Virus record (IMG/VR): IMGVR_UViG_3300007754_000342
Location: 1-61,909 of that record
Strand: one strand, 5' to 3'
DNA from: a virus
Lineage: Duplodnaviria > Caudoviricetes
DNA length: 61,909 nt
Shown: positions 1 through 61,909 of the stretch, in pieces
Position numbering within the stretch: position 1 is the first letter of the stretch
How the letters are laid out: every line of letters starts with the position of its first letter
The notes under the pieces: generated by a model
Databases searched by the model: none
What the model saw: only the letters and a program-made list of their open reading frames with translations
What the model was told of the DNA's origin: nothing
Made by a program: the position numbers and the translations under genes

Positions 1-303
1 GGTGGAACAAGTGGAAGTAGTGGTTCAAGTGGTTCGAGTGGAAGTTCAGGTTCAAGTGGTTCAAGTGGAAGTAGTGGTTCTTGTGGAACAAGTGGTTCTT
101 CAGGTTCAACTGGTGCCAAAGGAGACCAAGGAGACCAAGGACATCAAGGAGACCAAGGACATCAAGGAGACCAAGGTGACCAAGGAGACCAAGGATACCA
201 AGGTAACCAAGGTAACCAAGGTGATGTTGGTGCTCAAGGAGACCAAGGTAACACAGGTTCAACTGGTGCAGGTGGAACAAGTGGAAGTAGTGGTTCAAGT
301 GGT
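1..303 (+). repeat. Coding G-X-Y 9-nt repeats (ggttcaagt / ggagaccaa types)
   Basis: Direct 9-nt repeats are visible; bases 1-33 recur at 271-303. Confidence 0.9.
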
Positions 304-1071
304 GTAATATCATTAGCTACAGATGCTAATAATAGAGTTATAACTTCGGATGGAGATGGAACTGGTACAGCTGAAGCTACATTTACTTATGACACTTCGG
401 CTGGACTTAGAATTGGTGATTTTGCAAGAAGTGGTAATAGTACATACATTAGTATGTCTGATACAGTTGGTAATATAGAATTATCTACAGTTGGTGTTGG
501 TAGTATCGGTGATGCAAAGGGATTCTCACTTGGTACTTATTTATCTGTTGATGATGTTAACGAGGTCGCAAGATTACAATCTGAGGGAACTATATTCATT
601 GGTGATGACGATTGGGTAGGATATGGTAATGGTACACATATAGAAGTAAATGATACTAATCAACAAATTAGTATGAGTGCTACACTTGGTGTATATGTTA
701 GTACATTATCTACTGGTGCTGCTATTGATGTTGGTGCGGATAAAAATGGTAAATTACAATTACATTCTTCTGATGAAAGACTAAAGAAAGATATTTTCGA
801 AATATCACAATCACTTGATACTATTAAAGGATTACGTGGTGTTACATATAAATGGAAAACACCAGATGAAGGTAATGCAAGAAATAATGCACTTGATACT
901 AAAACATACTATGGATTTATCGCTCAAGAAGTTACTTCTTCAGATGCTCATGGTATAACTTTTACTGATAGAGAAGGTTTCTTAGGTCTTAATTTATCAC
1001 AAGTTATACCGATATTAGTTAACGCTGTTAAAGAATTAGAAGAAAGAGTAACAGAATTAGAAAATAAATAA
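1..1071 (+). CDS. Collagen-like tail fibre (5' truncated by the window) with C-terminal peptidase S74 intramolecular chaperone domain
   Basis: Frame 1 is open from base 1 into the tracked ORF 454..1071. It gives G-X-Y repeats (GSS/GTS/GDQ/GHQ/GNQ), then SSDERLKKDI...LRGVTYKWK...YGFIAQEV...LVNAVKEL, typical of S74. Confidence 0.85.
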   Translation, partial: GGTSGSSGSSGSSGSSGSSGSSGSSGSCGTSGSSGSTGAKGDQGDQGHQGDQGHQGDQGDQGDQGYQGNQGNQGDVGAQGDQGNTGSTGAGGTSGSSGSSGVISLATDANNRVITSDGDGTGTAEATFTYDTSAGLRIGDFARSGNSTYISMSDTVGNIELSTVGVGSIGDAKGFSLGTYLSVDDVNEVARLQSEGTIFIGDDDWVGYGNGTHIEVNDTNQQISMSATLGVYVSTLSTGAAIDVGADKNGKLQLHSSDERLKKDIFEISQSLDTIKGLRGVTYKWKTPDEGNARNNALDTKTYYGFIAQEVTSSDAHGITFTDREGFLGLNLSQVIPILVNAVKELEERVTELENK

Positions 1072-1073
1072 CT

Positions 1074-1100
1074 CGTTTAGGAGTTATATAAGATATTTAT
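1074..1100 (+). promoter_or_regulatory. Putative phage promoter, class B (CGTTT-N14-ATATTTAT)
   Basis: Same bipartite motif and spacing at 1446, 15949, 24744, 25913 and 36900, each upstream of a gene or RNA. Confidence 0.55.
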
Positions 1101-1134
1101 ATTTAGTTATCTAAATGTTATAAGGAGAATATAA

Positions 1135-1437
1135 ATGGCAGACACGATACAATTTTCTGCAGAGGAAATGAAACAATTACAAGAGTTACAACAAGCATAT
1201 CAAAATAAGACTATTGAGTTTGGACAATTAAAAGTTCAAAAGATTCTATTAGAACAACAATTGAAAACTTTAGATGATAGACAAACTCAAATGGAAGTTG
1301 ATTATGTTAATATTCAAGCAACTGAAAAAAATCTTGTTGACCAACTTAATAAAAAGTATGGGCCTGGTTCATTAGACCCAACTACTGGTAAATTTACACC
1401 CGTAGAACAAGATAAACCAACCGAACCAATTAAGTAA
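1135..1437 (+). CDS. Hypothetical coiled-coil phage protein
   Basis: 100-aa ORF with AAGGAG RBS; Q/E/L-rich helix. Confidence 0.8.
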   Translation: MADTIQFSAEEMKQLQELQQAYQNKTIEFGQLKVQKILLEQQLKTLDDRQTQMEVDYVNIQATEKNLVDQLNKKYGPGSLDPTTGKFTPVEQDKPTEPIK

Positions 1438-1445
1438 CTAACAAT

Positions 1446-1472
1446 CGTTTCAGATTTAAGCAGACTATTTAT
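1446..1472 (+). promoter_or_regulatory. Putative phage promoter, class B (CGTTT-N14-CTATTTAT) upstream of tail sheath
   Basis: Motif recurrence with fixed spacing. Confidence 0.55.
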
Positions 1473-1533
1473 ATAGGAATATGTTATATATTCGCATGCG
1501 TAAAATTAAAACTAATTAATTAGGAGAAATATA

Positions 1534-3915
1534 ATGGCAGAGAGAATCGTCAGTCCTGGTGTATTTACTCGTGAAAAAGACCTTTCATTTCTTCCACAAG
1601 CTATTGGTGAAATAGGAGCGGCAATTATTGGGCCAACCGTTAAGGGGCCTGCTTTTGTTCCGACTATTGTTCGAAATTTCAATGAGTTTGTGGATATTTT
1701 TGGTGATGTCACGAAAGATTTTTATACACCTTATACCGTAGAACAATATCTACGGAGTGCTGGTACGGTTACTATCGTTAGAGTTCTCGGAGAAGACGGA
1801 TATTCAAATGATGTAATACATTTATATGCCGTATCTGGTGCTGACGCCGCTACTGGTGTCTCACATTCACTTGCTTATCTCGCACCATCCGCTGGTGGTG
1901 TTAGTGGTACAGGTGATTTATCAGGTACAACAATAACTGGTGGAGATATAAATACAACTGATTCAGCACTATCAATTTCTGGTAGTGATGTTTCTGCGTA
2001 TTCTGTAAATGTATCGTTTAATACAAGTAGTGCTAATTACATAGAGAATTTATTTAGCTATGATGCACAAACTTCTACGGGTGCTGGTGGTACTTCCGTT
2101 CCAGTTTACTTATATAAAAACTTTAAAAATGCACAATCAACTGTTGCATGGGCAGGTACAGAACACATTTCTGCGTCTGTAGCTACTTTAGATTTTTCAA
2201 GTACAAACTATAGTAATGCTTCGACACCTACTGTTCAATCACAGATGATTAATAGTGCTAGATTTAATCTATTTAAAGTTAATACTCGTTCACATGGTTC
2301 TAATGTAAATGATGACAATTATGTTGTTATTTCTAATGTGAAAGCGGCTGGTAGTATTGCTGGTTCAGATTATGGTTCATTTTCACTTGCAGTACATAAA
2401 GTAGATGATGGTTCATTACTTGAATCATGGCATAACTTGAATTTTGATAAGTCAAGTACTAACTACCTACCAAGAGTAATTGGTGATAGATATGTAACAA
2501 TAGACACAAATGGTAAACTTACCTACAATGGTGATTGGCCAAATATGTCTAACCATATCTACATTAGTGATTATTCAGACCTTGAGTTTGCACCTAAGAC
2601 TGTTGTTCCAATGGGCCACTCAGCGTTATCAAATACAGTACCTGGTACTACTATTGTTGACGCGGCTAAATTGGTAACATCACAAACAAGTGAAACTGAA
2701 GAATTTGATACAACTATTCCTTATGGATTTGACTTTAACTATTATTACACATATAACAATAATGTTAAAGCTCACGATAACGTTTCTTACTTAGCACCAG
2801 TACCAACAGGTGCTGGAACTGGTAATAACGCTACGATGTCCTTGGAGAATATGAGTGGTCATAATTCTGCTTCACTTGCTAATGGATATGCTACTGGTTC
2901 TGCTAAAATTACATTGACTGGTTCACATATTAGTCAACGTAAATTTGCACTACCTTTTCAAGGCGGATTTGATGGAATGAATCCAGCTACATTGAAAAAG
3001 ACTGGAGCTAATATTACTTCAGCTAATGTTATGGGATTCGATTGTTCTTCAGCTACATCAATGGGAACTACAGTTTACAAGAAAGCTGTTAATGCTGTAA
3101 GTAACCCAGATGAGTTCGATATTAACTTACTTGTAACACCAGGTCTTGTACATGGTCTACATAGTAAAGTTACTTCAAGAGCTATGAATATGTGTGAAGA
3201 ACGTGGTGATGCTTTTTATGTAATGGATGCTTCCATACATGGTGAGAGTATCTCTACTATAACAAATCGTATATCTGCATTAGATACTAACTATGCAGCT
3301 GTATATTATCCTTGGGTTAAGATTGTAGATTCTGGTACTTCGTTACCAGTATGGGTTCCGCCTTCGGTTGTTCTACCTGGTGTTATTGCATATACCGACC
3401 AAGTAGCTCACGAATGGTTCGCACCTGCTGGTTTGAATAGAGGTGGATTAACTTCCGTTCTCGAAGCTGAAACCAGACTAACTCATGCAGAACGTGACGA
3501 CCTTTATGAAGATAGGGTTAATCCTATTGCTTCATTCCCAGGTCAAGGTGTTTGTGTATGGGGTCAGAAAACACTACAAGCTAAACCATCCGCATTGGAT
3601 AGAGTCAATGTACGTAGATTGTTAATTAGATTGAAGAAATTTATTGCTTCATCTTCAAGATACCTATTGTTCGAACAGAATACTGCTGGAACAAGGAATC
3701 GTTTCTTGAATATTGTCAATCCGTTCTTAGATTCAGTACAAGCTAATAGTGGTTTGAGTGCATTTAGAGTTGTCATGGACGAAACTAACAACACATCAGA
3801 TGTCGTTGATAGAAATCGTCTTGTTGGACAAATCTATATTCAACCTACGAGGACTGCAGAATTTATTGTTCTGGATTTCGTTGTACTCCCAACAGGAGCT
3901 ACATTTCCAGAGTAA
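1534..3915 (+). CDS. Contractile tail sheath protein (T4 gp18-like)
   Basis: SPGVFTREKD N-terminus; YYPWV, WFAPAG.NRG, WGQKTL, DRVNVRRLL, IQPTRTAEFI.LDF. Confidence 0.95.
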   Translation: MAERIVSPGVFTREKDLSFLPQAIGEIGAAIIGPTVKGPAFVPTIVRNFNEFVDIFGDVTKDFYTPYTVEQYLRSAGTVTIVRVLGEDGYSNDVIHLYAVSGADAATGVSHSLAYLAPSAGGVSGTGDLSGTTITGGDINTTDSALSISGSDVSAYSVNVSFNTSSANYIENLFSYDAQTSTGAGGTSVPVYLYKNFKNAQSTVAWAGTEHISASVATLDFSSTNYSNASTPTVQSQMINSARFNLFKVNTRSHGSNVNDDNYVVISNVKAAGSIAGSDYGSFSLAVHKVDDGSLLESWHNLNFDKSSTNYLPRVIGDRYVTIDTNGKLTYNGDWPNMSNHIYISDYSDLEFAPKTVVPMGHSALSNTVPGTTIVDAAKLVTSQTSETEEFDTTIPYGFDFNYYYTYNNNVKAHDNVSYLAPVPTGAGTGNNATMSLENMSGHNSASLANGYATGSAKITLTGSHISQRKFALPFQGGFDGMNPATLKKTGANITSANVMGFDCSSATSMGTTVYKKAVNAVSNPDEFDINLLVTPGLVHGLHSKVTSRAMNMCEERGDAFYVMDASIHGESISTITNRISALDTNYAAVYYPWVKIVDSGTSLPVWVPPSVVLPGVIAYTDQVAHEWFAPAGLNRGGLTSVLEAETRLTHAERDDLYEDRVNPIASFPGQGVCVWGQKTLQAKPSALDRVNVRRLLIRLKKFIASSSRYLLFEQNTAGTRNRFLNIVNPFLDSVQANSGLSAFRVVMDETNNTSDVVDRNRLVGQIYIQPTRTAEFIVLDFVVLPTGATFPE

Positions 3916-3937
3916 TTAAACGTGTCAGTTTAAACTT

Positions 3938-3965
3938 AAAACCCACCTATCGGTGGGTTTTTTGT
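3938..3965 (+). terminator. Rho-independent terminator
   Basis: AAAACCCACC-TATC-GGTGGGTTTT followed by a T run. Confidence 0.85.
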
Positions 3966-4074
3966 TTGTGTGATATTTATTATTGATATTATAGAGATAT
4001 AGGTTAATCACTTTTATGAATTAGTGATATTTATATATAAGTAAAAAATTAATTAATAATTTGGAGATAAGAAA

Positions 4075-4563
4075 ATGGCTGAATTACTCGACCCTTCAGA
4101 AATAATGTTCACTCCGTTTGAACCGAAAACGAAGAACCGTTATATATTATATGTTGAAGGTATACCATCTTATTTGATTAAAACTGCAAACAGACCAAGT
4201 ATAACGTTTGAAGAAGTTGAACTTAATCATATAAATGTAAAAAGATATGTTAAAGGTAAAGGTTCGTGGGAGCCAATTGAAATTACCTTATATGACCCTG
4301 TAGTACCAAGTGGTGCTCAAGCTGTAATGGAATGGGTAAGACTACACAAAGAGTCTGTAACTGGACGTGATGGATATTCTGATTTCTATAAAAAGGATAT
4401 CACAATCAATATGTTAGGGCCAGTTGGTGATAAAATAGAAGAATGGACTCTTAAAGGTGCATTCATTGTTTCAGCGGCTTTCAATGATTTGGATTGGTCT
4501 GCGAGTGACCCAGCCGAAATTACATTGAGTCTACGTTACGATTACGCTATACTACAATTCTAA
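4075..4563 (+). CDS. Tail tube protein (T4 gp19-like)
   Basis: Follows sheath; EPK.KNRY, W.PI.ITLYDP, W.L.GAF, LRYDYA motifs. Confidence 0.9.
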   Translation: MAELLDPSEIMFTPFEPKTKNRYILYVEGIPSYLIKTANRPSITFEEVELNHINVKRYVKGKGSWEPIEITLYDPVVPSGAQAVMEWVRLHKESVTGRDGYSDFYKKDITINMLGPVGDKIEEWTLKGAFIVSAAFNDLDWSASDPAEITLSLRYDYAILQF

Positions 4564-4581
4564 AATAGTTTATTGGTGGAT

Positions 4582-4614
4582 AGGGGGAAGTTTGTGGTGG
4601 ACTTCCCCTTTTTA
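4582..4614 (+). terminator. Rho-independent terminator
   Basis: GGGGAAGT...ACTTCCCC stem followed by TTTTT. Confidence 0.8.
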
Positions 4615-4709
4615 TTTATTGATGGTTTTTACTTGTAAGTAGATACTTATTAAAAAGAAGTTTTATAATAGTTTTATATGAATCAAAATATATAGATTAA
4701 GGAGAAATT

Positions 4710-5480
4710 ATGGCAAAGAAAGAAAAGCCTAAATTTCCAAGTGAAATTGTACCTTTGCCTTCAAAAGGACATTTTTATCCAGAAGGACATCCCTTGACAA
4801 AAGGTGAAGTTGAAGTTAAGTATATGACAGCAAGAGAAGAAGACATCTTAACTTCACAGAATCTTATTAAACAAGGTAAAGTTATTGATGTTTTATTAGA
4901 ATCATTAGTAGTTGGTGACTTTGATATGGATGATATGTTCATTGGAGATAAAAATGCAGTTATGATAGCCGCTCGTATTCTTGGATATGGTAAAGAGTAT
5001 CAATTTGAATTGGATGACCCTGCTACTGGTGAAAAAGAAAAACACATACTTGATTTGACTACACTTGAACATAAAGAAATTGATTTATCAGAAATAGAGA
5101 AAGGTACTAATGAATTTGATTATGAATTACCATTCTCTAAAAAGAAACTCACTTTCAAAATGTTGACACAAGGTGATGAAAAACAAATCGCCGAGGAATT
5201 AAAAGCCTTGAGAAAGGTAACTAAAAAAAGTGGTATCGAATCAGAAGTTACTACACGATTAAAAAAAGTAATTACATCAATAGATGGAGATAGTACTGTC
5301 GGAACTATCAACAACTTTGTTAACAATGAATTTTTATCAAGAGACTCACGAGCATTTCGTGAACATCTCATGTCTGTAACACCTGATGTAGACTTGGATA
5401 TCATTGTTGATTTCACTTCAGGTGAGGAGGTCGAAATCACCGTTCCGATGACGGTGGAGTTTTTTTGGCCTAAGTCCTGA
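4710..5480 (+). CDS. Baseplate hub / tail assembly chaperone (T4 gp26-like)
   Basis: LPSKG.FYP, MTA.EEDIL, GDKNA.M.AARILGYG, ends FFWP; lies between tube and tape measure. Confidence 0.75.
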   Translation: MAKKEKPKFPSEIVPLPSKGHFYPEGHPLTKGEVEVKYMTAREEDILTSQNLIKQGKVIDVLLESLVVGDFDMDDMFIGDKNAVMIAARILGYGKEYQFELDDPATGEKEKHILDLTTLEHKEIDLSEIEKGTNEFDYELPFSKKKLTFKMLTQGDEKQIAEELKALRKVTKKSGIESEVTTRLKKVITSIDGDSTVGTINNFVNNEFLSRDSRAFREHLMSVTPDVDLDIIVDFTSGEEVEITVPMTVEFFWPKS

Positions 5481-5685
5481 ACATAAACCCCAGATACACG
5501 AACAAATATTCCAAATAGTATTTCATGGGAAAGGTGGCTTCACTCACGATTCCGTCTATTCCATGCCCACCTATCTTCGTAAATTTTATTTCTTAAAAAT
5601 GCAAGATTTTTATAAGAAAGAAAAAGAACAATACGATAAAGCCAATAAGAAGAGTACAGCTCGACCACCATCATATAAAAAATAA
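5461..5685 (+). CDS. gp51-like assembly chaperone segment in the +1 frame, probably reached by frameshift (not in ORF track)
   Basis: Reads FFGLSPEHKPQIHEQIFQIVFHGKGGFTHDSVYSMPTYLRKFYF...KK*. The frame opens after TGA 5449 and has no ATG before 5563; a U7 run lies at 5460-5466. Confidence 0.65.
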   Translation, partial: FFGLSPEHKPQIHEQIFQIVFHGKGGFTHDSVYSMPTYLRKFYFLKMQDFYKKEKEQYDKANKKSTARPPSYKK

Positions 5686-5749
5686 GTTTTCTGATATTTA
5701 TTATAGATAATTCCCACTAAACTGTAATGTTATACATAAGGAGTAAAAC

Positions 5750-6238
5750 ATGGAAAAGCTGAATGATATTAAGAAGATAGCTAGAAAATTTATTAACAAT
5801 GCAAAAGTCTATCAGCTCAAAAAGAAGATTCAAATAGTTGCAACAAGTGGTGCATTTATGGAACTATACCACGAAGATTCTGGTAAAAATTATGAAATAT
5901 TTGACCCTAATGATAACCTTGTTGCTGGTGGTGATTATGATTCTGTATTAGAACCTTTTGCAGAATTTAAAGATATGTTACGTTCTCTTAAATTAGAAAA
6001 TATTAAACAATTAAAACCAAGTAGAGTATCAGAACAAAGAGTATTCTATGAAGGTATTATTGATACATTATTTCAAAGAGTTATAGCTGGTGCCAAACCA
6101 AAACAAGTAGTTAAACAAGCTGTTAAAAATCATCCAGAGTTAAGTAAAATGGAAAAAGAAATTGAAAAAGATTTAGAACGATTGAGAAAAGACAGAGATG
6201 ATTTTAGAAAAAAACTTAAAAAAACAGCAATGTGGTAA
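5750..6238 (+). CDS. Hypothetical protein
   Basis: 162-aa ORF with AAGGAG RBS. Confidence 0.75.
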   Translation: MEKLNDIKKIARKFINNAKVYQLKKKIQIVATSGAFMELYHEDSGKNYEIFDPNDNLVAGGDYDSVLEPFAEFKDMLRSLKLENIKQLKPSRVSEQRVFYEGIIDTLFQRVIAGAKPKQVVKQAVKNHPELSKMEKEIEKDLERLRKDRDDFRKKLKKTAMW

Positions 6239-6263
6239 ACCACAAAATTATAAGGACTAAATA

Positions 6264-8885
6264 GTGGCCAGACCAAAATCAGCAACAGCGGAATTAAAAG
6301 GACTTCAACAAAAGAAGAAATTGTTAGCGGATATTAATAAATCTGAAAAGCTGACTACTGCCCAAAAAAGAGAACAAAAAAAATTAACAAAAGAAATAGG
6401 TGATATAGAAAAGAAGTATGGTAAAGAAGTTGTTACGGCATTTGAAAGACGCGAAAAGATTGTTAAAAACTTAGTTAAAGATAAAAAAGAATCAGTAAAT
6501 CTTGAAAAACAATTAGTAGAATTTGGTAAAACTGCTGTTATTGGTGCTAAAGATTTAGCCTCAATAAGGGGAGTGATAGCGGATACTGCTAAACAAGAGT
6601 TCGACCAGGTTACAGACATTTCTGGTATAATGTTAGAGAATTTAGATACCGCTCGAGATTTAAATACCGCACAATTAGCCATTGGTACTAATATGTATGA
6701 CCAATTGGATATTGGGAGTCAACTGGGTGCTACCGAGAAAAAAATAGCCGAAGAAAGATTAAAATTGATGTCTGGTCAACATGATTTATCAGAAGACCAA
6801 GTTGATTTGGCTCTTGAAGCACTTGATATAGCCGAACAAGACTTAGAAACTCAGAAAAAAATACATAAATGGCAAACCGCACAAAATGACGCTCAAAAGA
6901 ACCTTGGGAAAGGTATGAACGATATAAAAGACCAAGCTCAAGCGTTTGGTGCTCAAATAATGGCTATAGCGACAAACCCAATGGTTGCTATTGGAGCGGC
7001 CGCTGTAATGGTTGGAAAAGCATTATACGACACATTCCAAGGAGCAATGGCCCTTAAAACCGAGTTAGGTATTAGTGACGAAGCGGCTATGGGTCTTCAA
7101 ATGAATATCGCAGAAACTGCTAGAGCGTTTAAGATGGCTGGAGTCGAGTCTGCGGATGTAAAAGATGCGGCCATGGGATTAATGAATAATTTCGGTGGAA
7201 TTAATGCAGTAACACCAGAATTGTTAGGTGGTATGGCTCAAATGAAAGCGGAATTAGGAGTTAGTGGTACTGCTGCCGCGAACTTAATGGTAGCGATGAA
7301 AGCAACAGGGGCCGCGTCACAAGAAGCCGCATTTGAAATGGCTAAGAGTGTCGGTCACTTAGCTCAAGCGGAAGGTGTTGCACCAGGTCAAGTAATGCAA
7401 GATTTAGCTAACAATACTGAAGCTTTCGCTTCATTCGCTAAAGATGGTGGTATGAATGTTGCTAAAGCGGCTATTCAAGCAAAGAAACTTGGTATTAATT
7501 TTGATACATCGGTTAAGATAGCAGATAATCTATTAAATTTCGAATCAAGTATACAACAACAAATGGAAGCAGAGATTCTACTTGGTAAACAATTGAATCT
7601 CGATAAAGCTCGTCAATTAGCTCTTGCTGGTGATATAGAAGGTTTACAAAAAGAAGTATTAAAAAATGTAGGTTCTGAAGCAGAGTTTAATAATATGAAC
7701 GTTCTTCAAAGAAGGGCGTTAGCTCAATCTATTGGGGTTAGTGTTACTGAATTATCTAAGATGGTTGCTAATCAAGCTAATATTAATTCACAGACAAAGA
7801 CACAAGAGAAGTTTACTAATCTTATGGCTGCCGCAATGAAAGAAATAAGAAATCTCGGTGAAGATTTGTTAAAGATATGGCAATTAATAAAACCAATTAT
7901 TATGGTTGCATTAATACCAATTGGTGCGGCTGTTTGGGCGGTAATTAAACTTGTTGCTTTATTAGCCGAAGGTCTTAGTATACTCAATGAATGGACAGAT
8001 GGTGGAGTTACAGCGTTTTTAGGTGGTTTAGGTGCTATATTTCTGTTGACTAAGTTGATTGGTAAGACGAGTATTAAGAATGCTATAACGGAACGAATTG
8101 AGAAAATGAAAACTTGGGCCATGGAGAAGAAAAATTTAATATTTAAACAAGCTATGGACAAGGGTGGTTCTTCACCAACCACCGATACAGGTACAAAAGG
8201 TGACCCACTCGGATTTGTAAAGAAAATTAAACCAAAGAAGATATTAGCGGGGGCGGCCGCGATGTTGATTGTATCCGCCGCACTATTTGTTACAGCTAAA
8301 GCTCTACAAGAGTTTGGAAGTGTAGAGTGGAGTTCATTAGCTAAGGCTGGTGTTGCTTTACTCGGATTAGTAATAGTATTAGCCGCGATTGGAGCTATAA
8401 TGATGAGTGGTGTTGGTGCTGTCGCTATTCTTGCAGGAGCCGCGGCCATGTTGGTTATTGCGGCATCATTACTTGTATTAGGACATGCTATACAAGCCAT
8501 AGGAACTGGTTTCGGAATCTTAGCAGAAGGTATAAGTTCATTTACACCATTACTAACTACATTAGTTCCGTTAGCAGGTGGTATATTTATTTTAGCTGGA
8601 GCGTTTGGAGCGTTAGGAATTGGAATGGGTGCGTTAGCCATTGGAGCTCTTGCATTACTACCAGCTTTACCTGTATTGATGGCATTATCGGGAATTGGAA
8701 TGTTAGGTATGGCGTTAGCAGGTGGGGGAGAAGAAACAGGTCCAGAACCACCACCAATTACTGATATGGGAGTTACAAATGATAAGTTGGATGGTGTTAT
8801 ATCCGCTATAGGACAATTACAAGCAGATAATAGAGTATTAATGGAACAATTAAATAATAAAGTTAAGAATTTAGGTACTGAATAA
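6264..8885 (+). CDS. Tape measure protein
   Basis: Long Ala/Gly-rich helical protein; LLNFESSI..QMEAE.LLG..LNL.KAR motif; hydrophobic C-terminal segments; position after chaperones. Confidence 0.85.
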   Translation: MARPKSATAELKGLQQKKKLLADINKSEKLTTAQKREQKKLTKEIGDIEKKYGKEVVTAFERREKIVKNLVKDKKESVNLEKQLVEFGKTAVIGAKDLASIRGVIADTAKQEFDQVTDISGIMLENLDTARDLNTAQLAIGTNMYDQLDIGSQLGATEKKIAEERLKLMSGQHDLSEDQVDLALEALDIAEQDLETQKKIHKWQTAQNDAQKNLGKGMNDIKDQAQAFGAQIMAIATNPMVAIGAAAVMVGKALYDTFQGAMALKTELGISDEAAMGLQMNIAETARAFKMAGVESADVKDAAMGLMNNFGGINAVTPELLGGMAQMKAELGVSGTAAANLMVAMKATGAASQEAAFEMAKSVGHLAQAEGVAPGQVMQDLANNTEAFASFAKDGGMNVAKAAIQAKKLGINFDTSVKIADNLLNFESSIQQQMEAEILLGKQLNLDKARQLALAGDIEGLQKEVLKNVGSEAEFNNMNVLQRRALAQSIGVSVTELSKMVANQANINSQTKTQEKFTNLMAAAMKEIRNLGEDLLKIWQLIKPIIMVALIPIGAAVWAVIKLVALLAEGLSILNEWTDGGVTAFLGGLGAIFLLTKLIGKTSIKNAITERIEKMKTWAMEKKNLIFKQAMDKGGSSPTTDTGTKGDPLGFVKKIKPKKILAGAAAMLIVSAALFVTAKALQEFGSVEWSSLAKAGVALLGLVIVLAAIGAIMMSGVGAVAILAGAAAMLVIAASLLVLGHAIQAIGTGFGILAEGISSFTPLLTTLVPLAGGIFILAGAFGALGIGMGALAIGALALLPALPVLMALSGIGMLGMALAGGGEETGPEPPPITDMGVTNDKLDGVISAIGQLQADNRVLMEQLNNKVKNLGTE

Positions 8886-8886
8886 T

Positions 8887-11706
8887 ATGGCATTAGTAGA
8901 TTTAGTAAGTGATTTATCACAAGGAGCAGGACAACCAATTGGTTCACCATCTGGTAATAATATGGGGTCTGCTACTGCACCACAACCAGTAGATTTCTTT
9001 CCAAATATACATGCAACTGGATTCACAATGAATTTTGGAGGCCCACCAACATTATTTACTTTAAATGGTATACCAGAAGTGGTTGATACTAATCCAATAG
9101 GAAGACATACCGCTGGACAAGACGTTGGTTTATATGAACCAGTTACAATGTCTAATATATCAAGACCAGACATCATTCCTTTTAACTTATCAGATATAAG
9201 TACACACGAAAGACCAGAATTGATTGATTGGTTTAATATTACCACAGAAAATAGCCCAAATGCAGAAAGAAGTCCGAGACAACCATTTAACTTTCCAAGT
9301 TTAGAAACACCAAGTGCTTTTAATTCATATAATAGTAGTGGAACAATAGATACAGAATTATCAACCGAAGGACAATATGATAAGTTACCTTATAGAGATA
9401 ATAATGTAATAGGATTTGACCAACCTTTTATTATAAAGGATATTGGTAGTAAAGCAGGACTTGATGCTGTTAGTGGTATACCAGGAATTGGTATGGCTAG
9501 TGTTATGGTTGGTAGAACAATTGATGATGTTAAAAGGATAGGAAAATTTATATTTACACCACAAGGTATTACATTTGGAGTTAAACAATTTATATTTTAT
9601 AAATTAAATCCATTCCAACATACAAGAACTTGGAATCCATTGGGATTAGTATCAATTGTACCAATGGTACACGCAAGAAGTCATGGAACATTCAGTACTA
9701 CGTTGATAGAAGCTATGGATGGTGCTAAAGATTTAATTGGTGATTTGAAAAAGGTAGGTTCGGACGCTGGAAAGGGTGTTGGACAGGCCGCAGGAGCCGC
9801 TTTAGATTTTTTACAAGGAGCGGCTAAGAGTACTATTCATTTTGCAGGTGATGCTGCCCAATTTGGAAAAGAAGCGTTTACTGCTGGGTCGAAAACAATT
9901 GCACCAATACTTGAAAGATTTCGTACATACTTTCCACACAATGAACAAAGAGCTAAACTTGAAGCACCAAAAGAAACTTTACAAAATGAATCTAATGGAT
10001 TTAAAATTGATTGGACTAAGATTAAAACTACTACTAAGAATATATGGAGTAAAGGTAAAGATATAACAGTTACAATTGGTAAGGGTGCAATGAGTGTTGG
10101 TAAAAAAGCTTACGCTGGAGTTGGATGGGTAGGTGGTCATTTAAATGAGATGGATTGGGCTAGAGATGCACATCGTGGGCCACATACAAGATATCAAGAT
10201 TCATTATCTATTATTATGAGTGGTAAAGCTCAAGGGCCAGGTCTTGTATGGAAAAGTGTTGGTGATTTGGGTGAAGAACTAAATCAATCTGCACTTGGAA
10301 ATGAAGATTCTCAATTATTATTTTGGAGTAACCTATGGGGAACTGATATACAAACAGATGATTGGGAAAGTGGTGTTGGTACTAATATTGGTAAGTATCA
10401 TCATATGTCAATGTGGCCAGATAATAGAGAAGATGGTAATGGTATGTCTGTATTAATTGCTCGTGGTATGATATGGAAACACCATCCAAGTAGTGTTAGT
10501 GGTCAATCAAATCCCGTAGAAAGATTTCCTTCATTAGAAGTTAATCAAGCAAGGTATTTAAGTGTAGTTGATTCTAAACCTAATAGTATATCAGAATTTA
10601 ATATACCAAGTAGTGTTATAAAACCAGTAATTGATGAGGATGACCCACAAAGATTATTAATACCACAACCACCAAGTATTGTAAATGATAGAGACCCAAT
10701 TAGAAATTATGCTATGTCTTCGTATGGACAATTACCAGGCGAAACTAATCCAAGGGATGAGGTTATTTATGAAAAGACATTAAAGACACCAAGAGAAAAG
10801 AATGATGAGTCTTTTACAACACCAGATGGTGATACAGTTAAAATGGAAAATGAGTTACAAAAGAGAACAGATGCTAAAGCTATAATGTATACTCTTGGTG
10901 AACCTGGTAAACCAGGTATGAAACCAGTATGGGATGATACTCTTGGATTGATAAAGAAAGGTCATACAAATAAATATGCAAATGAGTTGACCGATAATGT
11001 TAATATGACACCATACGGACAAGATTCAGAGTCAGATTTTATTCCATTTAAATTTAAAGATTTAGTTAATAATAAATGGATTGTATTTAGAGCAACTCTT
11101 GAAGGTATAAGTGATGCTGTTACACCAAATTGGAATGAAACTCAATATATAGGTAGACCAGATAAAGTTTATACATATGGTGGTGCTGATAGAGCAATAG
11201 GATTCTCTTTTAAAGTATTTCCAAACACAAAACAAGAGATGATTCCATTGTGGGAAAAATTAAATTATTTAATGGGTCTTGGTTATCCGGCGTGGAAGAC
11301 TGTAGGAGACCAAGGTGGTAGATTAATGACACCACCATTTGTTGAATTGACAATAGGTAATCTTTATAAGAATACACCAGGTTTAATAGATAATATTAGT
11401 TTTACTATAGAAGATAGTGGTGGTTGGGATATAGATTTACTTGCAAGTCAAATAGAAAAAGTACAATTACCAAAATTTGTAACAGTACAAATCGGATTTA
11501 AGTTTATTGGTAATTATGCGTTATCAATGACAGGTAAACATTTTGATTTAGATTGGTTGGATGGTACTAAACCATATGAAACATTTTTAAACGACCCATC
11601 TACTAATGAAGAAGGCAACGAAGTTGTTAGAATAGGTGGTGTTGAGACCGTAGTTAATGATTTAGTAGCTGTACAAGGCCCAACAGATATTAGAAGGTCA
11701 TCATAA
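8887..11706 (+). CDS. Baseplate/tail-tube initiator-like structural protein
   Basis: C-terminal tube-like segment (FRATLEGISD..W.ETQYIGR.DKVYTYGG..R.I.FSFKV, PPFVELTIGNLY); synteny. Confidence 0.55.
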   Translation: MALVDLVSDLSQGAGQPIGSPSGNNMGSATAPQPVDFFPNIHATGFTMNFGGPPTLFTLNGIPEVVDTNPIGRHTAGQDVGLYEPVTMSNISRPDIIPFNLSDISTHERPELIDWFNITTENSPNAERSPRQPFNFPSLETPSAFNSYNSSGTIDTELSTEGQYDKLPYRDNNVIGFDQPFIIKDIGSKAGLDAVSGIPGIGMASVMVGRTIDDVKRIGKFIFTPQGITFGVKQFIFYKLNPFQHTRTWNPLGLVSIVPMVHARSHGTFSTTLIEAMDGAKDLIGDLKKVGSDAGKGVGQAAGAALDFLQGAAKSTIHFAGDAAQFGKEAFTAGSKTIAPILERFRTYFPHNEQRAKLEAPKETLQNESNGFKIDWTKIKTTTKNIWSKGKDITVTIGKGAMSVGKKAYAGVGWVGGHLNEMDWARDAHRGPHTRYQDSLSIIMSGKAQGPGLVWKSVGDLGEELNQSALGNEDSQLLFWSNLWGTDIQTDDWESGVGTNIGKYHHMSMWPDNREDGNGMSVLIARGMIWKHHPSSVSGQSNPVERFPSLEVNQARYLSVVDSKPNSISEFNIPSSVIKPVIDEDDPQRLLIPQPPSIVNDRDPIRNYAMSSYGQLPGETNPRDEVIYEKTLKTPREKNDESFTTPDGDTVKMENELQKRTDAKAIMYTLGEPGKPGMKPVWDDTLGLIKKGHTNKYANELTDNVNMTPYGQDSESDFIPFKFKDLVNNKWIVFRATLEGISDAVTPNWNETQYIGRPDKVYTYGGADRAIGFSFKVFPNTKQEMIPLWEKLNYLMGLGYPAWKTVGDQGGRLMTPPFVELTIGNLYKNTPGLIDNISFTIEDSGGWDIDLLASQIEKVQLPKFVTVQIGFKFIGNYALSMTGKHFDLDWLDGTKPYETFLNDPSTNEEGNEVVRIGGVETVVNDLVAVQGPTDIRRSS

Positions 11707-11999
11707 TGAATAGATACGAATTTACAAAAATTAAAAAAGATAAAAATGGTAGACGTAGTTACAAAATAACAAGGTATCCAGAAATTAGAATACAAGATAC
11801 TGATACTTTTCATTTCGCTAGAGACTTCGAGAGATTTGATTGGTTAGCTTATAAATACTATAAAGATTCATCTTTATGGTGGGTAATTGCTAAAGCTAAT
11901 GGTTATTCCCACGAATCAAGGCCAAAGATTGGTGAAAAGATTCGTATACCAAGAAATATAGCTAGTATATTAGACGATTTTAGAAAAATCAATAAATAA
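11706..11999 (+). CDS. LysM-like baseplate wedge protein (gp53/tail X-like)
   Basis: ERFDWLAYKYYKDSSLWWVIAKAN...G.KIRIP. Confidence 0.75.
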   Translation: MNRYEFTKIKKDKNGRRSYKITRYPEIRIQDTDTFHFARDFERFDWLAYKYYKDSSLWWVIAKANGYSHESRPKIGEKIRIPRNIASILDDFRKINK

Positions 12000-12007
12000 G
12001 GGTAAGT

Positions 12008-15000
12008 ATGTTAAACCTTTCGGAAATACATCCAGACGTTAGGAAAACACTACATAAAACAGAAAACGCTCTTGTAAGAGATGTTTCTGCGAATGTAGCA
12101 CAAGGTAGTGTTGGTACTGCTATAAAGGATACTTATGCTAAAGCACCTTGGGTGAGGATGTTTTCACCTATAAACTCTACACAACAATATGCTTATTATA
12201 CTAAAAAAGACGCACCACCAGAAAATGCAGAACGACATGGAAAATTATTACAAGTAGGTGATATTAAACTTGGTACAGATGGTAAAGGATATATGTTGGA
12301 AGACAATCCGCGTGGTGGTATGGATGGTGTTTGTATAGTAGGTGGTGAGTTGGTAAAAGACACTATTGATTCACCAGAAGATGCTTTAAAACTTAGAACA
12401 TTAAATGGGTTTTCAGAAATGTACGATAGAGTATTGTGGGATAAACAAGCATCTAACGAGTTAACATATGATACTGGTGGTAAAGTTAGAATAAATGAAG
12501 ATAGATTTAGACCATTACCAGGCATAACATCTGTTAGTGTTGAATTTGCTGGTGGTACAAAAGCTATACGAAATGCAACAATAAATTGGGTTTGTCATTC
12601 TTATTCTGATGTAGCAAGATTACAACCACATTTCTTAGGTCATGGTAAACCAATTATGTTGGAGTGGGGTTGGAGTTCTATAGAAGATTTTAATGCTATA
12701 CAATTTTTTAGTAAAGATGAAATTCAAAGTGGTGAAGCTTATAATACAATTCAATCAAGAATATGGGCTAATAAAGGTAAATATGATGCCATGGCAGGTC
12801 TTGTCAAAAACTTTGAATGGAAAACTCGTGATGATGGTGGTTTTGATTGTACAACAGAAGTAACTTCCTTGGGTGTAAATACTTTAGGACAACAAACAAA
12901 AAGTGAAGTAGCTCCATCCACAGACCCAGAAGAAAAAACTACTGAAGAAAAAGAAAAAGAGGGTGGAAGTACAATTGGTGGATATACACCAACATTAGAA
13001 GAATTTGTAGAACAATTAGATGATGAGATTGTTGGGTTATGTATGGAACCTGGTGTAATTTTTGGTAATGCTTGGAAAAGTGTAAGACCAATTACAGACC
13101 AACCACCTGGAATAATGAAAACCATATTAACCGATGGAATCAATAGAACAGTGGGGCCTTATGTATCTTGGGGTTGGATGGAAGATAATATTATAAGTAA
13201 ATTTTTAGGTAAGGTAAATACTGATGGTAGGTTATTTTCTACATTTAGAAGTGTTATACCAGTAATGGAAAATGGTAAACCAAAAGAAATTGGTGATGAA
13301 GGTGGAGAAGAGTCTTGGAGATGGGAATCGGTGAGAATTTGTAATCATGAAGGTTTACTTACTTCTAATCCAGATAGATTTATATTTAAAGGACAATGGG
13401 TTACAGCAAATAATATTGATATAAGTAAAGATTATGATACAGAAAAAATAACTCAAATGGTTAAGGATTTTGAAGATGCAGGTGATGGTAAAAGTTTTGA
13501 TAATTTTGCTTGTCCAGATAATCCAGAAGAAGGATTTTTAAGAAATGTTATAATACACTGGGAAGAAATAAAAGAATCCTTTATAGGTGTAACTTCTATA
13601 GAAAGTGGTATGCAAAATTTATTTAATAGAATGAATGAAGATTATGGTATTTGGAAACTAAAAGTTACTGATGCAACATTACCATCAACAAAACATGGTG
13701 CTGGTAGAGTTATGGTGATTGATGAAAACCATAGTGAAAATACGGTAGAAAATTTATTAGAGACTACAACGGGCGTGAGTAAATTAGTTGATGGAAAAGT
13801 AGAAGGTAAGTTGTTTGTATTCAATGTAATGAATGAAAAGAGTATTGTAAAGGGCCATTCATTAACAGCTAAACTACCAAGTTCAATGCAAACTGCGGCT
13901 ATGTTTGGAGCGAATAATAAAGGAAATGCTCCAGCTGTTGCTGGTAATCCATCGTCTATTAGGTATGGTAAAGCTGTAGGTAAACATCCAGACCAATCTA
14001 TTGGTGATATGAAGATGGCGTGGCAATATGGTTCATTTGGTTATAATGGAGACCGAGATAGTATTGACAATATCATATCTGATGCAAATTCACCACTAAG
14101 TGTTAATGGTGGGCCACCATTATTAATAACAGCTAAAGCTAATGCAGAAAGTACGGATGTTACTACTGATGATAATGCTAATAAAGCTAGAGATGAGGCA
14201 TTAGAAGAAGAAAAAAACAAACTTGCACAAGAGAAAGAATTTCAAACCAATATTGATAAAATTAAAAATAATGAAACAATATCAACCTCCAAACATGATG
14301 ATAAAAAAATGTATAATGATAAAGGATACTTAAAAGACGAAGGCGAATATAAGTGGAAAAGTATAATGAGAAAGATGATAACAACTGGTCCAACTGGTGT
14401 TTATAATGTTAGACCATTACTTATTCCATTGGAGATAGAAATACAAGTTACTGGAATAGGTGGTATAGTTCCTGGTAATGCGTTTACTACAAGTTATTTA
14501 CCACCAGAATATGATGGTTGGGTTGCATTTCAAGCTACAGATATATCACATTCCATAGGAACTGATGGTTGGACTACAACTATTAGAGGACTTATGAGAA
14601 TGGCAGAACATGGGCCTACGGTGATAAAAGGTGATGAGATTACTATTGTAAAAAAAGAAGGACATGCTAAAATTGCACAAAATGTTAATCTTGATGAAAC
14701 TGGTACAGTTGACCCACCAACAACTGATGAAGTTACTGAAGCGGAACATAGAGAACTTGAAACAGAAGAAGCTGCAGAATCTTTTGATAACAATAATCAA
14801 GTACCACGACCTAAGATTCCAATACCATCAGAAGAAGAAGATATATTAGATGATTTACCAATAGATGAAGATTGGATGGATGAAGAATTAAAAGTTGATG
14901 AAAGATTAGCACGTGGTGATATAAAACCAACAGAACCACCACCAGTAAGACCTAAAATTGAAATACCAAGTGCAGATGAAGATATAGAGGGGGATGTTGA

Positions 15001-15334
15001 TGAGGGTGATACCAGCTTTGATGAGTTTGAAGATTTTTCAGATTTACCAGAACCACCACCACCAGCTGTTGAAGACCCATCTATACCACCAACTTATGAT
15101 AGTTGGAGAATCGATGCGGTAAAAGAGGGTGAATATACTACGGAGATGTGGACAGTAACATATGAAGCCGTTCAATATAAAACATTTACGGATGGGAGTG
15201 TTAGAGAAACAAATAGAGGTCAAGCGTCAATCAAAAAGAAAGACCGAGAATCTGCTGACCGAACTGCAGACCAAGCCGCTCTTGGAACTGTAGGACATTG
15301 GCGTTGGACTACAACAGGTAAATCTAAGATATAA
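12008..15334 (+). CDS. Large baseplate hub-like structural protein with acidic/Pro-rich C-terminal extension
   Basis: RPLPGITSVSV, LEWGWS, GGFDCTT, GIGGIVPGNAF, ISHSI...GWTTTI motifs; position after the LysM gene. Confidence 0.55.
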   Translation: MLNLSEIHPDVRKTLHKTENALVRDVSANVAQGSVGTAIKDTYAKAPWVRMFSPINSTQQYAYYTKKDAPPENAERHGKLLQVGDIKLGTDGKGYMLEDNPRGGMDGVCIVGGELVKDTIDSPEDALKLRTLNGFSEMYDRVLWDKQASNELTYDTGGKVRINEDRFRPLPGITSVSVEFAGGTKAIRNATINWVCHSYSDVARLQPHFLGHGKPIMLEWGWSSIEDFNAIQFFSKDEIQSGEAYNTIQSRIWANKGKYDAMAGLVKNFEWKTRDDGGFDCTTEVTSLGVNTLGQQTKSEVAPSTDPEEKTTEEKEKEGGSTIGGYTPTLEEFVEQLDDEIVGLCMEPGVIFGNAWKSVRPITDQPPGIMKTILTDGINRTVGPYVSWGWMEDNIISKFLGKVNTDGRLFSTFRSVIPVMENGKPKEIGDEGGEESWRWESVRICNHEGLLTSNPDRFIFKGQWVTANNIDISKDYDTEKITQMVKDFEDAGDGKSFDNFACPDNPEEGFLRNVIIHWEEIKESFIGVTSIESGMQNLFNRMNEDYGIWKLKVTDATLPSTKHGAGRVMVIDENHSENTVENLLETTTGVSKLVDGKVEGKLFVFNVMNEKSIVKGHSLTAKLPSSMQTAAMFGANNKGNAPAVAGNPSSIRYGKAVGKHPDQSIGDMKMAWQYGSFGYNGDRDSIDNIISDANSPLSVNGGPPLLITAKANAESTDVTTDDNANKARDEALEEEKNKLAQEKEFQTNIDKIKNNETISTSKHDDKKMYNDKGYLKDEGEYKWKSIMRKMITTGPTGVYNVRPLLIPLEIEIQVTGIGGIVPGNAFTTSYLPPEYDGWVAFQATDISHSIGTDGWTTTIRGLMRMAEHGPTVIKGDEITIVKKEGHAKIAQNVNLDETGTVDPPTTDEVTEAEHRELETEEAAESFDNNNQVPRPKIPIPSEEEDILDDLPIDEDWMDEELKVDERLARGDIKPTEPPPVRPKIEIPSADEDIEGDVDEGDTSFDEFEDFSDLPEPPPPAVEDPSIPPTYDSWRIDAVKEGEYTTEMWTVTYEAVQYKTFTDGSVRETNRGQASIKKKDRESADRTADQAALGTVGHWRWTTTGKSKI

Positions 15335-15339
15335 TAATT

Positions 15340-15966
15340 ATGCCTAAATCAACTGGATTATTAAAAAAATTAAATAGAACTGCTAATAGAATAGAAACTA
15401 TGGCAGGTAAGACTGGTGTAAATGCATTTAAATATATTGATAAAGCGTGGGTTAGTCCAAATATACCATATCACATATATTATATGCCTGATGGAAGAGA
15501 GATTTATGCAACTGAAATGGAATTTAATGAATTTAAATCTGAAGTGATTGTGAGACACAAAGGTGAAACAGACTACAAAAGATATCAGAAAACTTTACAA
15601 AAGAGTGATAGATATGTTCCAGTTAGTCATAAACCAAGTGCTAAAAAATCTGATATTAAGAAAGGTTTTATGGAACGTTGTTTTGTAAAACCAGCTTCTA
15701 CTGAAAATGCGTTAGTTACTGAAGTTGACCCTGTAGGATTTAAGGGTATACCAGACACATATAAGAAAATTAAAATTAGATGGCAAATAAAAGGTAAACG
15801 TGATGATGTTTCTTCTAAAAATATAAATCAAATACAAAAAGCTGATAGAATAGTACCAGGTGTTTCTGAGTTACCTATATCAGCGTTGGATGAATATAGA
15901 ATTTCAACAAAAGAAGAAAAAAAGTATCTTTTAGAAAAAAAGCTTGAACGTATGAACAAATACTAA
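15340..15966 (+). CDS. Hypothetical protein (end of tail operon)
   Basis: 208-aa ORF closely coupled to the upstream gene. Confidence 0.7.
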   Translation: MPKSTGLLKKLNRTANRIETMAGKTGVNAFKYIDKAWVSPNIPYHIYYMPDGREIYATEMEFNEFKSEVIVRHKGETDYKRYQKTLQKSDRYVPVSHKPSAKKSDIKKGFMERCFVKPASTENALVTEVDPVGFKGIPDTYKKIKIRWQIKGKRDDVSSKNINQIQKADRIVPGVSELPISALDEYRISTKEEKKYLLEKKLERMNKY

Positions 15967-15975
15967 ACTATTTAT
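15949..15975 (+). promoter_or_regulatory. Putative class B promoter (CGTAT-N14-CTATTTAT) upstream of thyX
   Basis: Motif recurrence, preceded by AAAAAAGCTTGAA. Confidence 0.5.
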
Positions 15976-15995
15976 TTCTAAATAAAGGTTATATT

Positions 15996-16697
15996 ATGTT
16001 AAAGTCAAAAGTCTTAGATAAAGGTTTTATTGAGGTTGTAGATTCACTTGGCACAGACTTAACAGTAGTTAATTCTGCTCGTGTATCATTCGGTAAGAGA
16101 AAAGAGAAATTCGATAAGTCAGATGAACGATTGGTTCGTTATCTTGCTAAACACAAACACTACTCACCATTTAGACATTTACAAGTTCAGTTCCATATAA
16201 AGGCACCTGAGTTTGTAATGAGACAAGCATATAAGCATGTAGTTGGTATTGAAACTACATCTAATAGTTCAACAAAAGACCACGCTTGGAATGAGATTAG
16301 TGGTAGATATGTTCCAGTTGAAGATTTTTATATGCCTGAAGTATGGAGAAAACAATCTCAAGATAACAAACAAGCATCAGAAGGGGAATTGGACTATGAC
16401 GGACAAGAAACTGCAAGTTCATTATATAGAACAGGTATAAATGAAACAAAAAGAATTTACGAAGAACTTGTTAATCTTGGAGTTGCTAAAGAACAAGCAA
16501 GAATCATATTACCATTGAACCAATACACAGAAGTTTATTGGACAGCGTCATTTCAAGCTGTTATGAATTTTATTGAACTAAGAAATGAAAAAACTGCACA
16601 GATAGAAATACAAGAGTACGCTAAGGTATTGTTAAATCAGATGAAAGAAGTATTTCCAAAAACAACTAAATTGTGGTGTGAGGCACATAATTGGTAA
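15996..16697 (+). CDS. thyX: Flavin-dependent thymidylate synthase
   Basis: VNSARVSF, H.SPF, NEISGRY, EQAR.ILP, NFIELR, AQ.EIQEYA. Confidence 0.95.
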   Translation: MLKSKVLDKGFIEVVDSLGTDLTVVNSARVSFGKRKEKFDKSDERLVRYLAKHKHYSPFRHLQVQFHIKAPEFVMRQAYKHVVGIETTSNSSTKDHAWNEISGRYVPVEDFYMPEVWRKQSQDNKQASEGELDYDGQETASSLYRTGINETKRIYEELVNLGVAKEQARIILPLNQYTEVYWTASFQAVMNFIELRNEKTAQIEIQEYAKVLLNQMKEVFPKTTKLWCEAHNW

Positions 16698-17989
16698 TAG
16701 TAGAATCCACAAGGGAGTGGGAAAAATTTATAACAAAGTTTAAGATGGAAGATTCGGTTGTATTACCGATACAATGTGATGATAAACTACACCCATCTGA
16801 ATCAAAATTATGTTTGTTATATATTAGGTTATTAAATGATAATACAGATGAATATGTATTACCATTTAGACATTCTGATGCTCTAAATTTAAATTTGAAG
16901 TATATAAAGAAGACTAATACTTCAAAAAATATTTATACCTACGATAAGAAAAAATTATTACATCTTGTTGAGTGGGAAAATGTATTTGATTTACAAATGA
17001 TGCATTATTTACGTAAAAATGAACCACTTTTAATTGAGGATGTAACCACCAATTCACACAATCATTTCAATACATACTATCGTAACTTTGATAATGTTAA
17101 TTCTATTATACCAATACTAAAACACGTTGAGTGGTGTAGAGAAGTTATTGATAGAATAAAAGTATCTGCTCTTGGTAAACAACCATCTTGTTATGAGACT
17201 TATAATTTTGATGTATTAGAAAGTTTACAATATATAGAACAACATGGTTTAATGACTAAAGAGGGATTAGTTTATTCAGAGTATAATCCATATACAACAA
17301 CTGGAAGACCATCTAATAGATTTGGTGGTACTAATTTTGCAGCGTTAAATAAAACTGATGGTAGTAGAGAAAAATATATTAGTAGATTTGATGATGGTAT
17401 GTTGGTTGAGATGGATTATGACGCATATCATTTAAGGTTGATTGGTGATGTAGTTGATTATAAATTTCCTAATGGTTCAGTACATAAACACATGGCAAAG
17501 TTTTATGGGTGTGATTATGAAGAAAGTAAAAAACTATCATTTCAATATTTGTATGGTCATATTCCAATAGAAGTTGTTCAGATTAATCCATTTTTTGGTA
17601 AAGTTCATGATTATATAGAAAAGACTTGGAAGACCTATAAAGATGAAGCTTTTATAACAAGTGATATTTATAATAAGAGAATATATAGAGATAATCTATC
17701 CGAAATGAATAAGAATAAAGTATTTAATTACCTTATTCAGTTGATGGAGACAGAGAACAATATGAAAGTTCTTGCGGAACTGATTCCAAAGATTGAAGAT
17801 TATGAAAGCAAGTTAGTTCTTTATAGTTATGATTCATTTCTATTTGACTTTAAAATTAGTGACGGGTTGGGGTTTATTGGTATGGTAAAGGACATTTTAG
17901 AACAAGGTGGTATGTACCCAGTGAAAATCGCAAAGGGGCAAAACTATCATAAAATGGAAAATATAACGGACAAATTTAATGAAAATTAA
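16691..17989 (+). CDS. Shortened family-A DNA polymerase-like protein
   Basis: TTTGRPS, motif A-like EMDYDAYHLRLI, motif B-like KKLSFQYLYG, NY.IQ..ETE, motif C-like YSYDSFLFD. Confidence 0.8.
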   Translation: MVIVESTREWEKFITKFKMEDSVVLPIQCDDKLHPSESKLCLLYIRLLNDNTDEYVLPFRHSDALNLNLKYIKKTNTSKNIYTYDKKKLLHLVEWENVFDLQMMHYLRKNEPLLIEDVTTNSHNHFNTYYRNFDNVNSIIPILKHVEWCREVIDRIKVSALGKQPSCYETYNFDVLESLQYIEQHGLMTKEGLVYSEYNPYTTTGRPSNRFGGTNFAALNKTDGSREKYISRFDDGMLVEMDYDAYHLRLIGDVVDYKFPNGSVHKHMAKFYGCDYEESKKLSFQYLYGHIPIEVVQINPFFGKVHDYIEKTWKTYKDEAFITSDIYNKRIYRDNLSEMNKNKVFNYLIQLMETENNMKVLAELIPKIEDYESKLVLYSYDSFLFDFKISDGLGFIGMVKDILEQGGMYPVKIAKGQNYHKMENITDKFNEN

Positions 17990-19805
17990 TTACGACAAAT
18001 TAGTAAAAGAGTGGTCGAATAGGATGAGTGGTAGGGCACCAATCTATACTAACAGATATCATAGAACAGTTTTACGTGAAGTAATGAAAGATTTTGGTTA
18101 TTCGTTAGAATTAATAGATGGGGTTCAACCAATTTTTATACCAAATGTTATATTAAATGAGGGTAGTAATCAAGATGCGTCATTAAATACGGCTATGATG
18201 GAAACTGCGGCTTTAATAGGAACAACTGGTGTATCACAACAACCATTTATTGATTTATTAGAATCACCAAAAGTATTTAATAAAATTAAAATCACAAAGA
18301 AAGACGATATAAATGATTTTAAAAAACAATGTAAATCTATAATAGATTTATGTGATAAAGCTAAAAAAGAGTTATTAAAAGGATTAGGAAAAGCTGGTGA
18401 TTGGAATTCGGCCGGAGTAGGTTTGATAAAAGGTTTTACATTACCTGAATTAAAAATGGAAGATGGTGTTCCTAATTTTTATGAAAATAATTTACAAGAT
18501 ATTGCTGTAGCTGGTGGTTTAGCGTGGGGAATGTTAGTATTTGTAGCCGAGAAGGTTAGTTTTAAACCTAATTTTATTCATGATAAGATTATGGATTTTT
18601 ATAAAGCAGAAGTAAATAGAGGTATTACAAGAAAAGGTGCTAAAACTGCTACACCAGACGCTATATTATCAAATGTAGATGCTAGTACATTATTAAAAGC
18701 ATTAAAAGATGATACAAATGAAATTGTAGGAAATGAATCAGATGGAACGGTAAAATTGGGAGATAAAATAATTTATATGCAAGCATCTCTTAAAAAAGGT
18801 GTTGGAAGTTCCCAAATTGGTAAATTTTCTAAAAAGTTGAGGGGTACATATAGTCTTGGAATGAGTAACAAAGAAGCTTCAAATTATTTATTATCACACT
18901 ATGAACCTAATGAAATTGAGCAAATGATTTATGAGGGTTTATGGGATAAGGTAAAAAGTTTTACTTCTTCTATTTTTACTAAAGCAAAGAATTTGGTCAA
19001 TAGTGGATTATCAAAACTTAAAGGTTTCTTTTCTAAATCATTTAATGATGGAGCAACAATAAAAGCAAAAACTATTAATAAATTAACAAGTGGTTACACA
19101 ATTAAAGAGTGGACAGAAGACGATGTTAATTTGTTAATGGAAGGTGATATGAATGCTCCTACGAGAGCTACTGTAAAAGCTATATATAATAGTCCAGCAA
19201 AAGCGTATTCTAATTTGGCTAAAGAAGTTGGTGTTGTAAAAAAGAAACTAAATAATATTGGTGATTTGGGTTATGGTGTAATAAAAGAATTGGGGAAATT
19301 AAAGAAGATACCTGCGGTTAAAGGTGATAAAGAACCAGGTACTAAAGTTGTTTTTAATTTAATAGCTAATATGGCCACATTAGAAATGGTTGGAGATTTA
19401 ACAAGTAAAAGTTCTAAATTAAAAAAGATAATTGCAGATTTAATTACTGAAATGTTGTTTGGAGCTACTAATCAACCACTTTGGAAAGTATATGGTAAGA
19501 TGGAAACTGGTGATAAAGCATATTCTTATTTAGGTACAGCGGAAACGGTAGAGAAAAGATTTGATGGAGATGATATTAATATTGAGTTAATTGGTATTGA
19601 TATACATCCACAAAGTGAGCAGAATCCTAAGAACGTTTATTATGTAATTACTTGTTATTTATTACAAGAAATAGCCGAAGCTGGTAAATTTTATGTTAAG
19701 GTAAGAACTGGTACTAATTCATCAAGTCGTATAACTCAAAATTATGAAGGTCAGGCTATTATAGGGGCTTTTGATATTGATAAAAAATTAAAAGATATTA
19801 TCTAA
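17979..19805 (+). CDS. Hypothetical protein, possible PD-(D/E)XK-like domain
   Basis: 608 aa; TPDAIL...YMQASLKK resembles a nuclease core (weak). Confidence 0.6.
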   Translation: MKINYDKLVKEWSNRMSGRAPIYTNRYHRTVLREVMKDFGYSLELIDGVQPIFIPNVILNEGSNQDASLNTAMMETAALIGTTGVSQQPFIDLLESPKVFNKIKITKKDDINDFKKQCKSIIDLCDKAKKELLKGLGKAGDWNSAGVGLIKGFTLPELKMEDGVPNFYENNLQDIAVAGGLAWGMLVFVAEKVSFKPNFIHDKIMDFYKAEVNRGITRKGAKTATPDAILSNVDASTLLKALKDDTNEIVGNESDGTVKLGDKIIYMQASLKKGVGSSQIGKFSKKLRGTYSLGMSNKEASNYLLSHYEPNEIEQMIYEGLWDKVKSFTSSIFTKAKNLVNSGLSKLKGFFSKSFNDGATIKAKTINKLTSGYTIKEWTEDDVNLLMEGDMNAPTRATVKAIYNSPAKAYSNLAKEVGVVKKKLNNIGDLGYGVIKELGKLKKIPAVKGDKEPGTKVVFNLIANMATLEMVGDLTSKSSKLKKIIADLITEMLFGATNQPLWKVYGKMETGDKAYSYLGTAETVEKRFDGDDINIELIGIDIHPQSEQNPKNVYYVITCYLLQEIAEAGKFYVKVRTGTNSSSRITQNYEGQAIIGAFDIDKKLKDII

Positions 19806-20227
19806 TGAAGTCTCAATTGTTATGTACATTCTCTAAAAGAAATAAACTTTATGATACCATAGACCTTATTATTGCATGCCATGACATATTGTTTAATAAA
19901 ATTTATGTGTTTCAAAATGAGAATGACCACCACGAATTAATAATAACATATAATATAACTGGTGATTATGATTTTGGTGGAGCTGATGCTAGAGATACTA
20001 TTTCATTACATAGAAAGAAACAAACTAATACATTATATACAATTAATGCAATAAATACCATTATTAGACAAAAGAATAATGGTGTACTTGATAAAACATT
20101 CCCTATTACTTGGGATGAGTATCGAAATTCATTATTATTAACAAATGAAAATGAATTAAATGTTATACCAACAAGAATATATTCAATTGTTGATATAGAA
20201 ACTTGGGAAAAAGATAGAAAAATATAG
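19805..20227 (+). CDS. Hypothetical phage protein
   Basis: 140-aa translationally coupled ORF (QLLCTF...HRKKQTNTLYTINA.N). Confidence 0.75.
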   Translation: MKSQLLCTFSKRNKLYDTIDLIIACHDILFNKIYVFQNENDHHELIITYNITGDYDFGGADARDTISLHRKKQTNTLYTINAINTIIRQKNNGVLDKTFPITWDEYRNSLLLTNENELNVIPTRIYSIVDIETWEKDRKI

Positions 20228-20235
20228 GTTATTAA

Positions 20236-20754
20236 ATGAACAATAAGGTTACAATAATAGATAATTTTTATGACGAACCTTACGAAGTTAGAAGACATGC
20301 TTTACAACGTGACTATAAGAGTGGTAATTTTGTTGGTATGAGAACATCAGACGGGGTTTCCGAGGAAGTAGTCAATAAATTATCAGATTTAAATGTTATC
20401 AATGGTCATTTTGAATGGTCACCATCCGATAGTATAAAAATAGTTGATATTGATTATTCAATTAAATTATTTGGTATTATATTTTTATCACCACACGCTC
20501 CAATTAATTCTGGTATATCTTTTCATAGATATAAAGAACTTGAAATGGATAAATATAAATACGATGAACCTGCACACGAGTTGGTTAATGAATATGGTAC
20601 GGATTTTACAAAGTGGGATGAAGTTGACAGAGTAGGTAATGTTTTTAATAGATTGGTTATATATGAAACAAAGTATTATCATTCAACTACAAATTATTTT
20701 GGAAAAGATGTTTTAGATTCTCGATTAATACAACGTTTATATTTAAAAAAATGA
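20236..20754 (+). CDS. 2OG-Fe(II) oxygenase-like protein (DUF6445-like)
   Basis: IIDNFY..P..VR, L.P.AP..SG..F, GNVFNRLVIY, YHS...YFG, RL.Q. Confidence 0.65.
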   Translation: MNNKVTIIDNFYDEPYEVRRHALQRDYKSGNFVGMRTSDGVSEEVVNKLSDLNVINGHFEWSPSDSIKIVDIDYSIKLFGIIFLSPHAPINSGISFHRYKELEMDKYKYDEPAHELVNEYGTDFTKWDEVDRVGNVFNRLVIYETKYYHSTTNYFGKDVLDSRLIQRLYLKK

Positions 20755-22139
20755 AACCATTTAGTAATAGAATAGAGGGAATAGTTACAATAGGTTTATC
20801 GGATTGGGAACGTAAAGAATGTAGTTATATAAATATGGAACCAGAACCAGATATTTATTATTATGGTATGAAGTATTTTGCAGATTGGTATCATTTTGAT
20901 GATGATAGAAATATCGAATCTATTTTAAAAACACATGAACCAGATTTAATATTAACTATAGGTGGTGAGAAAGATAGATTTTTACATCTAAATAACTTGA
21001 CAGATAATATAAAAAGAAAATGGTTACATTTATCAGATAGAGATTGGTGGTCGTGGGTAACTGATATTGATAAAAGTTTACCACATACATTAAATGATAA
21101 GTGGTGGAAAGAAATGTTAGAACCAGATGATTCTTTGGTTTCTGTAATGACAACAGCGTACAAAATAGGTGATAAAATACATAGAACATACGATTCTATT
21201 AAGGAACAAAGTTATAAGAATTGGCAATGGGTTATTAATGACGATTCACCAGATAGAGATACTTGGAAAGAGTTAGAAAAGATAGCTTCAAATGATAGTA
21301 GAGTAAAAATTATAAGAAATGAGGGCAGAAGTCCTGTTTCTCGTATTGGTAGAAATAACTTTTTAGCCGCTACACAATGTGATGGAAAATATTTAGTTGA
21401 ATTAGACCACGATGATTCTTTAACAATTAATTGTATAGAAGATTTAATATATCCATTTAAAGAATTTGATGATGTTGGTATGACGTGGGGTGATTGTTGT
21501 GGTTATAATGTTGTTGATAATACTTGTAATGATTGGGGGCCTTGGTATGCCGGGAGATATGGACATAGATATTGGACAACATATCCAAGAGGTTATGGTA
21601 AAAAGTGGAAGGTTATGAGGTCTGCTAATATCAATCCCTTTACTATAAGAAGGTTGTGGTCAACGTTAAATGTACCTAAATGTTGGAATAAGGACGTTTA
21701 TTTTAAGATAGGTGGTCATAATACCAACGTAAATGTTACAGATGATTATGATTTGATTATAAGAATGTTTTTAGGTACAAGGATTGCTAGAGTACAAAAA
21801 CTATGTATTTTTCAAAACGATGATGGTACTAAAGATAGTATAGGTGGTCATATCAGACACAAATCTATACAACGTGCTATGAGACATCAACAACGATACT
21901 ATGAACGTAGAATCCATGAAAGATTTGAAGAGTTGGGCATAGATGATTGGTGTTGGGATAAAGAAAAAGATGAATCACAATATGAAATGTGGTTGTCAAA
22001 AAATGGTAATGAACGACCAGAAGAAACACCAGATATGGTTGCTAATTATATATCAGAACTAAAAGAGCCATTTGAAGAAATGATTGATTGGGAAACACCA
22101 GCCGAGGATGTAGGCCCAATTGAATGTGAAAAAAATTAA
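20751..22139 (+). CDS. Glycosyltransferase family 2 with N-terminal extension
   Basis: LVSVMTTAY, Q.Y.NWQWVINDDS, YLVELDHDD, DDYDLIIR. Confidence 0.85.
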   Translation: MKPFSNRIEGIVTIGLSDWERKECSYINMEPEPDIYYYGMKYFADWYHFDDDRNIESILKTHEPDLILTIGGEKDRFLHLNNLTDNIKRKWLHLSDRDWWSWVTDIDKSLPHTLNDKWWKEMLEPDDSLVSVMTTAYKIGDKIHRTYDSIKEQSYKNWQWVINDDSPDRDTWKELEKIASNDSRVKIIRNEGRSPVSRIGRNNFLAATQCDGKYLVELDHDDSLTINCIEDLIYPFKEFDDVGMTWGDCCGYNVVDNTCNDWGPWYAGRYGHRYWTTYPRGYGKKWKVMRSANINPFTIRRLWSTLNVPKCWNKDVYFKIGGHNTNVNVTDDYDLIIRMFLGTRIARVQKLCIFQNDDGTKDSIGGHIRHKSIQRAMRHQQRYYERRIHERFEELGIDDWCWDKEKDESQYEMWLSKNGNERPEETPDMVANYISELKEPFEEMIDWETPAEDVGPIECEKN

Positions 22140-22148
22140 AAAAAGCTC

Positions 22149-22177
22149 TTGACCCGTGTCCTTTTTCTTTGTATATT
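22149..22177 (+). promoter_or_regulatory. Sigma70-type (early) promoter
   Basis: AAAAAAGCTC then TTGACC-N17-TATATT. Confidence 0.75.
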
Positions 22178-22200
22178 TAAGTGTAAAGAAAGGGAACTAT

Positions 22201-22575
22201 ATGAAAAAGTTAAAATCAAATTATGATAAATCAATTGATAATCTTTTAGATGGTATTAAAAAAGATTATGCTGGTTGGGGTAATGACCCTAAAGATTTAA
22301 GTGGTTCACAAAAAGATATTAGACTCAAGATGATTGATGAGTTCAACAAAGGAGTTCATGTTAAGGCAGGTAAGAAGTACGATAAGATTATCACTGGGAC
22401 TTCCGTTTGGGGTTTTGTTGCTAAAAGTGATGGAATACATAAAGGAATACCACATAAAACTGGTGATGTTTTTAAAGCGGCTGGATGGAGAGCTCCTGCT
22501 AAATGGGCAAGGGGTTCGATATTCGATTCTAATCAAAGTTGGTTTCATTGGACTGGTCCAAACTATATAATATAG
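22201..22575 (+). CDS. Hypothetical phage protein
   Basis: ATG at 22201 after AGGGA; GKKYDKI...VWGFV...GDVFKAAGW.APAK.ARG. Confidence 0.8.
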   Translation: MKKLKSNYDKSIDNLLDGIKKDYAGWGNDPKDLSGSQKDIRLKMIDEFNKGVHVKAGKKYDKIITGTSVWGFVAKSDGIHKGIPHKTGDVFKAAGWRAPAKWARGSIFDSNQSWFHWTGPNYII

Positions 22576-22583
22576 GAGTTAAA

Positions 22584-22688
22584 ATGAGTGATAATATAAA
22601 AGAAATACTTGGTAGTATAGTATTATTTATACTAATGTACATTTGGATGGTTATAATGTTTACTTTGGATGGTGCTCCATTCCATTAA
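22584..22688 (+). CDS. Small single-pass membrane protein (34 aa, not in ORF track)
   Basis: AGGAG RBS; MSDNIKEILGSIVLFILMYIWMVIMFTLDGAPFH*. Confidence 0.65.
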   Translation: MSDNIKEILGSIVLFILMYIWMVIMFTLDGAPFH

Positions 22689-22745
22689 AAAAGCTTAAAA
22701 AAGTTTAAAAAAGCTCTTGACTTTTACAATTTTTATTCGTAAGTT
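22686..22745 (+). promoter_or_regulatory. Sigma70-type promoter with three phased 10-bp A-tract repeats
   Basis: TAAAAAAGCT TAAAAAAGTT TAAAAAAGCT, then TTGACT-N17-TAAGTT. Confidence 0.7.
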
Positions 22746-22749
22746 AAGG

Positions 22750-22917
22750 TGTTGATTGAGATGAGTACTTTTAAAAACGGATAATCAACAAACTGATGAA
22801 GGACGTTGAGGAAGATTAATCACCTTCTGAGTCTAATGGTGTTCCGAGATTGAAACAGTTGATTACTTGAGTAGGTCGTTTGAGGAGCTGTGGAGTTCGA
22901 GTCTCCACCATCGGTCA
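22750..22917 (+). ncRNA. tRNA-like structured RNA of unknown class
   Basis: T-arm GTGGAG-TTCGAGT-CTCCAC; ACTGATG(22792-98) pairs with CATCGGT(22909-15); 5' hairpin TGTTGATT/AATCAACA; directly downstream of a promoter. Confidence 0.55.
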
Positions 22918-23020
22918 ATTAAAATTCGTGGTTTTTGTCTTTTTCTACGATAATTTGAAAAAGATGGTGGGTTGTGAGTGACTACCAATTTGGAACTCTC
23001 AAATTTTATTAAAAAAGCTC

Positions 23021-23049
23021 TTGACTCTTATTTGCATTTTTGGTATATT
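23021..23049 (+). promoter_or_regulatory. Sigma70-type (early) promoter
   Basis: AAAAAAGCTC then TTGACT-N17-TATATT. Confidence 0.75.
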
Positions 23050-23075
23050 CTCTTATGTTAAATAAGGAAAATACA

Positions 23076-23684
23076 ATGAATATAAACATAATAGAATCTT
23101 TAAACGAATTTGAAAAGGATTATAACCCATACGAAAATACTCCCTTTGAAAAACTTTTGACATTAATAAGTGATGACAGAGGTAAGTGGGGTGAAAAATT
23201 CTTACATAGTAACATAAAATTATCTGGATTAGAATCTAAATGGGATGGTGATTCAAACACAGATAATGAGGATGGTAGTGTATATGACATTTTAGTCAAT
23301 TTAAATCGTAGAACAGAAGTAAAAACTGCTACTAATGGATTGGATAAGAAAAAGAAAAAACTTACTAATACTTGGCAACATGAAAATATATATAAAGAAA
23401 ATATTTGGGATGATTTATTATTATTAGATGTTAATCCAAATGGTTTTTATTTAACACATATACCACATAGTGAAATGTGTTTCGGAAAGGAAAGACATAT
23501 TATCTTAGAAAAAAAATCTACAAAACACTTATCAGGTTGGAAATTTGATAGTTCAAGAGCTTCTTTAACCAAAGGTTTAAAGGCTGGAATCACTATTTAC
23601 ATTGATGTAGATAACGATGGTAACATATCTGATGATGACAATATAAAACTAAGGAGATTTATTGTTGAAAAATTCACTAATTAA
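23076..23684 (+). CDS. Putative PD-(D/E)XK restriction endonuclease
   Basis: RGKWGE helix, YDIL...TEVKTA catalytic-like motif; overlaps a methyltransferase gene. Confidence 0.6.
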   Translation: MNINIIESLNEFEKDYNPYENTPFEKLLTLISDDRGKWGEKFLHSNIKLSGLESKWDGDSNTDNEDGSVYDILVNLNRRTEVKTATNGLDKKKKKLTNTWQHENIYKENIWDDLLLLDVNPNGFYLTHIPHSEMCFGKERHIILEKKSTKHLSGWKFDSSRASLTKGLKAGITIYIDVDNDGNISDDDNIKLRRFIVEKFTN

Positions 23685-24732
23685 TTTATATTTAAAGGCT
23701 GAATCAAAATTTGGAATTAAAACTCTAGCAAAAAGATTATCTGTAAAAACTGGTACCATAGAAAGATGGAAATTATTGAATAATGTTCCCGAACATTATA
23801 TGTTTGATTTGTATGAAATTTTAGGAATGAATCTTGATTATGAAAAATTTGACTATAAACAAAAAGACCAATTCTTTACATCAGATAAAACTGCCAATTT
23901 CTGTTTTACAATATTTAAAAATAAATTAAAAGAACTTGGAGTAGATGATAATAATTATACATATCTTGAACCATCTGCTGGTGATGGTAGTTTTTATAAT
24001 TTGATGCCAAAGGATAGAAGAGTTGGTATTGATATTGAACCACGAATTGATAATATAATAGAACACAATTACTTATCATGGTTACCTGAAGGTGATACTA
24101 AATTTTTGGTAGTTGGTAATCCGCCATTTGGGTTGAGAGGAAATAAAGCATTAAGATTTTTAAACCATTCTTCTATGAATATTGGTGCAGAATTTGTTGG
24201 ATTTATATTACCACAAATATTTAATAGTCAAGGTAGGGGTTCATGTATGAAACGAGTACAAGACTTAAATCTAATTCACACAGTAGAAGTTCCAAATGAA
24301 TTTTATTATCCAGATAATACTAAAGTAAATGTGAATTGTATTTTCCAAGTTTGGTCTAAAAACTTTAAAATTGAATCAGTAGATGAAAGTTGTTCGGACT
24401 ACATCAAGTTGTATTCATTATCTGATGGTAATAGCTCTGGTAGTAAACGAAATGTAAATATGTTATATGAATGTGATTTATATTTACCCATCACTTGTTT
24501 TGGTAAGGATAATATGAAGGTGGTAAATAATTTTGATGATTTACCATTAAGGCGTGGTTATGGAATTAAAATTTTAAAAGATAATAAACGAGTCGTAGAC
24601 AAATTCAATGAAATAGATTGGTCTAAAGAATCTTTTTCATCTACAAATAGTGCATTAAATCTTAGATTTGACATTATAGAAAATGCATTAATAAAGAAAG
24701 GAATAAAAAATAAAAAGAACAAATTTTTTTAA
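23662..24732 (+). CDS. Amino (N6-adenine) DNA methyltransferase with N-terminal HTH
   Basis: DQFFT, LEPSAGDGSF (motif I), VVGNPPFG (motif IV); IKTLAKRLSVKTGTIERW HTH-like; AAGGAG RBS before TTG. Confidence 0.85.
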   Translation: MLKNSLINLYLKAESKFGIKTLAKRLSVKTGTIERWKLLNNVPEHYMFDLYEILGMNLDYEKFDYKQKDQFFTSDKTANFCFTIFKNKLKELGVDDNNYTYLEPSAGDGSFYNLMPKDRRVGIDIEPRIDNIIEHNYLSWLPEGDTKFLVVGNPPFGLRGNKALRFLNHSSMNIGAEFVGFILPQIFNSQGRGSCMKRVQDLNLIHTVEVPNEFYYPDNTKVNVNCIFQVWSKNFKIESVDESCSDYIKLYSLSDGNSSGSKRNVNMLYECDLYLPITCFGKDNMKVVNNFDDLPLRRGYGIKILKDNKRVVDKFNEIDWSKESFSSTNSALNLRFDIIENALIKKGIKNKKNKFF

Positions 24733-24743
24733 AAAAGCTTGAA

Positions 24744-24770
24744 CGTTTTGGCTATTTGTAATATATATAT
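24744..24770 (+). promoter_or_regulatory. Putative class B promoter upstream of the large ncRNA
   Basis: AAAAAAGCTTGAA-CGTTT-N14-ATATATAT. Confidence 0.5.
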
Positions 24771-24793
24771 ATTTATATCGTTAGATATTAAGA

Positions 24794-25226
24794 TTTTTGA
24801 TAATTTGAAAACGGAAAGTAGAGAGAGTAATTAACTCTCTATGGGATTGCCTGAATAATGAGTATACTTTGAAGCTCATAAGGGAATCTACCAATGGATG
24901 TGGTGTCCGACTACCTGCTAGAATGGTAGGTTGCAAATGTCTCGTAGACATACGAATTGGAATGTACTTTCAGAACATATAAAGAACACGATTCTTTGAC
25001 CTTGTTGTGAGTAAGGGTAAAACCGAAATCTCACTTTATGACCGAATAATCTAATCTTGGAGAGATAAGGTAATGGTACAGAGGTTGTACTCAATCGATG
25101 ATAGTTAACCACTATTGAGAGAATCATCGTAACTGATGGGTATTAGGTACAAGGTAAAAAAATCCAAGCTGATAGTTGTAGGTAATCGTTAATCCTACAT
25201 CCCCAAATTTTCAAAAATTATAAAAA
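24794..25226 (+). ncRNA. Large (~430 nt) multi-helix non-coding RNA with a pseudoknot
   Basis: No credible ORF; more than 12 complementary helices, including closing stem 24794-24811/25208-25226, GAAAGTA/TACTTTC, CCAAT/ATTGG, ACCTTGT/ACAAGGT and crossing CTTGGA/TCCAAG. Confidence 0.75.
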
Positions 25227-25291
25227 AGGGTTCAACCGATTTTTAGTTTCCACTATATACAAACTTAAAAAACTACAGAACCCTTTTTTTT
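25222..25291 (+). terminator. Long terminator-like hairpin
   Basis: AAAAAAGGGTTC...GAACCCTTTTTTTT with an inner TTTTTAGTTT/AAACTTAAAAA stem. Confidence 0.6.
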
Positions 25292-25308
25292 ATTTAAATA
25301 AAGGTTAT

Positions 25309-25923
25309 ATGTTAGACGTATCGTCACATAAAAATGTAGAAAATGTTATAAGATTCTTTTTGATGTATTTACCGCCACGAGGAGCAGAATCAATACTCGA
25401 TGTCGGTGGTGGTAGTACAGCTCCATATAAAGGCGTTCTACAAACTCGTACAAAAAAATATAAAAATTTAGATATAAGACCAGGTGATAGAGTTGATTAT
25501 TGCCAAGATATTATAGAAGGTACAAATTTTAAAGATAAACAATGGGATTGGGTTTGGTGTTCAGAAACACTTGAACATATACCACAACAATATATGAAAA
25601 CTTTTGTTGATGAAATTTGTAGGATAAGTAAAAATATTGTTTGGACATTTCCACTACCACACTCACCAGCGTTCCACGATGACCCAGGCCATAGTGAAGT
25701 TATAGTTGATATGAAATCATATGATACGGATTTCAATGTTATTGATAAAACTACAAAAACTGGAAAAGGAATCTGGATATTTGCAAGAAAAGATAAAGAA
25801 ATTCAAGTATCTAAAAGAGGAATAATCCAAGAAGGATATTCAGAAGATACTCTACCATTCGTAGTAATAAATTATAAGTGTTATGATAGAAATAATACTA
25901 AAAAAGCTTGGACGTTTACATAA
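25309..25923 (+). CDS. Class I SAM-dependent methyltransferase
   Basis: ILDVGGG, WDWVWCSETLEHIP. Confidence 0.85.
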   Translation: MLDVSSHKNVENVIRFFLMYLPPRGAESILDVGGGSTAPYKGVLQTRTKKYKNLDIRPGDRVDYCQDIIEGTNFKDKQWDWVWCSETLEHIPQQYMKTFVDEICRISKNIVWTFPLPHSPAFHDDPGHSEVIVDMKSYDTDFNVIDKTTKTGKGIWIFARKDKEIQVSKRGIIQEGYSEDTLPFVVINYKCYDRNNTKKAWTFT

Positions 25924-25940
25924 CATCTTAGATATATATT
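25913..25940 (+). promoter_or_regulatory. Putative class B promoter upstream of SSB
   Basis: AAAAAAGCTTGGA-CGTTT-N14-ATATATAT. Confidence 0.5.
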
Positions 25941-26006
25941 ATTAATCAAGGTTTTACTTTGATTAACAATTAACAATTAAAACATTAACAATTAGGAGAT
26001 TATAAA

Positions 26007-26777
26007 ATGGATATTGATGCAATACGGAAACGTTTAAATCAGTTACAAACCACAAACACTCGTACTTCAAATTTATGGAAACCGCAACCAGGAAAGCAAG
26101 TTGTTAGAATTGTACCTAATAAGTACAATAAAACTTCACCTTTCATTGAGTTGTATTTTCATTATGATTTGGGCGGACGAACCTACCTATCACCAATTTC
26201 TTTTGGAAGACCAGACCCTGTTGAAGAGTTTGCTGACAAATTGAAATCAAGTGGTAATCGTGATGACTGGAGACTTGGTAAGAAACTTGAAGCTAAGATG
26301 AGAACTTTTGCACCTGTACTTGTACGTGGAGCAGAAAATGATGGTATTAAGTTTTGGGGATTTGGTAAAACAGTCTACCAAGAATTACTCTCGGTTATTG
26401 CTGACCCAGATTATGGTGATATTACAGATGCAGAAAATGGTCGTGATGTCGTAGTTGAGTTTAAGACTGCAGAAGAAACAGGAAAATCATTTCCTACTAC
26501 TGCTATTCGTGTTAAACCAAATCAGACACCAATTTCAGATGATAAACAAACAATGGAAGGAGCATTAGAAAACCAAGTTGATTTAAATACGGTTTATAAT
26601 GAACGTTCTTATGATGAACTTACAGAAGTTCTGAATGAGTGGTTGAATCCATCTGAAGATTCTGACGCGAATGGTACAGCTACTGAAACGGTAGATAAAC
26701 CTACAAAGGAAGCTTTGAAGGAAACTACTACAGTAGATGATGCCTCATCCGCGTTTGACGAATTATTCAATCGGTAA
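26007..26777 (+). CDS. Single-stranded DNA-binding protein (gp32-like)
   Basis: WKP..G..VVRIVP, PF.ELYFHY, FWGFGK, DITD...GRD, acidic tail ending AFDELF. Confidence 0.85.
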   Translation: MDIDAIRKRLNQLQTTNTRTSNLWKPQPGKQVVRIVPNKYNKTSPFIELYFHYDLGGRTYLSPISFGRPDPVEEFADKLKSSGNRDDWRLGKKLEAKMRTFAPVLVRGAENDGIKFWGFGKTVYQELLSVIADPDYGDITDAENGRDVVVEFKTAEETGKSFPTTAIRVKPNQTPISDDKQTMEGALENQVDLNTVYNERSYDELTEVLNEWLNPSEDSDANGTATETVDKPTKEALKETTTVDDASSAFDELFNR

Positions 26778-26873
26778 TTAAATAATATTGGGTGGCTAGG
26801 GTTAAGAGCCACTGTTAAGAATAGAGGAACACTCCGTCTTTCTGGAACCACCCATATTTACATAGGAGATTTT

Positions 26874-27995
26874 ATGTCCGCAAGAGACGAATTGGCTTCG
26901 GTTTTATCCACAAGCCTTAATAAACAATTTAAAAAGGATTATCCGAAAGTAGCATATTTTCTTGATGGTTCTGATGAAACGCCAACCGATGTAACCGATT
27001 TTATTTCTACTGGTTCATCTATGTTGGATTTAGCAATTTCTAATAAGCCAAATGGTGGTATAGCTATTGGTCGAATTACAGAAATAAATGGACTTGAATC
27101 AAGTGGTAAATCCTTGGTTGGAGCCCATTTATTAGCTTCTACACAAAAGAAGGGTGGAGTAGCCGTATACATAGATACTGAGACTGCAGTTAGTAGAGAA
27201 TTTCTTGAAGTTATAGGTGTTGATATAGACAATATGTTATATGTTCACTTAGAAACTGTAGAAGAAATATTTGAAGCTATAGAAAAGATAGTTACCAAGG
27301 TTAGAGAAGAAGATACAGGTAGATTGGTTACAATATTGGTTGATAGTTTAGCTGGAGCTTCTACTAAAGTTGAGATGGAAGCCGATTTTGAGAAAGATGG
27401 TTGGGCTACAAGTAAAGCTATCATCATTTCTAAAGCGATGAGAAAGATTACTCAGATGATTGGAAGACGTAAAGTCGCTCTTGTGTTTACTAATCAATTA
27501 AGACAAAAGTTGGGTGTAATGTTTGGAGACCCTTGGACAACAAGTGGTGGAAAAGCGTTACCATTTCATGCTTCTACTCGTATTCGATTAAAAAATAAAG
27601 GTCAGATAAAAGACACTAAAAAGAATACGATTGGAATGAATATACAAGCTCAAGTTATTAAAAATAGATTAGGGCCTCCATTAAGACATTGTGAGTTTCC
27701 ACTTTATTTTGAAAGTGGTATTGATGATGATGGTAGTTGGCTAACCGTAATGAAAGAACATGGTATTTGTAAAGTTGCAGGAGCTTGGTATACACTTCCA
27801 ATTATTGATATGGATACAGGTGAAGTTACAGATGAAAAGAAATTTCAATCAAAAGATTGGTCAAAACTTTTGGAAGACAAGGAATTTAAAGATTATGTAT
27901 ATAGTATGATTTGTGATAAAGTTATTTTAAAATATACAAAAGAAGATTTAGGTATTGATGATGTGGAGATGACCGAAGAGGTATTAGGTGACTAA
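26874..27995 (+). CDS. recA: RecA/UvsX recombinase
   Basis: ISTGS..LD.A, GLESSGKS, YIDTE, VDSLA, FTNQLR, GGKAL.F, KNR. Confidence 0.95.
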   Translation: MSARDELASVLSTSLNKQFKKDYPKVAYFLDGSDETPTDVTDFISTGSSMLDLAISNKPNGGIAIGRITEINGLESSGKSLVGAHLLASTQKKGGVAVYIDTETAVSREFLEVIGVDIDNMLYVHLETVEEIFEAIEKIVTKVREEDTGRLVTILVDSLAGASTKVEMEADFEKDGWATSKAIIISKAMRKITQMIGRRKVALVFTNQLRQKLGVMFGDPWTTSGGKALPFHASTRIRLKNKGQIKDTKKNTIGMNIQAQVIKNRLGPPLRHCEFPLYFESGIDDDGSWLTVMKEHGICKVAGAWYTLPIIDMDTGEVTDEKKFQSKDWSKLLEDKEFKDYVYSMICDKVILKYTKEDLGIDDVEMTEEVLGD

Positions 27996-29049
27996 TGCTA
28001 AATATCTTTCGATACTTGAACAAATAAAAAACGACGGCGGTCGGATTGAACATAATAACCCTGACGATAAAGTATTGATAATAGATGGCCTGAATACTTT
28101 TATAAGAGTTTTCAGCGTCGTACCAGTTACCAATGATGACGGAGCTCACGTTGGTGGAATAATTGGTTTTCTAAAGTCAATTGGTTTCGCTATAAAAATG
28201 CACAATCCCACGAGATGCATAATAGTATTTGATGGAGAAGGAGGCTCAGACCGCCGTCGTAAGTTATACCCAGATTATAAAGCTAAACGTAGAACAAAAA
28301 TACGTTTGAATAGAGCGTATGATTGGAACACACCAGAAGATGAACATCAATCTATGTTGTTCCAAATGAGTCGGTTAGTAGAGTATTTACAATTACTACC
28401 ACTAACTATTATATCTGCTAATCATTTGGAAGCTGATGATGCTATTGGTTATATATCCAAACAAATTTTAACAGATTCTAAGATAACAATAATGTCTACT
28501 GATAAAGATTTTCTTCAGTTGGTAGATGATAGAATTTCTGTTTGGAGCCCTACCAAGAAAAAAAAGTATACACCAGTTGAAGTTCAAGAAGAATTTGGTA
28601 TACCATCTCATAACTTTTTGATGTATAAAATAATTGATGGTGACAAGTCAGATAACATTCCTGGCATAAAAGGAGTTGCATTAAAAACAATTAAAAAATG
28701 CTTACCACTTTTACAAAATAACCAGATAGTTAGTATAGAGGAAGTTTTAAAATATATCGAAAATAATGAAGTTACAAAAAATGTCAAGTCTATGTTGACA
28801 GAAGATAATCGAAAACAATTACAATTAAATAATGATTTAATGCAATTGAATGATGTTAATATTAGTGGTAACGCTAAATTAAAGATTAAAGATATTGTTG
28901 ATGAACCAATTCAACAATTATCTAAATTTAATTTTACGAAAATGTTTTTAAAAGATAAATTATTTCAATCGTTACCTAATGTTGATAGTTGGTTATTAAC
29001 TACATTTGCTACTTTAAATAAATATGCAGGAATAAGTAATGACAGATAA
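27988..29049 (+). CDS. 5'-3' exonuclease (FEN / T4 RNase H-like)
   Basis: LIIDGLN, VFDG, YK..R, EADD.I, STDKDFLQL, GDKSDNIPGIKGV. Confidence 0.92.
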   Translation: MTNAKYLSILEQIKNDGGRIEHNNPDDKVLIIDGLNTFIRVFSVVPVTNDDGAHVGGIIGFLKSIGFAIKMHNPTRCIIVFDGEGGSDRRRKLYPDYKAKRRTKIRLNRAYDWNTPEDEHQSMLFQMSRLVEYLQLLPLTIISANHLEADDAIGYISKQILTDSKITIMSTDKDFLQLVDDRISVWSPTKKKKYTPVEVQEEFGIPSHNFLMYKIIDGDKSDNIPGIKGVALKTIKKCLPLLQNNQIVSIEEVLKYIENNEVTKNVKSMLTEDNRKQLQLNNDLMQLNDVNISGNAKLKIKDIVDEPIQQLSKFNFTKMFLKDKLFQSLPNVDSWLLTTFATLNKYAGISNDR

Positions 29050-30415
29050 GTTAACTGGGTTTGGAACACCATTCCAAATAAAAGTAATAGCGTCTCTCTT
29101 AACAGATTTAAAGTTTCTACAAACATCTTCGGATATTATAAATGGTGATATATTTGATTCTAATGCAAATGGTTGGATAGTTGAGGAAGTAACAAAGTAT
29201 TTTTTGAAACATAAGCAAGTACCAACACTCGATGTTTTAAAAATAGAAATAAATGCTATAGAAGATGAACCATTACAAGTAGCTGTTATAGATAATTTAA
29301 GAGAAATTTGGAAAAATATAGAAGCTACAGATTTAGATTGGGTAAAAGATAAATGTTTGGAGTTTTGTAAGAATCAAGTTTTAAAGAATGCTATATTGGA
29401 GTCGGTAAATCTTTTAGAGAATCAAGATTACGATGGTATTAAATCGTTAATTGATAAGTCTATGTCTGTTGGTATTGAACGAGACTTGGGTCATGAATAT
29501 TTAACAAGTTTAGAGGAGAGATTAACAGAGTCGGTTAGAAACACCACACCTACTGGTTGGGATATTATAGATGAAGTGATGGATGGTGGTCTTGGTGCAG
29601 GTGAACTTGGTGTTATAGTGGCACCAGCTGGTATTGGTAAGACTTGGATGTTACAAGTTGTTGGAGCTAATGCCATTAAAAAAGGAAAAACTGTAGTTCA
29701 TTATAGTTTGGAATTAAATCAGACTTATGTTGGGTTGAGATATGATACAGTATTTAGTGGTGTAACTACATCAAATATCAAATTTTATAAAGAGGACGTA
29801 CAGAAGAAGATAGATGCACTTAAAGGTAATTTATATATAAAATATTATCCTACTCGTTCTGCTACAGTTCAAACGATAAATTCACATTTACAACAATTAT
29901 TAATTCAAGGTATAAAACCAGATTTAGTTGTTGTTGATTATGCCGATATTGTAAAACCACTTGGTACATTCAGAGAAAAGAGACATTCTATTGGGGATAA
30001 TTACGAAAGACTTAGAGAGTTAGCTGGTGAGTTTGAAATTCCTGTATGGACAGCTTCACAAGCTAATAGAAGTGCTCTTGAAGAGGAAGTAATTGATGCT
30101 ACAAAGGTGTCGGAAGATTATTCAAAAGTTATGACATCTGATTTTGTAATGTCAATAAGTCGTAAGGTAGAAGATAAAATATCTAATACTGCTCGTTGTC
30201 ACGTTATTAAAAATAGATTTGGAGTTGATGGTATGACATATCCAATGATGATGAATACTAATATTGGTAATATAGAAATTCATGAGTCTAATACTGTGGG
30301 TGGAAAACAACAACAAAAGAAAATGGATAGTTCGGAAGACTATCTTAGAAAATTAGCTAAAAATAAATATGATGATTTTAAAACTGATGGTAGCAAAATG
30401 GAAGGGTTTGAATAA
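29039..30415 (+). CDS. Replicative DnaB-like helicase (gp41-like)
   Basis: GELGVIVAPAGIGKT, SLEL, VVVDYAD, WTASQANR, KNRFG. Confidence 0.93.
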   Translation: MTDKLTGFGTPFQIKVIASLLTDLKFLQTSSDIINGDIFDSNANGWIVEEVTKYFLKHKQVPTLDVLKIEINAIEDEPLQVAVIDNLREIWKNIEATDLDWVKDKCLEFCKNQVLKNAILESVNLLENQDYDGIKSLIDKSMSVGIERDLGHEYLTSLEERLTESVRNTTPTGWDIIDEVMDGGLGAGELGVIVAPAGIGKTWMLQVVGANAIKKGKTVVHYSLELNQTYVGLRYDTVFSGVTTSNIKFYKEDVQKKIDALKGNLYIKYYPTRSATVQTINSHLQQLLIQGIKPDLVVVDYADIVKPLGTFREKRHSIGDNYERLRELAGEFEIPVWTASQANRSALEEEVIDATKVSEDYSKVMTSDFVMSISRKVEDKISNTARCHVIKNRFGVDGMTYPMMMNTNIGNIEIHESNTVGGKQQQKKMDSSEDYLRKLAKNKYDDFKTDGSKMEGFE

Positions 30416-30470
30416 TTATAGTAGGTATAGGTATACACGAAATGAGAAAGTTTACGAGAGAAGGTAAAAA

Positions 30471-32477
30471 ATGAAATTTAAGTTGTCGGAAAATTTTATA
30501 AATAAGTATAAGAGGCGAAAAGCCCCATTTGGTTTTAATGGTTTAGGTGAGTTAGTTTATATGAGAACCTATTCAAGAATTAAAGAAGATGGTAAAAACG
30601 AAAGATGGTGGGAAACTGTTCAACGAGTAGTAGAAGGAACTTATTCAATGCAAATGAATTGGATTGAATCACATCAATTAGGGTGGAATCCCTGGCAAGC
30701 TCAAAAGTCGGCACAAGAAATGTATGACCGAATTTTTAATATGAAGTTCTTGCCGCCTGGTCGTGGTCTGTGGGCAATGGGAACGCCCATTACAGAAGAC
30801 AAGGGTTTATATGCCGCCCTAAACAATTGTGCTTTCGTATCTACGAAGACACTAAGAGAAGATTATGCTAAACCTTTTTGTTTCCTTATGGATGCAAGTA
30901 TGTTGGGTGTTGGTGTAGGTTTCGATACAAAAGGTGCTGGAGAAATAGTAATCAAAGGTATTCAGAAAGATAGAGATGAACAAGTTTATCAGATACCAGA
31001 TACTCGTGAGGGATGGGTAGAATCAGTTCGTCTATTATTGGAAAGTTATTTTCATGGTCAAGCACCAGTGAAATTTGACTATACAAAGATACGAGGTGCA
31101 GGTGAACCAATTACTGGATTTGGTGGTGTCGCAAGTGGTTATGAACCATTAGAAGAAGTACACGACGCAATCAGAAAAGTTCTTGATAATAACGCAGGAG
31201 AACCAATTACAATCACTACAATTGTTGATATTATGAATCTTATAGGTAAATGTGTTGTAGCAGGTAATGTTAGAAGAACTGCTGAGATTGTATTTGGAGA
31301 CCCACATTCAGATGAATATTTAGATTTAAAAAATTATAAAGTTAATAAACATAGAGAACAATATGGTTGGACATCAAACAATTCTATATTTGCAAAACTT
31401 GGTATGGATTATACCGAAGTATCAAAAAGAATTGTAGACAATGGTGAACCAGGTTTAGCTTGGTTGAAAAATATGAGAAAATATTCTCGTATGAAAAATG
31501 GTGGAGATAATAAAGACCATAGAGTTGCAGGTGGAAATCCTTGTTTAGAACAATCATTAGAGAGTTATGAGTTATGTTGTTTAGTAGAAACTTTTCCAAG
31601 TAATCACGATAGTTATGACGATTATGCTAGAACATTAAAATATGCTTATCTATATGCTAAAACTGTAACACTTGGTAAGACTCATTGGTCAGATACAAAT
31701 CGTGTGATGTTAAGAAATAGAAGAATCGGTTGTTCTGTTAGTGGTGTCGCACAATTTATTACTAATCGTGGATTAAATGAATTAAAGAATTGGTTAAATA
31801 ATGGTTATGATGTAATACAAGATTGGGATAAAATGTATTCAGATTGGTTTGCAGTACCAAGAAGTATAAAAACTACTTCAGTAAAGCCATCAGGTACAGT
31901 TTCACTATTAGCAGGAGCGACTCCAGGATTACATTACCCTGAGAGTCGTTTTTACATTAGGAGAATAAGGGTTTCAAAACATTCAGAATTATTAGAACCA
32001 TTGAAAAAAGCAAAGTATAAAGTAGAACCAGCGGTTGGTTCAGAAGATACGACAATGGTCGTAGAAGTTCCTGTTGATGTTGGTGAAGGAATAAGAACAG
32101 CGGCGGAATTATCCATATGGGAACAATTCCATTTAGCCGCATTTCTTCAAAGACATTGGGCAGACAATCAAGTAAGTTGTACTGTAACATTTGACCCAGA
32201 GTCAGAGGGTTCAGTTATTCCACAAGTACTAAATTATTTTCAATATCACTTGAAAGGAATTTCATTACTACCAAGACATGATTATGGTGCCTACCCACAA
32301 ATGCCATATGAGTCTATTGATGAAAAAGAATACAATAAACAAGTTAAGAGACTTGGTAAGTTATCATTTGGAGTTATCAAACACGAAGAGGCTGATATTG
32401 ATAAATTTTGCAATAATGATGTATGTGCAGTAATTCCGATGACTGGTGATAATGACAACCAAGAATATGCTAATTAA
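30471..32477 (+). CDS. nrdJ: Class II (adenosylcobalamin-dependent) ribonucleotide reductase, RTPR type
   Basis: RTYSR, PPGRGLW, NNCAF, GNVRRTAE, NPCLEQ.L, TSVKPSGTVSLL, C-terminal C...C pair. Confidence 0.93.
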   Translation: MKFKLSENFINKYKRRKAPFGFNGLGELVYMRTYSRIKEDGKNERWWETVQRVVEGTYSMQMNWIESHQLGWNPWQAQKSAQEMYDRIFNMKFLPPGRGLWAMGTPITEDKGLYAALNNCAFVSTKTLREDYAKPFCFLMDASMLGVGVGFDTKGAGEIVIKGIQKDRDEQVYQIPDTREGWVESVRLLLESYFHGQAPVKFDYTKIRGAGEPITGFGGVASGYEPLEEVHDAIRKVLDNNAGEPITITTIVDIMNLIGKCVVAGNVRRTAEIVFGDPHSDEYLDLKNYKVNKHREQYGWTSNNSIFAKLGMDYTEVSKRIVDNGEPGLAWLKNMRKYSRMKNGGDNKDHRVAGGNPCLEQSLESYELCCLVETFPSNHDSYDDYARTLKYAYLYAKTVTLGKTHWSDTNRVMLRNRRIGCSVSGVAQFITNRGLNELKNWLNNGYDVIQDWDKMYSDWFAVPRSIKTTSVKPSGTVSLLAGATPGLHYPESRFYIRRIRVSKHSELLEPLKKAKYKVEPAVGSEDTTMVVEVPVDVGEGIRTAAELSIWEQFHLAAFLQRHWADNQVSCTVTFDPESEGSVIPQVLNYFQYHLKGISLLPRHDYGAYPQMPYESIDEKEYNKQVKRLGKLSFGVIKHEEADIDKFCNNDVCAVIPMTGDNDNQEYAN

Positions 32478-32500
32478 TTTCACGTACATCAAACCCGCGG

Positions 32501-32548
32501 ACAGGCAGACAACGCACCTGTAGAAAAATGCGTATTTTCGTTAACGAA
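32501..32548 (+). promoter_or_regulatory. H-type pseudoknot, riboswitch candidate
   Basis: ACAGG(32501-05)/CCTGT(32517-21) crossed by ACGCA(32512-16)/TGCGT(32529-33), with an A-rich loop AGAAAAA; upstream of an AAGGAG RBS. Confidence 0.5.
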
Positions 32549-32569
32549 TATAACAAAGGAGAACGATAA

Positions 32570-32653
32570 ATGAAAAATCGTAATCTAATATCGTTGGCTG
32601 TGTTTGTACGCCTAACTTTCCCATTTTTTCCAAAAAAATATCCACCCTTTTGA
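32570..32653 (+). pseudogene. 27-aa ORF resembling a truncated signal peptide (possible gene remnant or leader peptide)
   Basis: Strong AAAGGAG RBS; MKNRNLISLAVFVRLTFPFFPKKYPPF*. Confidence 0.4.
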
Positions 32654-32694
32654 ATTTGGGTTCACTATTTATTTTTATAAAAAAAGGTTATTAA

Positions 32695-34146
32695 ATGATA
32701 AATCACAAGTTATATGGTAGAAGAATCTTACACGTAATGTCACCTGTAAGATGGCGTTCAACCAAATTTATGCATCAAATGGATTCCAATTATAAAGTAA
32801 TGGTTAAGACTATAAAATGGTTACCAATGTGTCATCATTATGTTTTAGTTCCACCAAACAATACAATTCCGCATCTTGGAGATAATGTTACTAAAATACC
32901 ATTTCCATATGCTGGTAGTGTGTTGTTTAATCGTGGTTTTTTTGAAAGTAAAGCTCTATTGAAGAAGATGGATTTTCAAAAACTCGATATTGATTTTATT
33001 TTTAATCATCAACCAGAACTATTGTATAATGTTTATAATGCTATCTTGACCGATAGATATGGTATGACTGTAGATAGTTATAATTTTTTCCATTGGGTTG
33101 ATTGTGAAAAGAGTAGACCTACTGGTGGCTATCCAGTTGGATTTTTTAGACAAATGGAAGCTATTGATTTATCAACAAAATCTTATTTTCATTGTCCAGT
33201 TAGTTTAGATTATATGAAATCTAATTGGGATAAAATGCCACACACTTCACAAGGTGTTGATGAAAATGTAATGAAAGAGAAGATTAATTATTTCCCACTT
33301 GGTGTTGGTGATTTACCTGACCCAGAACCATTTCCATTACCAGATAAAAAGATATTAGTTTTTAATCATAGGTGGAATCAATCATGTGGTATAAAAAAAC
33401 TTATACAATTTACAGAAGGACTTGATAGAGATGAGTGGTTGGTATGGGTTACCGATGATGATGCTAAACATCCAAAGGCAGGTAAACCTGCACCAGATTG
33501 GATGAAGGTTCAGAACTTACCAAGTGGCGGTCAATATAGATATCTTATAGATAATTGTTATGCTACTATTTGTCTTGTACACGATTATATGACTTGGAAT
33601 TTATCTGCACAAGATGCTATAAAAGCTGAAAGACCAAGTTTAGTTTATGAACATCCAACACACGATTATGTTTTGGGTGAAGACTATCCGTTTTTCTTTA
33701 ATGATAAAAAATCATTTCTTGAGTTGTTAGATAATACACCAAGACATTATGGTTGGGATTTACCAAAACACGATGAGACATTTAAAGAAAATTTAATTGG
33801 TGATTTAATTGATGCGTGTGATAGTAAAAAGAAACGTACTGTCAGAACACCAAGTGCTGGAATAGAATGGTTATATCATATATTACAAGGTAATGGTTTT
33901 AAGAAAAATTTATTACACAATAGTCATCCAAATTTATATCTTAGTAATACTTGGGAGAAGATAAGACTTTGGTGTATGTCCAAAGGAGTTAAGGATGACC
34001 CAAACTATGAATTTACTAAATTATTTATCCCAGATGATAAGAGAGATGAAATACAAAAACTCGTTGATGATTCTGGAGAAACGTTTGGTGAATCAAAGTT
34101 AGACCCAAAATTTACTATAATCAATAAAGATGATAGTTGGTTTTAA
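32695..34146 (+). CDS. GT-B fold glycosyltransferase, candidate DNA base glycosyltransferase (paralog 1)
   Basis: DFIFNHQPE, FFHW, LVFNHRW, YMTWNLSAQD; stop overlaps the PolB start; ends DDSWF. Confidence 0.7.
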   Translation: MINHKLYGRRILHVMSPVRWRSTKFMHQMDSNYKVMVKTIKWLPMCHHYVLVPPNNTIPHLGDNVTKIPFPYAGSVLFNRGFFESKALLKKMDFQKLDIDFIFNHQPELLYNVYNAILTDRYGMTVDSYNFFHWVDCEKSRPTGGYPVGFFRQMEAIDLSTKSYFHCPVSLDYMKSNWDKMPHTSQGVDENVMKEKINYFPLGVGDLPDPEPFPLPDKKILVFNHRWNQSCGIKKLIQFTEGLDRDEWLVWVTDDDAKHPKAGKPAPDWMKVQNLPSGGQYRYLIDNCYATICLVHDYMTWNLSAQDAIKAERPSLVYEHPTHDYVLGEDYPFFFNDKKSFLELLDNTPRHYGWDLPKHDETFKENLIGDLIDACDSKKKRTVRTPSAGIEWLYHILQGNGFKKNLLHNSHPNLYLSNTWEKIRLWCMSKGVKDDPNYEFTKLFIPDDKRDEIQKLVDDSGETFGESKLDPKFTIINKDDSWF

Positions 34147-36653
34147 TGTATCAGAATATATTTTATGATAACTTCAAAAATAAGATACATATTTGGGATG
34201 ACGAAAAAGGTTATCTTGTCCTACCATATAAAAAATACGCATATGTAAAAGATAATTATGGAACTTATGTATCTCTATATGGAGATAAACTAAAAAAAGT
34301 ATATAAGTTCGATAAGAAGACTAAAAACCTTTGGGAATCTGATGTAAATCCAGAGACAAGAACACTTGTTGATATGTATACAGATTCAGATGACCTATCC
34401 ACTAATATTAGAATTGGTGTAATTGATATCGAGGTAGAAGTTACACAAGGATTTCCAGATGTTGAAAAAGCAGAGAACAAAATAACTTCAATAGCTTACT
34501 ATGATAGTGAGGTAGATAAATATTTTTGTCTTGTACTTGACCCAGAGAATAGACTAACTCTTGAAACAAAAGATGATGTTGAGATAGAAGCTTTCCAAGA
34601 AGAAGGTGAGTTGTTAAATAGATTTTATGCATTATTTCTGAAGTTGAGACCTACAATACTAACTGGTTGGAATAGTCTAAGGTTTGATATACCATACCTT
34701 TACAATAGAGCTACACAAGTACTTGGTTCTGAAATAGCAGATTGTCTATCACCAATTAGAAGAGTTAATTGGAGTGACTATCAAAATAGATATAAAATAG
34801 CTGGATTATCACAATTAGATTATTTATCATTATATAAGAAATTTACATTTACACAAAAAACATCGTATAGATTAGACGCTATAGCAGAAGATGAACTTGG
34901 TGAGAAAAAAGTTGAGTATGAAGGAACATTAAATGACTTGTATGACAATGACTTAGATAAGTTTGTAGAATATAACGTACATGACGTTAGACTTGTTAAG
35001 ATGTTAAATGACAAGTTGGATTTTATTGATGTATGTCGTGGTATTGCTCACGTTGGTCATGTTCCATATGAAGAAGTTGAATGGTCTTCGAGATACCTTG
35101 AAGGAGCCGTATTAGTTTACTTAAAGAAACTTGGTATTGTTGCACCAAACAAAAAGAAGGGTGGTAGAAAAGATTTATTTGAAGAAAATAAATTCTCTGG
35201 TGCATATGTTCAAGACCCGCAGAAAGGTAGACACGAATGGATTTATGATTTAGATATTACTTCAATGTATCCATCAATTATTATGTCGTTGAATATATCA
35301 CCAGAAACAAAGATAGGTGAAATTGTAGGATGGGATTCAGAAGAGTACGTTAAAAAAGTACCAAAGACTTATTCAGTTAAAATGAATGGTAAGGAACAAG
35401 GTAAGTTAACACATCAAGAATTGGAAATGTATTTTAGAGATAACCAAGTTTCTATTTCTTCTAATGGTATAATTTATAAAACAGATAAAAAGGGTTTGAT
35501 TCCAGCCTTGTTAGAACAATGGTTTGATACAAGAGTAGAGTTTAGAAAATTAGCTAAGAAGTTTGCCGATGAAGGTGATGAAGAAAAGTATCAATATTTT
35601 AATAGGAAACAATACATTCAAAAAGTTGTTTTAAATTCATTGTATGGTGTATTGGGTTTATCAGTTTTTCGATTCTATGATTTGGATAACGCTGAAGCAA
35701 CAACATTGACTGGTCAATCATTGATTAAATTTACAAAGAAGATTGGTAATCATTTCTATAATAAAGAACTTGAAGATGATAAAGATTATTGTATCTACAT
35801 TGATACTGATTCGGTATTTTATTCAGCCGTACCACTTCTTGATAAGAGATTTCCAGATGAAAAACTTTCTGATGTTATGAAGACACAAAAGATTTCAGAG
35901 ATAGCTACAGAAGTTCAAGGTTATATGAATACTTCATATGATTATTTTGCTAAAAAGTTTTGTAATATAGATAAACATAGATTTGAAATTAAACAAGAGA
36001 TTATAGCAAGAGCTGGTTTCTTTGTTGTTAAGAAACGATATGGAATGAGAATTATTAATGATAATGGTGTAAAGGTAAATAAGGTTCACGTAAAAGGTTT
36101 AGATACAGTTAGAAGCACATTCCCACCTGCAATGAAAGTTTTATTAAAAAGTGTTCTTGATGATATATTAAATTATGTTCCAAAGGATAAAGTTGATAAA
36201 CGGATATTGGATTTTAAAAGTAATATAAGAAATTTAAGTGTAGATGATATAGCAAATCCAGTTGGTGTTAAAAATTTAGAAAAGTATACACCAAAGAAAG
36301 ATAATAAATTCGCTAATAGAAGTGCTACTACTGATATTATGACTGGTACACCTGTTCACGTTAAGTCTTCATTGTATTATAATGATTTGTTAAAATATTT
36401 TAAAAAGAAAAGTTACGAACCAATTGTTAGTGATTCTAAAATCAGATGGGTATATTTGAAAGATAATCCATTGAAATTGGATGTTGTTGCTTATAAGGGA
36501 TATGAAGACCCAAAAGAAATAATGGATTTTATAAAAGAATATATTGATTATGATAAAATGTATGAACAAGCTCTAACTAAAAAACTAAATATGTTTTATG
36601 GTGCGTTAGATTGGGATGAACCAAAAATACAAAATGAGAACGCATGGTTTTAG
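34146..36653 (+). CDS. Family B DNA polymerase
   Basis: DIEV, TGWN..FDIPY, YNVHDV, DITSMYPS, K..LNSLYG, YIDTDS, KKRY, KGLD.VRS. Confidence 0.96.
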   Translation: MYQNIFYDNFKNKIHIWDDEKGYLVLPYKKYAYVKDNYGTYVSLYGDKLKKVYKFDKKTKNLWESDVNPETRTLVDMYTDSDDLSTNIRIGVIDIEVEVTQGFPDVEKAENKITSIAYYDSEVDKYFCLVLDPENRLTLETKDDVEIEAFQEEGELLNRFYALFLKLRPTILTGWNSLRFDIPYLYNRATQVLGSEIADCLSPIRRVNWSDYQNRYKIAGLSQLDYLSLYKKFTFTQKTSYRLDAIAEDELGEKKVEYEGTLNDLYDNDLDKFVEYNVHDVRLVKMLNDKLDFIDVCRGIAHVGHVPYEEVEWSSRYLEGAVLVYLKKLGIVAPNKKKGGRKDLFEENKFSGAYVQDPQKGRHEWIYDLDITSMYPSIIMSLNISPETKIGEIVGWDSEEYVKKVPKTYSVKMNGKEQGKLTHQELEMYFRDNQVSISSNGIIYKTDKKGLIPALLEQWFDTRVEFRKLAKKFADEGDEEKYQYFNRKQYIQKVVLNSLYGVLGLSVFRFYDLDNAEATTLTGQSLIKFTKKIGNHFYNKELEDDKDYCIYIDTDSVFYSAVPLLDKRFPDEKLSDVMKTQKISEIATEVQGYMNTSYDYFAKKFCNIDKHRFEIKQEIIARAGFFVVKKRYGMRIINDNGVKVNKVHVKGLDTVRSTFPPAMKVLLKSVLDDILNYVPKDKVDKRILDFKSNIRNLSVDDIANPVGVKNLEKYTPKKDNKFANRSATTDIMTGTPVHVKSSLYYNDLLKYFKKKSYEPIVSDSKIRWVYLKDNPLKLDVVAYKGYEDPKEIMDFIKEYIDYDKMYEQALTKKLNMFYGALDWDEPKIQNENAWF

Positions 36654-36898
36654 TATTATACACATCATCTAATATACCAGATTGTCCTTATTGTGATGAA
36701 GCACGCACGTGGTTGAATGATAACAAAGTTAATTTTGTTGAGGTAGATGTAGCTAACAATCAGAAACTAAAAGATAAAATATATGAAAAGACAAAATCTA
36801 AGAGTGTACCAGTTGTTAATATTGATGGTTCATATTTTAGAGGTTGGTTTACAAAAAAAGAATTGGAAGAATTATTAAAATTATTGAAAAAAAATTAA
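36644..36898 (+). CDS. Glutaredoxin / NrdH-like redoxin
   Basis: CPYC motif, SVPVV.IDG. Confidence 0.9.
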   Translation: MVLVLYTSSNIPDCPYCDEARTWLNDNKVNFVEVDVANNQKLKDKIYEKTKSKSVPVVNIDGSYFRGWFTKKELEELLKLLKKN

Positions 36899-36899
36899 T

Positions 36900-36926
36900 C
36901 GTTTTGAACTTGTCATATATATGTAT
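36900..36926 (+). promoter_or_regulatory. Putative class B promoter upstream of the clamp operon
   Basis: CGTTT-N14-ATATGTAT. Confidence 0.45.
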
Positions 36927-36957
36927 ATATGACTCAAATAATAAGGAGAAATAGGTT

Positions 36958-37710
36958 ATGGAAAAAGCGAAATTAACTCGCTATCTTGATAAAGTTCGTA
37001 TTGGTAATCATATCGAACAAGCTCAAATATCAACTAAAGATGGAGTATCACATACTTGGGTTGCAAGTAAAGATAAAGATGCTTTGGTTGTTTTAAAAAT
37101 GACTAAATCAGAAATACCAGATTCTGTTTTAGGTATAGGTGACTTACAGAAGTTTAATGGATTACTTGGTGCACTTGGTAATGATATTTCTATGGATGTT
37201 GTAAAGATTGATAGAGATGGAGAAGAAAAGTCAGTAGAAGTAAATTCATCAGATTCTTATGGTAACTCTACAAAGTATATGTTACACGATACAAGTGTTG
37301 TTCCAACAACACAAGGAAACGTTGTAAAGGGTTTATTGGAACAAGATTATAATTTAAAATTTACTTTGGATACCAATTTTGTTTCTAAATTTATAACTGG
37401 TAAATCAGCTCTTGGTGACGAAGTAGAAACGTTTACTATTGTTGCTGATAATAACAATGTTAATGTTGTTATTGGTTGGAGAAACACACACTCTAACAGA
37501 CTATCAATTCCAGTCACAACACAAACTTATGAAGAAGTTGATAAGGTTTCTTTTAGTTCACAAGTTATGGCTGACATTCTGAGTGCTAATAAAGAATGTG
37601 AAACTGGAACTCTTGAAATGAAAGGTGGAGATAGACCATTAATCAAAATGACATTTAATGTTGATGATTATAATGCGATTTATTTTTTACAACCAAGAGT
37701 TACGGTTTAA
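36958..37710 (+). CDS. Sliding clamp (gp45/PCNA-like)
   Basis: 250-aa alpha/beta protein immediately before the clamp loader, ending in a beta strand (AIYFLQP). Assigned mainly by synteny. Confidence 0.7.
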   Translation: MEKAKLTRYLDKVRIGNHIEQAQISTKDGVSHTWVASKDKDALVVLKMTKSEIPDSVLGIGDLQKFNGLLGALGNDISMDVVKIDRDGEEKSVEVNSSDSYGNSTKYMLHDTSVVPTTQGNVVKGLLEQDYNLKFTLDTNFVSKFITGKSALGDEVETFTIVADNNNVNVVIGWRNTHSNRLSIPVTTQTYEEVDKVSFSSQVMADILSANKECETGTLEMKGGDRPLIKMTFNVDDYNAIYFLQPRVTV

Positions 37711-37714
37711 ATGA

Positions 37715-38644
37715 ATGAAAATTACTAATGAAAATAATACTCTATGGGTAGAAAAGTATCGGCCTCAGACACTTGACTCTTATATTGGGAACACCCAATT
37801 AAAAGAAAAAGTTCAAGTGTGCTTAGAGAGTGGAGACTTACCACATCTTTTACTATATGGGAAGGCTGGTACAGGTAAGACCACTCTCGCTAAATTACTC
37901 GTTAATAATATAGATTGTGAATATCTATATATTAATGCGTCAGACGAGAGAAATCTTGATATGGTTCGAGATAAGGTAAAAACTTTTGCAGGAACACTTG
38001 GGTTTTCTGATTTAAAAGTTATTATTTTAGATGAGTGTGATTATATAACACCCACCGCTCAAGCTGCATTAAGAAATTTGATGGAGACATATTCCAATCA
38101 TTGTAGATTTATTTTGACTTGTAATTTTGTCGAGAGAATTATTGACCCAATTCAAAGTAGGTGTCAATCTTATAATTTAACACCACCATCAAAAAAGGAA
38201 GTAGCTATACATCTTGGTCAAATACTTGATACAGAGAATGTAAAGTATGAAACTAAAGATGTAGTTTTCATTATTAATAGTTGTTACCCAGATATTCGTA
38301 GGGTTATAAATTCCGCACAAAAACAATCAATCAAGGGAAAGTTGGAGTTAGATAAAACAAGTATAGTTCAAAATGATTATAAGATGAAGGTTCTTGAAAT
38401 TTTAACACAACAAGATAAGAGAAGTGCGTTTAAGAATGTTAGAAAGTTACTTTTGGATAGTGAAGTTAAGGATTATACAGAATTATTTAGATTGTTATAC
38501 GATGAAGTTGATGATTGGGGTAAAGGTCACGTAGCCGAATGTATTTTAATTTTAGCGGAATATCAAATGTCAGATAGTCAAGTTGTTGATAAAGAAATTA
38601 ATGCTATGGCTATGTTAACTAAATTATTGGGAACTATAAAATGA
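37715..38644 (+). CDS. Clamp loader large subunit (gp44/RFC-like AAA+)
   Basis: WVEKYRP, GKAGTGKTT, NASDER, ILDECD, SRC. Confidence 0.95.
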   Translation: MKITNENNTLWVEKYRPQTLDSYIGNTQLKEKVQVCLESGDLPHLLLYGKAGTGKTTLAKLLVNNIDCEYLYINASDERNLDMVRDKVKTFAGTLGFSDLKVIILDECDYITPTAQAALRNLMETYSNHCRFILTCNFVERIIDPIQSRCQSYNLTPPSKKEVAIHLGQILDTENVKYETKDVVFIINSCYPDIRRVINSAQKQSIKGKLELDKTSIVQNDYKMKVLEILTQQDKRSAFKNVRKLLLDSEVKDYTELFRLLYDEVDDWGKGHVAECILILAEYQMSDSQVVDKEINAMAMLTKLLGTIK

Positions 38645-39426
38645 GAGTATTAGTAGTTGGTGAAAATTGTCAAGACCAATTTATTTATGGTGACATAGAT
38701 AGATTAAGTCCAGAAGCACCTGTTCCAGTATTTGTACCAGAATATACACAAGTAAATGATGGAATGGCTAGAAATGTTGCTAACAACGTTGAGTCATTAG
38801 GTATGTGTATTAATACAATTACAAATAATGAACCTGGTAATGATATTATTAAAAAACGTTATGTTGATAAACGTAGTGGTCAGATGGTTTTACGAGTTGA
38901 TGAACATGATTATTGTGAACCAATTGATAATGTATTATTATCTACAATTCAAGATAATGAATGTTACATACAGTTGAGTGGTATAGTTAAAGTTGATGCT
39001 ATAATTATATCAGATTATTGTAAAGGTTTTTTGAATGAAGAAGATATAAAATTTATTTGTGATAATAATAAAAATGTATTTGTAGATACTAAAAAACACC
39101 TTGGTAGTTGGATTGAAAATGCAGATTTTATTAAAATAAATGAATTTGAGTATAAGAAGAATCATGAGTTTTTAAAGGGTAATGAACGTAAACTTATTGT
39201 TACTATGGGTAGTAAAGGTTGTATGTGGAATAATACAGTTTTTCCTGCAGGAAAAGTAAAGATAGCCGAAGTAAGTGGAGCAGGAGATACATTTATGGCA
39301 GGTTTGGTTTGTGGTTATTTAAATACAAATGATATTAGAAAAGCAATAGAGTATGCACAGAAGTGTACTGAAATAGTTGTACAAGAACGTGGGGTAACCA
39401 TAGTTGATAGGGAGAATATAAAATGA
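38641..39426 (+). CDS. RfaE/HldE-type sugar-phosphate kinase domain (PfkB family)
   Basis: RLSPEAPVPV, ISDY.KG, KINE.E, VSGAGDTF. Confidence 0.88.
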   Translation: MRVLVVGENCQDQFIYGDIDRLSPEAPVPVFVPEYTQVNDGMARNVANNVESLGMCINTITNNEPGNDIIKKRYVDKRSGQMVLRVDEHDYCEPIDNVLLSTIQDNECYIQLSGIVKVDAIIISDYCKGFLNEEDIKFICDNNKNVFVDTKKHLGSWIENADFIKINEFEYKKNHEFLKGNERKLIVTMGSKGCMWNNTVFPAGKVKIAEVSGAGDTFMAGLVCGYLNTNDIRKAIEYAQKCTEIVVQERGVTIVDRENIK

Positions 39427-39692
39427 GTACAAAACCAATGAAACCTTTTCCAGGTGCACCAAAAAATGAAGTAAAAGTTAATTTAGCAGAACAAGATACG
39501 ATGAACTGCGAAAAGTGTGGAAATTATTTATGGATAACGGCGTTTGTTATCAAGAAAATTTCAGCTATAGTTTCACCAACAGGTCAAGCTGGATTGGTAC
39601 CTGTTCAAGTTTATAGTTGTGGTAATTGTGGTGAAGTACCTAAAGAATTATTAGAAGGTAGTGGATTAGATGTCCAAGAAACCAATAGTTAA
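39423..39692 (+). CDS. Zn-ribbon hypothetical protein
   Basis: CEKC and CGNC pairs. Confidence 0.75.
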   Translation: MSTKPMKPFPGAPKNEVKVNLAEQDTMNCEKCGNYLWITAFVIKKISAIVSPTGQAGLVPVQVYSCGNCGEVPKELLEGSGLDVQETNS

Positions 39693-40143
39693 GAAAAAAG
39701 GGTTATTTGACCATATAAATGCAATAACAACAGTTCAGAATCAAAACTATTGGGAAGAACTATCAGAAGAAAATAAAAAAACCTATTCTACTTATATGGT
39801 TAATAGGTTTTTATCAATGAAAATCGAGTGGATAGATTTTGTTAATGATGTTCAAAAATATTGGAATGAATTAACACCAAGAGAACATTATAAAGTCTAT
39901 GCAGATATTTTACCGAAAGGTAAACAATTTTTAAAATACATAAAAAAGGATAAGGATATGAACTTACCAAAGTGGTTTATGGAAATATTCTGTAAACATT
40001 ATGAATGTTCTACAGGACAAGTTAAGGGTTACATAGAAACATTGTTATTGACAGAACAAGGTACTCTTGAAATACGGGAAGTTTTAACAAAATATGGTGT
40101 CGAGCCAAAAAAATGGCAAGAACTACCATTCGAAATACGATAG
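39670..40143 (+). CDS. Clamp loader small subunit (gp62-like)
   Basis: LFDHINAI, YS.YMVNRFLSM, LPKGKQFLKYIK; synteny. Confidence 0.75.
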   Translation: MSKKPIVKKKGLFDHINAITTVQNQNYWEELSEENKKTYSTYMVNRFLSMKIEWIDFVNDVQKYWNELTPREHYKVYADILPKGKQFLKYIKKDKDMNLPKWFMEIFCKHYECSTGQVKGYIETLLLTEQGTLEIREVLTKYGVEPKKWQELPFEIR

Positions 40144-40151
40144 GAGGTTAC

Positions 40152-40724
40152 ATGACCAATCTTGAAGAAAGAAACATAGGACATACTATGCTCATGAAAG
40201 AACTTGAGTGGGGTGTGAATACTGAAACTAATACAGTTTATATGGCATATGATTTTGATATGGATAATTTGTATACTATAGTTACAAAGACGGACAATAT
40301 ACTTAGACATCAAAAAGATGTTAGAAAACCTTTAAATATGATTATCAGTTCTTATGGTGGTGATGTTTATGCTATGTTGGGTTTGATAGACCATATAAGA
40401 AGTTTACCAGTAAAAGTTAATACTCATTGTCTTGGTGCTTGTATGTCTGCCGCAGCAGTTCTACTTGCGTGTGGAACTGGTAATAGAACAATGAGTAAAC
40501 ACTCGACAGTAATGATTCACGAAGGTTCTGCATTTGAAGCTGGAAAAACATCCGATGTACTAAAAGGAGCAGACCATTTAAAACTTTTACAAAAGAGTAT
40601 ATGTGATATACTTGGAGATGTAACAAAGAAAACTTCTGATTTTTGGGAAGGAGTTTCTAAACAAGATACCTATCTAACGGCTAAGGATTGTTTGAAGTAT
40701 GGTGTCGTAGACGAGGTAGTTTAA
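40152..40724 (+). CDS. clpP: ClpP-family protease
   Basis: ISSYGG.V, CMSAA (Ser), MIHE (His), DTYLTA..C..YG.VD; GGAGG RBS before ATG 40152. Confidence 0.9.
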   Translation: MTNLEERNIGHTMLMKELEWGVNTETNTVYMAYDFDMDNLYTIVTKTDNILRHQKDVRKPLNMIISSYGGDVYAMLGLIDHIRSLPVKVNTHCLGACMSAAAVLLACGTGNRTMSKHSTVMIHEGSAFEAGKTSDVLKGADHLKLLQKSICDILGDVTKKTSDFWEGVSKQDTYLTAKDCLKYGVVDEVV

Positions 40725-40990
40725 TGAAAAAATGGAATAAAGTTAAAGGTAGAAAACATCCAGAAGATGAAATTTTATTATATTATGATAAACCAGTTTC
40801 ATTTGAGGACGTAGCCGTTATGTGTAAATTTTTTATGATTAATGAAGATAAAATATATCCACCACCAAGATTTAAAGGTGCGGAAATGTTTAAAGAATAT
40901 ATAAAAGAAGTTTTGGATACAAGAAAAATACCAAATAAAAATAAATTTCAATTAAACAAAAATTTAACTATTTTAGAGGAGTGTAAATGA
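40724..40990 (+). CDS. Hypothetical protein
   Basis: Coupled ORF (TAATG overlap). Confidence 0.7.
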   Translation: MKKWNKVKGRKHPEDEILLYYDKPVSFEDVAVMCKFFMINEDKIYPPPRFKGAEMFKEYIKEVLDTRKIPNKNKFQLNKNLTILEECK

Positions 40991-41364
40991 AAACTATAAA
41001 AGATACACCAACAGGTATTGATTCACCTGGAACAATTGTGGAACAAATGGAAAAAGAATGGCCAGAGATGACACAAGAGTTCAAGAAGATTCAACGAGAA
41101 CAATACGAATTGTTTCTACACAAACAACATGATTACGGCCCAGGTAATATTTCAGTTGGTACTCAATTACAAACACCTGATGAAATTAAATTATCACTTA
41201 CAGGGTTATGGTTCAGAATTAATGACAAGTGCCAGAGATTGAAAACTTTATTGATGGGTGGTAAACAATCAGCTGTAGATGAACCACTTGAAGATGCATA
41301 TTTAGATATATCTAATTATGGTATAATGGCAACAATAGTCAAGAATGGTAAATGGGGTAAGTGA
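40987..41364 (+). CDS. Nucleotide modification associated domain 1 (DUF1599-like) protein
   Basis: F..KQ.DYG..NI, R.NDK..RL, E...D...DI.NYGI. Confidence 0.75.
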   Translation: MKTIKDTPTGIDSPGTIVEQMEKEWPEMTQEFKKIQREQYELFLHKQHDYGPGNISVGTQLQTPDEIKLSLTGLWFRINDKCQRLKTLLMGGKQSAVDEPLEDAYLDISNYGIMATIVKNGKWGK

Positions 41365-41492
41365 TGAAACAACCTATAAAAATTATAGAAGAGTTAGTTG
41401 ATAAATTTCCAAATGATATGGAGCTAGGTGGAAAGGTTAGAGCTTATATACATTGGTTACGAGGACTACTAAAGGATAAACCAGATGTATAA
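41364..41492 (+). CDS. Small hypothetical protein (42 aa, not in ORF track)
   Basis: TGATG overlap; MKQPIKIIEELVDKFPNDMELGGKVRAYIHWLRGLLKDKPDV*. Confidence 0.65.
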   Translation: MKQPIKIIEELVDKFPNDMELGGKVRAYIHWLRGLLKDKPDV

Positions 41493-41604
41493 GTATGAAT
41501 GTAAGGCTGGAGTATATGAGTCTGATACTTTAGTTGGTTTACTATGGGAAAGATTCAAACACAGATTATGGCACTTGAAGGAGCATGGTAAATGGATGGA
41601 TTGA
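41485..41604 (+). CDS. Small hypothetical protein (39 aa, not in ORF track)
   Basis: Overlaps both neighbours; MYKYECKAGVYESDTLVGLLWERFKHRLWHLKEHGKWMD*. Confidence 0.6.
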   Translation: MYKYECKAGVYESDTLVGLLWERFKHRLWHLKEHGKWMD

Positions 41605-42989
41605 GAATATTACATTATGGTAGTCCAGTAAGATTTGATAGTAGTGGAATATTTCAACACGAATTTGATTCTAACTATAAAGTATTAGAAAAGACAATAT
41701 CATTCTTACCAGAATGTCACCACTATGTTTTAGTACCAGAAAAACATAAGATGCCTGATGATAGAGCAAATGTCACTCTTATCAAGTATCCTTTCTATAG
41801 AAACGCTTTATCTAATCGTTCAGCGTTTCATGATTCTGTTTTTAGAAATATAATAAATTTTAAGACACAAGATATAGATTTTGTTTTTTGCCATCAACCA
41901 GAGATGTTATATAATATCTTTGTAGCTATGAGTGATAAAAGATATGGACAAGTTGTAAGTAGATTCTTATTTTTTCATTGGGTTGATTGTCCAGGTAGTA
42001 GAGTATCTTCCGCGACACCACCACCATTTATGAGACAAATAGAATCAATAGGTATGGCTGATAACGCATTCTTTCATACTGATATATCGAATGATTGGTT
42101 AGCTAGAAACTTTCATAAAGGTCAACCAGTATCTATTGATATGAATTACATTAAAGATAAAACAAAAACTATGCCACTAGCTTCAGACCCGTTACCACCA
42201 GCAGAACCTATAGATTTACCAACAGATAAAAAGATTGTTGTGTTTAATCATAGATGGGGCCAGACTACTGGTGTAAATAGGTTGTTAGAATATTTTGAGG
42301 GATTGGAAGATGAATATATGTTGTGGAGTACTGATTGGCAAGCTCCACCAGAATATGTAGCGTCCAAATTGAATAGAGGTCAATATAGATACTTATTGGA
42401 AAACTCACATTGTAGTGTAAGTTTTGTTGATGGTTATATGACTTGGAATTTATCGGTACAAGATGGTATACAAGTTGATAAACCAGTTTTAGTATATGAC
42501 AATCCGCAAATGAGTAAAGTTGTTGGTGACAATTATCCATATACATTTAAAACAAAAGAAGAGTTTCAGAATATGATAAGAAAAATACCTGAAAAAAGCT
42601 CTTGGAAATTAGATAATTTTGAGTTAATTTTTAGGGAGAACTTGAGGAATACCATGCAAGAAATTATAGCTCGTGCTAGACCCAAGTTACCACAAGATGC
42701 TATGAATTGGTTATATTGTATACTAAATGGAGTGACCCAAAAAAGTCAAATAACAGAACAAGTACAACCACATTTAGCAGCCAATTCAACATGGCAATAT
42801 ATTCGTAGGTGGTTACTAAGTAAGGGTGTAAGAGATAATCCCAAGTTTCCATATACAAATTATGATTTATCAAAAAGTAATATTGACCAAGCTCTAATTG
42901 ATGAGTGTTTGAGTACGGTCAAATTGGAATTGAAAGAGAATAAGAGAAAAGAATTAACTTCAGTAGATAAAGAGGAATCTTGGTTTTGA
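41592..42989 (+). CDS. GT-B fold glycosyltransferase, candidate DNA base glycosyltransferase (paralog 2)
   Basis: Collinear with 32695..34146 (RILH..SPVR, DSNYKV, CHHYVLVP, HQPE, FFHWVDC, FNHRW, YMTWNLS.QD); ends EESWF. Confidence 0.7.
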   Translation: MDGLRILHYGSPVRFDSSGIFQHEFDSNYKVLEKTISFLPECHHYVLVPEKHKMPDDRANVTLIKYPFYRNALSNRSAFHDSVFRNIINFKTQDIDFVFCHQPEMLYNIFVAMSDKRYGQVVSRFLFFHWVDCPGSRVSSATPPPFMRQIESIGMADNAFFHTDISNDWLARNFHKGQPVSIDMNYIKDKTKTMPLASDPLPPAEPIDLPTDKKIVVFNHRWGQTTGVNRLLEYFEGLEDEYMLWSTDWQAPPEYVASKLNRGQYRYLLENSHCSVSFVDGYMTWNLSVQDGIQVDKPVLVYDNPQMSKVVGDNYPYTFKTKEEFQNMIRKIPEKSSWKLDNFELIFRENLRNTMQEIIARARPKLPQDAMNWLYCILNGVTQKSQITEQVQPHLAANSTWQYIRRWLLSKGVRDNPKFPYTNYDLSKSNIDQALIDECLSTVKLELKENKRKELTSVDKEESWF

Positions 42990-43852
42990 AATCAGTATCG
43001 TATAGTCAATATAATTTATGGTCACAATGTCCATTTAGATGGAAACTATTATATGTAGATGGTCTTCGTGAATTTACAGATAGTATTCACACAATGTTTG
43101 GTACTTCAATGCATGAAGTATTACAATTTTATTTACACATAATGTATAATCAGACAGCTAAAGAAGCAGATTCCATTGATTTGGAAGACTTATTGAGACA
43201 AAGAATGCAATATCATTATGAAAGAATAATGGAAGCTAATGGTGGTGTAGTTTTTTGTACTGAAAACGATATGGTAGAGTTTTATAATGATGGGTGTGTT
43301 ATTTTAGACTGGTTAAAGAAAAGAAGAGCTCAATATTTCAGTAAGAAGGGTTACGAACTTGTTGGTATTGAAACAGAACTAAATTATAAAATGAAGGGCA
43401 ACGTGGTGTTTAAGGGGTATATTGACCTCGTAATCCACGATACAGTTAGAGACAAGTATATCATCTACGATATTAAGACTTCAACAAAAGGTTGGAATAA
43501 GTACCAGAAAAAAGACAAAAATAAGACAGACCAATTGTTACTTTATAAACAATTCTATTCTGCTCAAATGGATGTTCCGATTGAAAAGATAGATGTTGAG
43601 TTTTTTATTGTAAAACGTAAGTTATGGGAGAATGTGGACTTTCCACAAAAGAGAGTTCAGAAAGTAATACCTGCTTCTGGAAAACCAAGTATTAATCGAG
43701 TATTATTGAACTTAAATAAATTTTTAGAAGAATGTTTCGATGACAATGGAGAATACTTAAAAAATACTATTTATAGAAAAGAGCCTTCTCAAAAAAATTG
43801 TAGATATTGTGAGTTTAAAAACAAAAAAGAATTATGTGATAGGAAAAACTGA
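42980..43852 (+). CDS. Cas4/RecB-like PD-(D/E)XK exonuclease with 4-Cys cluster
   Basis: SYSQ...QCP, FGT.MHE, GYIDL, YDIKTS, QL.LY, CRYC...C. Confidence 0.85.
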   Translation: MVLKSVSYSQYNLWSQCPFRWKLLYVDGLREFTDSIHTMFGTSMHEVLQFYLHIMYNQTAKEADSIDLEDLLRQRMQYHYERIMEANGGVVFCTENDMVEFYNDGCVILDWLKKRRAQYFSKKGYELVGIETELNYKMKGNVVFKGYIDLVIHDTVRDKYIIYDIKTSTKGWNKYQKKDKNKTDQLLLYKQFYSAQMDVPIEKIDVEFFIVKRKLWENVDFPQKRVQKVIPASGKPSINRVLLNLNKFLEECFDDNGEYLKNTIYRKEPSQKNCRYCEFKNKKELCDRKN

Positions 43853-44289
43853 TGCAGTTAGGTAAAGTTAGTTTAAGAATGAGATTAGAACATTTCTTAG
43901 ATAAAGATGATAAAAGTGAAATTCTAAAAGCTTTAGAAAATTTGAATCTGAGTGGTACACATATGATTCAATTAATACTTTGGTTCGATGAGGAAAATAC
44001 TGAAATTAATTTGAAAGATGCTATAGCTTCTATTGAAGATGGACACCATTGGAAAACTAAGATTGTATCTAAAAAGTCAATGAATCCAAATGATTTTGTT
44101 TGGTTTGATATGAGATGTCACAATGATAAAGATGTAATCCCATCCAATTGTAGATTTCAATATAATTATGGAGATACAAATCAGATAGTTAGTGGTATAA
44201 GTAAATTTTCTGATGCTATTACCTTTTTTAATAATCAACCACCTAAAGAAAAAAAGGTTGAAAGAAAACAGAAGAGGAATGATTTATGA
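43852..44289 (+). CDS. Hypothetical protein
   Basis: Coupled 145-aa ORF. Confidence 0.7.
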   Translation: MQLGKVSLRMRLEHFLDKDDKSEILKALENLNLSGTHMIQLILWFDEENTEINLKDAIASIEDGHHWKTKIVSKKSMNPNDFVWFDMRCHNDKDVIPSNCRFQYNYGDTNQIVSGISKFSDAITFFNNQPPKEKKVERKQKRNDL

Positions 44290-44687
44290 GAATAGGAATT
44301 GTTGGTTCAAGAGATTATTCGAATAAAAGAAGAGTACAAGAGTTTATTTTCGGATTGAAACAAAAATTTGGTGATAACGTAGAAATAGTAAGTGGTGGAC
44401 AAAAACAAGGAGCTGATGGATATGCTAAGAAATATGCATTAGAGTTTGATATGAAATATTCAGAATTTCCACCATCACATTATGCATATAATCAACATTG
44501 TGTACGACCACAATTTGAATATGGAAAACAATATGCAACATGGCACTACCACAAAAGAAACAAACAGATAGCTGAATATTCAGATAAAGTCGTAGCCTTT
44601 ATACCAAAAGGTAAGATGTCAAGTGGAACTATGAGTACTATTAAAGAAGCTAAAAAAATTGGGAAGAAAGTAGTTATAGTTAACTAA
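44286..44687 (+). CDS. SLOG-family (YspA/DprA-like) protein
   Basis: IGIVGSR, IVSGG..GAD..A, RN..IA..SD..VAF, S.GT..TI..A. Confidence 0.8.
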   Translation: MRIGIVGSRDYSNKRRVQEFIFGLKQKFGDNVEIVSGGQKQGADGYAKKYALEFDMKYSEFPPSHYAYNQHCVRPQFEYGKQYATWHYHKRNKQIAEYSDKVVAFIPKGKMSSGTMSTIKEAKKIGKKVVIVN

Positions 44688-44718
44688 TTATATATACATA
44701 TATATTATGGAGATTAAA

Positions 44719-44916
44719 ATGGAAGACAAAGTTAAATTAACTTCTGTAAAACTATTAAATGACTTGTATAAATCATTTAAACAAGAAAGTTTAATGACAG
44801 AATTTACGTTACAAAAGTTAATTAATAGATGCTTACATAGATATGTTAATGATGAGGATTTTCGTAAAAGAATACACGAACATGAAAACCTACAAATATC
44901 TGGGAGTCAATTCTAA
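44719..44916 (+). CDS. Small putative ribbon-helix-helix DNA-binding protein
   Basis: GGAG RBS; LTSVKL..DLY..FK then a helix pair. Confidence 0.55.
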   Translation: MEDKVKLTSVKLLNDLYKSFKQESLMTEFTLQKLINRCLHRYVNDEDFRKRIHEHENLQISGSQF

Positions 44917-45170
44917 TGATGCAGTTAAGAGAAGAAATTATTAGTGCACTTGTTCAGAAACTCGAAGGACAGATTGCATCACATAAAGTTAACATAGAAA
45001 TTATGTTAGAAAACACAGTTGGTGTTGGTGAACATCCCAATATCATAGAAACTATTGAGAAAGAATTAGATAATTTGTCTCAATGTGAAGACAAGTTATC
45101 GGTTTTACAAAAAAACTTTGTAGATAAAAAAGATAATCCGATAATTAAAAGGGAATTATTGAACGATTAA
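44916..45170 (+). CDS. Hypothetical phage protein
   Basis: N.VGVGEHP.I.E..EKEL motif; coupled ORF. Confidence 0.75.
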   Translation: MMQLREEIISALVQKLEGQIASHKVNIEIMLENTVGVGEHPNIIETIEKELDNLSQCEDKLSVLQKNFVDKKDNPIIKRELLND

Positions 45171-45189
45171 ATTTACTTAAAGAGGTTAT

Positions 45190-46581
45190 ATGTCAAAGAA
45201 GAAAATATTGTTATTATCAGATGATTTGAGAATGTCATCTGGGGTCGGAACGATGTCTCGTGAATTTGTAAGAGGTACATTGCATCATTATGATTGGGTT
45301 CAAGTTGGTGGAGCAATAAAACATCCAGAAGAAGGTAAAGTTGCCGACATATCAGAAGAGTATGGTAAAGATATGGGTGTTGATGACGCTTATTGTAAAG
45401 TGTATTCAGTAAGTGGTTATGGTAACCCTGATATAGTTAGACATTTGATGTCTACTGAAAAACCAGATGCAATCCTACACTATACAGACCCAAGATTTTG
45501 GAATTGGTTATATCAAATGGAACACGAGATACGACAAGAGATACCAATATTCTATTATAATATTTGGGATGATTTACCATATCCAAGATGGAATGAGAAT
45601 TTTTATGAGTCTTGTGATTTGATTATGAATATATCTAAACAGACACATAATATTGTAGAAAACGTTTGTCAGAATAAACCAAGAACAGATACGGATAATA
45701 CTTACATACCACATGGAATAAGTGAAGTAGAGTTCTTTCCAATGACAGATGAACAAAAAAATTCTGAAAAATACGTAACATTCAAAAATCAGTTGACGAG
45801 GGGTAAAGAGAAGGATTTTATTTTATTTTATAACGCTCGTAATATAAAACGTAAGATGGTTGGTGATATTATTTTAGCGTATAATAAATTTTGTGGTATG
45901 TTACCAGAAGAACAAGCTAATAAATGTTTATTATTAATGCACACAACACCTGTTGACCAACATGGTACATCTATACCTGCGGTAGTAAAGGAATTATGTA
46001 CATATGGTGACGTAGCCTTTTCAGACCAAAAGATATCACCAGAAGCTATGAACTTTTTATATAATATGGCAGATTGTACTATATTGATTTCATCAAATGA
46101 GGGTTTTGGATTGTCTGGTGCAGAATCTATTATGTGTGGTACTCCAGTTATTTTAAATGTTACTGGTGGAATGCAAGACCAGTGTGGATTTAAGTTAGAT
46201 GGTAAGTATCTTACATACAAAGATTATTCAGAAGTACATTCACTTCATGATTATCGTAAGTGGGAAAATAATGATAGATTAACTCATGGAGAGTGGGTAA
46301 AACCAGTTTGGCCAAGAACACGTTCTTTGATGGGTTCACCACCAACACCATATATTTTTGATGATAGATGTGATTGGTATGATGTTGCAGATAGAATTAA
46401 GGAATGGTATGATGTTGGTGCTGAAGAAAGAAAGAGATGTGGTAAGATTGGACACGAATGGGCGTGTAGTGATGATTCAATGATGAGTTCACGTGCTATG
46501 TCTCAAAATTTTATAGACCACATGGATACAATTATGAAATCGTGGACACCAAGAAAACGTTATAGTATTTATAAAGTATAG
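45190..46581 (+). CDS. Glycosyltransferase family 4 (GT-B)
   Basis: LSDD.R..SGVG, YIPHG, RNI.RK, SSNEGFGLS..E.I.CGTP. Confidence 0.9.
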   Translation: MSKKKILLLSDDLRMSSGVGTMSREFVRGTLHHYDWVQVGGAIKHPEEGKVADISEEYGKDMGVDDAYCKVYSVSGYGNPDIVRHLMSTEKPDAILHYTDPRFWNWLYQMEHEIRQEIPIFYYNIWDDLPYPRWNENFYESCDLIMNISKQTHNIVENVCQNKPRTDTDNTYIPHGISEVEFFPMTDEQKNSEKYVTFKNQLTRGKEKDFILFYNARNIKRKMVGDIILAYNKFCGMLPEEQANKCLLLMHTTPVDQHGTSIPAVVKELCTYGDVAFSDQKISPEAMNFLYNMADCTILISSNEGFGLSGAESIMCGTPVILNVTGGMQDQCGFKLDGKYLTYKDYSEVHSLHDYRKWENNDRLTHGEWVKPVWPRTRSLMGSPPTPYIFDDRCDWYDVADRIKEWYDVGAEERKRCGKIGHEWACSDDSMMSSRAMSQNFIDHMDTIMKSWTPRKRYSIYKV

Positions 46582-46589
46582 GAGTTATA

Positions 46590-47915
46590 ATGAAACCATT
46601 AGTATTAGTTACAGCCCCAGTCGGAACAAGAAGTGGATATGGTGCACATAGTAGAGATATTGTACATTCTTTATTAGACTTAAATAAATTTGATGTAAAA
46701 ATTATGCCAGTAAGGTGGGGTAATACTTCAATGAATGCATTGAATATGGAAGACCCACGAGATAAAAGAATTATTGATTGTATGATGGATGGTACACAAT
46801 TACCAAAACAACCAGATATTCATATTCATATAGTTGTACCAAACGAGTTTAATCCAATTGGTAAACTTAATATAGGTATTACTGCTGGAATAGAAACTAC
46901 TGGATGTGTTCCAGAGTGGATTCAAGGTTTAAATAAAATGGATATGGTTATCGTACCATCAGAGTTTTCAAAAGATATTTTTATGAGAACTATATTTGAA
47001 TCTCAAAATGATAAAACTGGACAAAGGGGGCCTGACTTGAAGGTTGAAAAACCAATTGAAGTTTTATTCGAAGGAGCTGACTTAAATATCTATAAATCTA
47101 CCGATTCTTTTAGTAAAAGTTTAGTAGAAGAATTTGATAAAGTAGAAGAGAAATTTAATTTTCTATATACTGGACATTGGTTACAAGGAAATCTTGGAGA
47201 AGATAGAAAAGATACTGGTATGTTGGTTAAGACATTTTTAGAAACATTTAAGAATGTAAAAAATCCACCAGGTCTTATAATGAAGACGAGTGGTGCTACA
47301 TTTTCAATAATAGACAGAGAAGAAATTATTTCAAAAATTAAAGATATAAAATCTACTGTACAAGGTGAATTACCAAATGTTTATTTATTTCATGGTGATT
47401 TTAGTGATGAGGAAATGAATGGTTTATATAACCACCCTAAAGTTAAAGCTCACGTTTCATTAACACATGGTGAAGGATTTGGTAGACCATTGTTAGAAGC
47501 ATCTCTTTCAGAAAAACCAGTTATTGCTCCAAATTGGAGTGGTCATGTTGATTTTCTACACAAAGATTTATCAATATTATTACCTGGTAGTTTGAGTGCT
47601 GTACCACAAGGTTCGTTTCCAAAAGAAATTCATCTAAAGGGTTGTCAATGGTTTACTACAAATTATCCTTACGCTAGTAGAGTTATGATGGATGTATTCA
47701 AGAATTACCCAAAGTATTTAATCAATGCTAAAAAACAATCAATTTTTAGTCAAGATTTTAGTCTTGATAATATGACAAAAAAACTTGGTGAAATTGTAGA
47801 CAAGTATTATCAAGATATACCACAACAAGTTGATTTAAAATTACCAAAATTAAAGAAAGTTGCTGGTAACATAGAAACACCAAAAATTAATTTACCAAAA
47901 TTAAAGAAGGCTTAA
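46590..47915 (+). CDS. Glycosyltransferase family 4 (GT-B)
   Basis: SGYG.HSRD, EDRKD, HGEGFGRPLLEA, WSGHVDF. Confidence 0.9.
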   Translation: MKPLVLVTAPVGTRSGYGAHSRDIVHSLLDLNKFDVKIMPVRWGNTSMNALNMEDPRDKRIIDCMMDGTQLPKQPDIHIHIVVPNEFNPIGKLNIGITAGIETTGCVPEWIQGLNKMDMVIVPSEFSKDIFMRTIFESQNDKTGQRGPDLKVEKPIEVLFEGADLNIYKSTDSFSKSLVEEFDKVEEKFNFLYTGHWLQGNLGEDRKDTGMLVKTFLETFKNVKNPPGLIMKTSGATFSIIDREEIISKIKDIKSTVQGELPNVYLFHGDFSDEEMNGLYNHPKVKAHVSLTHGEGFGRPLLEASLSEKPVIAPNWSGHVDFLHKDLSILLPGSLSAVPQGSFPKEIHLKGCQWFTTNYPYASRVMMDVFKNYPKYLINAKKQSIFSQDFSLDNMTKKLGEIVDKYYQDIPQQVDLKLPKLKKVAGNIETPKINLPKLKKA

Positions 47916-47917
47916 TT

Positions 47918-48403
47918 ATGGCAGAAATACAAATAAAATGTCCACATTGTTATTCTGAAGAAAAATGTTTTGAAGAAACAGTTGAGAGAAAAGATGAAGA
48001 TGACTTTAAAAGTTATCTATGTTTTAATTGTGGTTATACATCAAACTCACTTTATTCAGAAGAATCGAAAGTAAAGAATCAACATTTAGAATCTACTGCA
48101 CAAATAATAAGAGATTTGGAATTTTTTGATGAAGAACGAAAGATATATTGGTATCCATCAGTTATTAACATGGGGTCTAAAGGTATTATTTATCCTGAAG
48201 GAGATGTCGAAAATTGGTATTGGAGATACGCTGAAGTGATATTTATACCAGAGGAAGAAAGGAAAAATTATCCAGTTCCAGGTAAAGATGGTGAGTTCTA
48301 TGAATCACGATTGGATACCGAAGGAGCTAAAAGATTTGGACAATTTGAATTTCTTGACGCTTGTAGAGCAATGGGAATAGTTAAAACTAACTTGGAGAAG
48401 TAA
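47918..48403 (+). CDS. Zn-finger hypothetical protein
   Basis: CPHC and CFNCG. Confidence 0.75.
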   Translation: MAEIQIKCPHCYSEEKCFEETVERKDEDDFKSYLCFNCGYTSNSLYSEESKVKNQHLESTAQIIRDLEFFDEERKIYWYPSVINMGSKGIIYPEGDVENWYWRYAEVIFIPEEERKNYPVPGKDGEFYESRLDTEGAKRFGQFEFLDACRAMGIVKTNLEK

Positions 48404-48404
48404 A

Positions 48405-49139
48405 TTGGGATTAGCCGCGGCATATCGTACTAAGTTTCTAAAACAAGAATTGGTTAAGAAAAATCAAATTCGTAGAGGTATGATTTTATTGGGTAAATAC
48501 AAATCTGCTAAAAGTGGTGAAGTTACAAATAAAGTTTCTTTAGTATTAGATTGGACGCCTTTTAGAGGAAATATAGCTCAAAGAAAATTGTATGTATTTG
48601 ATTTGGATAACTTACAACCAAGTCTTTTAAAAAGATTAATAAAAAAGGTTGGTGGACTTGAATTTACAAGTTATGATGATTTTACTTATCATAGAGTTAA
48701 ATTTGGTGAAGGTATAAGAGATGGTTCAATTACGTTCAATAAATACATTAGAGATTTTTTAACAGAAGTTGAAGGTGCGTGGAAAACATATACATTACGT
48801 AATTACAAACAAGTTAAAATATGTGATTATGATTATAGTGGAATGTTTACTGGAAAATCTTTACCACCAAGAATTACTATTGCAGATAGATTAGTTCAAT
48901 TAGAAGATTTATTAGAAGTTAACTTTAATAAAGTTGGTAAGGCTGTAAGTTCTAATTTTAAAGGTCAAGAGAAAGTTACCTATGATGAAATAATACAAGC
49001 GTATGGAGAAATAGAACAAACACCCGCTACTATATCTGAACAAAAGTATTGGGAAAGAATGAGAGCTCAAGCTATGGTGGAATATAATAAGAAAAGAGAA
49101 CAATTGTTAATGAGAAGAGCTAAAGGACAAGTAGTTTGA
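48405..49139 (+). CDS. Hypothetical protein
   Basis: 244-aa ORF, TTG start after GGAG. Confidence 0.65.
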   Translation: MGLAAAYRTKFLKQELVKKNQIRRGMILLGKYKSAKSGEVTNKVSLVLDWTPFRGNIAQRKLYVFDLDNLQPSLLKRLIKKVGGLEFTSYDDFTYHRVKFGEGIRDGSITFNKYIRDFLTEVEGAWKTYTLRNYKQVKICDYDYSGMFTGKSLPPRITIADRLVQLEDLLEVNFNKVGKAVSSNFKGQEKVTYDEIIQAYGEIEQTPATISEQKYWERMRAQAMVEYNKKREQLLMRRAKGQVV

Positions 49140-49666
49140 AAATTAGTTATGGTATCACAACTCATAATGAAGCTGATGAGTTAAATAGGTTATTAGAAAT
49201 TCTTATTCATAAAACACAACCCGAAGATGAGATAGTTATTTGTGTTGATGGAGAAGATGATGGAGTTAGGTTTGTATTAGATAGTTGGACTGCACAATAT
49301 GGACACGATGGTATGAAAGTTATTAAAGTTTATCAGAGAAAACTTGAAGGTGATTTTGCAGCCCAAAAGAATTCGGTAATAGAGAATTGTAGTGGAGATT
49401 ATATTTTTCATATTGATTGTGATGAGTACCCGAATGAAATATTATTAGAGCAACTTAAACCGATATTAGAAATGAATGATGCTGATTTAATATATGTGCC
49501 AAGAGTGAATACAGTTGATGGAATAACAGAACAACACATAAAACAATGGGGTTGGAAAGTAACTGCACCATTTGAACTTTATAATGAAAAAGTTATGGAT
49601 ACTGAAAGTGAAGAATATAAACTTTTGAAAAAAATGGACTTAATTGTTGAAGAAGAAATATTGTAA
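49136..49666 (+). CDS. Glycosyltransferase family 2, N-terminal part of a split gene
   Basis: KISYGITTHNE, DFAAQKN, DYIFHIDCDE, VPRVNTVDG. Confidence 0.85.
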   Translation: MKISYGITTHNEADELNRLLEILIHKTQPEDEIVICVDGEDDGVRFVLDSWTAQYGHDGMKVIKVYQRKLEGDFAAQKNSVIENCSGDYIFHIDCDEYPNEILLEQLKPILEMNDADLIYVPRVNTVDGITEQHIKQWGWKVTAPFELYNEKVMDTESEEYKLLKKMDLIVEEEIL

Positions 49667-49670
49667 ATAT

Positions 49671-49750
49671 GAGTGTGTAGCCCGATTTGGTAAGGGGGCG
49701 GACTGTAAATCCGTTTAACCATCAAGTAGGTTCGAATCCTACCACACTCA
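49671..49750 (+). tRNA. trnY: tRNA-Tyr (GTA)
   Basis: Acceptor GAGTGTG/CACACTC+A, D-arm with TGG, anticodon arm GCGGA-CTGTAAA-TCCGT, T-arm GTAGG-TTCGAAT-CCTAC; CCA not encoded. Confidence 0.93.
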
Positions 49751-49770
49751 CTTAATAAAGGAATAAATAA

Positions 49771-49836
49771 ATGCAAACATTTTTACCACATGAATCATTT
49801 GAAAAAACAGCTTATGAAAGTCAAAGTAAAATATAA
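49771..49836 (+). pseudogene. 5' remnant resembling a pyrimidine-dimer glycosylase-like (MQTFLP...) gene
   Basis: AAGGA RBS; MQTFLPHESFEKTA matches my recollection of that family's N-terminus; stops after 21 aa. Confidence 0.45.
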
Positions 49837-50053
49837 AGTTCCAATAATTAACTCACCCGACTATCAAGCGAGAGTTTTTCGTAATGATGAAAAGATAAGA
49901 TGGGTAAGACCAGTTCATGAGTATATTGGTGGTTGTAAAACATATACACATTTACCACCAATGGAAGAATTAAGTTTATATCATCCAAAGACTATAAAGA
50001 AACAAGAAGAACAAAATAGCTTTTATAGTGAATTACAACACACTTTTAGATAA
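49814..50053 (+). CDS. Glycosyltransferase family 2, C-terminal part of a split gene
   Basis: PDYQARVFRN, IRW..PVHE.I.G, LYHPK.I.KQ..QN..Y is the usual continuation of the 49136 domain; ATG at 49814 (alternative 49790). Confidence 0.75.
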   Translation: MKVKVKYKVPIINSPDYQARVFRNDEKIRWVRPVHEYIGGCKTYTHLPPMEELSLYHPKTIKKQEEQNSFYSELQHTFR

Positions 50054-50603
50054 ATTAAAAAAATTTAGTAAAATAATTGTAACTGGTCCACAAAGGTCTG
50101 GTACTACATATATGAGTTATATATTGAGTAAAGATTTACATTACGAACATATAGATGAAGTCGAATATAGAAGTGGTACTAAACCATCAACACAACTTTT
50201 TATGGAAAGATTGAATAAAAAAAATATGGTTATACAAGCTCCAACACAAACACATATTTTACATAAATTAGAAAATGATTCGGATATGATTATTTTATGG
50301 ATGAATAGAAGTGACGAAGATATTATTAAATCGGAAGACAGAATTGGTTGGCATAAAAAGTGTTTTAAAACGGAAGAGTTACCAAAATATTTAAAATTAT
50401 GTGAATCTGATTTTAATGAATATTACGAAAAGTTTTTAAGTTTTAAACGAAATTCCCATTTAAAGAAATTTGTTTGGAATAATTTACAAAAACAAATTAT
50501 GAAAAATACTTTTGTAGAAGTTGAATATGATATTTTAGAACAAACTAAAGAATTTATTCCCAAATCAAAAAGAATAAATTTTGGGTCAAAGCAAATTAAA
50601 TGA
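50028..50603 (+). CDS. P-loop sulfotransferase-like protein
   Basis: IIVTGPQRSGTT, M.R...DI.KS, V.VEYD. Confidence 0.6.
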   Translation: MNYNTLLDKLKKFSKIIVTGPQRSGTTYMSYILSKDLHYEHIDEVEYRSGTKPSTQLFMERLNKKNMVIQAPTQTHILHKLENDSDMIILWMNRSDEDIIKSEDRIGWHKKCFKTEELPKYLKLCESDFNEYYEKFLSFKRNSHLKKFVWNNLQKQIMKNTFVEVEYDILEQTKEFIPKSKRINFGSKQIK

Positions 50604-51298
50604 AAATAAGAATTATAATACCAACACTTTTTCATGACAAACCATCCGTTTATGAAGAAAAATTTGGTGCGTTGAAAGAACAATTATCTAACTATGATTA
50701 TGATATAGTAATGATTTGTAATTACAAAAAAAATGAAAAAAAATTTTGGGATTGGGATTTTAATGGAGTAATAAAAAAGTATTCTGAAGATGAATTTAAT
50801 ATTGGTAAAGCTGTAAATATTGGTTTAGATTTGAGAAGTAAAGCCGATTACTATTGTTTTTTTTCCGATGATATAGTGATTAAAGAAGATAATTGGGTAA
50901 AAAAGTTTATTGATTTATATAATATGAAAGATTTAAATGTTGGTTTAATTGGAATAAAAGGTCATACCAAATCTATTATTAAAAAAATGGGTGACATTGA
51001 ACAACATGGCCATGTGGATGGTTTGATGTTTTTTAGTAAAGAAAGACTTAAAGAAGTAGGTAGGTATAGTGAAGAGTATCATTATGATTGTGAATGTCAA
51101 GATTATTGTTTAACTATGATGTTGCATGGTTATAATAATTATTTAGTTAAGTTAAATTACGAACATTTTAAAAGTTCTCCAATAATTAAAAAACCAGAAC
51201 AAAGTAGAAGTATATCAAGAAAAAAATTAGAAAAAAAATGGAAGAACCTTCAAAAAAAACACGAAGATAAAAATTTAGTAGTACATGGTAGTAGTTAA
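50600..51298 (+). CDS. Glycosyltransferase (GT-A/GT2-like)
   Basis: IIIPT, AVNIG, YCFFSDD, DYCL. Confidence 0.75.
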   Translation: MKIRIIIPTLFHDKPSVYEEKFGALKEQLSNYDYDIVMICNYKKNEKKFWDWDFNGVIKKYSEDEFNIGKAVNIGLDLRSKADYYCFFSDDIVIKEDNWVKKFIDLYNMKDLNVGLIGIKGHTKSIIKKMGDIEQHGHVDGLMFFSKERLKEVGRYSEEYHYDCECQDYCLTMMLHGYNNYLVKLNYEHFKSSPIIKKPEQSRSISRKKLEKKWKNLQKKHEDKNLVVHGSS

Positions 51299-52047
51299 TG
51301 AGAAATTTAATTTATATAGTTACAATAGACCATTCAAGTTCTAAATACAAAAATAGTGATTATAGTCAATATTGTTTGAACACTTGGAAGTATTGGTGTG
51401 ATATGAATGATGTAGATTTACAAGTTATTACTAAACACGATGAGAGATTTGGTAAACCTATTTGGAATAAAGAATTAATCTATGAGAGAGCTGAAGGTTA
51501 TGATAAAATAGGAGTTGTAGATTCAGACACAATGGTGAAGTGGGATTCACCTAATCCATTTGATTTATTTGATGAAGAGTTTTGTGGTGTTAACGATATA
51601 GCTAATATGAAGTGGATGGACGATAGTATTAAAGCGTATGGGAAGTTCTTTCCAGATTTAGAAATTGATTATTATCAGTACATTAACGCAGGTGTCCTAT
51701 TTTTTCATAAAAAACATTTACACATATTCAAAGAGATATTGGATTTCTATTTTGACAATCAAGAAGAACTTGACAATTGGAATAAGGGTGGTGGTAAAGA
51801 ACAAACTATTCTTAATTATCATTTGGTAAAGAATAATATAAAACCTAAGTTGATACCACCATCTTGGAATTTATTTGCAATACATAAAAAAGAAATGTTC
51901 CAAGGTAATTGGCAAATACAAGAAGACCCAACACCATTTTTTATAAAGTATGGTAACATATGGCACTTTACTGGTATAAGTTTACAAGATAGGATAGATT
52001 TGATGAGAATAACTTGGGAAAGATTTAGGGGTAAATATGTCTACTAA
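51298..52047 (+). CDS. Glycosyltransferase (GT8-like)
   Basis: VDSDT, YINAGV, EQTILN, WN, IWHF. Confidence 0.8.
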   Translation: MRNLIYIVTIDHSSSKYKNSDYSQYCLNTWKYWCDMNDVDLQVITKHDERFGKPIWNKELIYERAEGYDKIGVVDSDTMVKWDSPNPFDLFDEEFCGVNDIANMKWMDDSIKAYGKFFPDLEIDYYQYINAGVLFFHKKHLHIFKEILDFYFDNQEELDNWNKGGGKEQTILNYHLVKNNIKPKLIPPSWNLFAIHKKEMFQGNWQIQEDPTPFFIKYGNIWHFTGISLQDRIDLMRITWERFRGKYVY

Positions 52048-52789
52048 TATTGTATTTACAGTTAATATAAAGAATCCAGATAAACCAAATAGGTCAACAC
52101 CATATGATTTGTCAGTTAAGAGTTGGAAAGATTGGGCATCAAAAAATGATTGTGAAGTTTTTGTATTAGACCAATGGATTTATGAAGAGATGAATCCAAA
52201 TTGGCACAAGTTACTTGTTTTTGATTTGTTAGAGAGTAGTGATATTGAGTATGACCAAATTTTAATAGTTGATTCTGATACCCTAATACATCCAGATGCA
52301 CCAAATGTATTTGAGACAACAGATAACAAATTTTGTGCCGTACATAATGATGGTAGTTACGATTGGGTATGTAGAAGTATGGAAACATATTCTAAATATG
52401 TATTTAAAGATTATATGTTCGATGTGTGGGAATATTTTAATTCTGGGTTTATGATTGTTAATGGTAAACACAAAGATTTATTTAGAGATATACGAAACTT
52501 TTATCTAACAAATTCAAATTTATTAAAACAAATACAAGAAAATTTTGGTGTTGGTACAGACCAACCAATTATTAATTTCTTTGTACAAAAAAATAATGTG
52601 GATTTAAAATTATTGCCATACAAATGGAATATGCAGGATATGTTTAGGAAAGAGATACTTACACCAGATTTTTTATTTACTAAACTTGGGTGGGTGTATC
52701 ATTATAACGCTATACCTGAAAATCAAGATTCAAGTAAGACATTATACTGGATGAACAAAACTTATGAGTGGTTACAACAAAATGATTAA
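52037..52789 (+). CDS. Glycosyltransferase (GT8-like), paralog of the upstream gene
   Basis: VDSDT, YFNSGF, DQPIIN, WN, VYHY. Confidence 0.8.
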   Translation: MSTNIVFTVNIKNPDKPNRSTPYDLSVKSWKDWASKNDCEVFVLDQWIYEEMNPNWHKLLVFDLLESSDIEYDQILIVDSDTLIHPDAPNVFETTDNKFCAVHNDGSYDWVCRSMETYSKYVFKDYMFDVWEYFNSGFMIVNGKHKDLFRDIRNFYLTNSNLLKQIQENFGVGTDQPIINFFVQKNNVDLKLLPYKWNMQDMFRKEILTPDFLFTKLGWVYHYNAIPENQDSSKTLYWMNKTYEWLQQND

Positions 52790-53507
52790 TATACAATTTA
52801 TAGTAGTTGGGTGGCATTATAGTTATCCAGAATGGATAGCGGGATTAATAGAATTAAACAAATCTAATGAAAATTTAGATGTATTTTGGTCTTGTCACAG
52901 AGAACCACCTGAGGTTGTAAAACAAAATTTTAATTGGAAGTTATTTGAGAACGTAGGACTCGAAGAAGGAGCTTATACACAAGCTTTAGAATACTTGGAT
53001 GTAGATGATGATACTATTTTATTCTTGGTTCACGATGATTTAATAATTAAAGATTGGAATTTTATTAATGTATCTATAGAGGCGTTAAATACTCATGGTT
53101 TGAAAGTTCTTGGTAATGGAGTTAACTACCCAACTGTGTTTGACCCAGAAAAAATCGAACGGGATAAGAAAAATATTGAGTGGGTTTCTGCAGATTGGAG
53201 ATACTTATTTACAGAACCTATTATGTGTAAAACTATTAGGTCAAGTTATTTGGTTATTAAATGGAAAGATTTAAAAAGTGTGGGTGGTTTTAATCCAATA
53301 TGGTTGAGTCCAGATTTAGATGAAGATGGTAATGCAATAAATTATGGTGGTATTGGAAATTTAGGGCAAACTATTGTTGGTTATAAATTCACAAAAATAT
53401 TTGGAGAAAATAAAATAGGTTATTTAAGTAAGGATTATCTCAATTCACCATATATCTATGAATGTGCACGAGGAGAGATAACAAAGGAGTTTACAGGTTA
53501 TGAATAA
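52782..53507 (+). CDS. Putative glycosyltransferase (GT-A)
   Basis: ENVGLEEGAY, FLVHDD. Confidence 0.6.
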   Translation: MINIQFIVVGWHYSYPEWIAGLIELNKSNENLDVFWSCHREPPEVVKQNFNWKLFENVGLEEGAYTQALEYLDVDDDTILFLVHDDLIIKDWNFINVSIEALNTHGLKVLGNGVNYPTVFDPEKIERDKKNIEWVSADWRYLFTEPIMCKTIRSSYLVIKWKDLKSVGGFNPIWLSPDLDEDGNAINYGGIGNLGQTIVGYKFTKIFGENKIGYLSKDYLNSPYIYECARGEITKEFTGYE

Positions 53508-54699
53508 ACCAAAAGAAATGATTCCATTATTCAAAGTAAGTATGGCAGAAACCATACCAGACAAGGTGTCTAAAATATTGATGTCTGGTTATATTGGACA
53601 AGGACCAGTTGTTGATGAATTTGAGGAATTATTAAAATTATATTTTGGACAAGATTGGTTGGTAACAACTAACGCGGCCACATCTGCTGAACATTTAGCT
53701 CTACATATGTTGAAAAAACCAACAAAGGTAATGGAGATGAATCATACTGGAGATGGAGCAGTATCACACGATTGGGATGGTATCAAAGATGGTGAAGAAG
53801 TTTTATGTACACCACTAACTTGTACCGCTACAAATTGGCCAGTATTAGCTAACAATTTGAATATTAAGTGGGTTGATGTAGACCCAAAAACATTGAACAT
53901 GGACTTGGATGATTTAGCAAGAAAGATAACTAAAAATACTAAAATAATTTATCTTGTACATTGGGGTGGTTATCCTATTGATTTGGATAAGGTAAAGGAA
54001 ATTCAAGATAGAACAAAACAGATGTTTGGATTTAGACCTATGGTTATAGAAGATTGTGCACACTCAATAGGTTCTTTTTGGAAAGGTCAACCACTTGGGA
54101 ATCATGGAAATATATGTACATTCAGTTTACAAGCTATAAAACACGTTACAGCTGTAGATGGTGGTATTCTAACATTACCTAATCAAGATTTATATCATAG
54201 AGCTAAATTACTTAGATGGTATGGTATTGACAGAGATACTAACAAGAAAGATTTTAGATGTGAAGCTGATGTATCCGAGTGGGGATTTAAATTTCATATG
54301 AATGATGTTAATGCTTGTGTTGGTATGGAAAATTTTAAAAACCTTGGTAATATAATTGATAGACACGTTGGGAATGCAGAATATTATAATAAAGAATTAA
54401 ATAAGGTAGCTGGTGTGACATTAACACAACAAGATATGAGATATAGAAAAAGTTCTTATTGGATTTATTCTATGTTGGTTGACAATAAACAACAATTCAT
54501 GGATAAGATGAAAGAGTGTAACATTATGGTTAGTCAAGTACACGAGAGAAATGATATACATAGTTGTGTTTCAGAGTATAAAGCACATCTTCCAAATTTA
54601 GATAAAATTCAAAAACAATTAATTTGTATTCCAAATGGATGGTGGGTTACAGATGAACAAAGAGAATACATAGTTGATTGTATTAAAGAGGGTTGGTAA
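53500..54699 (+). CDS. DegT/DnrJ/EryC1/StrS sugar aminotransferase
   Basis: GP.V.EFE, VHWGG.P, IEDCAH, FSLQAIKH, DGG. Confidence 0.92.
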   Translation: MNKPKEMIPLFKVSMAETIPDKVSKILMSGYIGQGPVVDEFEELLKLYFGQDWLVTTNAATSAEHLALHMLKKPTKVMEMNHTGDGAVSHDWDGIKDGEEVLCTPLTCTATNWPVLANNLNIKWVDVDPKTLNMDLDDLARKITKNTKIIYLVHWGGYPIDLDKVKEIQDRTKQMFGFRPMVIEDCAHSIGSFWKGQPLGNHGNICTFSLQAIKHVTAVDGGILTLPNQDLYHRAKLLRWYGIDRDTNKKDFRCEADVSEWGFKFHMNDVNACVGMENFKNLGNIIDRHVGNAEYYNKELNKVAGVTLTQQDMRYRKSSYWIYSMLVDNKQQFMDKMKECNIMVSQVHERNDIHSCVSEYKAHLPNLDKIQKQLICIPNGWWVTDEQREYIVDCIKEGW

Positions 54700-54914
54700 T
54701 GGTAGACTTAGAGTCATCAGTTAAAGAACAAGGTCAATGGGTTACTCAAATAATTCATTTTGTTGATGGTGTAAAAAGAACTATAGAAGGTGTAAATACA
54801 CATACAATTAGACAAGGTGAGTTTACTAAATTTTTATTGAGAGATGGTAGTTATGTAATGGTTAATGATAGAAATGTTTTAATGATTGAAATTTTTAAGG
54901 AACAAGATGTATAA
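54699..54914 (+). CDS. Small hypothetical protein
   Basis: TAATG overlap; 71 aa. Confidence 0.7.
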   Translation: MVDLESSVKEQGQWVTQIIHFVDGVKRTIEGVNTHTIRQGEFTKFLLRDGSYVMVNDRNVLMIEIFKEQDV

Positions 54915-55464
54915 AGAACCAAAAGTTTATTCATCATATAGTGAAAACAATATAGGTCAGACTCTATATGATATTGTTATGAAGTTGAAACCAAAGAAGA
55001 TTATTGAAATTGGTGTATTGGAAGGTTATTCAACTATTTGTATGGCTCAAGCTCTAAAGGATTTGGGTGAAGGTGGTAAAATTCATGCACACGATTTATT
55101 CGATGAGTATGAATACAGAAATTGTACGATGTCAGAAGTTTGGGATAATGTTAACAAGTATGATGTACAAGATTATGTACACTTAAAACAGAAGAGTTTT
55201 GATAGATGGTTAAATAATATGGAAGACTTTGATTTGATGCATATAGACATTTCAAATAATGGTGATGTTATAAAAAAGTTATATGATAGACTCACACAAA
55301 ATAAATCTATTAAAACTGGTCCGATTTTTTTTGAAGGTGGTACACAAGAACGTGATAAAGTAGATTGGATGATTGAGTATAATAAGAATGGAATGTATCC
55401 ACTTAAAGATGAATTGTCTTATGATATAGTTGATTCGAGATTCCCAGGGTTATCAGTATTATGA
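54907..55464 (+). CDS. Class I SAM methyltransferase (Methyltransf_24-like)
   Basis: IIEIGVLEGYST, FDLMHIDI. Confidence 0.85.
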   Translation: MYKEPKVYSSYSENNIGQTLYDIVMKLKPKKIIEIGVLEGYSTICMAQALKDLGEGGKIHAHDLFDEYEYRNCTMSEVWDNVNKYDVQDYVHLKQKSFDRWLNNMEDFDLMHIDISNNGDVIKKLYDRLTQNKSIKTGPIFFEGGTQERDKVDWMIEYNKNGMYPLKDELSYDIVDSRFPGLSVL

Positions 55465-56420
55465 TTTTAAAATATTCGTATGCAATAGGTTGTTTAGTTC
55501 AATGGTATGAGGTAGACATTTTAGAAGAGTATGTCGAAAGTGTAAATAATGCTTTAGGACAATTAGAAAACCCAGAGAATGTTATTGTTGACTTTAATGT
55601 CAATATGAATCAAGACTTAGAAAAATGTGAAGACGATACAAAATTGAAAGAGATAGAAAATAAATTAAAAAAGCTCTTGGATAATAGGTTTTTTAATGTT
55701 AAATTTACATATGAAAAAATATATACTATAGCAGATTATCGTAGGGATTTCAACAATAATTATTGTGATGTTGTTGACGTTCTAATGTGGGGTGAAACTG
55801 ATTCATTAATCCCAAGACAAACTTTTATGGTGTTGGATGGTATACATCACCAAGCTAAAGAAAAGACACCAAAGTATGTTCTTACATTTGGTATTTGTAA
55901 AATGTGGGATGATTCTTGGAAAGTAATAGAACACAATGAGTTTACAGATAAACCATTTATAGAGAATGATTATGATAATTGGTGGAGTCTAAAATATACA
56001 ATGAACATAGATGAAATGAATAAATTTAACGACAAGGTAACAGAGTTGGATGTTCAAGTTTTTGATAGATTTAAATTCAATGGTTGTGGTCTTGTATTTT
56101 CATCTGAAGTGGTTAGGTCTGGAGCTAATATTCCAAAGTCTGTTTTCTTTGTACACGAAGACACTTCTTTTATGTTGTCAATGCAAAAAATGTTTGGGAA
56201 TACCATTCCACAATTTATAGTAAAAAATATTTTGATTGTACATAATAGAAATCATCCAAAGAAAAGAATGTATGTAAAAGGTGAATCTGGACAAACGATG
56301 AATTTAAAAAGAAGAAGTAATGATTGGTATGTTAAAGCTAATAAATACTCAGAACATAATTGTTACAATTGGGATAAACAAGTAAAGTCTTATAAGTGGA
56401 GAGATGTTTTTAATGATTAG
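55461..56420 (+). CDS. Putative glycosyltransferase (GT-A-like)
   Basis: WGETDS (DxD-like), HEDT, HNR.H; cluster context. Confidence 0.5.
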   Translation: MILKYSYAIGCLVQWYEVDILEEYVESVNNALGQLENPENVIVDFNVNMNQDLEKCEDDTKLKEIENKLKKLLDNRFFNVKFTYEKIYTIADYRRDFNNNYCDVVDVLMWGETDSLIPRQTFMVLDGIHHQAKEKTPKYVLTFGICKMWDDSWKVIEHNEFTDKPFIENDYDNWWSLKYTMNIDEMNKFNDKVTELDVQVFDRFKFNGCGLVFSSEVVRSGANIPKSVFFVHEDTSFMLSMQKMFGNTIPQFIVKNILIVHNRNHPKKRMYVKGESGQTMNLKRRSNDWYVKANKYSEHNCYNWDKQVKSYKWRDVFND

Positions 56421-57012
56421 AGAATTTGATAATGAAGTATTGTTAGCTGGTATACCAGATAAGGCAGATTGGAGAACTACTACTTCACATAAATTTAAGA
56501 TAGATTTAATTGAGTTTTTTTCTGATGAAAAATATGGTGACGAAACGGCGTTAGAGATTGGTACACATATGGGTCATACAACTTATGTTCTAAGTCATTT
56601 ATTTGATAATGTTATTACCATTAATAAAAATCCAATAGACGAGAATTATTTCTGTGTTGGTGTAGATAATATACAATATCTTGTAATGGACTCTTATAGA
56701 CCACAAGGATGGCCACATTGGGATTGGAGAAAAGTATCTGTTGTTCTAATTGATGCAGGTCACGTTTATGATGCTGTAAAAATGGACATACAAAATGCAT
56801 TAAAGTTACCAAAGAAAAATAAATTTTTAATTTTTGATGATTTTGGTAAAGAAAATAATGGGGTTAATCAAGCTGTTGAAGAAATGGTATGGTTGGGTCA
56901 CATGGATATTGTAGCTTATATAGGTCATGAAAAAGGTGATGTTCTAAAAACAGAAGGTCAACAAGATTTAGTATTTACAGATTATGAAGGAGTAATATGT
57001 CAGACAAAATAA
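56413..57012 (+). CDS. Class I SAM methyltransferase (Methyltransf_24-like)
   Basis: LEIGTHMGHTT, LIDAGH.Y..V..DI, IFDDF. Confidence 0.85.
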   Translation: MIREFDNEVLLAGIPDKADWRTTTSHKFKIDLIEFFSDEKYGDETALEIGTHMGHTTYVLSHLFDNVITINKNPIDENYFCVGVDNIQYLVMDSYRPQGWPHWDWRKVSVVLIDAGHVYDAVKMDIQNALKLPKKNKFLIFDDFGKENNGVNQAVEEMVWLGHMDIVAYIGHEKGDVLKTEGQQDLVFTDYEGVICQTK

Positions 57013-57578
57013 TAATTGGTGTTGATGTAGATGGGGTTTTAAGAGATTTCTCTAATGATTTAATGCACGTAGTTATGAGAGATTATCCACAATATTTAAT
57101 ACCTGGACAAGATGTGATAGATGATTGGAGACTTGAAAAATGTTTTAATTGTAGTAAAGAGAAATTACAATCTATCTATTGGGATACCAATGTTGATGAA
57201 ATTATGGGTAATGGTAGTAAGATACCTGGTTCAGAATTACAGATAACAGAATTATTGGATTTTGCTAATCAACACGAAGATTTGGTTGAATTTTGGGTAG
57301 TGACTTCTCAAAAGAAACACGCTTTTCACTACACTTTAAAGTGGTTAGGACAACAAGGTTACAATTTTAAACGAGTTGTATTTGAACGTGGTAGAGAAAA
57401 ATGGAAAGTTGGTGTTGATTGGTTGATAGATGACTCACCATCAAATTGGGAAGCTTGGAAAGAAGGTCGTGGTGACGATAAGAATTATATCTTAATGGAC
57501 GCCGAACATAATCAACATATAAAACCAACATTCAGAATAAAAGAACTATTAGAAATTTACGATATAGTGAGAATATAA
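56997..57578 (+). CDS. HAD-family 5'(3')-deoxyribonucleotidase-like phosphatase
   Basis: GVDVDGVL.DF, VTS, K, LIDDSP.N. Confidence 0.85.
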   Translation: MSDKIIIGVDVDGVLRDFSNDLMHVVMRDYPQYLIPGQDVIDDWRLEKCFNCSKEKLQSIYWDTNVDEIMGNGSKIPGSELQITELLDFANQHEDLVEFWVVTSQKKHAFHYTLKWLGQQGYNFKRVVFERGREKWKVGVDWLIDDSPSNWEAWKEGRGDDKNYILMDAEHNQHIKPTFRIKELLEIYDIVRI

Positions 57579-58486
57579 TGATTAATATATTAATAACAGA
57601 TGCTGGTGGGGCCGCTGCAGTTGGTGTTTTAAAGTCTTTAAAAAATAGAGATGATGTTAAAGTTATAGCTTGTGATGCTAATCCGTTATCAACTGGACTA
57701 TATTTAGCAGATAGGAATTATACAATACCTACGATATATGATATTAACTTTGTAGAGGTAGTGTTTAATATTTTAAAGAAAGAAAAAATAGATGTTGTCT
57801 TCCCAACTGGTGGCCACGATTTACTTTGGTGGTCTGAAAATAGAGATACGTTTAAAGATATGGGTGTAACATTAATGATGTCGGATTATAAATCTATTCA
57901 GAAGTGTGTTGATAAATTATTGTTCTATGAAACTTGTAAAGATAATTTTCCATTACCAAAAACTTATGATACATATCCAAATAGCAGTCGTATATTATTT
58001 ATGAAACCAGTTCATGGTAAGGGTAGTGTTGGAGCTAAACTGGTACAAGGGTACAAGGATGTTCCTGATGACCAACCATATCTATTTCAAGAAAATCTAC
58101 CAGGTACTGAATGGACTATAGATGCGTTATGTGATATGGATGGAAATCCATTATCAGTTATACCGAGGAAACGTTTAGAAATAAAAGCTGGAATATCAAC
58201 CAAGGGTGTAATAGAATTGAACAAACAAATTATAGCAGAGTGTGAGGATATGTGTAGATTTTTAAATCTCAAAGGCCCTATCTGTCTTCAGATGAAAGAG
58301 GATAAAACTGGTAATCCAAAGTTTATAGAGATTAATCCAAGATTTGGCGGGTCTACAATATTCGCTACACACGCTGGTGTTAACTTCCCAAGTCTACTAT
58401 TAGATATGTACTTAGGTAAAGATATTTCAATAGATACTCCAAAGGAATACACTATATTAAGGTATTACGAAGAGATGGTGATATGA
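57578..58486 (+). CDS. ATP-grasp ligase (carbamoyl-phosphate synthase-like)
   Basis: DK, FMKP..G.GS, QENLPG.E, FIEINPRFGG. Confidence 0.88.
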   Translation: MINILITDAGGAAAVGVLKSLKNRDDVKVIACDANPLSTGLYLADRNYTIPTIYDINFVEVVFNILKKEKIDVVFPTGGHDLLWWSENRDTFKDMGVTLMMSDYKSIQKCVDKLLFYETCKDNFPLPKTYDTYPNSSRILFMKPVHGKGSVGAKLVQGYKDVPDDQPYLFQENLPGTEWTIDALCDMDGNPLSVIPRKRLEIKAGISTKGVIELNKQIIAECEDMCRFLNLKGPICLQMKEDKTGNPKFIEINPRFGGSTIFATHAGVNFPSLLLDMYLGKDISIDTPKEYTILRYYEEMVI

Positions 58487-59145
58487 TGTGGGATATGAAA
58501 TTTGGATTAAACTCATATAAATTTTTAAATTGTGATAGAGTACTATGTTTATCTGCACACCCAGATGATGCCGAATATGGTATGTTGGGTTCGTGGATAA
58601 AACATGGTGATACATTTTTTGATGTAGTTGTTTTATCAAATGGTGGTGATTTCGATGATTCTTCTGGAAATAGTAGACTTAAAGAGTGTGAAAATATTTG
58701 GGATAAGTTCAGTAATGTTAAAGGTCAGTTTGCAGATTGTGGTTATTTGAAAGATAAACCAGAAGACTATTGGGTAAATTATATTGAGACAAATTTTAAT
58801 GTCGTACACTATGATGCTATATTATCGTTACCAAAGAGAGACTCACACTTTGAACATAGAATGGTTAACAACATATCTTATGCTTTATTGAGAGGAGTTA
58901 ACGCTGGACTTGTAACTTATAGAACACCATCAACATTAGAAGAGTGGATTCCTAATTTTTATGTAGAAGTTGATGAGTTGTTATTGGATGAAAAAATAAG
59001 AGTATTGAAAGAAAACTTTGAGTCTCAAAAAGATAAGTTGTATTTTCAAGAGAAAAGTATCAAGGATTTTCACACAAATTATTTATGTTCAAAAGTTGGT
59101 GTTGATTATGTAGAACAATTTAAGGTTGAAAGACTTTATGGTTAA
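58483..59145 (+). CDS. PIG-L/LmbE family deacetylase
   Basis: SAHPDDAE, R..E, DSHFEH, SQ, E.F. Confidence 0.85.
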   Translation: MMWDMKFGLNSYKFLNCDRVLCLSAHPDDAEYGMLGSWIKHGDTFFDVVVLSNGGDFDDSSGNSRLKECENIWDKFSNVKGQFADCGYLKDKPEDYWVNYIETNFNVVHYDAILSLPKRDSHFEHRMVNNISYALLRGVNAGLVTYRTPSTLEEWIPNFYVEVDELLLDEKIRVLKENFESQKDKLYFQEKSIKDFHTNYLCSKVGVDYVEQFKVERLYG

Positions 59146-59791
59146 GTTAGAATATTTTAAAGATACTATTGGAGTTTATGAAAATTCTTTACCAAAACGT
59201 ATGTGTAATGAAATCATCGAAGAGTTTGAGAAAAAAAAGGATTTACATTATAGGGGATTTAGTTTAGGTAAACCAGATGGTAAACAAGATAGAGAATTTT
59301 TTGATGATGTTAAAAATACAAATGAAATGAGAATTAGTAATCAACAAATAGAAAAATTTGATGATTGGTGTGAAACTTTCGAAGATGTATCGTTAGATAA
59401 TGTATTAGATTTACTTGGAAAATTTGGTTATCATGATAGGTTTGAACCAAATAGTGTATTGAGTTATGGTGAAGTATTTTGGCCATTATGGAAATTAAAT
59501 TCGTATGAAAAGAATAAAGGACACTATAATGCTTTTCATACCGAACAACCATATTCAAAAGGTAGTTGTGATAGATTGTTTGTCACTATATTTTATTTGA
59601 ATGATGTCGAAGAAGGTGGTGAGACTTGTTTCCCATATTCAGATATTGAAATTAAACCTAAAGCTGGAACATCAGTTGTGTGGCCTGCTGGGTGGCCTTG
59701 GGTTCATAGAGCTAATAAACCAGTATCCAATAAAAAATATATAATAACAAGTTGGATGTGTGCTAATTGGGGTAAGGAATTGCCATGGTAA
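59138..59791 (+). CDS. 2OG-Fe(II) oxygenase (prolyl 4-hydroxylase-like)
   Basis: FHTE, YLNDVEEGGET.F, HRA..P, KY. Confidence 0.88.
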   Translation: MVKLEYFKDTIGVYENSLPKRMCNEIIEEFEKKKDLHYRGFSLGKPDGKQDREFFDDVKNTNEMRISNQQIEKFDDWCETFEDVSLDNVLDLLGKFGYHDRFEPNSVLSYGEVFWPLWKLNSYEKNKGHYNAFHTEQPYSKGSCDRLFVTIFYLNDVEEGGETCFPYSDIEIKPKAGTSVVWPAGWPWVHRANKPVSNKKYIITSWMCANWGKELPW

Positions 59792-60171
59792 AGGTTTGGA
59801 CTAATGGGTGTTTTGATTTATTACACCGAGGTCATGTAGAATTATTTAACTATGCTAAATCAGTTGGACATTGGTTAAGAGTTGGTTTGGATAGTGATGA
59901 AATGGTTAGAAAAGCTAAAGGTGTTGGTAGACCATTAAACACTTTAGAAGATAGAAAGTTTTTAGTAAACTCAATAGAAGTTGTTGACGAGGTATGTGGG
60001 TTTAATTCACATAGTGAACTGATAGAATTGTTAAAAGACTACAAACCAGATATTATGATTGTAGGTGGTGATTGGGAAGGTAAATCAATAGTTGGTGGAG
60101 TTTACACAAAAGAAATAAAATATTTTAAAAGGATTGAAGAATATTCAACTTCAAAATTAATAGATGCGTAA
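59785..60171 (+). CDS. RfaE/HldE-type nucleotidyltransferase domain
   Basis: TNGCFDLLHRGH, GLDSD..V..KG..RP.N, G.DW, YSTS. Confidence 0.9.
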   Translation: MVKVWTNGCFDLLHRGHVELFNYAKSVGHWLRVGLDSDEMVRKAKGVGRPLNTLEDRKFLVNSIEVVDEVCGFNSHSELIELLKDYKPDIMIVGGDWEGKSIVGGVYTKEIKYFKRIEEYSTSKLIDA

Positions 60172-60535
60172 ACCACAAGTAACAAATGGATGTTGTGTTC
60201 CTAAAGGTTGGGGAGAAGAAATTATCATAGAGAATAATGAAATGTATTGTGGTAAGGTTCTTATTTTTAATCAAGGTTGTAAGTTCTCAATGCATTATCA
60301 TATGATTAAAGATGAAACTTGGTATGTAGAGTATGGAGAATTTTTATATAGATGGATAGATACAGAAACGGCTGATATAAACGAAGAAAAATTAGTAGAG
60401 GGTGATGTAGTAAGACAAAGACCAGGACAACCACACCAATTAGAAGCATTATCTAATGGTAGAATATTTGAAGTATCAACTCATCACGAAGATTCAGATT
60501 CGTATAGAGTTGCAAAAGGAGATAGTCAGAAATGA
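60164..60535 (+). CDS. Cupin-domain sugar isomerase-like protein
   Basis: VPKGWGEE, YCGK, SMHYH..KDETW, H, EVST.H...DSYR. Confidence 0.8.
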   Translation: MRKPQVTNGCCVPKGWGEEIIIENNEMYCGKVLIFNQGCKFSMHYHMIKDETWYVEYGEFLYRWIDTETADINEEKLVEGDVVRQRPGQPHQLEALSNGRIFEVSTHHEDSDSYRVAKGDSQK

Positions 60536-61485
60536 AAATAGGATTTTTTACAGAAGCTGGTTACCAAGGTGGTGTACCAAGAAATCATCCAAATATGAGA
60601 ACGGATGTAGCGTGGGTTTGTGCTTTAGGGGCTCAACATCATCCATTGGAGACAATACAAACTGTACCAAAAGATAGTTACGATGTTGGTGTTGTTATAA
60701 TACCAAAGAACAAAAATCACTTGGTTAAATTTCCAATTGTTGAAGAAATAAAACGAGTTTGTAAAAAAGTATGTGTGATGCAAGAAAGTACTTATTGGTA
60801 TTGGCAAGATGACCAAATAGGTGAACAAATTTGGTACTATAATAATTTAATGGAGTCGGATTTAATATTGTGTCATAATGATGATGATTTGAATTATTAT
60901 CGTGGGATGACTAACAAAAGATGTGAATTACTACCAAGTTTAATGATTACTGATAATTTGGGTGGTAATGATTCAATACTACCCTGTGGTGGTGGAAATA
61001 AAGAAGGTGTAATTATTGGTGGTAACTTTGTTAGTATTTATAGAGGATTTGATTCTTATGTTGTAGCGGAACAATTTGGACTACCAGTTTATGCTCCAAC
61101 TACTGGTCGAATGAAACCAGAAGAGAGGGGATTAAACATTAATCATTTGGAATGGATGCAGTGGTATCAATGGATACACGTGATAAGTAAATTTTACGCC
61201 GGAGTTCAATTGGGAACGGCGGCCGCAGGAACATTTAACTTGAATTTATCGTTTCATGGAATACCCTGTATAGGTTATGAAAGTTTAAATACACAAGCTG
61301 TATTGCATCCAGAGACTACTGTTAAAGATGGACACGTAGATAAAGCTCGTGAATTAGCTGATAGACTTGCTGATGATATAGCATTTTATGAAAAATGTTC
61401 TCGTGATACAAGAAGACTATATGAACAACATTATTCAGAAGAAGTTTTTGTTAAAAAGATGATGGGGGTATTTGAATCATTATGA
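60532..61485 (+). CDS. Putative glycosyltransferase (GT-B-like)
   Basis: MKIGFF start, AAGTF.LN...GIPCIG; cluster context. Confidence 0.55.
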   Translation: MKIGFFTEAGYQGGVPRNHPNMRTDVAWVCALGAQHHPLETIQTVPKDSYDVGVVIIPKNKNHLVKFPIVEEIKRVCKKVCVMQESTYWYWQDDQIGEQIWYYNNLMESDLILCHNDDDLNYYRGMTNKRCELLPSLMITDNLGGNDSILPCGGGNKEGVIIGGNFVSIYRGFDSYVVAEQFGLPVYAPTTGRMKPEERGLNINHLEWMQWYQWIHVISKFYAGVQLGTAAAGTFNLNLSFHGIPCIGYESLNTQAVLHPETTVKDGHVDKARELADRLADDIAFYEKCSRDTRRLYEQHYSEEVFVKKMMGVFESL

Positions 61486-61909
61486 AACCAATAACATTTG
61501 TTATACCAAGTAGGAATAATCTTGACCTACTAAAATTATGTTACAAGTCTATTAAAGATTTGGGTAATGACCATCACATACTTGTACTAAATGATGCAAG
61601 TGTAGATGGTACATATGAGTGGTTAGAAACATTGGATGATGAAAATCTTCACGTCTATACAAATTCTGGACCAGATAGAGTTGGTATCGTTGGGATGTTT
61701 GATAAGGGGATTGAAATGGCATCAACAGACATTATATTCGCGTTTCATGCTGATATGTACGCTTGTCCTAATATGGATGTAGAAGTTCTAAAACATTTAG
61801 AACGAGGTAAAGTTGTATCTGCTACTCGTATTGAACCACCACTACATCCTGATGGGCCAGAAAAGATATTAATGGATTTCGGTATAGAACCTGAAGAGTT
61901 TGATGAACA
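61482..61909 (+). CDS. Glycosyltransferase family 2 (3' truncated, not in ORF track)
   Basis: MKPITFVIPSRNN...NDASVDGT...FHADM, open to the window end. Confidence 0.85.
   Translation, partial: MKPITFVIPSRNNLDLLKLCYKSIKDLGNDHHILVLNDASVDGTYEWLETLDDENLHVYTNSGPDRVGIVGMFDKGIEMASTDIIFAFHADMYACPNMDVEVLKHLERGKVVSATRIEPPLHPDGPEKILMDFGIEPEEFDE

Follow-up and report, generated by a model that had tools for sequence, protein, structure and literature searches.

The window analysed here is the whole stretch of phage DNA, 61,909 nt in length. Within it, a gap of 576 nt separates an open reading frame that ends at 24732 from one that starts at 25309. A first-pass annotation had placed in this gap a large, multi-domain and pseudoknotted non-coding RNA that interrupts no gene. 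Both parts of this description held, as no gene is interrupted between the two boundaries and comparison of 94 distinct phage copies bears out the folded RNA. The gap encodes a single, strongly conserved non-coding RNA of approximately 430 nt, with its body at 24790-25216, and the RNA together with its 5' hairpin and terminator spans about 515 nt. A coding reading of the gap was rejected: a 69-residue minus-strand reading frame is open in only one of the 94 homologues, and the homologue lengths differ by a number other than a multiple of three in 65 of the 94, which argues against coding. The minimum free energy of 24790-25230 was -109.2 kcal/mol (z = -2.84), and none of 100 shuffled sequences folded equally well. 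The features of the locus are listed below.

24739-24767, plus strand: promoter-like site (TTGAAC, 17 nt, TATATA), read from the sequence
24775-24788, plus strand: 5' hairpin AUAUC GUUA GAUAU, directly before the conserved body
24804-24811 pairing with 25208-25215, plus strand: closing stem P0, from per-sequence duplexes
24814-24971, plus strand: domain 1, the first manA-like core, from a sub-threshold Rfam match and covarying helices
24819-24841, plus strand: P1 hairpin of domain 1, helix UAGAGAG/CUCUCUA (24819-24825/24835-24841)
24843-24847 pairing with 25199-25203, plus strand: manA-type closing helix GGGAU/AUCCC, from RNAalifold and covariation
24850-24884, plus strand: core hairpin of domain 1 with a GAAUAA/UAAGG internal loop; flanking pairs covary
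24891-24895/24956-24960, plus strand: junction stem of domain 1, bearing three hairpins
24896-24908 (loop UGUGGUG), 24911-24929 and 24942-24955 (loop GACA), plus strand: junction hairpins of domain 1
24981-24997, plus strand: linker hairpin AAAGAA/UUCUUU between the cores
24999-25155, plus strand: domain 2, the second manA-like core, closed by ACCUUGU/ACAAGGU, from the Rfam manA match and covariation
25007-25034, plus strand: P1' of domain 2, with a conserved 18-nt loop
25041-25071, plus strand: core hairpin of domain 2 with GAAUAA/UAAGG; flanking pairs covary
25056-25061 (loop of the domain-2 core hairpin) pairing with 25163-25168, plus strand: pseudoknot CUUGGA/UCCAAG, from covariation
25074-25079/25140-25145, plus strand: junction stem of domain 2, bearing three hairpins
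25081-25092, about 25093-25121 (loop UUAACCA) and 25124-25139, plus strand: junction hairpins of domain 2
25178-25198, plus strand: last hairpin, GUAGG, loop UAAUCGUUAAU, CCUAC; 100% paired
25222-25291, plus strand: terminator-like long hairpin (AAAAAAGGGUUC ... GAACCCUUUUUUUU), folded, with a near-invariant interior
25309-25923, plus strand: methyltransferase gene (Pfam Methyltransf_11, E 2.5e-5)
26007-26777, plus strand: gene for a gp32-like single-strand DNA binding protein (Pfam gp32, E 6.7e-12; PHROG)

A cmscan search against Rfam returned a known family, which confirms the RNA and removes the earlier suggestion that it might represent a new class. The 3' half, at 25010-25203, matched manA (RF01745) with 58.8 bits (E 1.9e-12), above the gathering score of 55.2, and all 30 related loci scanned gave manA scores of 62-73 bits. 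The 5' half matched the same family at 24819-24948 with 19.8 bits (E 0.0094) in a 751-nt search of 24650-25400, while a second, domain-1 match was obtained in one of 14 relatives (22.2 bits in a larger search). A covariance model built on domain 1 (R1) did not recover the manA RNA of either P-SSM2 or P-SSM4 at a significant score, even after the filters were switched off; the best overlapping match scored 4.7 bits. Therefore, the manA nature of domain 1 rests on the sub-threshold Rfam score and on motif order. The hallmarks of domain 1 follow the order seen in the P-SSM4 manA RNA, namely a hairpin, GGGA, UG, 2-3 bp, GAAUAA, a hairpin, UAAGG and a junction with a GUGGUG loop. The RNA is best read as a manA family member that carries an internal duplication, which amounts to a nested insertion, and the Rfam manA model covers only half of it. 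Two manA-like cores in one fold is a form that we did not find in the literature searched; supplementary alignments may bear on its novelty.

Other families suggested for the RNA fared less well. A divergent ribozyme recalling RNase P found no footing, with no RNase P match in either Rfam search. RNase P, ROOL, GOLLD, OLE, HEARO, group I and II introns and tmRNA gave no gathering-level match in the window and no match at E up to 10 within 24650-25400. An RNA of the ROOL/GOLLD kind was thus wrong as to family, with no Rfam match to either, but apt in spirit, in that a preprint reports cages formed by manA RNAs (10.64898/2026.07.01.735769). A blastn search of the gap against 50,697 phage records gave no match. 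A 23-nt pattern matched bacterial and archaeal genomes twice in 596 Gb, neither match having nhmmer or Rfam support; as approximately one chance match is expected in 596 Gb, both were taken as chance, and L168 likewise.

The architecture was evaluated in the 94 distinct phage sequences (set A3) and in a set of 35 sequences (A2). Across the whole structure, 93.5% of cells in A3 were paired, compared with 36-46% in slid controls, and two-sided changes occurred in 63 of 101 pairs, compared with 16-28 in slid controls. Neither observed value was reached in any of 500 shuffles. An all-against-all column covariation screen was swamped by phylogenetic transitions and was left out of the results. For the outermost stem, proposed earlier as 24794-24811/25208-25226, the inner part is what stood (P0), forming a duplex of at least 7 bp in all 35 sequences of A2 with compensating variants such as UGAAAAU/AUUUUCA, UGAAAUC/GAUUUCA and UUGGAAU/AUUCCAA. 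Column pairing at P0 was only 78-83% because the alignment shifts there. Duplex energies of P0 strands averaged -10.1 kcal/mol for own partners, -8.4 for swapped partners and -4.5 for shuffled ones, the median rank being uninformative in this A-U rich, closely related set.

Inside P0, the manA-type closing helix reads GGGAU/AUCCC in 78 sequences, GGAAU/AUUCC in 15 and carries one G-U pair in the last, so that 94 of 94 are compatible. Its strands are separated by 350 nt and belong to different domains, and their relative placement corresponds to that of the outer helix GGGAG/CUCCC in the manA consensus of Rfam. Both cores are therefore enclosed by this one helix, whose GGGAU strand belongs to the 5' half while AUCCC comes after the last hairpin. 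A competing pairing, GGAUU/AAUCU, is formed in 95% of cells with no two-sided change, in contrast to GGGAU/AUCCC, which is formed in 100% and compensated in 15 sequences. The manA likeness of both domains, and the closing helix common to them, had been missed in the earlier reading. The linker hairpin, proposed there as AAAGAA/TTCTTT, folds in 35 of 35 sequences with compensating variants such as AAUAGAA/UUCUAUU and UAAGAA/UUCUUA. The last hairpin, given earlier as TGTAGG/CCTACA, is confirmed as GUAGG/CCUAC; two of its pairs show two-sided changes, in 46 and 39 of the 94 sequences, and cmscan aligned it at high posterior probability with the last hairpin of the manA model.

Several of the helices that the first-pass annotation had read by eye within domain 1 survived comparison across the 94 sequences. 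All five pairs of the CCAAT/ATTGG junction stem change on both sides, the three hairpins placed on this junction were recovered, and ATGAG/CTCAT is real as AUGAGU/GCUCAU; a CCU/GGG helix is likewise supported. The middle junction hairpin folds in 50 of 53 distinct segments. AGAGAGT/ACTCTCT was 79% paired and lay two positions out of register with the true helix, UAGAGAG/CUCUCUA, and the proposed domain-1 closing helix GAAAGUA/UACUUUC is weak, with 78-85% pairing. The helices of domain 2 pair in 92-100% of cells save for one misaligned 2-bp segment. The closing helix ACCTTGT/ACAAGGT is corroborated by the variants CCUUG/CAAGG, CUCUA/UAGAG, CUUCA/UGAAG and CUCUC/GAGAG, and GTGAG/CTCAC stands in the 94-sequence comparison. 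CGATGAT/ATCATCG, CTAAT/ATTAG and GTACA/TGTAC were only 46%, 68% and 76% paired, respectively. The four unsupported helices are in conflict with others that have better support and are paired in 98-100% of cells.

The pseudoknot that had been proposed between 25056-25061 and 25163-25168 was compatible in 94 of 94 sequences and fully complementary in 91. Its variants were CUCAGA/UCUGAG (45), CUUGGA/UCCAAG (31), CUCUGA/UCAGAG (8), CUUAGA/UCUAAG (4), CUUCGA/UCGAAG (3) and forms with one G-U pair (3); it is 100% paired, and two-sided changes occur at two of its pairs, in 40 and 43 sequences. When cmscan aligns the RNA to the model, 25163-25168 falls at the position of the penultimate manA hairpin, most of which is deleted, leaving this stretch single-stranded. 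Other single-stranded stretches are invariant, including AAUGUAC and the 18-nt loop of P1'.

The arrangement bears on whether two independent manA units are simply placed in tandem, each folding and acting alone in the manner of tandem riboswitch aptamers. Two GAAUAA/UAAGG cores and two three-hairpin junctions do follow each other in series. However, the closing helix, the last hairpin, the UGGUG loop and the AACCA loop each occur only once; the closing helix has its 5' strand in domain 1 and its 3' strand after domain 2, and the outer stem encloses both cores. Moreover, both cores occur in all 80 new loci that are not cut by the locus end, and no single-core form of the lineage was seen among them. 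We consider two independent units very improbable. Instead, a single manA-type closing helix and the outer stem would enclose two modules, each made up of a GAAUAA/UAAGG core hairpin followed by a junction with three hairpins. The second module would occupy the usual site of the penultimate manA hairpin, and the single strand left over there would pair with the second core hairpin's loop to give the pseudoknot.

The two-core RNA was found on more than 140 marine phage contigs. The phage studied here encodes RecA, and its nearest cultured relative is the Microcystis phage Mel-JY01 (52% identity in RecA and 45% in PolB). Of the 132 loci with sufficient DNA, 120 have a gp32 gene (SSB) downstream of the RNA on the same strand, the median distance from the RNA end being 191 nt. 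The gene directly downstream varies and may be a methyltransferase, gp32, or an open reading frame of 183 or 103 residues. Among the 120 loci with gp32 downstream, the methyltransferase separates gp32 from the RNA in 10; elsewhere it follows another gene without the RNA. A tie between methyltransferase and RNA was rejected, as ten methyltransferase loci (L013-L022) have no manA match and the intergenic gap is absent in the nine of these with enough upstream DNA.

The claim that the RNA has a promoter and a terminator of its own gained comparative support. The promoter-like site at 24739-24767 escaped a promoter scan because the scan rule demands T at position 6 of the second hexamer. Related loci totalling 1.14 Mb contain the 10-mer TTGAACGTTT 18 times, with 11 copies 20-90 nt upstream of the RNA and five between the RNA terminator and gp32. 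A 5' hairpin of at least 5 bp and variable sequence is present in 70 of 76 distinct upstream flanks; with 189 of 400 random windows as background, this enrichment is only moderate. Downstream of the RNA, a hairpin plus T-run, counted by a purpose-made rule, is present in 64 of 88 distinct flanks compared with 6 of 400 random windows, and the outer stems of the terminator covary among loci. A stricter terminator scan found none at 25222-25291 because it limits loops to 3-8. We rejected the terminator loop as a repeated promoter motif, since the window contains a single copy and the 10-nt core shows no enrichment, with 5 matches against 6.4 expected. Taken together, a putative sigma-70-like promoter would drive transcription through the small 5' hairpin to an intrinsic terminator, which points to a separate gene placed upstream of the SSB-RecA replication module.

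The stretch 24816-25294 is covered by RNA-library contigs that come from four studies. Run X5 yielded a 212-nt contig identical to part of the RNA, at a word depth of 322.6, and a 313-nt contig identical to part of gp32, at a depth of 4.28. We treat these contigs as weak evidence, since contigs cannot prove transcription. In the four RNA runs, there was no cover of the upstream gene and hardly any of the methyltransferase gene, and this lack of cover was not counted as evidence.

A different account of the same locus makes the two-core RNA a cis-regulatory leader. It would respond to a metabolite or protein and thereby decide whether transcription passes the terminator at 25222-25291 into the methyltransferase, gp32 and recA. 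In Weinberg et al. 2010 (PMC2864571), manA is rated cis-regulatory and a probable riboswitch. The constant placement of the RNA upstream of gp32 could reflect regulation rather than shared ancestry, the methyltransferase start codon lies approximately 18 nt past the terminator T-run with no promoter-like site between them in the window, and a 642-nt RNA-library contig runs from the RNA through the terminator into gp32, which is compatible with read-through. Against this account, we found no pairing by which the terminator and the conserved fold would exclude each other; the stems of the terminator are long and self-contained. Loci lacking the methyltransferase have a promoter-like motif and a 5' hairpin between terminator and gp32, and the conserved block stops sharply at the closing stem, with two unrelated terminator types after it. 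A near-complete relative of 180.8 kb and phage Mel-JY01 retain the replication module without a manA match. Nor is manA known to have a ligand. On this balance, we regard a leader role as rather doubtful.

Another candidate is a protein-binding RNA that would sequester or scaffold a protein of phage or host, such as SSB, a translational repressor or an RNase, its structure serving protein recognition rather than RNA-RNA assembly. The position of the two-core RNA beside an SSB gene is constant. Gp32 of phage T4 is known to bind a structured leader of its own mRNA. The manA RNA of P-SSM2 follows regA, a translational repressor gene, and the single strands noted above (AAUGUAC, the P1' loop) are invariant. 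We nevertheless hold this reading to be improbable, as manA RNAs elsewhere adjoin the unrelated genes pstS, purL and hsp20 and the conserved complementary loops are more simply explained as RNA-RNA contacts.

The explanation towards which we lean, with moderate confidence, is that of a stand-alone two-core manA RNA with its own promoter and terminator, whose function would be architectural and which would form a pseudo-dimer or an RNA-only particle rather than act as a metabolite-sensing leader. According to the preprint (10.64898/2026.07.01.735769, July 2026), manA RNAs form RNA-only pentamers, decamers and a 60-mer cage in vitro, held together by the kissing loops L5-L7', L3-L8' and L8-L9'. 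Assembly was seen at high RNA and Mg concentrations, and the authors claim no cellular function. By analogy with these single-core RNAs, the two-core RNA probably has an architectural role based on assembly and is less likely to be a riboswitch. The loop contacts and pseudoknot may join the two cores within one chain, as a pseudo-dimer, or link chains into an RNA-only particle during infection, and a metabolite-sensing leader role is not apparent. A bolder form of this proposal, which we put forward only as a tentative possibility, is that the manA RNA-cage family has here given rise to a natural fused double protomer, with two covalently joined manA cores that share out the contact loops, UGGUG on one and AACCA on the other. 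The phage would produce it as an abundant stand-alone transcript, and in infected cells it would assemble into an RNA-only particle whose subunits are pseudo-symmetric. If true, it would be the RNA counterpart of tandem-duplicated capsid and cage proteins, and manA RNAs would be architectural RNAs and not riboswitches.

Comparison with the manA RNAs of P-SSM4 and P-SSM2 serves to highlight what is shared and what is new. Shared features are the above-gathering match at 25010-25203, the outer helix GGGA(G/U)/(C/A)UCCC, the GAAUAA/UAAGG core hairpin (present twice here, at 24850-24884 and 25041-25071), a three-hairpin junction (here two, between which the GUGGUG and ACCA loops are divided), a last hairpin with a GGUA...UAAUCC-type loop, and a marine phage origin. 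Unlike these RNAs, which are approximately 190 nt in length with one core, the RNA described here is approximately 430 nt in length with two cores. UGUGGUG is confined to domain 1 and AACCA to domain 2, where it is carried on the second hairpin and not the third; the closing helix encloses two cores; the long penultimate hairpin is replaced by domain 2 and the pseudoknotting single strand; and an outer stem and linker hairpin are added. The manA RNAs of P-SSM4 and P-SSM2 scored 184 and 182 bits, follow a coding gene by approximately 15-35 nt and lack a second core. The neighbour of the two-core RNA is the SSB gene and not a metabolic gene, and the phage studied here is not a T4-like cyanomyovirus of the Kyanoviridae.

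The self-assembling manA RNAs belong to the same Rfam family, and complementary loops are common to them and the two-core RNA. On a provisional mapping of the loop names onto the Rfam consensus, both also bring the loop of the core hairpin into contact with the site of the penultimate hairpin. The constructs of the preprint (10.64898/2026.07.01.735769) are single-core RNAs of less than 200 nt studied in vitro, while the RNA reported here has two cores. The word 'tandem' is absent from the main text of that preprint, and the sole match to 'duplicat' there refers to duplicate particles. ROOL and GOLLD are large phage-associated RNAs that form RNA-only cages, as its introduction describes. They resemble the present RNA in being large, structured phage non-coding RNAs with genes of their own, and the RNA described here may likewise form an RNA-only multimer, but sequence and fold are unrelated, and neither the gathering-level search of the window nor the search of the gap at E up to 10 matched them. 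The tandem glycine riboswitch offers another tandem, pseudo-dimeric architecture. It also carries two similar modules per transcript that may dock, but here the modules are nested in one closing helix, and neither ligand nor expression platform was identified.

The manA RNA has been an orphan riboswitch candidate since 2010, with RNA-only cages reported in vitro in 2026. The locus offers a much larger natural form of manA with unusually rich covariation, and the comparative evidence suggests that a manA-type RNA can be a separate gene; for this lineage at least, that speaks against the leader model. Even as a monomeric leader, the two-core RNA would be a well-supported new architectural variant of an Rfam family. 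The occurrence of the same loop types in different cores of one chain also provides a direct test of how manA contacts evolve. The UGGUG loop of domain 1, at 24899-24905, and the AACCA loop of domain 2, at 25105-25111, are present once each per molecule, near-invariant and complementary. In this UGGUG-AACCA contact, no pair showed two-sided changes in one register, and covariation is blind to pairing within as opposed to between chains. The pair flanking the two loops is G-U in 26 of 35 sequences, G-C in four, A-U in three and unpaired in two, and one group of four sequences has changed both loops.

A gathering-level Rfam 15 scan of the whole window returned two matches only, a tRNA gene and a manA RNA, and a permissive Rfam scan of the gap upstream of the methyltransferase gene added a second, weaker manA match.

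24819-24948: manA RNA match of the permissive gap scan, 19.8 bits, E 0.0094
25010-25203: manA RNA (RF01745), 58.8 bits (cut-off 55.2), E 1.9e-12
49671-49750: tRNA gene, 53.7 bits; its variable region carries an insertion

The first-pass annotation had described a large two-domain RNA here, of the ROOL/GOLLD kind, a divergent ribozyme or a new class. The positions of the two manA matches identify its domain 2 as a manA RNA and its domain 1 as a weaker manA-like element, and the permissive scan of the gap found nothing credible for RNase P, ROOL, GOLLD, OLE, HEARO, introns or tmRNA. Rfam manA matches were obtained in all 30 related loci scanned (62-73 bits), always covering domain 2 only. A covariance model derived from 43 domain-1 sequences found, within the window, itself and the domain-2 core at 11.1 bits and nothing else; it did not find the manA RNAs of phages P-SSM2 and P-SSM4, filters off included. 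The manA nature of domain 1 by itself is the weak point of the assignment. We are highly confident that the window RNA is a two-core manA-family RNA.

The gap measures 576 nt, between the end of the preceding ORF (24732) and the start of the methyltransferase ORF (25309). Folding of 24790-25230 gave -109.2 kcal/mol (z = -2.84), a value equalled by none of 100 shuffles. A 69-aa minus-strand ORF in the gap is open in just one of 94 homologues, and the gap is therefore regarded as non-coding. The manA family is known; its large, widespread two-core variant, apparently new, is very well supported by covariation. Neither a two-core nor a tandem manA RNA was described in the literature searched, though supplementary alignments or figures of the 2010 paper (Weinberg et al., PMC2864571) and of a July 2026 preprint (10.64898/2026.07.01.735769) might hold such members; in the main text of the preprint the word "tandem" is absent, and the one match to "duplicat" concerns duplicate particles.

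Comparison with single-core manA RNAs clarified how the two cores are arranged. P-SSM4 (184 bits) and P-SSM2 (182 bits) each carry one manA RNA of about 190 nt, and none was found in Syn9. The P-SSM4 RNA starts 15 nt past the pstS stop and that of P-SSM2 lies downstream of regA, within about 35 nt, leaving no space for a second core in either. In domain 1 of the window RNA, the first hairpin and the outer-helix 5' strand are joined by a GAAUAA/UAAGG core and by a junction with a UGUGGUG loop on its first hairpin. Domain 2 occupies the place of the manA penultimate hairpin and brings another hairpin, core and junction, this one with a UUAACCA loop on its second hairpin; after domain 2 come the last hairpin and the outer-helix 3' strand. 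This order makes the window RNA a single manA-type fold in which a second core is nested, rather than two independent units.

RNAalifold on an alignment of 35 distinct copies paired GGGAU (24843-24847), directly 3' of the first domain-1 hairpin, with AUCCC (25199-25203), directly 3' of the last hairpin. The outer helix GGGAG/CUCCC of the Rfam manA consensus occupies the same positions; the square brackets of the consensus line denote, in WUSS notation, an outer nested helix and not a pseudoknot. Across 94 distinct copies this helix reads GGGAU/AUCCC in 78, GGAAU/AUUCC in 15 and contains one G-U in the remaining sequence. The full structural model was then evaluated on both alignments.

Table. 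Support for the full structural model (101-102 pairs, pseudoknot included).
35 distinct copies: 94.1% of cells paired (slid, 32-46%); two-sided changes at 46 pairs (slid, 10-17); reached by 0/500 shuffles on four of five measures
94 distinct copies: 93.5% of cells paired (slid, 36-46%); two-sided changes at 63/101 pairs (slid, 16-28); reached by 0/500 shuffles

The exception on the smaller alignment was the fifth measure, a tally of further pair types, which 258 of 500 shuffles reached. The proposed pseudoknot (25056-25061/25163-25168) was borne out: 91 of the 94 sequences are fully complementary there, in five versions, and the other three have one G-U. Four other helices and one register of the first-pass annotation failed when evaluated in this way; alone they had 74% of cells paired, and their covarying-pair count was reached by 473 of 500 shuffles. 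The domain-2 closing stem covaries, the inner closing stem (24804-24811/25208-25215) retains at least 7 bp in 35/35 sequences with compensating versions, the linker hairpin folds in 35/35, and 50 of 53 distinct segments form the variable middle hairpin of junction 1. GAAAG/CUUUC, the would-be closing helix of domain 1, is doubtful at 78-85% paired and, if formed, would cross the closing helix.

The window phage is a myovirus with a tail sheath gene, represented by a 61.9-kb piece of an uncultured virus record (estimated completeness 30%). Its replication module, all on the + strand, encodes a gp32-like SSB, RecA, an exonuclease, a DnaB-like helicase, a class II ribonucleotide reductase and a family B polymerase, and its closest cultured relative is Microcystis phage Mel-JY01 (RecA 52%, PolB 45% identity). 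The reductase (B12-dependent; 30471-32477) is accompanied in the phage by two glycosyltransferases (20751-22139 and 45190-46581).

A methyltransferase protein search yielded 21 viral loci, 11 of which contain the homologous gap at 76-92% identity; the other 10 gave no manA match, and the 9 of these with enough upstream DNA have no gap there. A 23-nt domain-2 pattern retrieved 57 viral loci and a domain-1 pattern at least 117 stretches. Among the matches listed, 88 loci were new (86 from the viral scan with the domain-1 pattern, 2 from a genome scan); nhmmer recovered the full two-core RNA in 80 of them, 5 were cut by the locus end and 3 gave no match. One viral locus (L168) and two genome-collection matches, lacking both nhmmer and Rfam matches, were taken as chance. 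No single-core copies were seen among the matches listed. Conservation starts sharply near 24790 and ends near 25215, with flanks that vary between loci. The manA match is absent from one near-complete relative (180.8 kb) and from Mel-JY01 and occurs exactly once in each of two other relatives, indicating an accessory element in part of the phage group.

The RNA has the look of a separate gene, with the following feature upstream of it.

24739-24767, + strand: promoter-like site (TTGAAC, 17 nt, TATATA), then a small hairpin at 24775-24788

Within 1.14 Mb of loci the 10-mer TTGAACGTTT was counted 18 times: 11 copies lie just upstream of the RNA, 5 between terminator and gp32, and 2 elsewhere. 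The promoter-like motif found upstream of the RNA, AGCTTGAACGTTT ... TATATAT, recurs before gp32 in five loci (L031, L047, L051, L056, L067), 84-87 nt past the RNA end; next come a small hairpin and an A-U rich leader that contains GGAG. The arrangement suggests that one promoter class with a 5' hairpin serves both the RNA and gp32. Read by eye, 16/16 representative spacers have a long hairpin downstream of the RNA, 13 of them with a subsequent T-run; by a fixed rule, terminator-like sites were present in 64 of the 88 distinct flanks and in 6 of 400 random windows. Two unrelated terminator types occur, and their stems covary. The terminator-like hairpin at 25222-25291 (also in L023, L024, L031, L032, L038 and L047) has covarying outer stems and an interior, some 40 nt long, that is nearly invariant and more conserved than much of the RNA; the hairpin occurs once in the window and may be a further functional element, either an RNA 3' domain or a protein site. 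In six other loci (L030, L033, L037, L050, L053, L063) the RNA and gp32 are separated by a further conserved element, about 70 nt long, closed by GGAAAGU/ACUUUCC and followed by the second terminator type, GGUGGUGAG ... CUCACCACC plus a T-run; no Rfam family reached gathering level in L030, L033, L037 and L063 (L053 was scanned at E up to 3, L050 for tRNAs).

A gp32 homologue lies downstream on the same strand in 120 of 132 loci with enough DNA (median 191 nt), the methyltransferase gene intervening in 10 of these 120; the other 12 have no detectable gp32. Part of the stretch is present in 20 public runs from ten studies, of which 16 are recorded as RNA; the share of sampled words does not exceed 0.36. 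Expression was checked in four RNA runs from four studies, all kept as contigs, which cover 24816-25294. One run contained a 212-nt contig identical to 24924-25135 at a word depth of 322.6 and a 313-nt contig matching part of gp32 exactly at a depth of 4.28, a hint of RNA abundance in libraries that may include DNA and whose contigs carry no start, end or strand. A 642-nt contig from another run joins RNA and terminator to gp32, without the methyltransferase gene, which allows some read-through past the terminator.

The separate-gene look, the varying downstream gene and the lack of any visible structure competing with the terminator lead us to favour, with modest confidence, a stand-alone architectural RNA that would act as a pseudo-dimer or a multimer. 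The manA family was proposed as a cis-regulatory riboswitch candidate in marine phages (Weinberg et al. 2010), and a leader or riboswitch, rather unlikely, stays a serious rival on account of the tight gp32 link and the read-through contig.

The architectural reading has a precedent in the cryo-EM preprint, which reports pentamer-based decamers, octamers and a 60-mer icosahedral cage built from single-core manA RNAs. Kissing loops between molecules (L5-L7', L8-L9', L3-L8') and a GNRA contact (L6-P6') are reported to join them. The two-core variant bears directly on a new question, the role of manA assemblies. Loop names were mapped by helix count in the Rfam consensus alone, with putative correspondence to the preprint numbering: L5 is the GUGGUG loop, L6 the GNRA loop, L7 the ACCA loop, L3 the core-hairpin loop and L8 the penultimate hairpin. 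Mapped in this way, the window RNA, compared with self-assembling manA, retains a single L5-type loop in domain 1 and a single ACCA loop in domain 2, and its pseudoknot would be an L3-to-L8-position contact. The L5-type and ACCA loops are complementary, the flanking pair being G-U in 26, G-C in 4, A-U in 3 and unpaired in 2 of 35 sequences, and both are altered together in one four-sequence group; covariation cannot say whether such contacts form within or between chains.

The methyltransferase gene (25309-25923 in the window) lies directly 3' of the DNA polymerase gene in other relatives (L014-L017, L021, L022), behaving like a mobile accessory gene. Locus L059 carries a tRNA-Gly (UCC) at 3511-3583, about 70 nt downstream of the RNA, with a post-RNA hairpin that has no T-run, and the same tRNA sequence is present in L065.

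Follow-up and report, generated by a model that had tools for sequence, protein, structure and literature searches.

A replication module in the genome of a T4-like marine phage raises the question of why two glycosyltransferases end in the same peptide as the phage DNA polymerase. We analysed a window of 61,909 nt (the whole stretch of DNA considered here), with a focus on positions 32695-42989 (Table 1). GT1, PolB and GT2 end in ...NKDDSWF, ...QNENAWF and ...DKEESWF, respectively, and one eight-residue pattern, [IV]-x-[KN]-[DE]-[DEN]-[SA]-W-F, fits all three tails. These are the only WF ends among the 73 listed plus-strand ORFs of at least 60 aa in the window, and no such tail occurs on its Pfam-recognisable glycosyltransferases (at 20751, 45190, 46590, 49136 and 50600). 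The tails named in the preliminary description (WF on GT1, PolB and GT2, FF on a methyltransferase) can all be read in the sequence, and its remark that the glycosyltransferases of the glycan cluster lack a WF end holds for these five. With this WF peptide, GT1 and GT2 copy the end of the PolB that the same phage encodes. Given that GT1 and GT2 are paralogues, their shared tail counts as a single event, and the PolB tail is a second event, independent of it.

The GT1 stop codon overlaps the PolB ATG (TAATG at 34144-34148), so the arrangement earlier described as coupling the two genes is real. PolB relatives begin at the overlapping ATG (MYQN...) and not at the TTG at 34137. The gene for nucleotide modification associated domain 1 does lie near GT2, as had been reported.

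Table 1. Coordinates of the features discussed and the basis of each assignment.
Feature	Coordinates	Strand	Basis
ThyX gene	15996-16697		
Probable N6-adenine or N4-cytosine DNA methyltransferase, 356 aa, ends KNKKNKFF	23662..24732	+	motifs, PHROG matches
Small class-I methyltransferase, ends KKAWTFT	25309..25923	+	Pfam Methyltransf_11
GT1, 483 aa, predicted glycosyltransferase with a GT-B fold, family unclassified	32695..34146	+	AF2 model, VIA, Foldseek
GT1 C-terminal 8-mer INKDDSWF, candidate clamp-binding peptide	34120..34143	+	sequence, low pLDDT, family conservation
PolB, family-B DNA polymerase, T4 gp43-like	34146..36653	+	Pfam DNA_pol_B and DNA_pol_B_exo1; phrog_262 E 1.2e-185
PolB C-terminal 8-mer IQNENAWF	36627..36650	+	sequence, homologue tails
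Glutaredoxin (Grx); ATG within W codon of PolB	36644..36898	+	Pfam Glutaredoxin E 1.9e-15
Sliding clamp, PCNA/gp45 fold, 250 aa	36958..37710	+	AF2 model, Foldseek, VIA
gp44-like clamp-loader AAA+ subunit	37715..38644	+	phrog_168 E 1.8e-84; Pfam AAA and DNA_pol3_delta2
PfkB-family sugar kinase, between both clamp-loader genes	38641..39426	+	Pfam PfkB E 1.6e-18
gp62-like small clamp-loader subunit	39670..40143	+	Pfam Phage_clamp_A E 9.7e-7; phrog_225
ClpP, same module	40113-40724		
DUF1599, nucleotide modification associated domain 1	40987..41364	+	Pfam PF07659 E 3.6e-8
GT2, 465-aa GT1 paralogue	41592..42989	+	39% identity to GT1, E 1e-118
GT2 C-terminal 8-mer VDKEESWF	42963..42986	+	sequence; aromatic pair in 17/17 GT2-type homologues
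PD-(D/E)XK nuclease, directly after GT2	42980..43852	+	Pfam PDDEXK_1 E 6e-26
Generic 2OG-Fe(II) oxygenase gene	59126-59791		

Tails were surveyed in 925 non-redundant ORFs of at least 80 aa from 76 loci, using 15 query families, and were scored as an aromatic pair within the last five residues. The pair occurs in 35 of 37 PolB proteins and in 64 of 66 GT homologues (47/49 GT1-type and 17/17 GT2-type). It was found in none of the 220 members of the other 11 replication-module query families (clamp 31, gp44 32, gp62 28, Zn-ribbon 27, DnaB 20, RNR 20, nuclease 18, DUF1599 18, ClpP 10, PfkB 9, Grx 7), and among ORFs outside all 15 query families it occurs in 16 of 601 (2.7%). The tail pattern exceeds chance. 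The suggested check of WF conservation shows an aromatic pair conserved across the GT family and PolB, with varying exact residues (FF, WW, FW). PolB, GT1 and GT2 all end in [SA]WF in the window's clade; at locus L054 PolB ends in AKKFAEFFDF and GT1 in TSKKFSEFFT, and at L051 PolB ends in INKFFEL and GT2 in PNKFFDLE. Some GTs end in WW and none of the best 120 PolB homologues does, so the exact aromatic residues do not strictly co-vary. Exactly two aromatic residues form the end of 77 of 120 database GT homologues, and distant members of the family (E above about 1e-80) are mostly without the tail. C-terminal aromatic tails with other contacts were also seen, on an RNR small subunit (end DWDDIF) and on a baseplate-hub-like protein (end FFWPND).

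The gene order PolB-(Grx)-clamp-gp44-...-gp62 is common to the window and related loci. Across these loci, the PfkB kinase at the loader genes is confined to the window's clade, and the nuclease follows GT2 in most loci that have both (ClpP intervenes in L051, L052, L058 and L077). A GT lies within 400 nt of PolB, the clamp or the clamp loader (gp44) in 39 of the 44 loci with a GT and replication genes, and between the clamp and gp44 in 18 loci. At 28 of the 76 loci none of PolB, clamp or gp44 was found beside the GT. In two of these the contig stops directly behind DnaB-RNR-GT1. The remaining 26 have the GT, 59-79% identical and ending in WW or NKFF, on a myovirus fragment; in the fragments examined, its neighbours are auxiliary and baseplate genes. 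PolB was not found on five records of this solitary-GT type, which are 15-44% complete.

The 16 carriers outside the query families extend the pattern to other enzymes: six are N6_N4 DNA methylases (PF01555), two are Mom-family proteins (PF25680) encoded just upstream of PolB, and two are a small methyltransferase encoded between PolB and the clamp, which makes ten in all. The window's small methyltransferase is 75% identical to one of the surveyed ORFs (L032:8601-9233), and its orthologues in other clades lie between PolB and the clamp and end in DKFFKF or NKFFSFD. Because these N6/N4 methyltransferases, Mom-family proteins and small methyltransferase share the tail, the clamp appears to serve this lineage as a general docking site for enzymes that modify DNA. 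DNA methyltransferases have a SAM-binding motif I and a catalytic motif IV, (D/N)PP(Y/F); the 356-aa protein has EPSAGDGSF and GNPPFG at these motifs and matches phrog_5172 (E 3.3e-31) and phrog_799, "DNA methyltransferase" (E 1.5e-6), with no Pfam match at 1e-3. It does end in FF, as first described, but this tail is not conserved in its nearest homologues, being absent from one that is 91% identical and present in one of the closest five. From its sequence, this methyltransferase is a possible further clamp client.

The AF2 model of GT1 (pLDDT 89.9) consists of Rossmann domains (residues about 5-380), a helical domain (about 385-460) and a disordered tail, with pLDDT <50 at residues 479-483 and 36 for the last model block. 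In the homologue alignment the linker before the tail is variable, with insertions and deletions, and the tail is predicted to be a free peptide on a flexible linker. The best VIA match is sucrose-phosphate synthase (6kih; Z 21.8, rmsd 3.7, 344 residues aligned), and BshA, PimA, PglA and WaaG score Z of at least 19. Foldseek returned 439 matches at E ≤0.001, the first of which is the glycosyltransferase of phage HY126 (9iqz; E 3.8e-8, 11% identity, TM 0.47), which ranks 22 by VIA (Z 17.2). The proposed GT-B fold is supported for GT1 by the model, Foldseek and VIA, and for GT2 by paralogy; the suggested comparison with the T4 glucosyltransferases agrees on the fold, but T4 AGT (1y6f) reaches only VIA rank 33 (Z 15.1), under generic GT4 enzymes. 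As GT1 is generic and GT4-like, closer to sucrose-phosphate synthase and BshA than to T4 AGT, its fold leaves the acceptor unidentified.

Neither GT1 nor GT2 matches a Pfam family at E ≤0.01 or any PHROG, and a tblastn search with the GT against 50,697 phage records gave no match. The T4 enzymes belong to PF11440 and PF09198, according to the available text of PMC13216743; with no Pfam match at all, GT1 and GT2 fall outside both. The family is small, with 298 of 1.84 billion representatives at E ≤0.001. Its alignment (A1) has 45 invariant columns, many residues in it being invariant and polar, which suggests an active enzyme. Judging from the model, the two paralogues are GT-B glycosyltransferases whose family is new to curated libraries. 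In GT-B enzymes the N-terminal half usually binds the acceptor, and the N-terminal domain of GT1 is basic (pI 9.1).

Neither a ThyA-type 5-hydroxylase nor a gp42-type hydroxymethylase was found in the window, and the T4 hmC genes gp42 and gp56 have no detected counterpart there. The preliminary description had seen no hydroxymethylase or TET/JBP gene; this stands for a gp42-type hydroxymethylase, but the ThyX and generic 2OG-Fe(II) oxygenase genes had gone unmentioned. ThyA occurs in one of five related records; of the two relatives with a completeness of 90% or more, one lacks it. G007, a relative that is 91% complete and carries both GT paralogues, has neither ThyA nor ThyX. No hydroxymethylase-type enzyme consistently accompanies the GT.

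These observations bear on an alternative in which the tail binds the clamp and the GTs spare DNA bases, their acceptor being a protein of the replisome or virion or something else close to the fork, or acting as clamp-bound regulators like T4 gp33 and gp55 in late transcription. The lack of a consistently present enzyme that creates a hydroxylated base agrees with it, as do the likeness of the fold to GT4 enzymes for sugars, lipids and small molecules and the large separate glycan cluster of the window. Moreover, some T4 clamp clients do not modify DNA, among them gp33 and gp55 (available text of PMC9690074), RNase H (available text of PMC3012046) and ligase (title of PDB entry 6drt). However, all other annotated carriers of the tail found here are PolB or enzymes that modify DNA (10 of the 16 unassigned ORFs); the invariant columns of A1 would fit an active enzyme and, more faintly, the basic N-terminal domain of GT1 also speaks against this alternative, which we consider unlikely.

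The partner of the tail is suggested by the polymerase. T4 gp43 ends in KASLDFLFG and relatives of the window PolB in KASQFFGF, and the two are alignable in position and sequence (KAS...F.F). The gp43 tail is PIP-like and binds a hydrophobic pocket of gp45, as given in the accessible part of PMC3012046; by this analogy, the PolB peptide probably serves sliding-clamp contact. For gp33 and gp55 of T4, the motif used is LDFL, at the C-terminus (PMC9690074, as far as available), and gp55 ends in SLDFLYEAND.

The ORF that had been taken for the clamp does have a PCNA/gp45 fold and lies beside the gp44- and gp62-like loader genes. Its AF2 model (pLDDT 92.6) matches PCNA structures by Foldseek (E about 1e-12, TM 0.70-0.74) and, over residues 1-250, A. 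fulgidus PCNA (1rwz; Z 20.7) and T4 gp45 (6drt; Z 20.0) by VIA. Its sequence profile finds PCNA 3p91 in the PDB (E 7.6e-4). A Pfam search of 18 members of the clamp family gave no match below E 0.01 (PCNA_C in one member at E 0.086).

Three copies of the clamp were modelled with GT1 residues 448-483, in three runs with three controls. The complex scored 0.60 (runs 0.60, 0.65 and 0.02) and the best control 0.12; contact agreement between runs is at least 14%, with a partner pLDDT of at least 40. Among 80 solved complexes, 58 reach the mark that it passes, as do 2 of 110 mismatched pairs, and seven of the 80 solved complexes and both passing mismatches score no higher than 0.60. The pass may also reflect likeness to known structures, because many PCNA-peptide complexes have been solved. 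The multimer check proposed for the GT1 tail and this clamp thus came out above its controls, but with one failing run, and the prediction weakly supports binding.

It is also conceivable, though we think it improbable, that the shared peptide targets something other than the phage clamp, for instance another replisome hub (the loader or SSB), the beta clamp of the host, or the phage-encoded ClpP, for which it would be a degradation signal. ClpP is encoded in the module, aromatic tails serve other contacts (as on the RNR small subunit), and the strength of the GT1 complex prediction is compatible with this reading. The canonical PIP spacing Qxxhxxaa, as quoted in the accessible part of PMC3012046, is not found in INKDDSWF (GT1) or VDKEESWF (GT2), which have no Q and an acidic residue at "h"; in the PolB tail, Q is one residue out of register. 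However, the PolB tail aligns with the gp43 tail to which gp45 binding is assigned in the same text, the GT lies between the clamp and its loader at 18 loci, ClpP is present in a minority of loci (10 non-redundant copies versus 31 clamps), and a control in which the clamp was replaced scored 0.00.

That the [SA]WF ends reflect a nucleotide-level constraint or chance, TGGTTTTAR (WF-stop) doubling as the start region of the next gene, is very hard to credit. The ends of GT1, PolB and GT2 do all overlap the next gene's start (PolB ATG within AGTTGGTTTTAATG, glutaredoxin ATG within GCATGGTTTTAG, nuclease TTG within TCTTGGTTTTGA), but the aromatic pair is conserved family-wide even where the codons (FF, WW, FW), the gene downstream and the context differ, and an aromatic or hydrophobic-aromatic pair stands at or near the end of all of the best 120 PolB homologues (120/120).

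We therefore lean towards a polymerase-like clamp-binding tail that tethers DNA-modifying enzymes, including the new GT-B family, to the phage clamp. GT1 and GT2 probably ride the clamp, because their ends match the presumed clamp-binding peptide of PolB, and probably decorate new phage DNA with sugar; we infer their clamp binding, DNA acceptor and replication coupling from the evidence above. By homology with T4/RB69 gp43, the GT peptide would dock in the hydrophobic pocket of the trimeric PCNA-fold clamp, which the adjacent gp44/gp62-like loader would load. Clamps remaining on freshly replicated DNA would convey the GTs along the duplex and so let them transfer sugar to a DNA base, with a nucleotide-sugar as donor. 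Each paralogue would make a linkage of its own, or the two would add successive sugars. More tentatively, and with considerable doubt, we propose that in this abundant marine T4-like lineage the polymerase-mimic peptide is a portable label that loads the GT-B family, N6/N4 methylases, Mom-type proteins and the small methyltransferase onto the clamp, and that the GTs co-replicatively sugar a base made without a known hydroxymethylase, 5-hydroxylase or TET/JBP enzyme.

DNMT1 with PCNA is an established case of clamp-coupled DNA modification; in phages, to our knowledge, T4 alpha-GT is the only enzyme for which such coupling has been described. According to the available text of PMC13216743, co-purification with gp45 is seen for alpha-GT but not for beta-GT; that text cites Sommer et al. 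2004 for the binding, repeats the pull-down, finds that gp45 contact does not set the alpha/beta ratio, and in that portion names no motif for the contact. The parallel lies in T4-type replication, two GTs per genome and a GT-B enzyme that (by prediction in the window) modifies DNA and associates with the trimeric clamp of the same phage. The T4 precedent invoked at the outset is strengthened in that alpha-GT binds gp45, but its end (KEQFDIITK) is unlike the gp43 tail, whereas the window GTs copy the polymerase tail. Like the present tails, the clamp-binding peptides of T4/RB69 gp43, gp33 and gp55 are short and hydrophobic/aromatic and form the very C-terminus, after acidic residues; within one phage they occur on several unrelated proteins. 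Here, in contrast, the peptide is an aromatic pair (WF, FF, WW, FW), usually the last two residues ([DE][DEN][SA]WF in the window's clade), and the putative clients are enzymes that modify DNA, not transcription factors such as gp33 and gp55. A further parallel is DNMT1, which is brought to newly replicated DNA via a PCNA-binding motif (PMC9690074, available text). There, as is proposed here, a DNA-modifying enzyme is recruited by a clamp, and the window clamp is PCNA-like in fold; however, the present case concerns a phage, a terminal peptide, and glycosyl-, methyl- and Mom-type enzymes, and the enzymes are non-homologous.

The T4-like phages RB69, DLP3 and HY126 have arabinosyl-5-hydroxycytosine systems with several GT-B DNA enzymes, and HY126 DNA carries arabinosylated 5-hydroxycytosine (PMC13326640, available text, in which the word "clamp" has no occurrence). 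Their donor genes (same text) encode a kinase, a phosphatase and a nucleotidyltransferase; the window has PfkB and also carries NT5C-type phosphatase and cytidylyltransferase-like genes. The HY126 system differs in that GT1 is so distant from its GT and in the ThyA-type 5-hydroxylase not detected in the window.

In these uncultured marine phages, one signature readable from the genome joins the polymerase tail to enzymes that modify DNA, of at least four unrelated kinds, and it singles out a GT-B family absent from curated libraries. If the peptide binds the clamp, peptide and recombinant clamp would make a cheap and direct test system, the tail would be a marker for new DNA-modifying enzymes in phage genomes, and its presence would explain how DNA could be modified fast enough to evade host nucleases. 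If DNA is the acceptor of the GTs, phages abundant in the ocean would carry a glycosylated base not yet identified, which would bear on restriction evasion, virome sequencing bias and enzyme tools for DNA labelling. Should the GTs sugar a base made without any of the known enzymes, as more tentatively proposed, the DNA glycosylation chemistry of this lineage would be one so far undescribed.

The preliminary description held that two glycosyltransferases, GT1 and GT2, ride the sliding clamp on a WF tail like that of the family-B polymerase (PolB) and add sugars to newly made DNA. The C-terminal ends on which it relied were confirmed: INKDDSWF on GT1, IQNENAWF on PolB, VDKEESWF on GT2 and KNKKNKFF on a 356-aa methyltransferase. 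A WF end occurs on only 3 of the 73 listed + strand ORFs of the window. GT1 and GT2 are paralogues (39% identity, E 1e-118). The junction of GT1 and PolB was also as claimed, with the GT1 stop and PolB ATG overlapping as TAATG, and PolB relatives start at that ATG. In all three tails the bases for W-F-stop (TGGTTTTAR) contain or directly adjoin the start of the following gene: the PolB ATG overlaps the GT1 stop, the glutaredoxin ATG lies inside the W codon of PolB, and the sole candidate start of the nuclease, a TTG, lies inside the GT2 tail. Two downstream proteins begin MVL because of this double use.

The end is conserved in homologues. Exactly two terminal aromatic residues close 77 of the best 120 GT1 homologues (FF 27, WF 26, WW 14, FW 9, YW 1), and in most of the others the pair is set back from the end by one to four residues (e.g., FFEW, FWDWS, KFFNLE). 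All of the best 120 PolB homologues in a large protein collection have such an end (FF 108, WF 9, YF 1, LF 1, FFDFDK 1). Length and sequence of the linker ahead of the GT tail vary, while the end is kept (alignment A3), as is a DPxF element ~10 residues upstream of the end in GT1-type tails. Among full-length family members at E ≤1e-100, 11 of 13 have a hydrophobic-aromatic pair near the end, judged by eye; more distant members mostly have no tail, and the strict pattern is found in 10 of 61 overall. We called ORFs in 75 related viral loci (L-numbered) and the window, and scored 925 non-redundant ORFs of ≥80 aa for an aromatic pair among their five C-terminal residues.

Aromatic pairs at the C-termini of protein families in the tail census
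Family	With pair/total
PolB	35/37
GT1-type	47/49
GT2-type	17/17
356-aa methyltransferase	1/1
Clamp	0/31
gp44	0/32
gp62	0/28
Zn-ribbon	0/27
DnaB	0/20
RNR	0/20
Nuclease	0/18
DUF1599	0/18
ClpP	0/10
PfkB	0/9
Grx	0/7
ORFs outside all 15 query families	16/601

Among the 16 unassigned carriers, six are PF01555 N6/N4 DNA methylases (a run of three immediately upstream of PolB in L036, a further two in L077 and a single one in L062) and two are tandem PF25680 Mom-family paralogues directly upstream of PolB in L043 (E 4.5e-57 and 8.9e-46; tails KTFFDI and DSEFW). Two more are a small class-I methyltransferase between PolB and the clamp (L032, L035), which has an orthologue in the window, and two are homologous unknowns adjoining a WW-type GT (L016, L017). 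The last four are two PALP-domain proteins, a 123-aa unknown and a structural protein of the window. One related N6_N4 methylase has no aromatic pair (end RRFLNERD). Since the annotated carriers besides PolB are DNA-modifying enzymes, they provide the main argument that the GTs may modify DNA too.

The 356-aa methyltransferase had been described as a DNA methyltransferase, which is reasonable given its motifs (EPSAGDGSF and GNPPFG) and a weak match to the PHROG "DNA methyltransferase." We dropped it as a firm client because a 91%-identical homologue has no tail (one of the five closest homologues does) and because many of the matches to the loose tail pattern, found in 20 of 120 homologues, lie inside a conserved helix and not in an appended tail.

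In G008, a 94%-complete relative with 222 putative genes, 15 genes encode the aromatic pair. Three of them, for PolB, the small methyltransferase and GT1, cluster together; besides these, the + strand encodes a tailed baseplate-hub-like protein and seven small tailed ones without a PHROG match, and this genome-wide census gave no further annotated client. Aromatic C-terminal tails outside clamp clients occur on the RNR small subunit and on the baseplate-hub-like protein of G008. The latter matches a baseplate-hub PHROG (E 4e-10) and, like its counterpart, the structural protein of the window, ends in ...FFWP.., a tail that is probably unrelated to the clamp. A 200-aa protein of G008 (end KTYEKFWK, no PHROG match), encoded just upstream of a ThyA homologue, is possibly a further tail-bearing enzyme of nucleotide metabolism.

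Neither GT1 nor GT2 has a Pfam or PHROG family. Searching 50,697 phage records with GT1 by tblastn found nothing, so no cultured phage of that collection carries the GT family, and "glycosyltransferase" was a guess in need of a test. The AlphaFold2 model from an alignment of 36 GT1 homologues (A1) is confident (pLDDT 89.9, pTM 0.89) and supports the label, as residues ~5–380 are predicted to adopt a GT-B fold. By VIA, the model resembles sucrose-phosphate synthase 6kih (Z 21.8), BshA (Z 21.2) and PimA (Z 20.1), and T4 alpha-GT 1y6f at Z 15.1. The first Foldseek match was the glycosyltransferase of phage HY126 (E 3.8e-8), whose DNA is described as containing arabinosylated 5-hydroxycytosine (PMC13326640). 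Residues ~385–460 form a helical domain, followed by the tail, where model confidence falls to 36. A profile of this helical C-terminal domain and tail found nothing among PDB sequences (best E 0.53), and the isoelectric points of the GTs and their domains were not discriminating. The modelled fold is too generic to identify the acceptor. The GT family is small and viral, with 155 matches in 5.8 billion clustered proteins and 298 matches (E ≤0.001) among 1.84 billion representatives; in the ESM Atlas it lies nearest to Uroviricota clusters of "hypothetical proteins."

Likeness to PolB and gene order point to the clamp as the probable partner of the tail. In the T4 record, gp43 ends in KASLDFLFG and gp55 in SLDFLYEAND; the PolB proteins of the relatives end, at the same position and visibly alike, in KASQFFGF, AEKFFSF, AQKFFDF, INKFFEL or IERFF. 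The PIP-like C-terminal tail of gp43 is described as binding a mainly hydrophobic gp45 pocket, with basic residues meeting the acidic groups of the tail (PMC3012046), and a C-terminal LDFL motif is described as used by gp33 and gp55 (PMC9690074). Within genomes, PolB and GT tails are alike, as judged by eye from the listed tails: AKKFAEFFDF and TSKKFSEFFT in L054, INKFFEL and PNKFFDLE in L051, and [SA]WF on PolB, GT1 and GT2 in the clade of the window. Of the 44 loci with both GT and replication genes, 39 have the GT no more than 400 nt from PolB, clamp or gp44, and in 18 loci it sits between the clamp gene and a clamp-loader gene. We also noted that PolB is split into two ORFs in L065 and L066, as is gp44 in L065. 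An insert of ~1 kb separates the two parts of PolB in L066 and those of gp44 in L065, and the L065 PolB halves are nearly adjacent; inteins, introns, homing-endonuclease insertions or frame breaks are possible causes.

The putative clamp ORF has no Pfam match and models as a two-domain clamp (pLDDT 92.6). The model matches PCNA in Foldseek (E ~1e-12, TM 0.70–0.74) and archaeal PCNA (Z 20.7) and T4 gp45 (Z 20.0) in VIA, and the sequence profile matches a PCNA (E 7.6e-4). A complex prediction with three clamp copies and GT1 residues 448–483 scored 0.60 (runs 0.60, 0.65 and 0.02; best of three controls 0.12), with at least 14% of contacts shared between runs and a partner pLDDT of at least 40. 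Of 80 solved complexes, 58 reach the mark that it passed, as do 2 of 110 mismatched pairs, and a score ≤0.60 was seen in only 7 of those 80 complexes and in both mismatches that passed. The prediction weakly favors docking of the GT1 tail on the clamp, and the pass may reflect likeness to solved PCNA-peptide complexes because such structures abound.

In 28 of the 76 loci, no PolB, clamp or gp44 was found beside the GT. Two of these loci stop at a contig edge immediately behind DnaB-RNR-GT1. The GT of the remaining 26 is 59–79% identical, ends in WW or NKFF and is on a myovirus fragment; in L059, the locus annotated, it has RimK-, UvdE- and deformylase-like genes as well as a baseplate wedge gene among its neighbors. 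A search for PolB on five records of replication-distant GTs, to see whether the polymerase shares the WW end, gave no match; these records are 15–44% complete fragments. WW closes none of the best 120 PolB homologues. A 257–271-aa protein encoded one or two genes downstream of replication-distant GTs has a weak PHROG match to a metal-dependent phosphohydrolase, and its end, F[DE]ELFG[DE]K(K), resembles DFLFG of T4 gp43. A homologue of the NT5C-type gene of the window lies ~3 kb upstream in such loci.

The 61.9-kb window is ~30% complete (CheckV), and its plausible genes, all on the + strand, are those of a T4-like myovirus. No nanopore run covering this region was listed. The nearest named relative of its PolB (45% identity) is that of Microcystis phage Mel-JY01, whose module order is the same and whose PolB ends in NLSKFFNFK; a GT homologue was not found within the 42.5-kb stretch of Mel-JY01 that was read. 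For DUF1599, none of the papers listed appeared to bear on the question, judged by title and abstract.

Coordinates of features in the window and in related records
Feature	Position	Strand	Remark
ORF at contig start	2-307		V/Q/E repeats (MEQVEVVVQVV...); maybe low-complexity or repeat region
Structural protein	4710-5480	+
356-aa methyltransferase	23662-24732	+
Small methyltransferase	25309-25923	+	204 aa; 75% identical to L032/L035 type; end KKAWTFT
DnaB-like helicase, presumed	29039-30415	+	label from reading translation
Class II RNR, presumed	30471-32477	+	label from reading translation
GT1	32695-34146	+	483 aa
GT1 W-F-stop bases	34138-34148	+
PolB	34146-36653	+
PolB W-F-stop bases	36642-36653	+
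Putative clamp	36958-37710	+
PfkB sugar kinase	38641-39426	+	between gp44-like and gp62-like loader genes
GT2	41592-42989	+	465 aa
GT2 W-F-stop bases	42978-42989	+	nuclease TTG at 42980
Small SLOG/DprA-like protein	44286-44687	+	YAcAr, cpYpsA, DNA_processg_A matches; two genes 3' of the PD-(D/E)XK nuclease following GT2
Long glycan-type gene cluster	45190 to window end	+	T4-like myovirus contig; listed genes 45190-61485
NT5C-type gene	56997-57578	+
2OG-Fe(II) oxygenase	59126-59791	+
Tail sheath gene	window	+	T4-like myovirus marker
ThyX, gp32-like SSB	window	+	T4-like gene content
RecA/UvsX-like recombinase, 5'-3' exonuclease	window	+	T4-like gene content
Family-B polymerase, glutaredoxin, gp44-like and gp62-like clamp-loader subunits	window	+	T4-like gene content
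ClpP, PD-(D/E)XK nuclease	window	+	T4-like gene content
Baseplate-hub-like protein	G008 38707-39585	+
200-aa protein	G008 117273-117875 (L087:3273-3875)
ThyA homologue	G008 118086-118859
Mom-family paralogues	L043:5084-6657
257-271-aa protein	L059:11433-12248; L018:10929-11702; L031:4658-5464; others
Split PolB (L065, L066) and split gp44 (L065)	L065 (12291-14695, 16550-18914 region); L066 (5032-8618)

No enzyme creating a hydroxylated acceptor base travels with the GT in five related records: ThyA is in one and ThyX in two, and G007, a 91%-complete genome record, has both GT paralogues and neither ThyA nor ThyX. A search for the TET/JBP family was silent in every record and is uninformative because the control genomes gave no match either. 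The glycan/sugar-modification cluster encodes two GT4-type and three GT2-type transferases, a DegT aminotransferase, two Methyltransf_24 genes, a weak sulfotransferase match, an NT5C-type deoxynucleotidase, an ATP-grasp gene, a PIG-L-like deacetylase, a 2OG-Fe(II) oxygenase, a cytidylyltransferase-like gene and a cupin, and none of these listed proteins has an aromatic tail. The oxygenase is a candidate maker of a hydroxylated acceptor. Among related loci, the PfkB kinase and glutaredoxin were found only in the clade of the window. This kinase and, further downstream, the cytidylyltransferase-like and NT5C-type genes are candidate donor-pathway genes; nothing links them to the GTs.

Sommer et al. 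(2004) reportedly identified T4 alpha-GT as a clamp-bound phage DNA glycosyltransferase, and for that enzyme the idea is already in print. The association is described as confirmed by pull-down (PMC13216743) and is mentioned elsewhere (PMC6024577), and DNMT1-PCNA (PMC9690074) is its analogue in eukaryotes. T4 alpha-GT is a published clamp binder, yet it has no gp43-like end, unlike GT1 and GT2. What appears to be new is the copying of the polymerase tail by a GT-B family outside Pfam and PHROGs, the presence of such tails on methylases and Mom-family proteins, and the absence of a known acceptor-making enzyme. A search by title and abstract, short of the whole literature, found no description of polymerase-like tails on phage glycosyltransferases, methyltransferases or Mom proteins. 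We infer that the polymerase-like peptide would dock the GTs, and in relatives also methylases and Mom-type enzymes, on clamps left behind the fork, and that these clamp-borne enzymes would then scan and modify the new duplex. GT1 and GT2 may add different or successive sugars, a division of labor like that of the two T4 GTs or the RB69 arabinosyltransferases.
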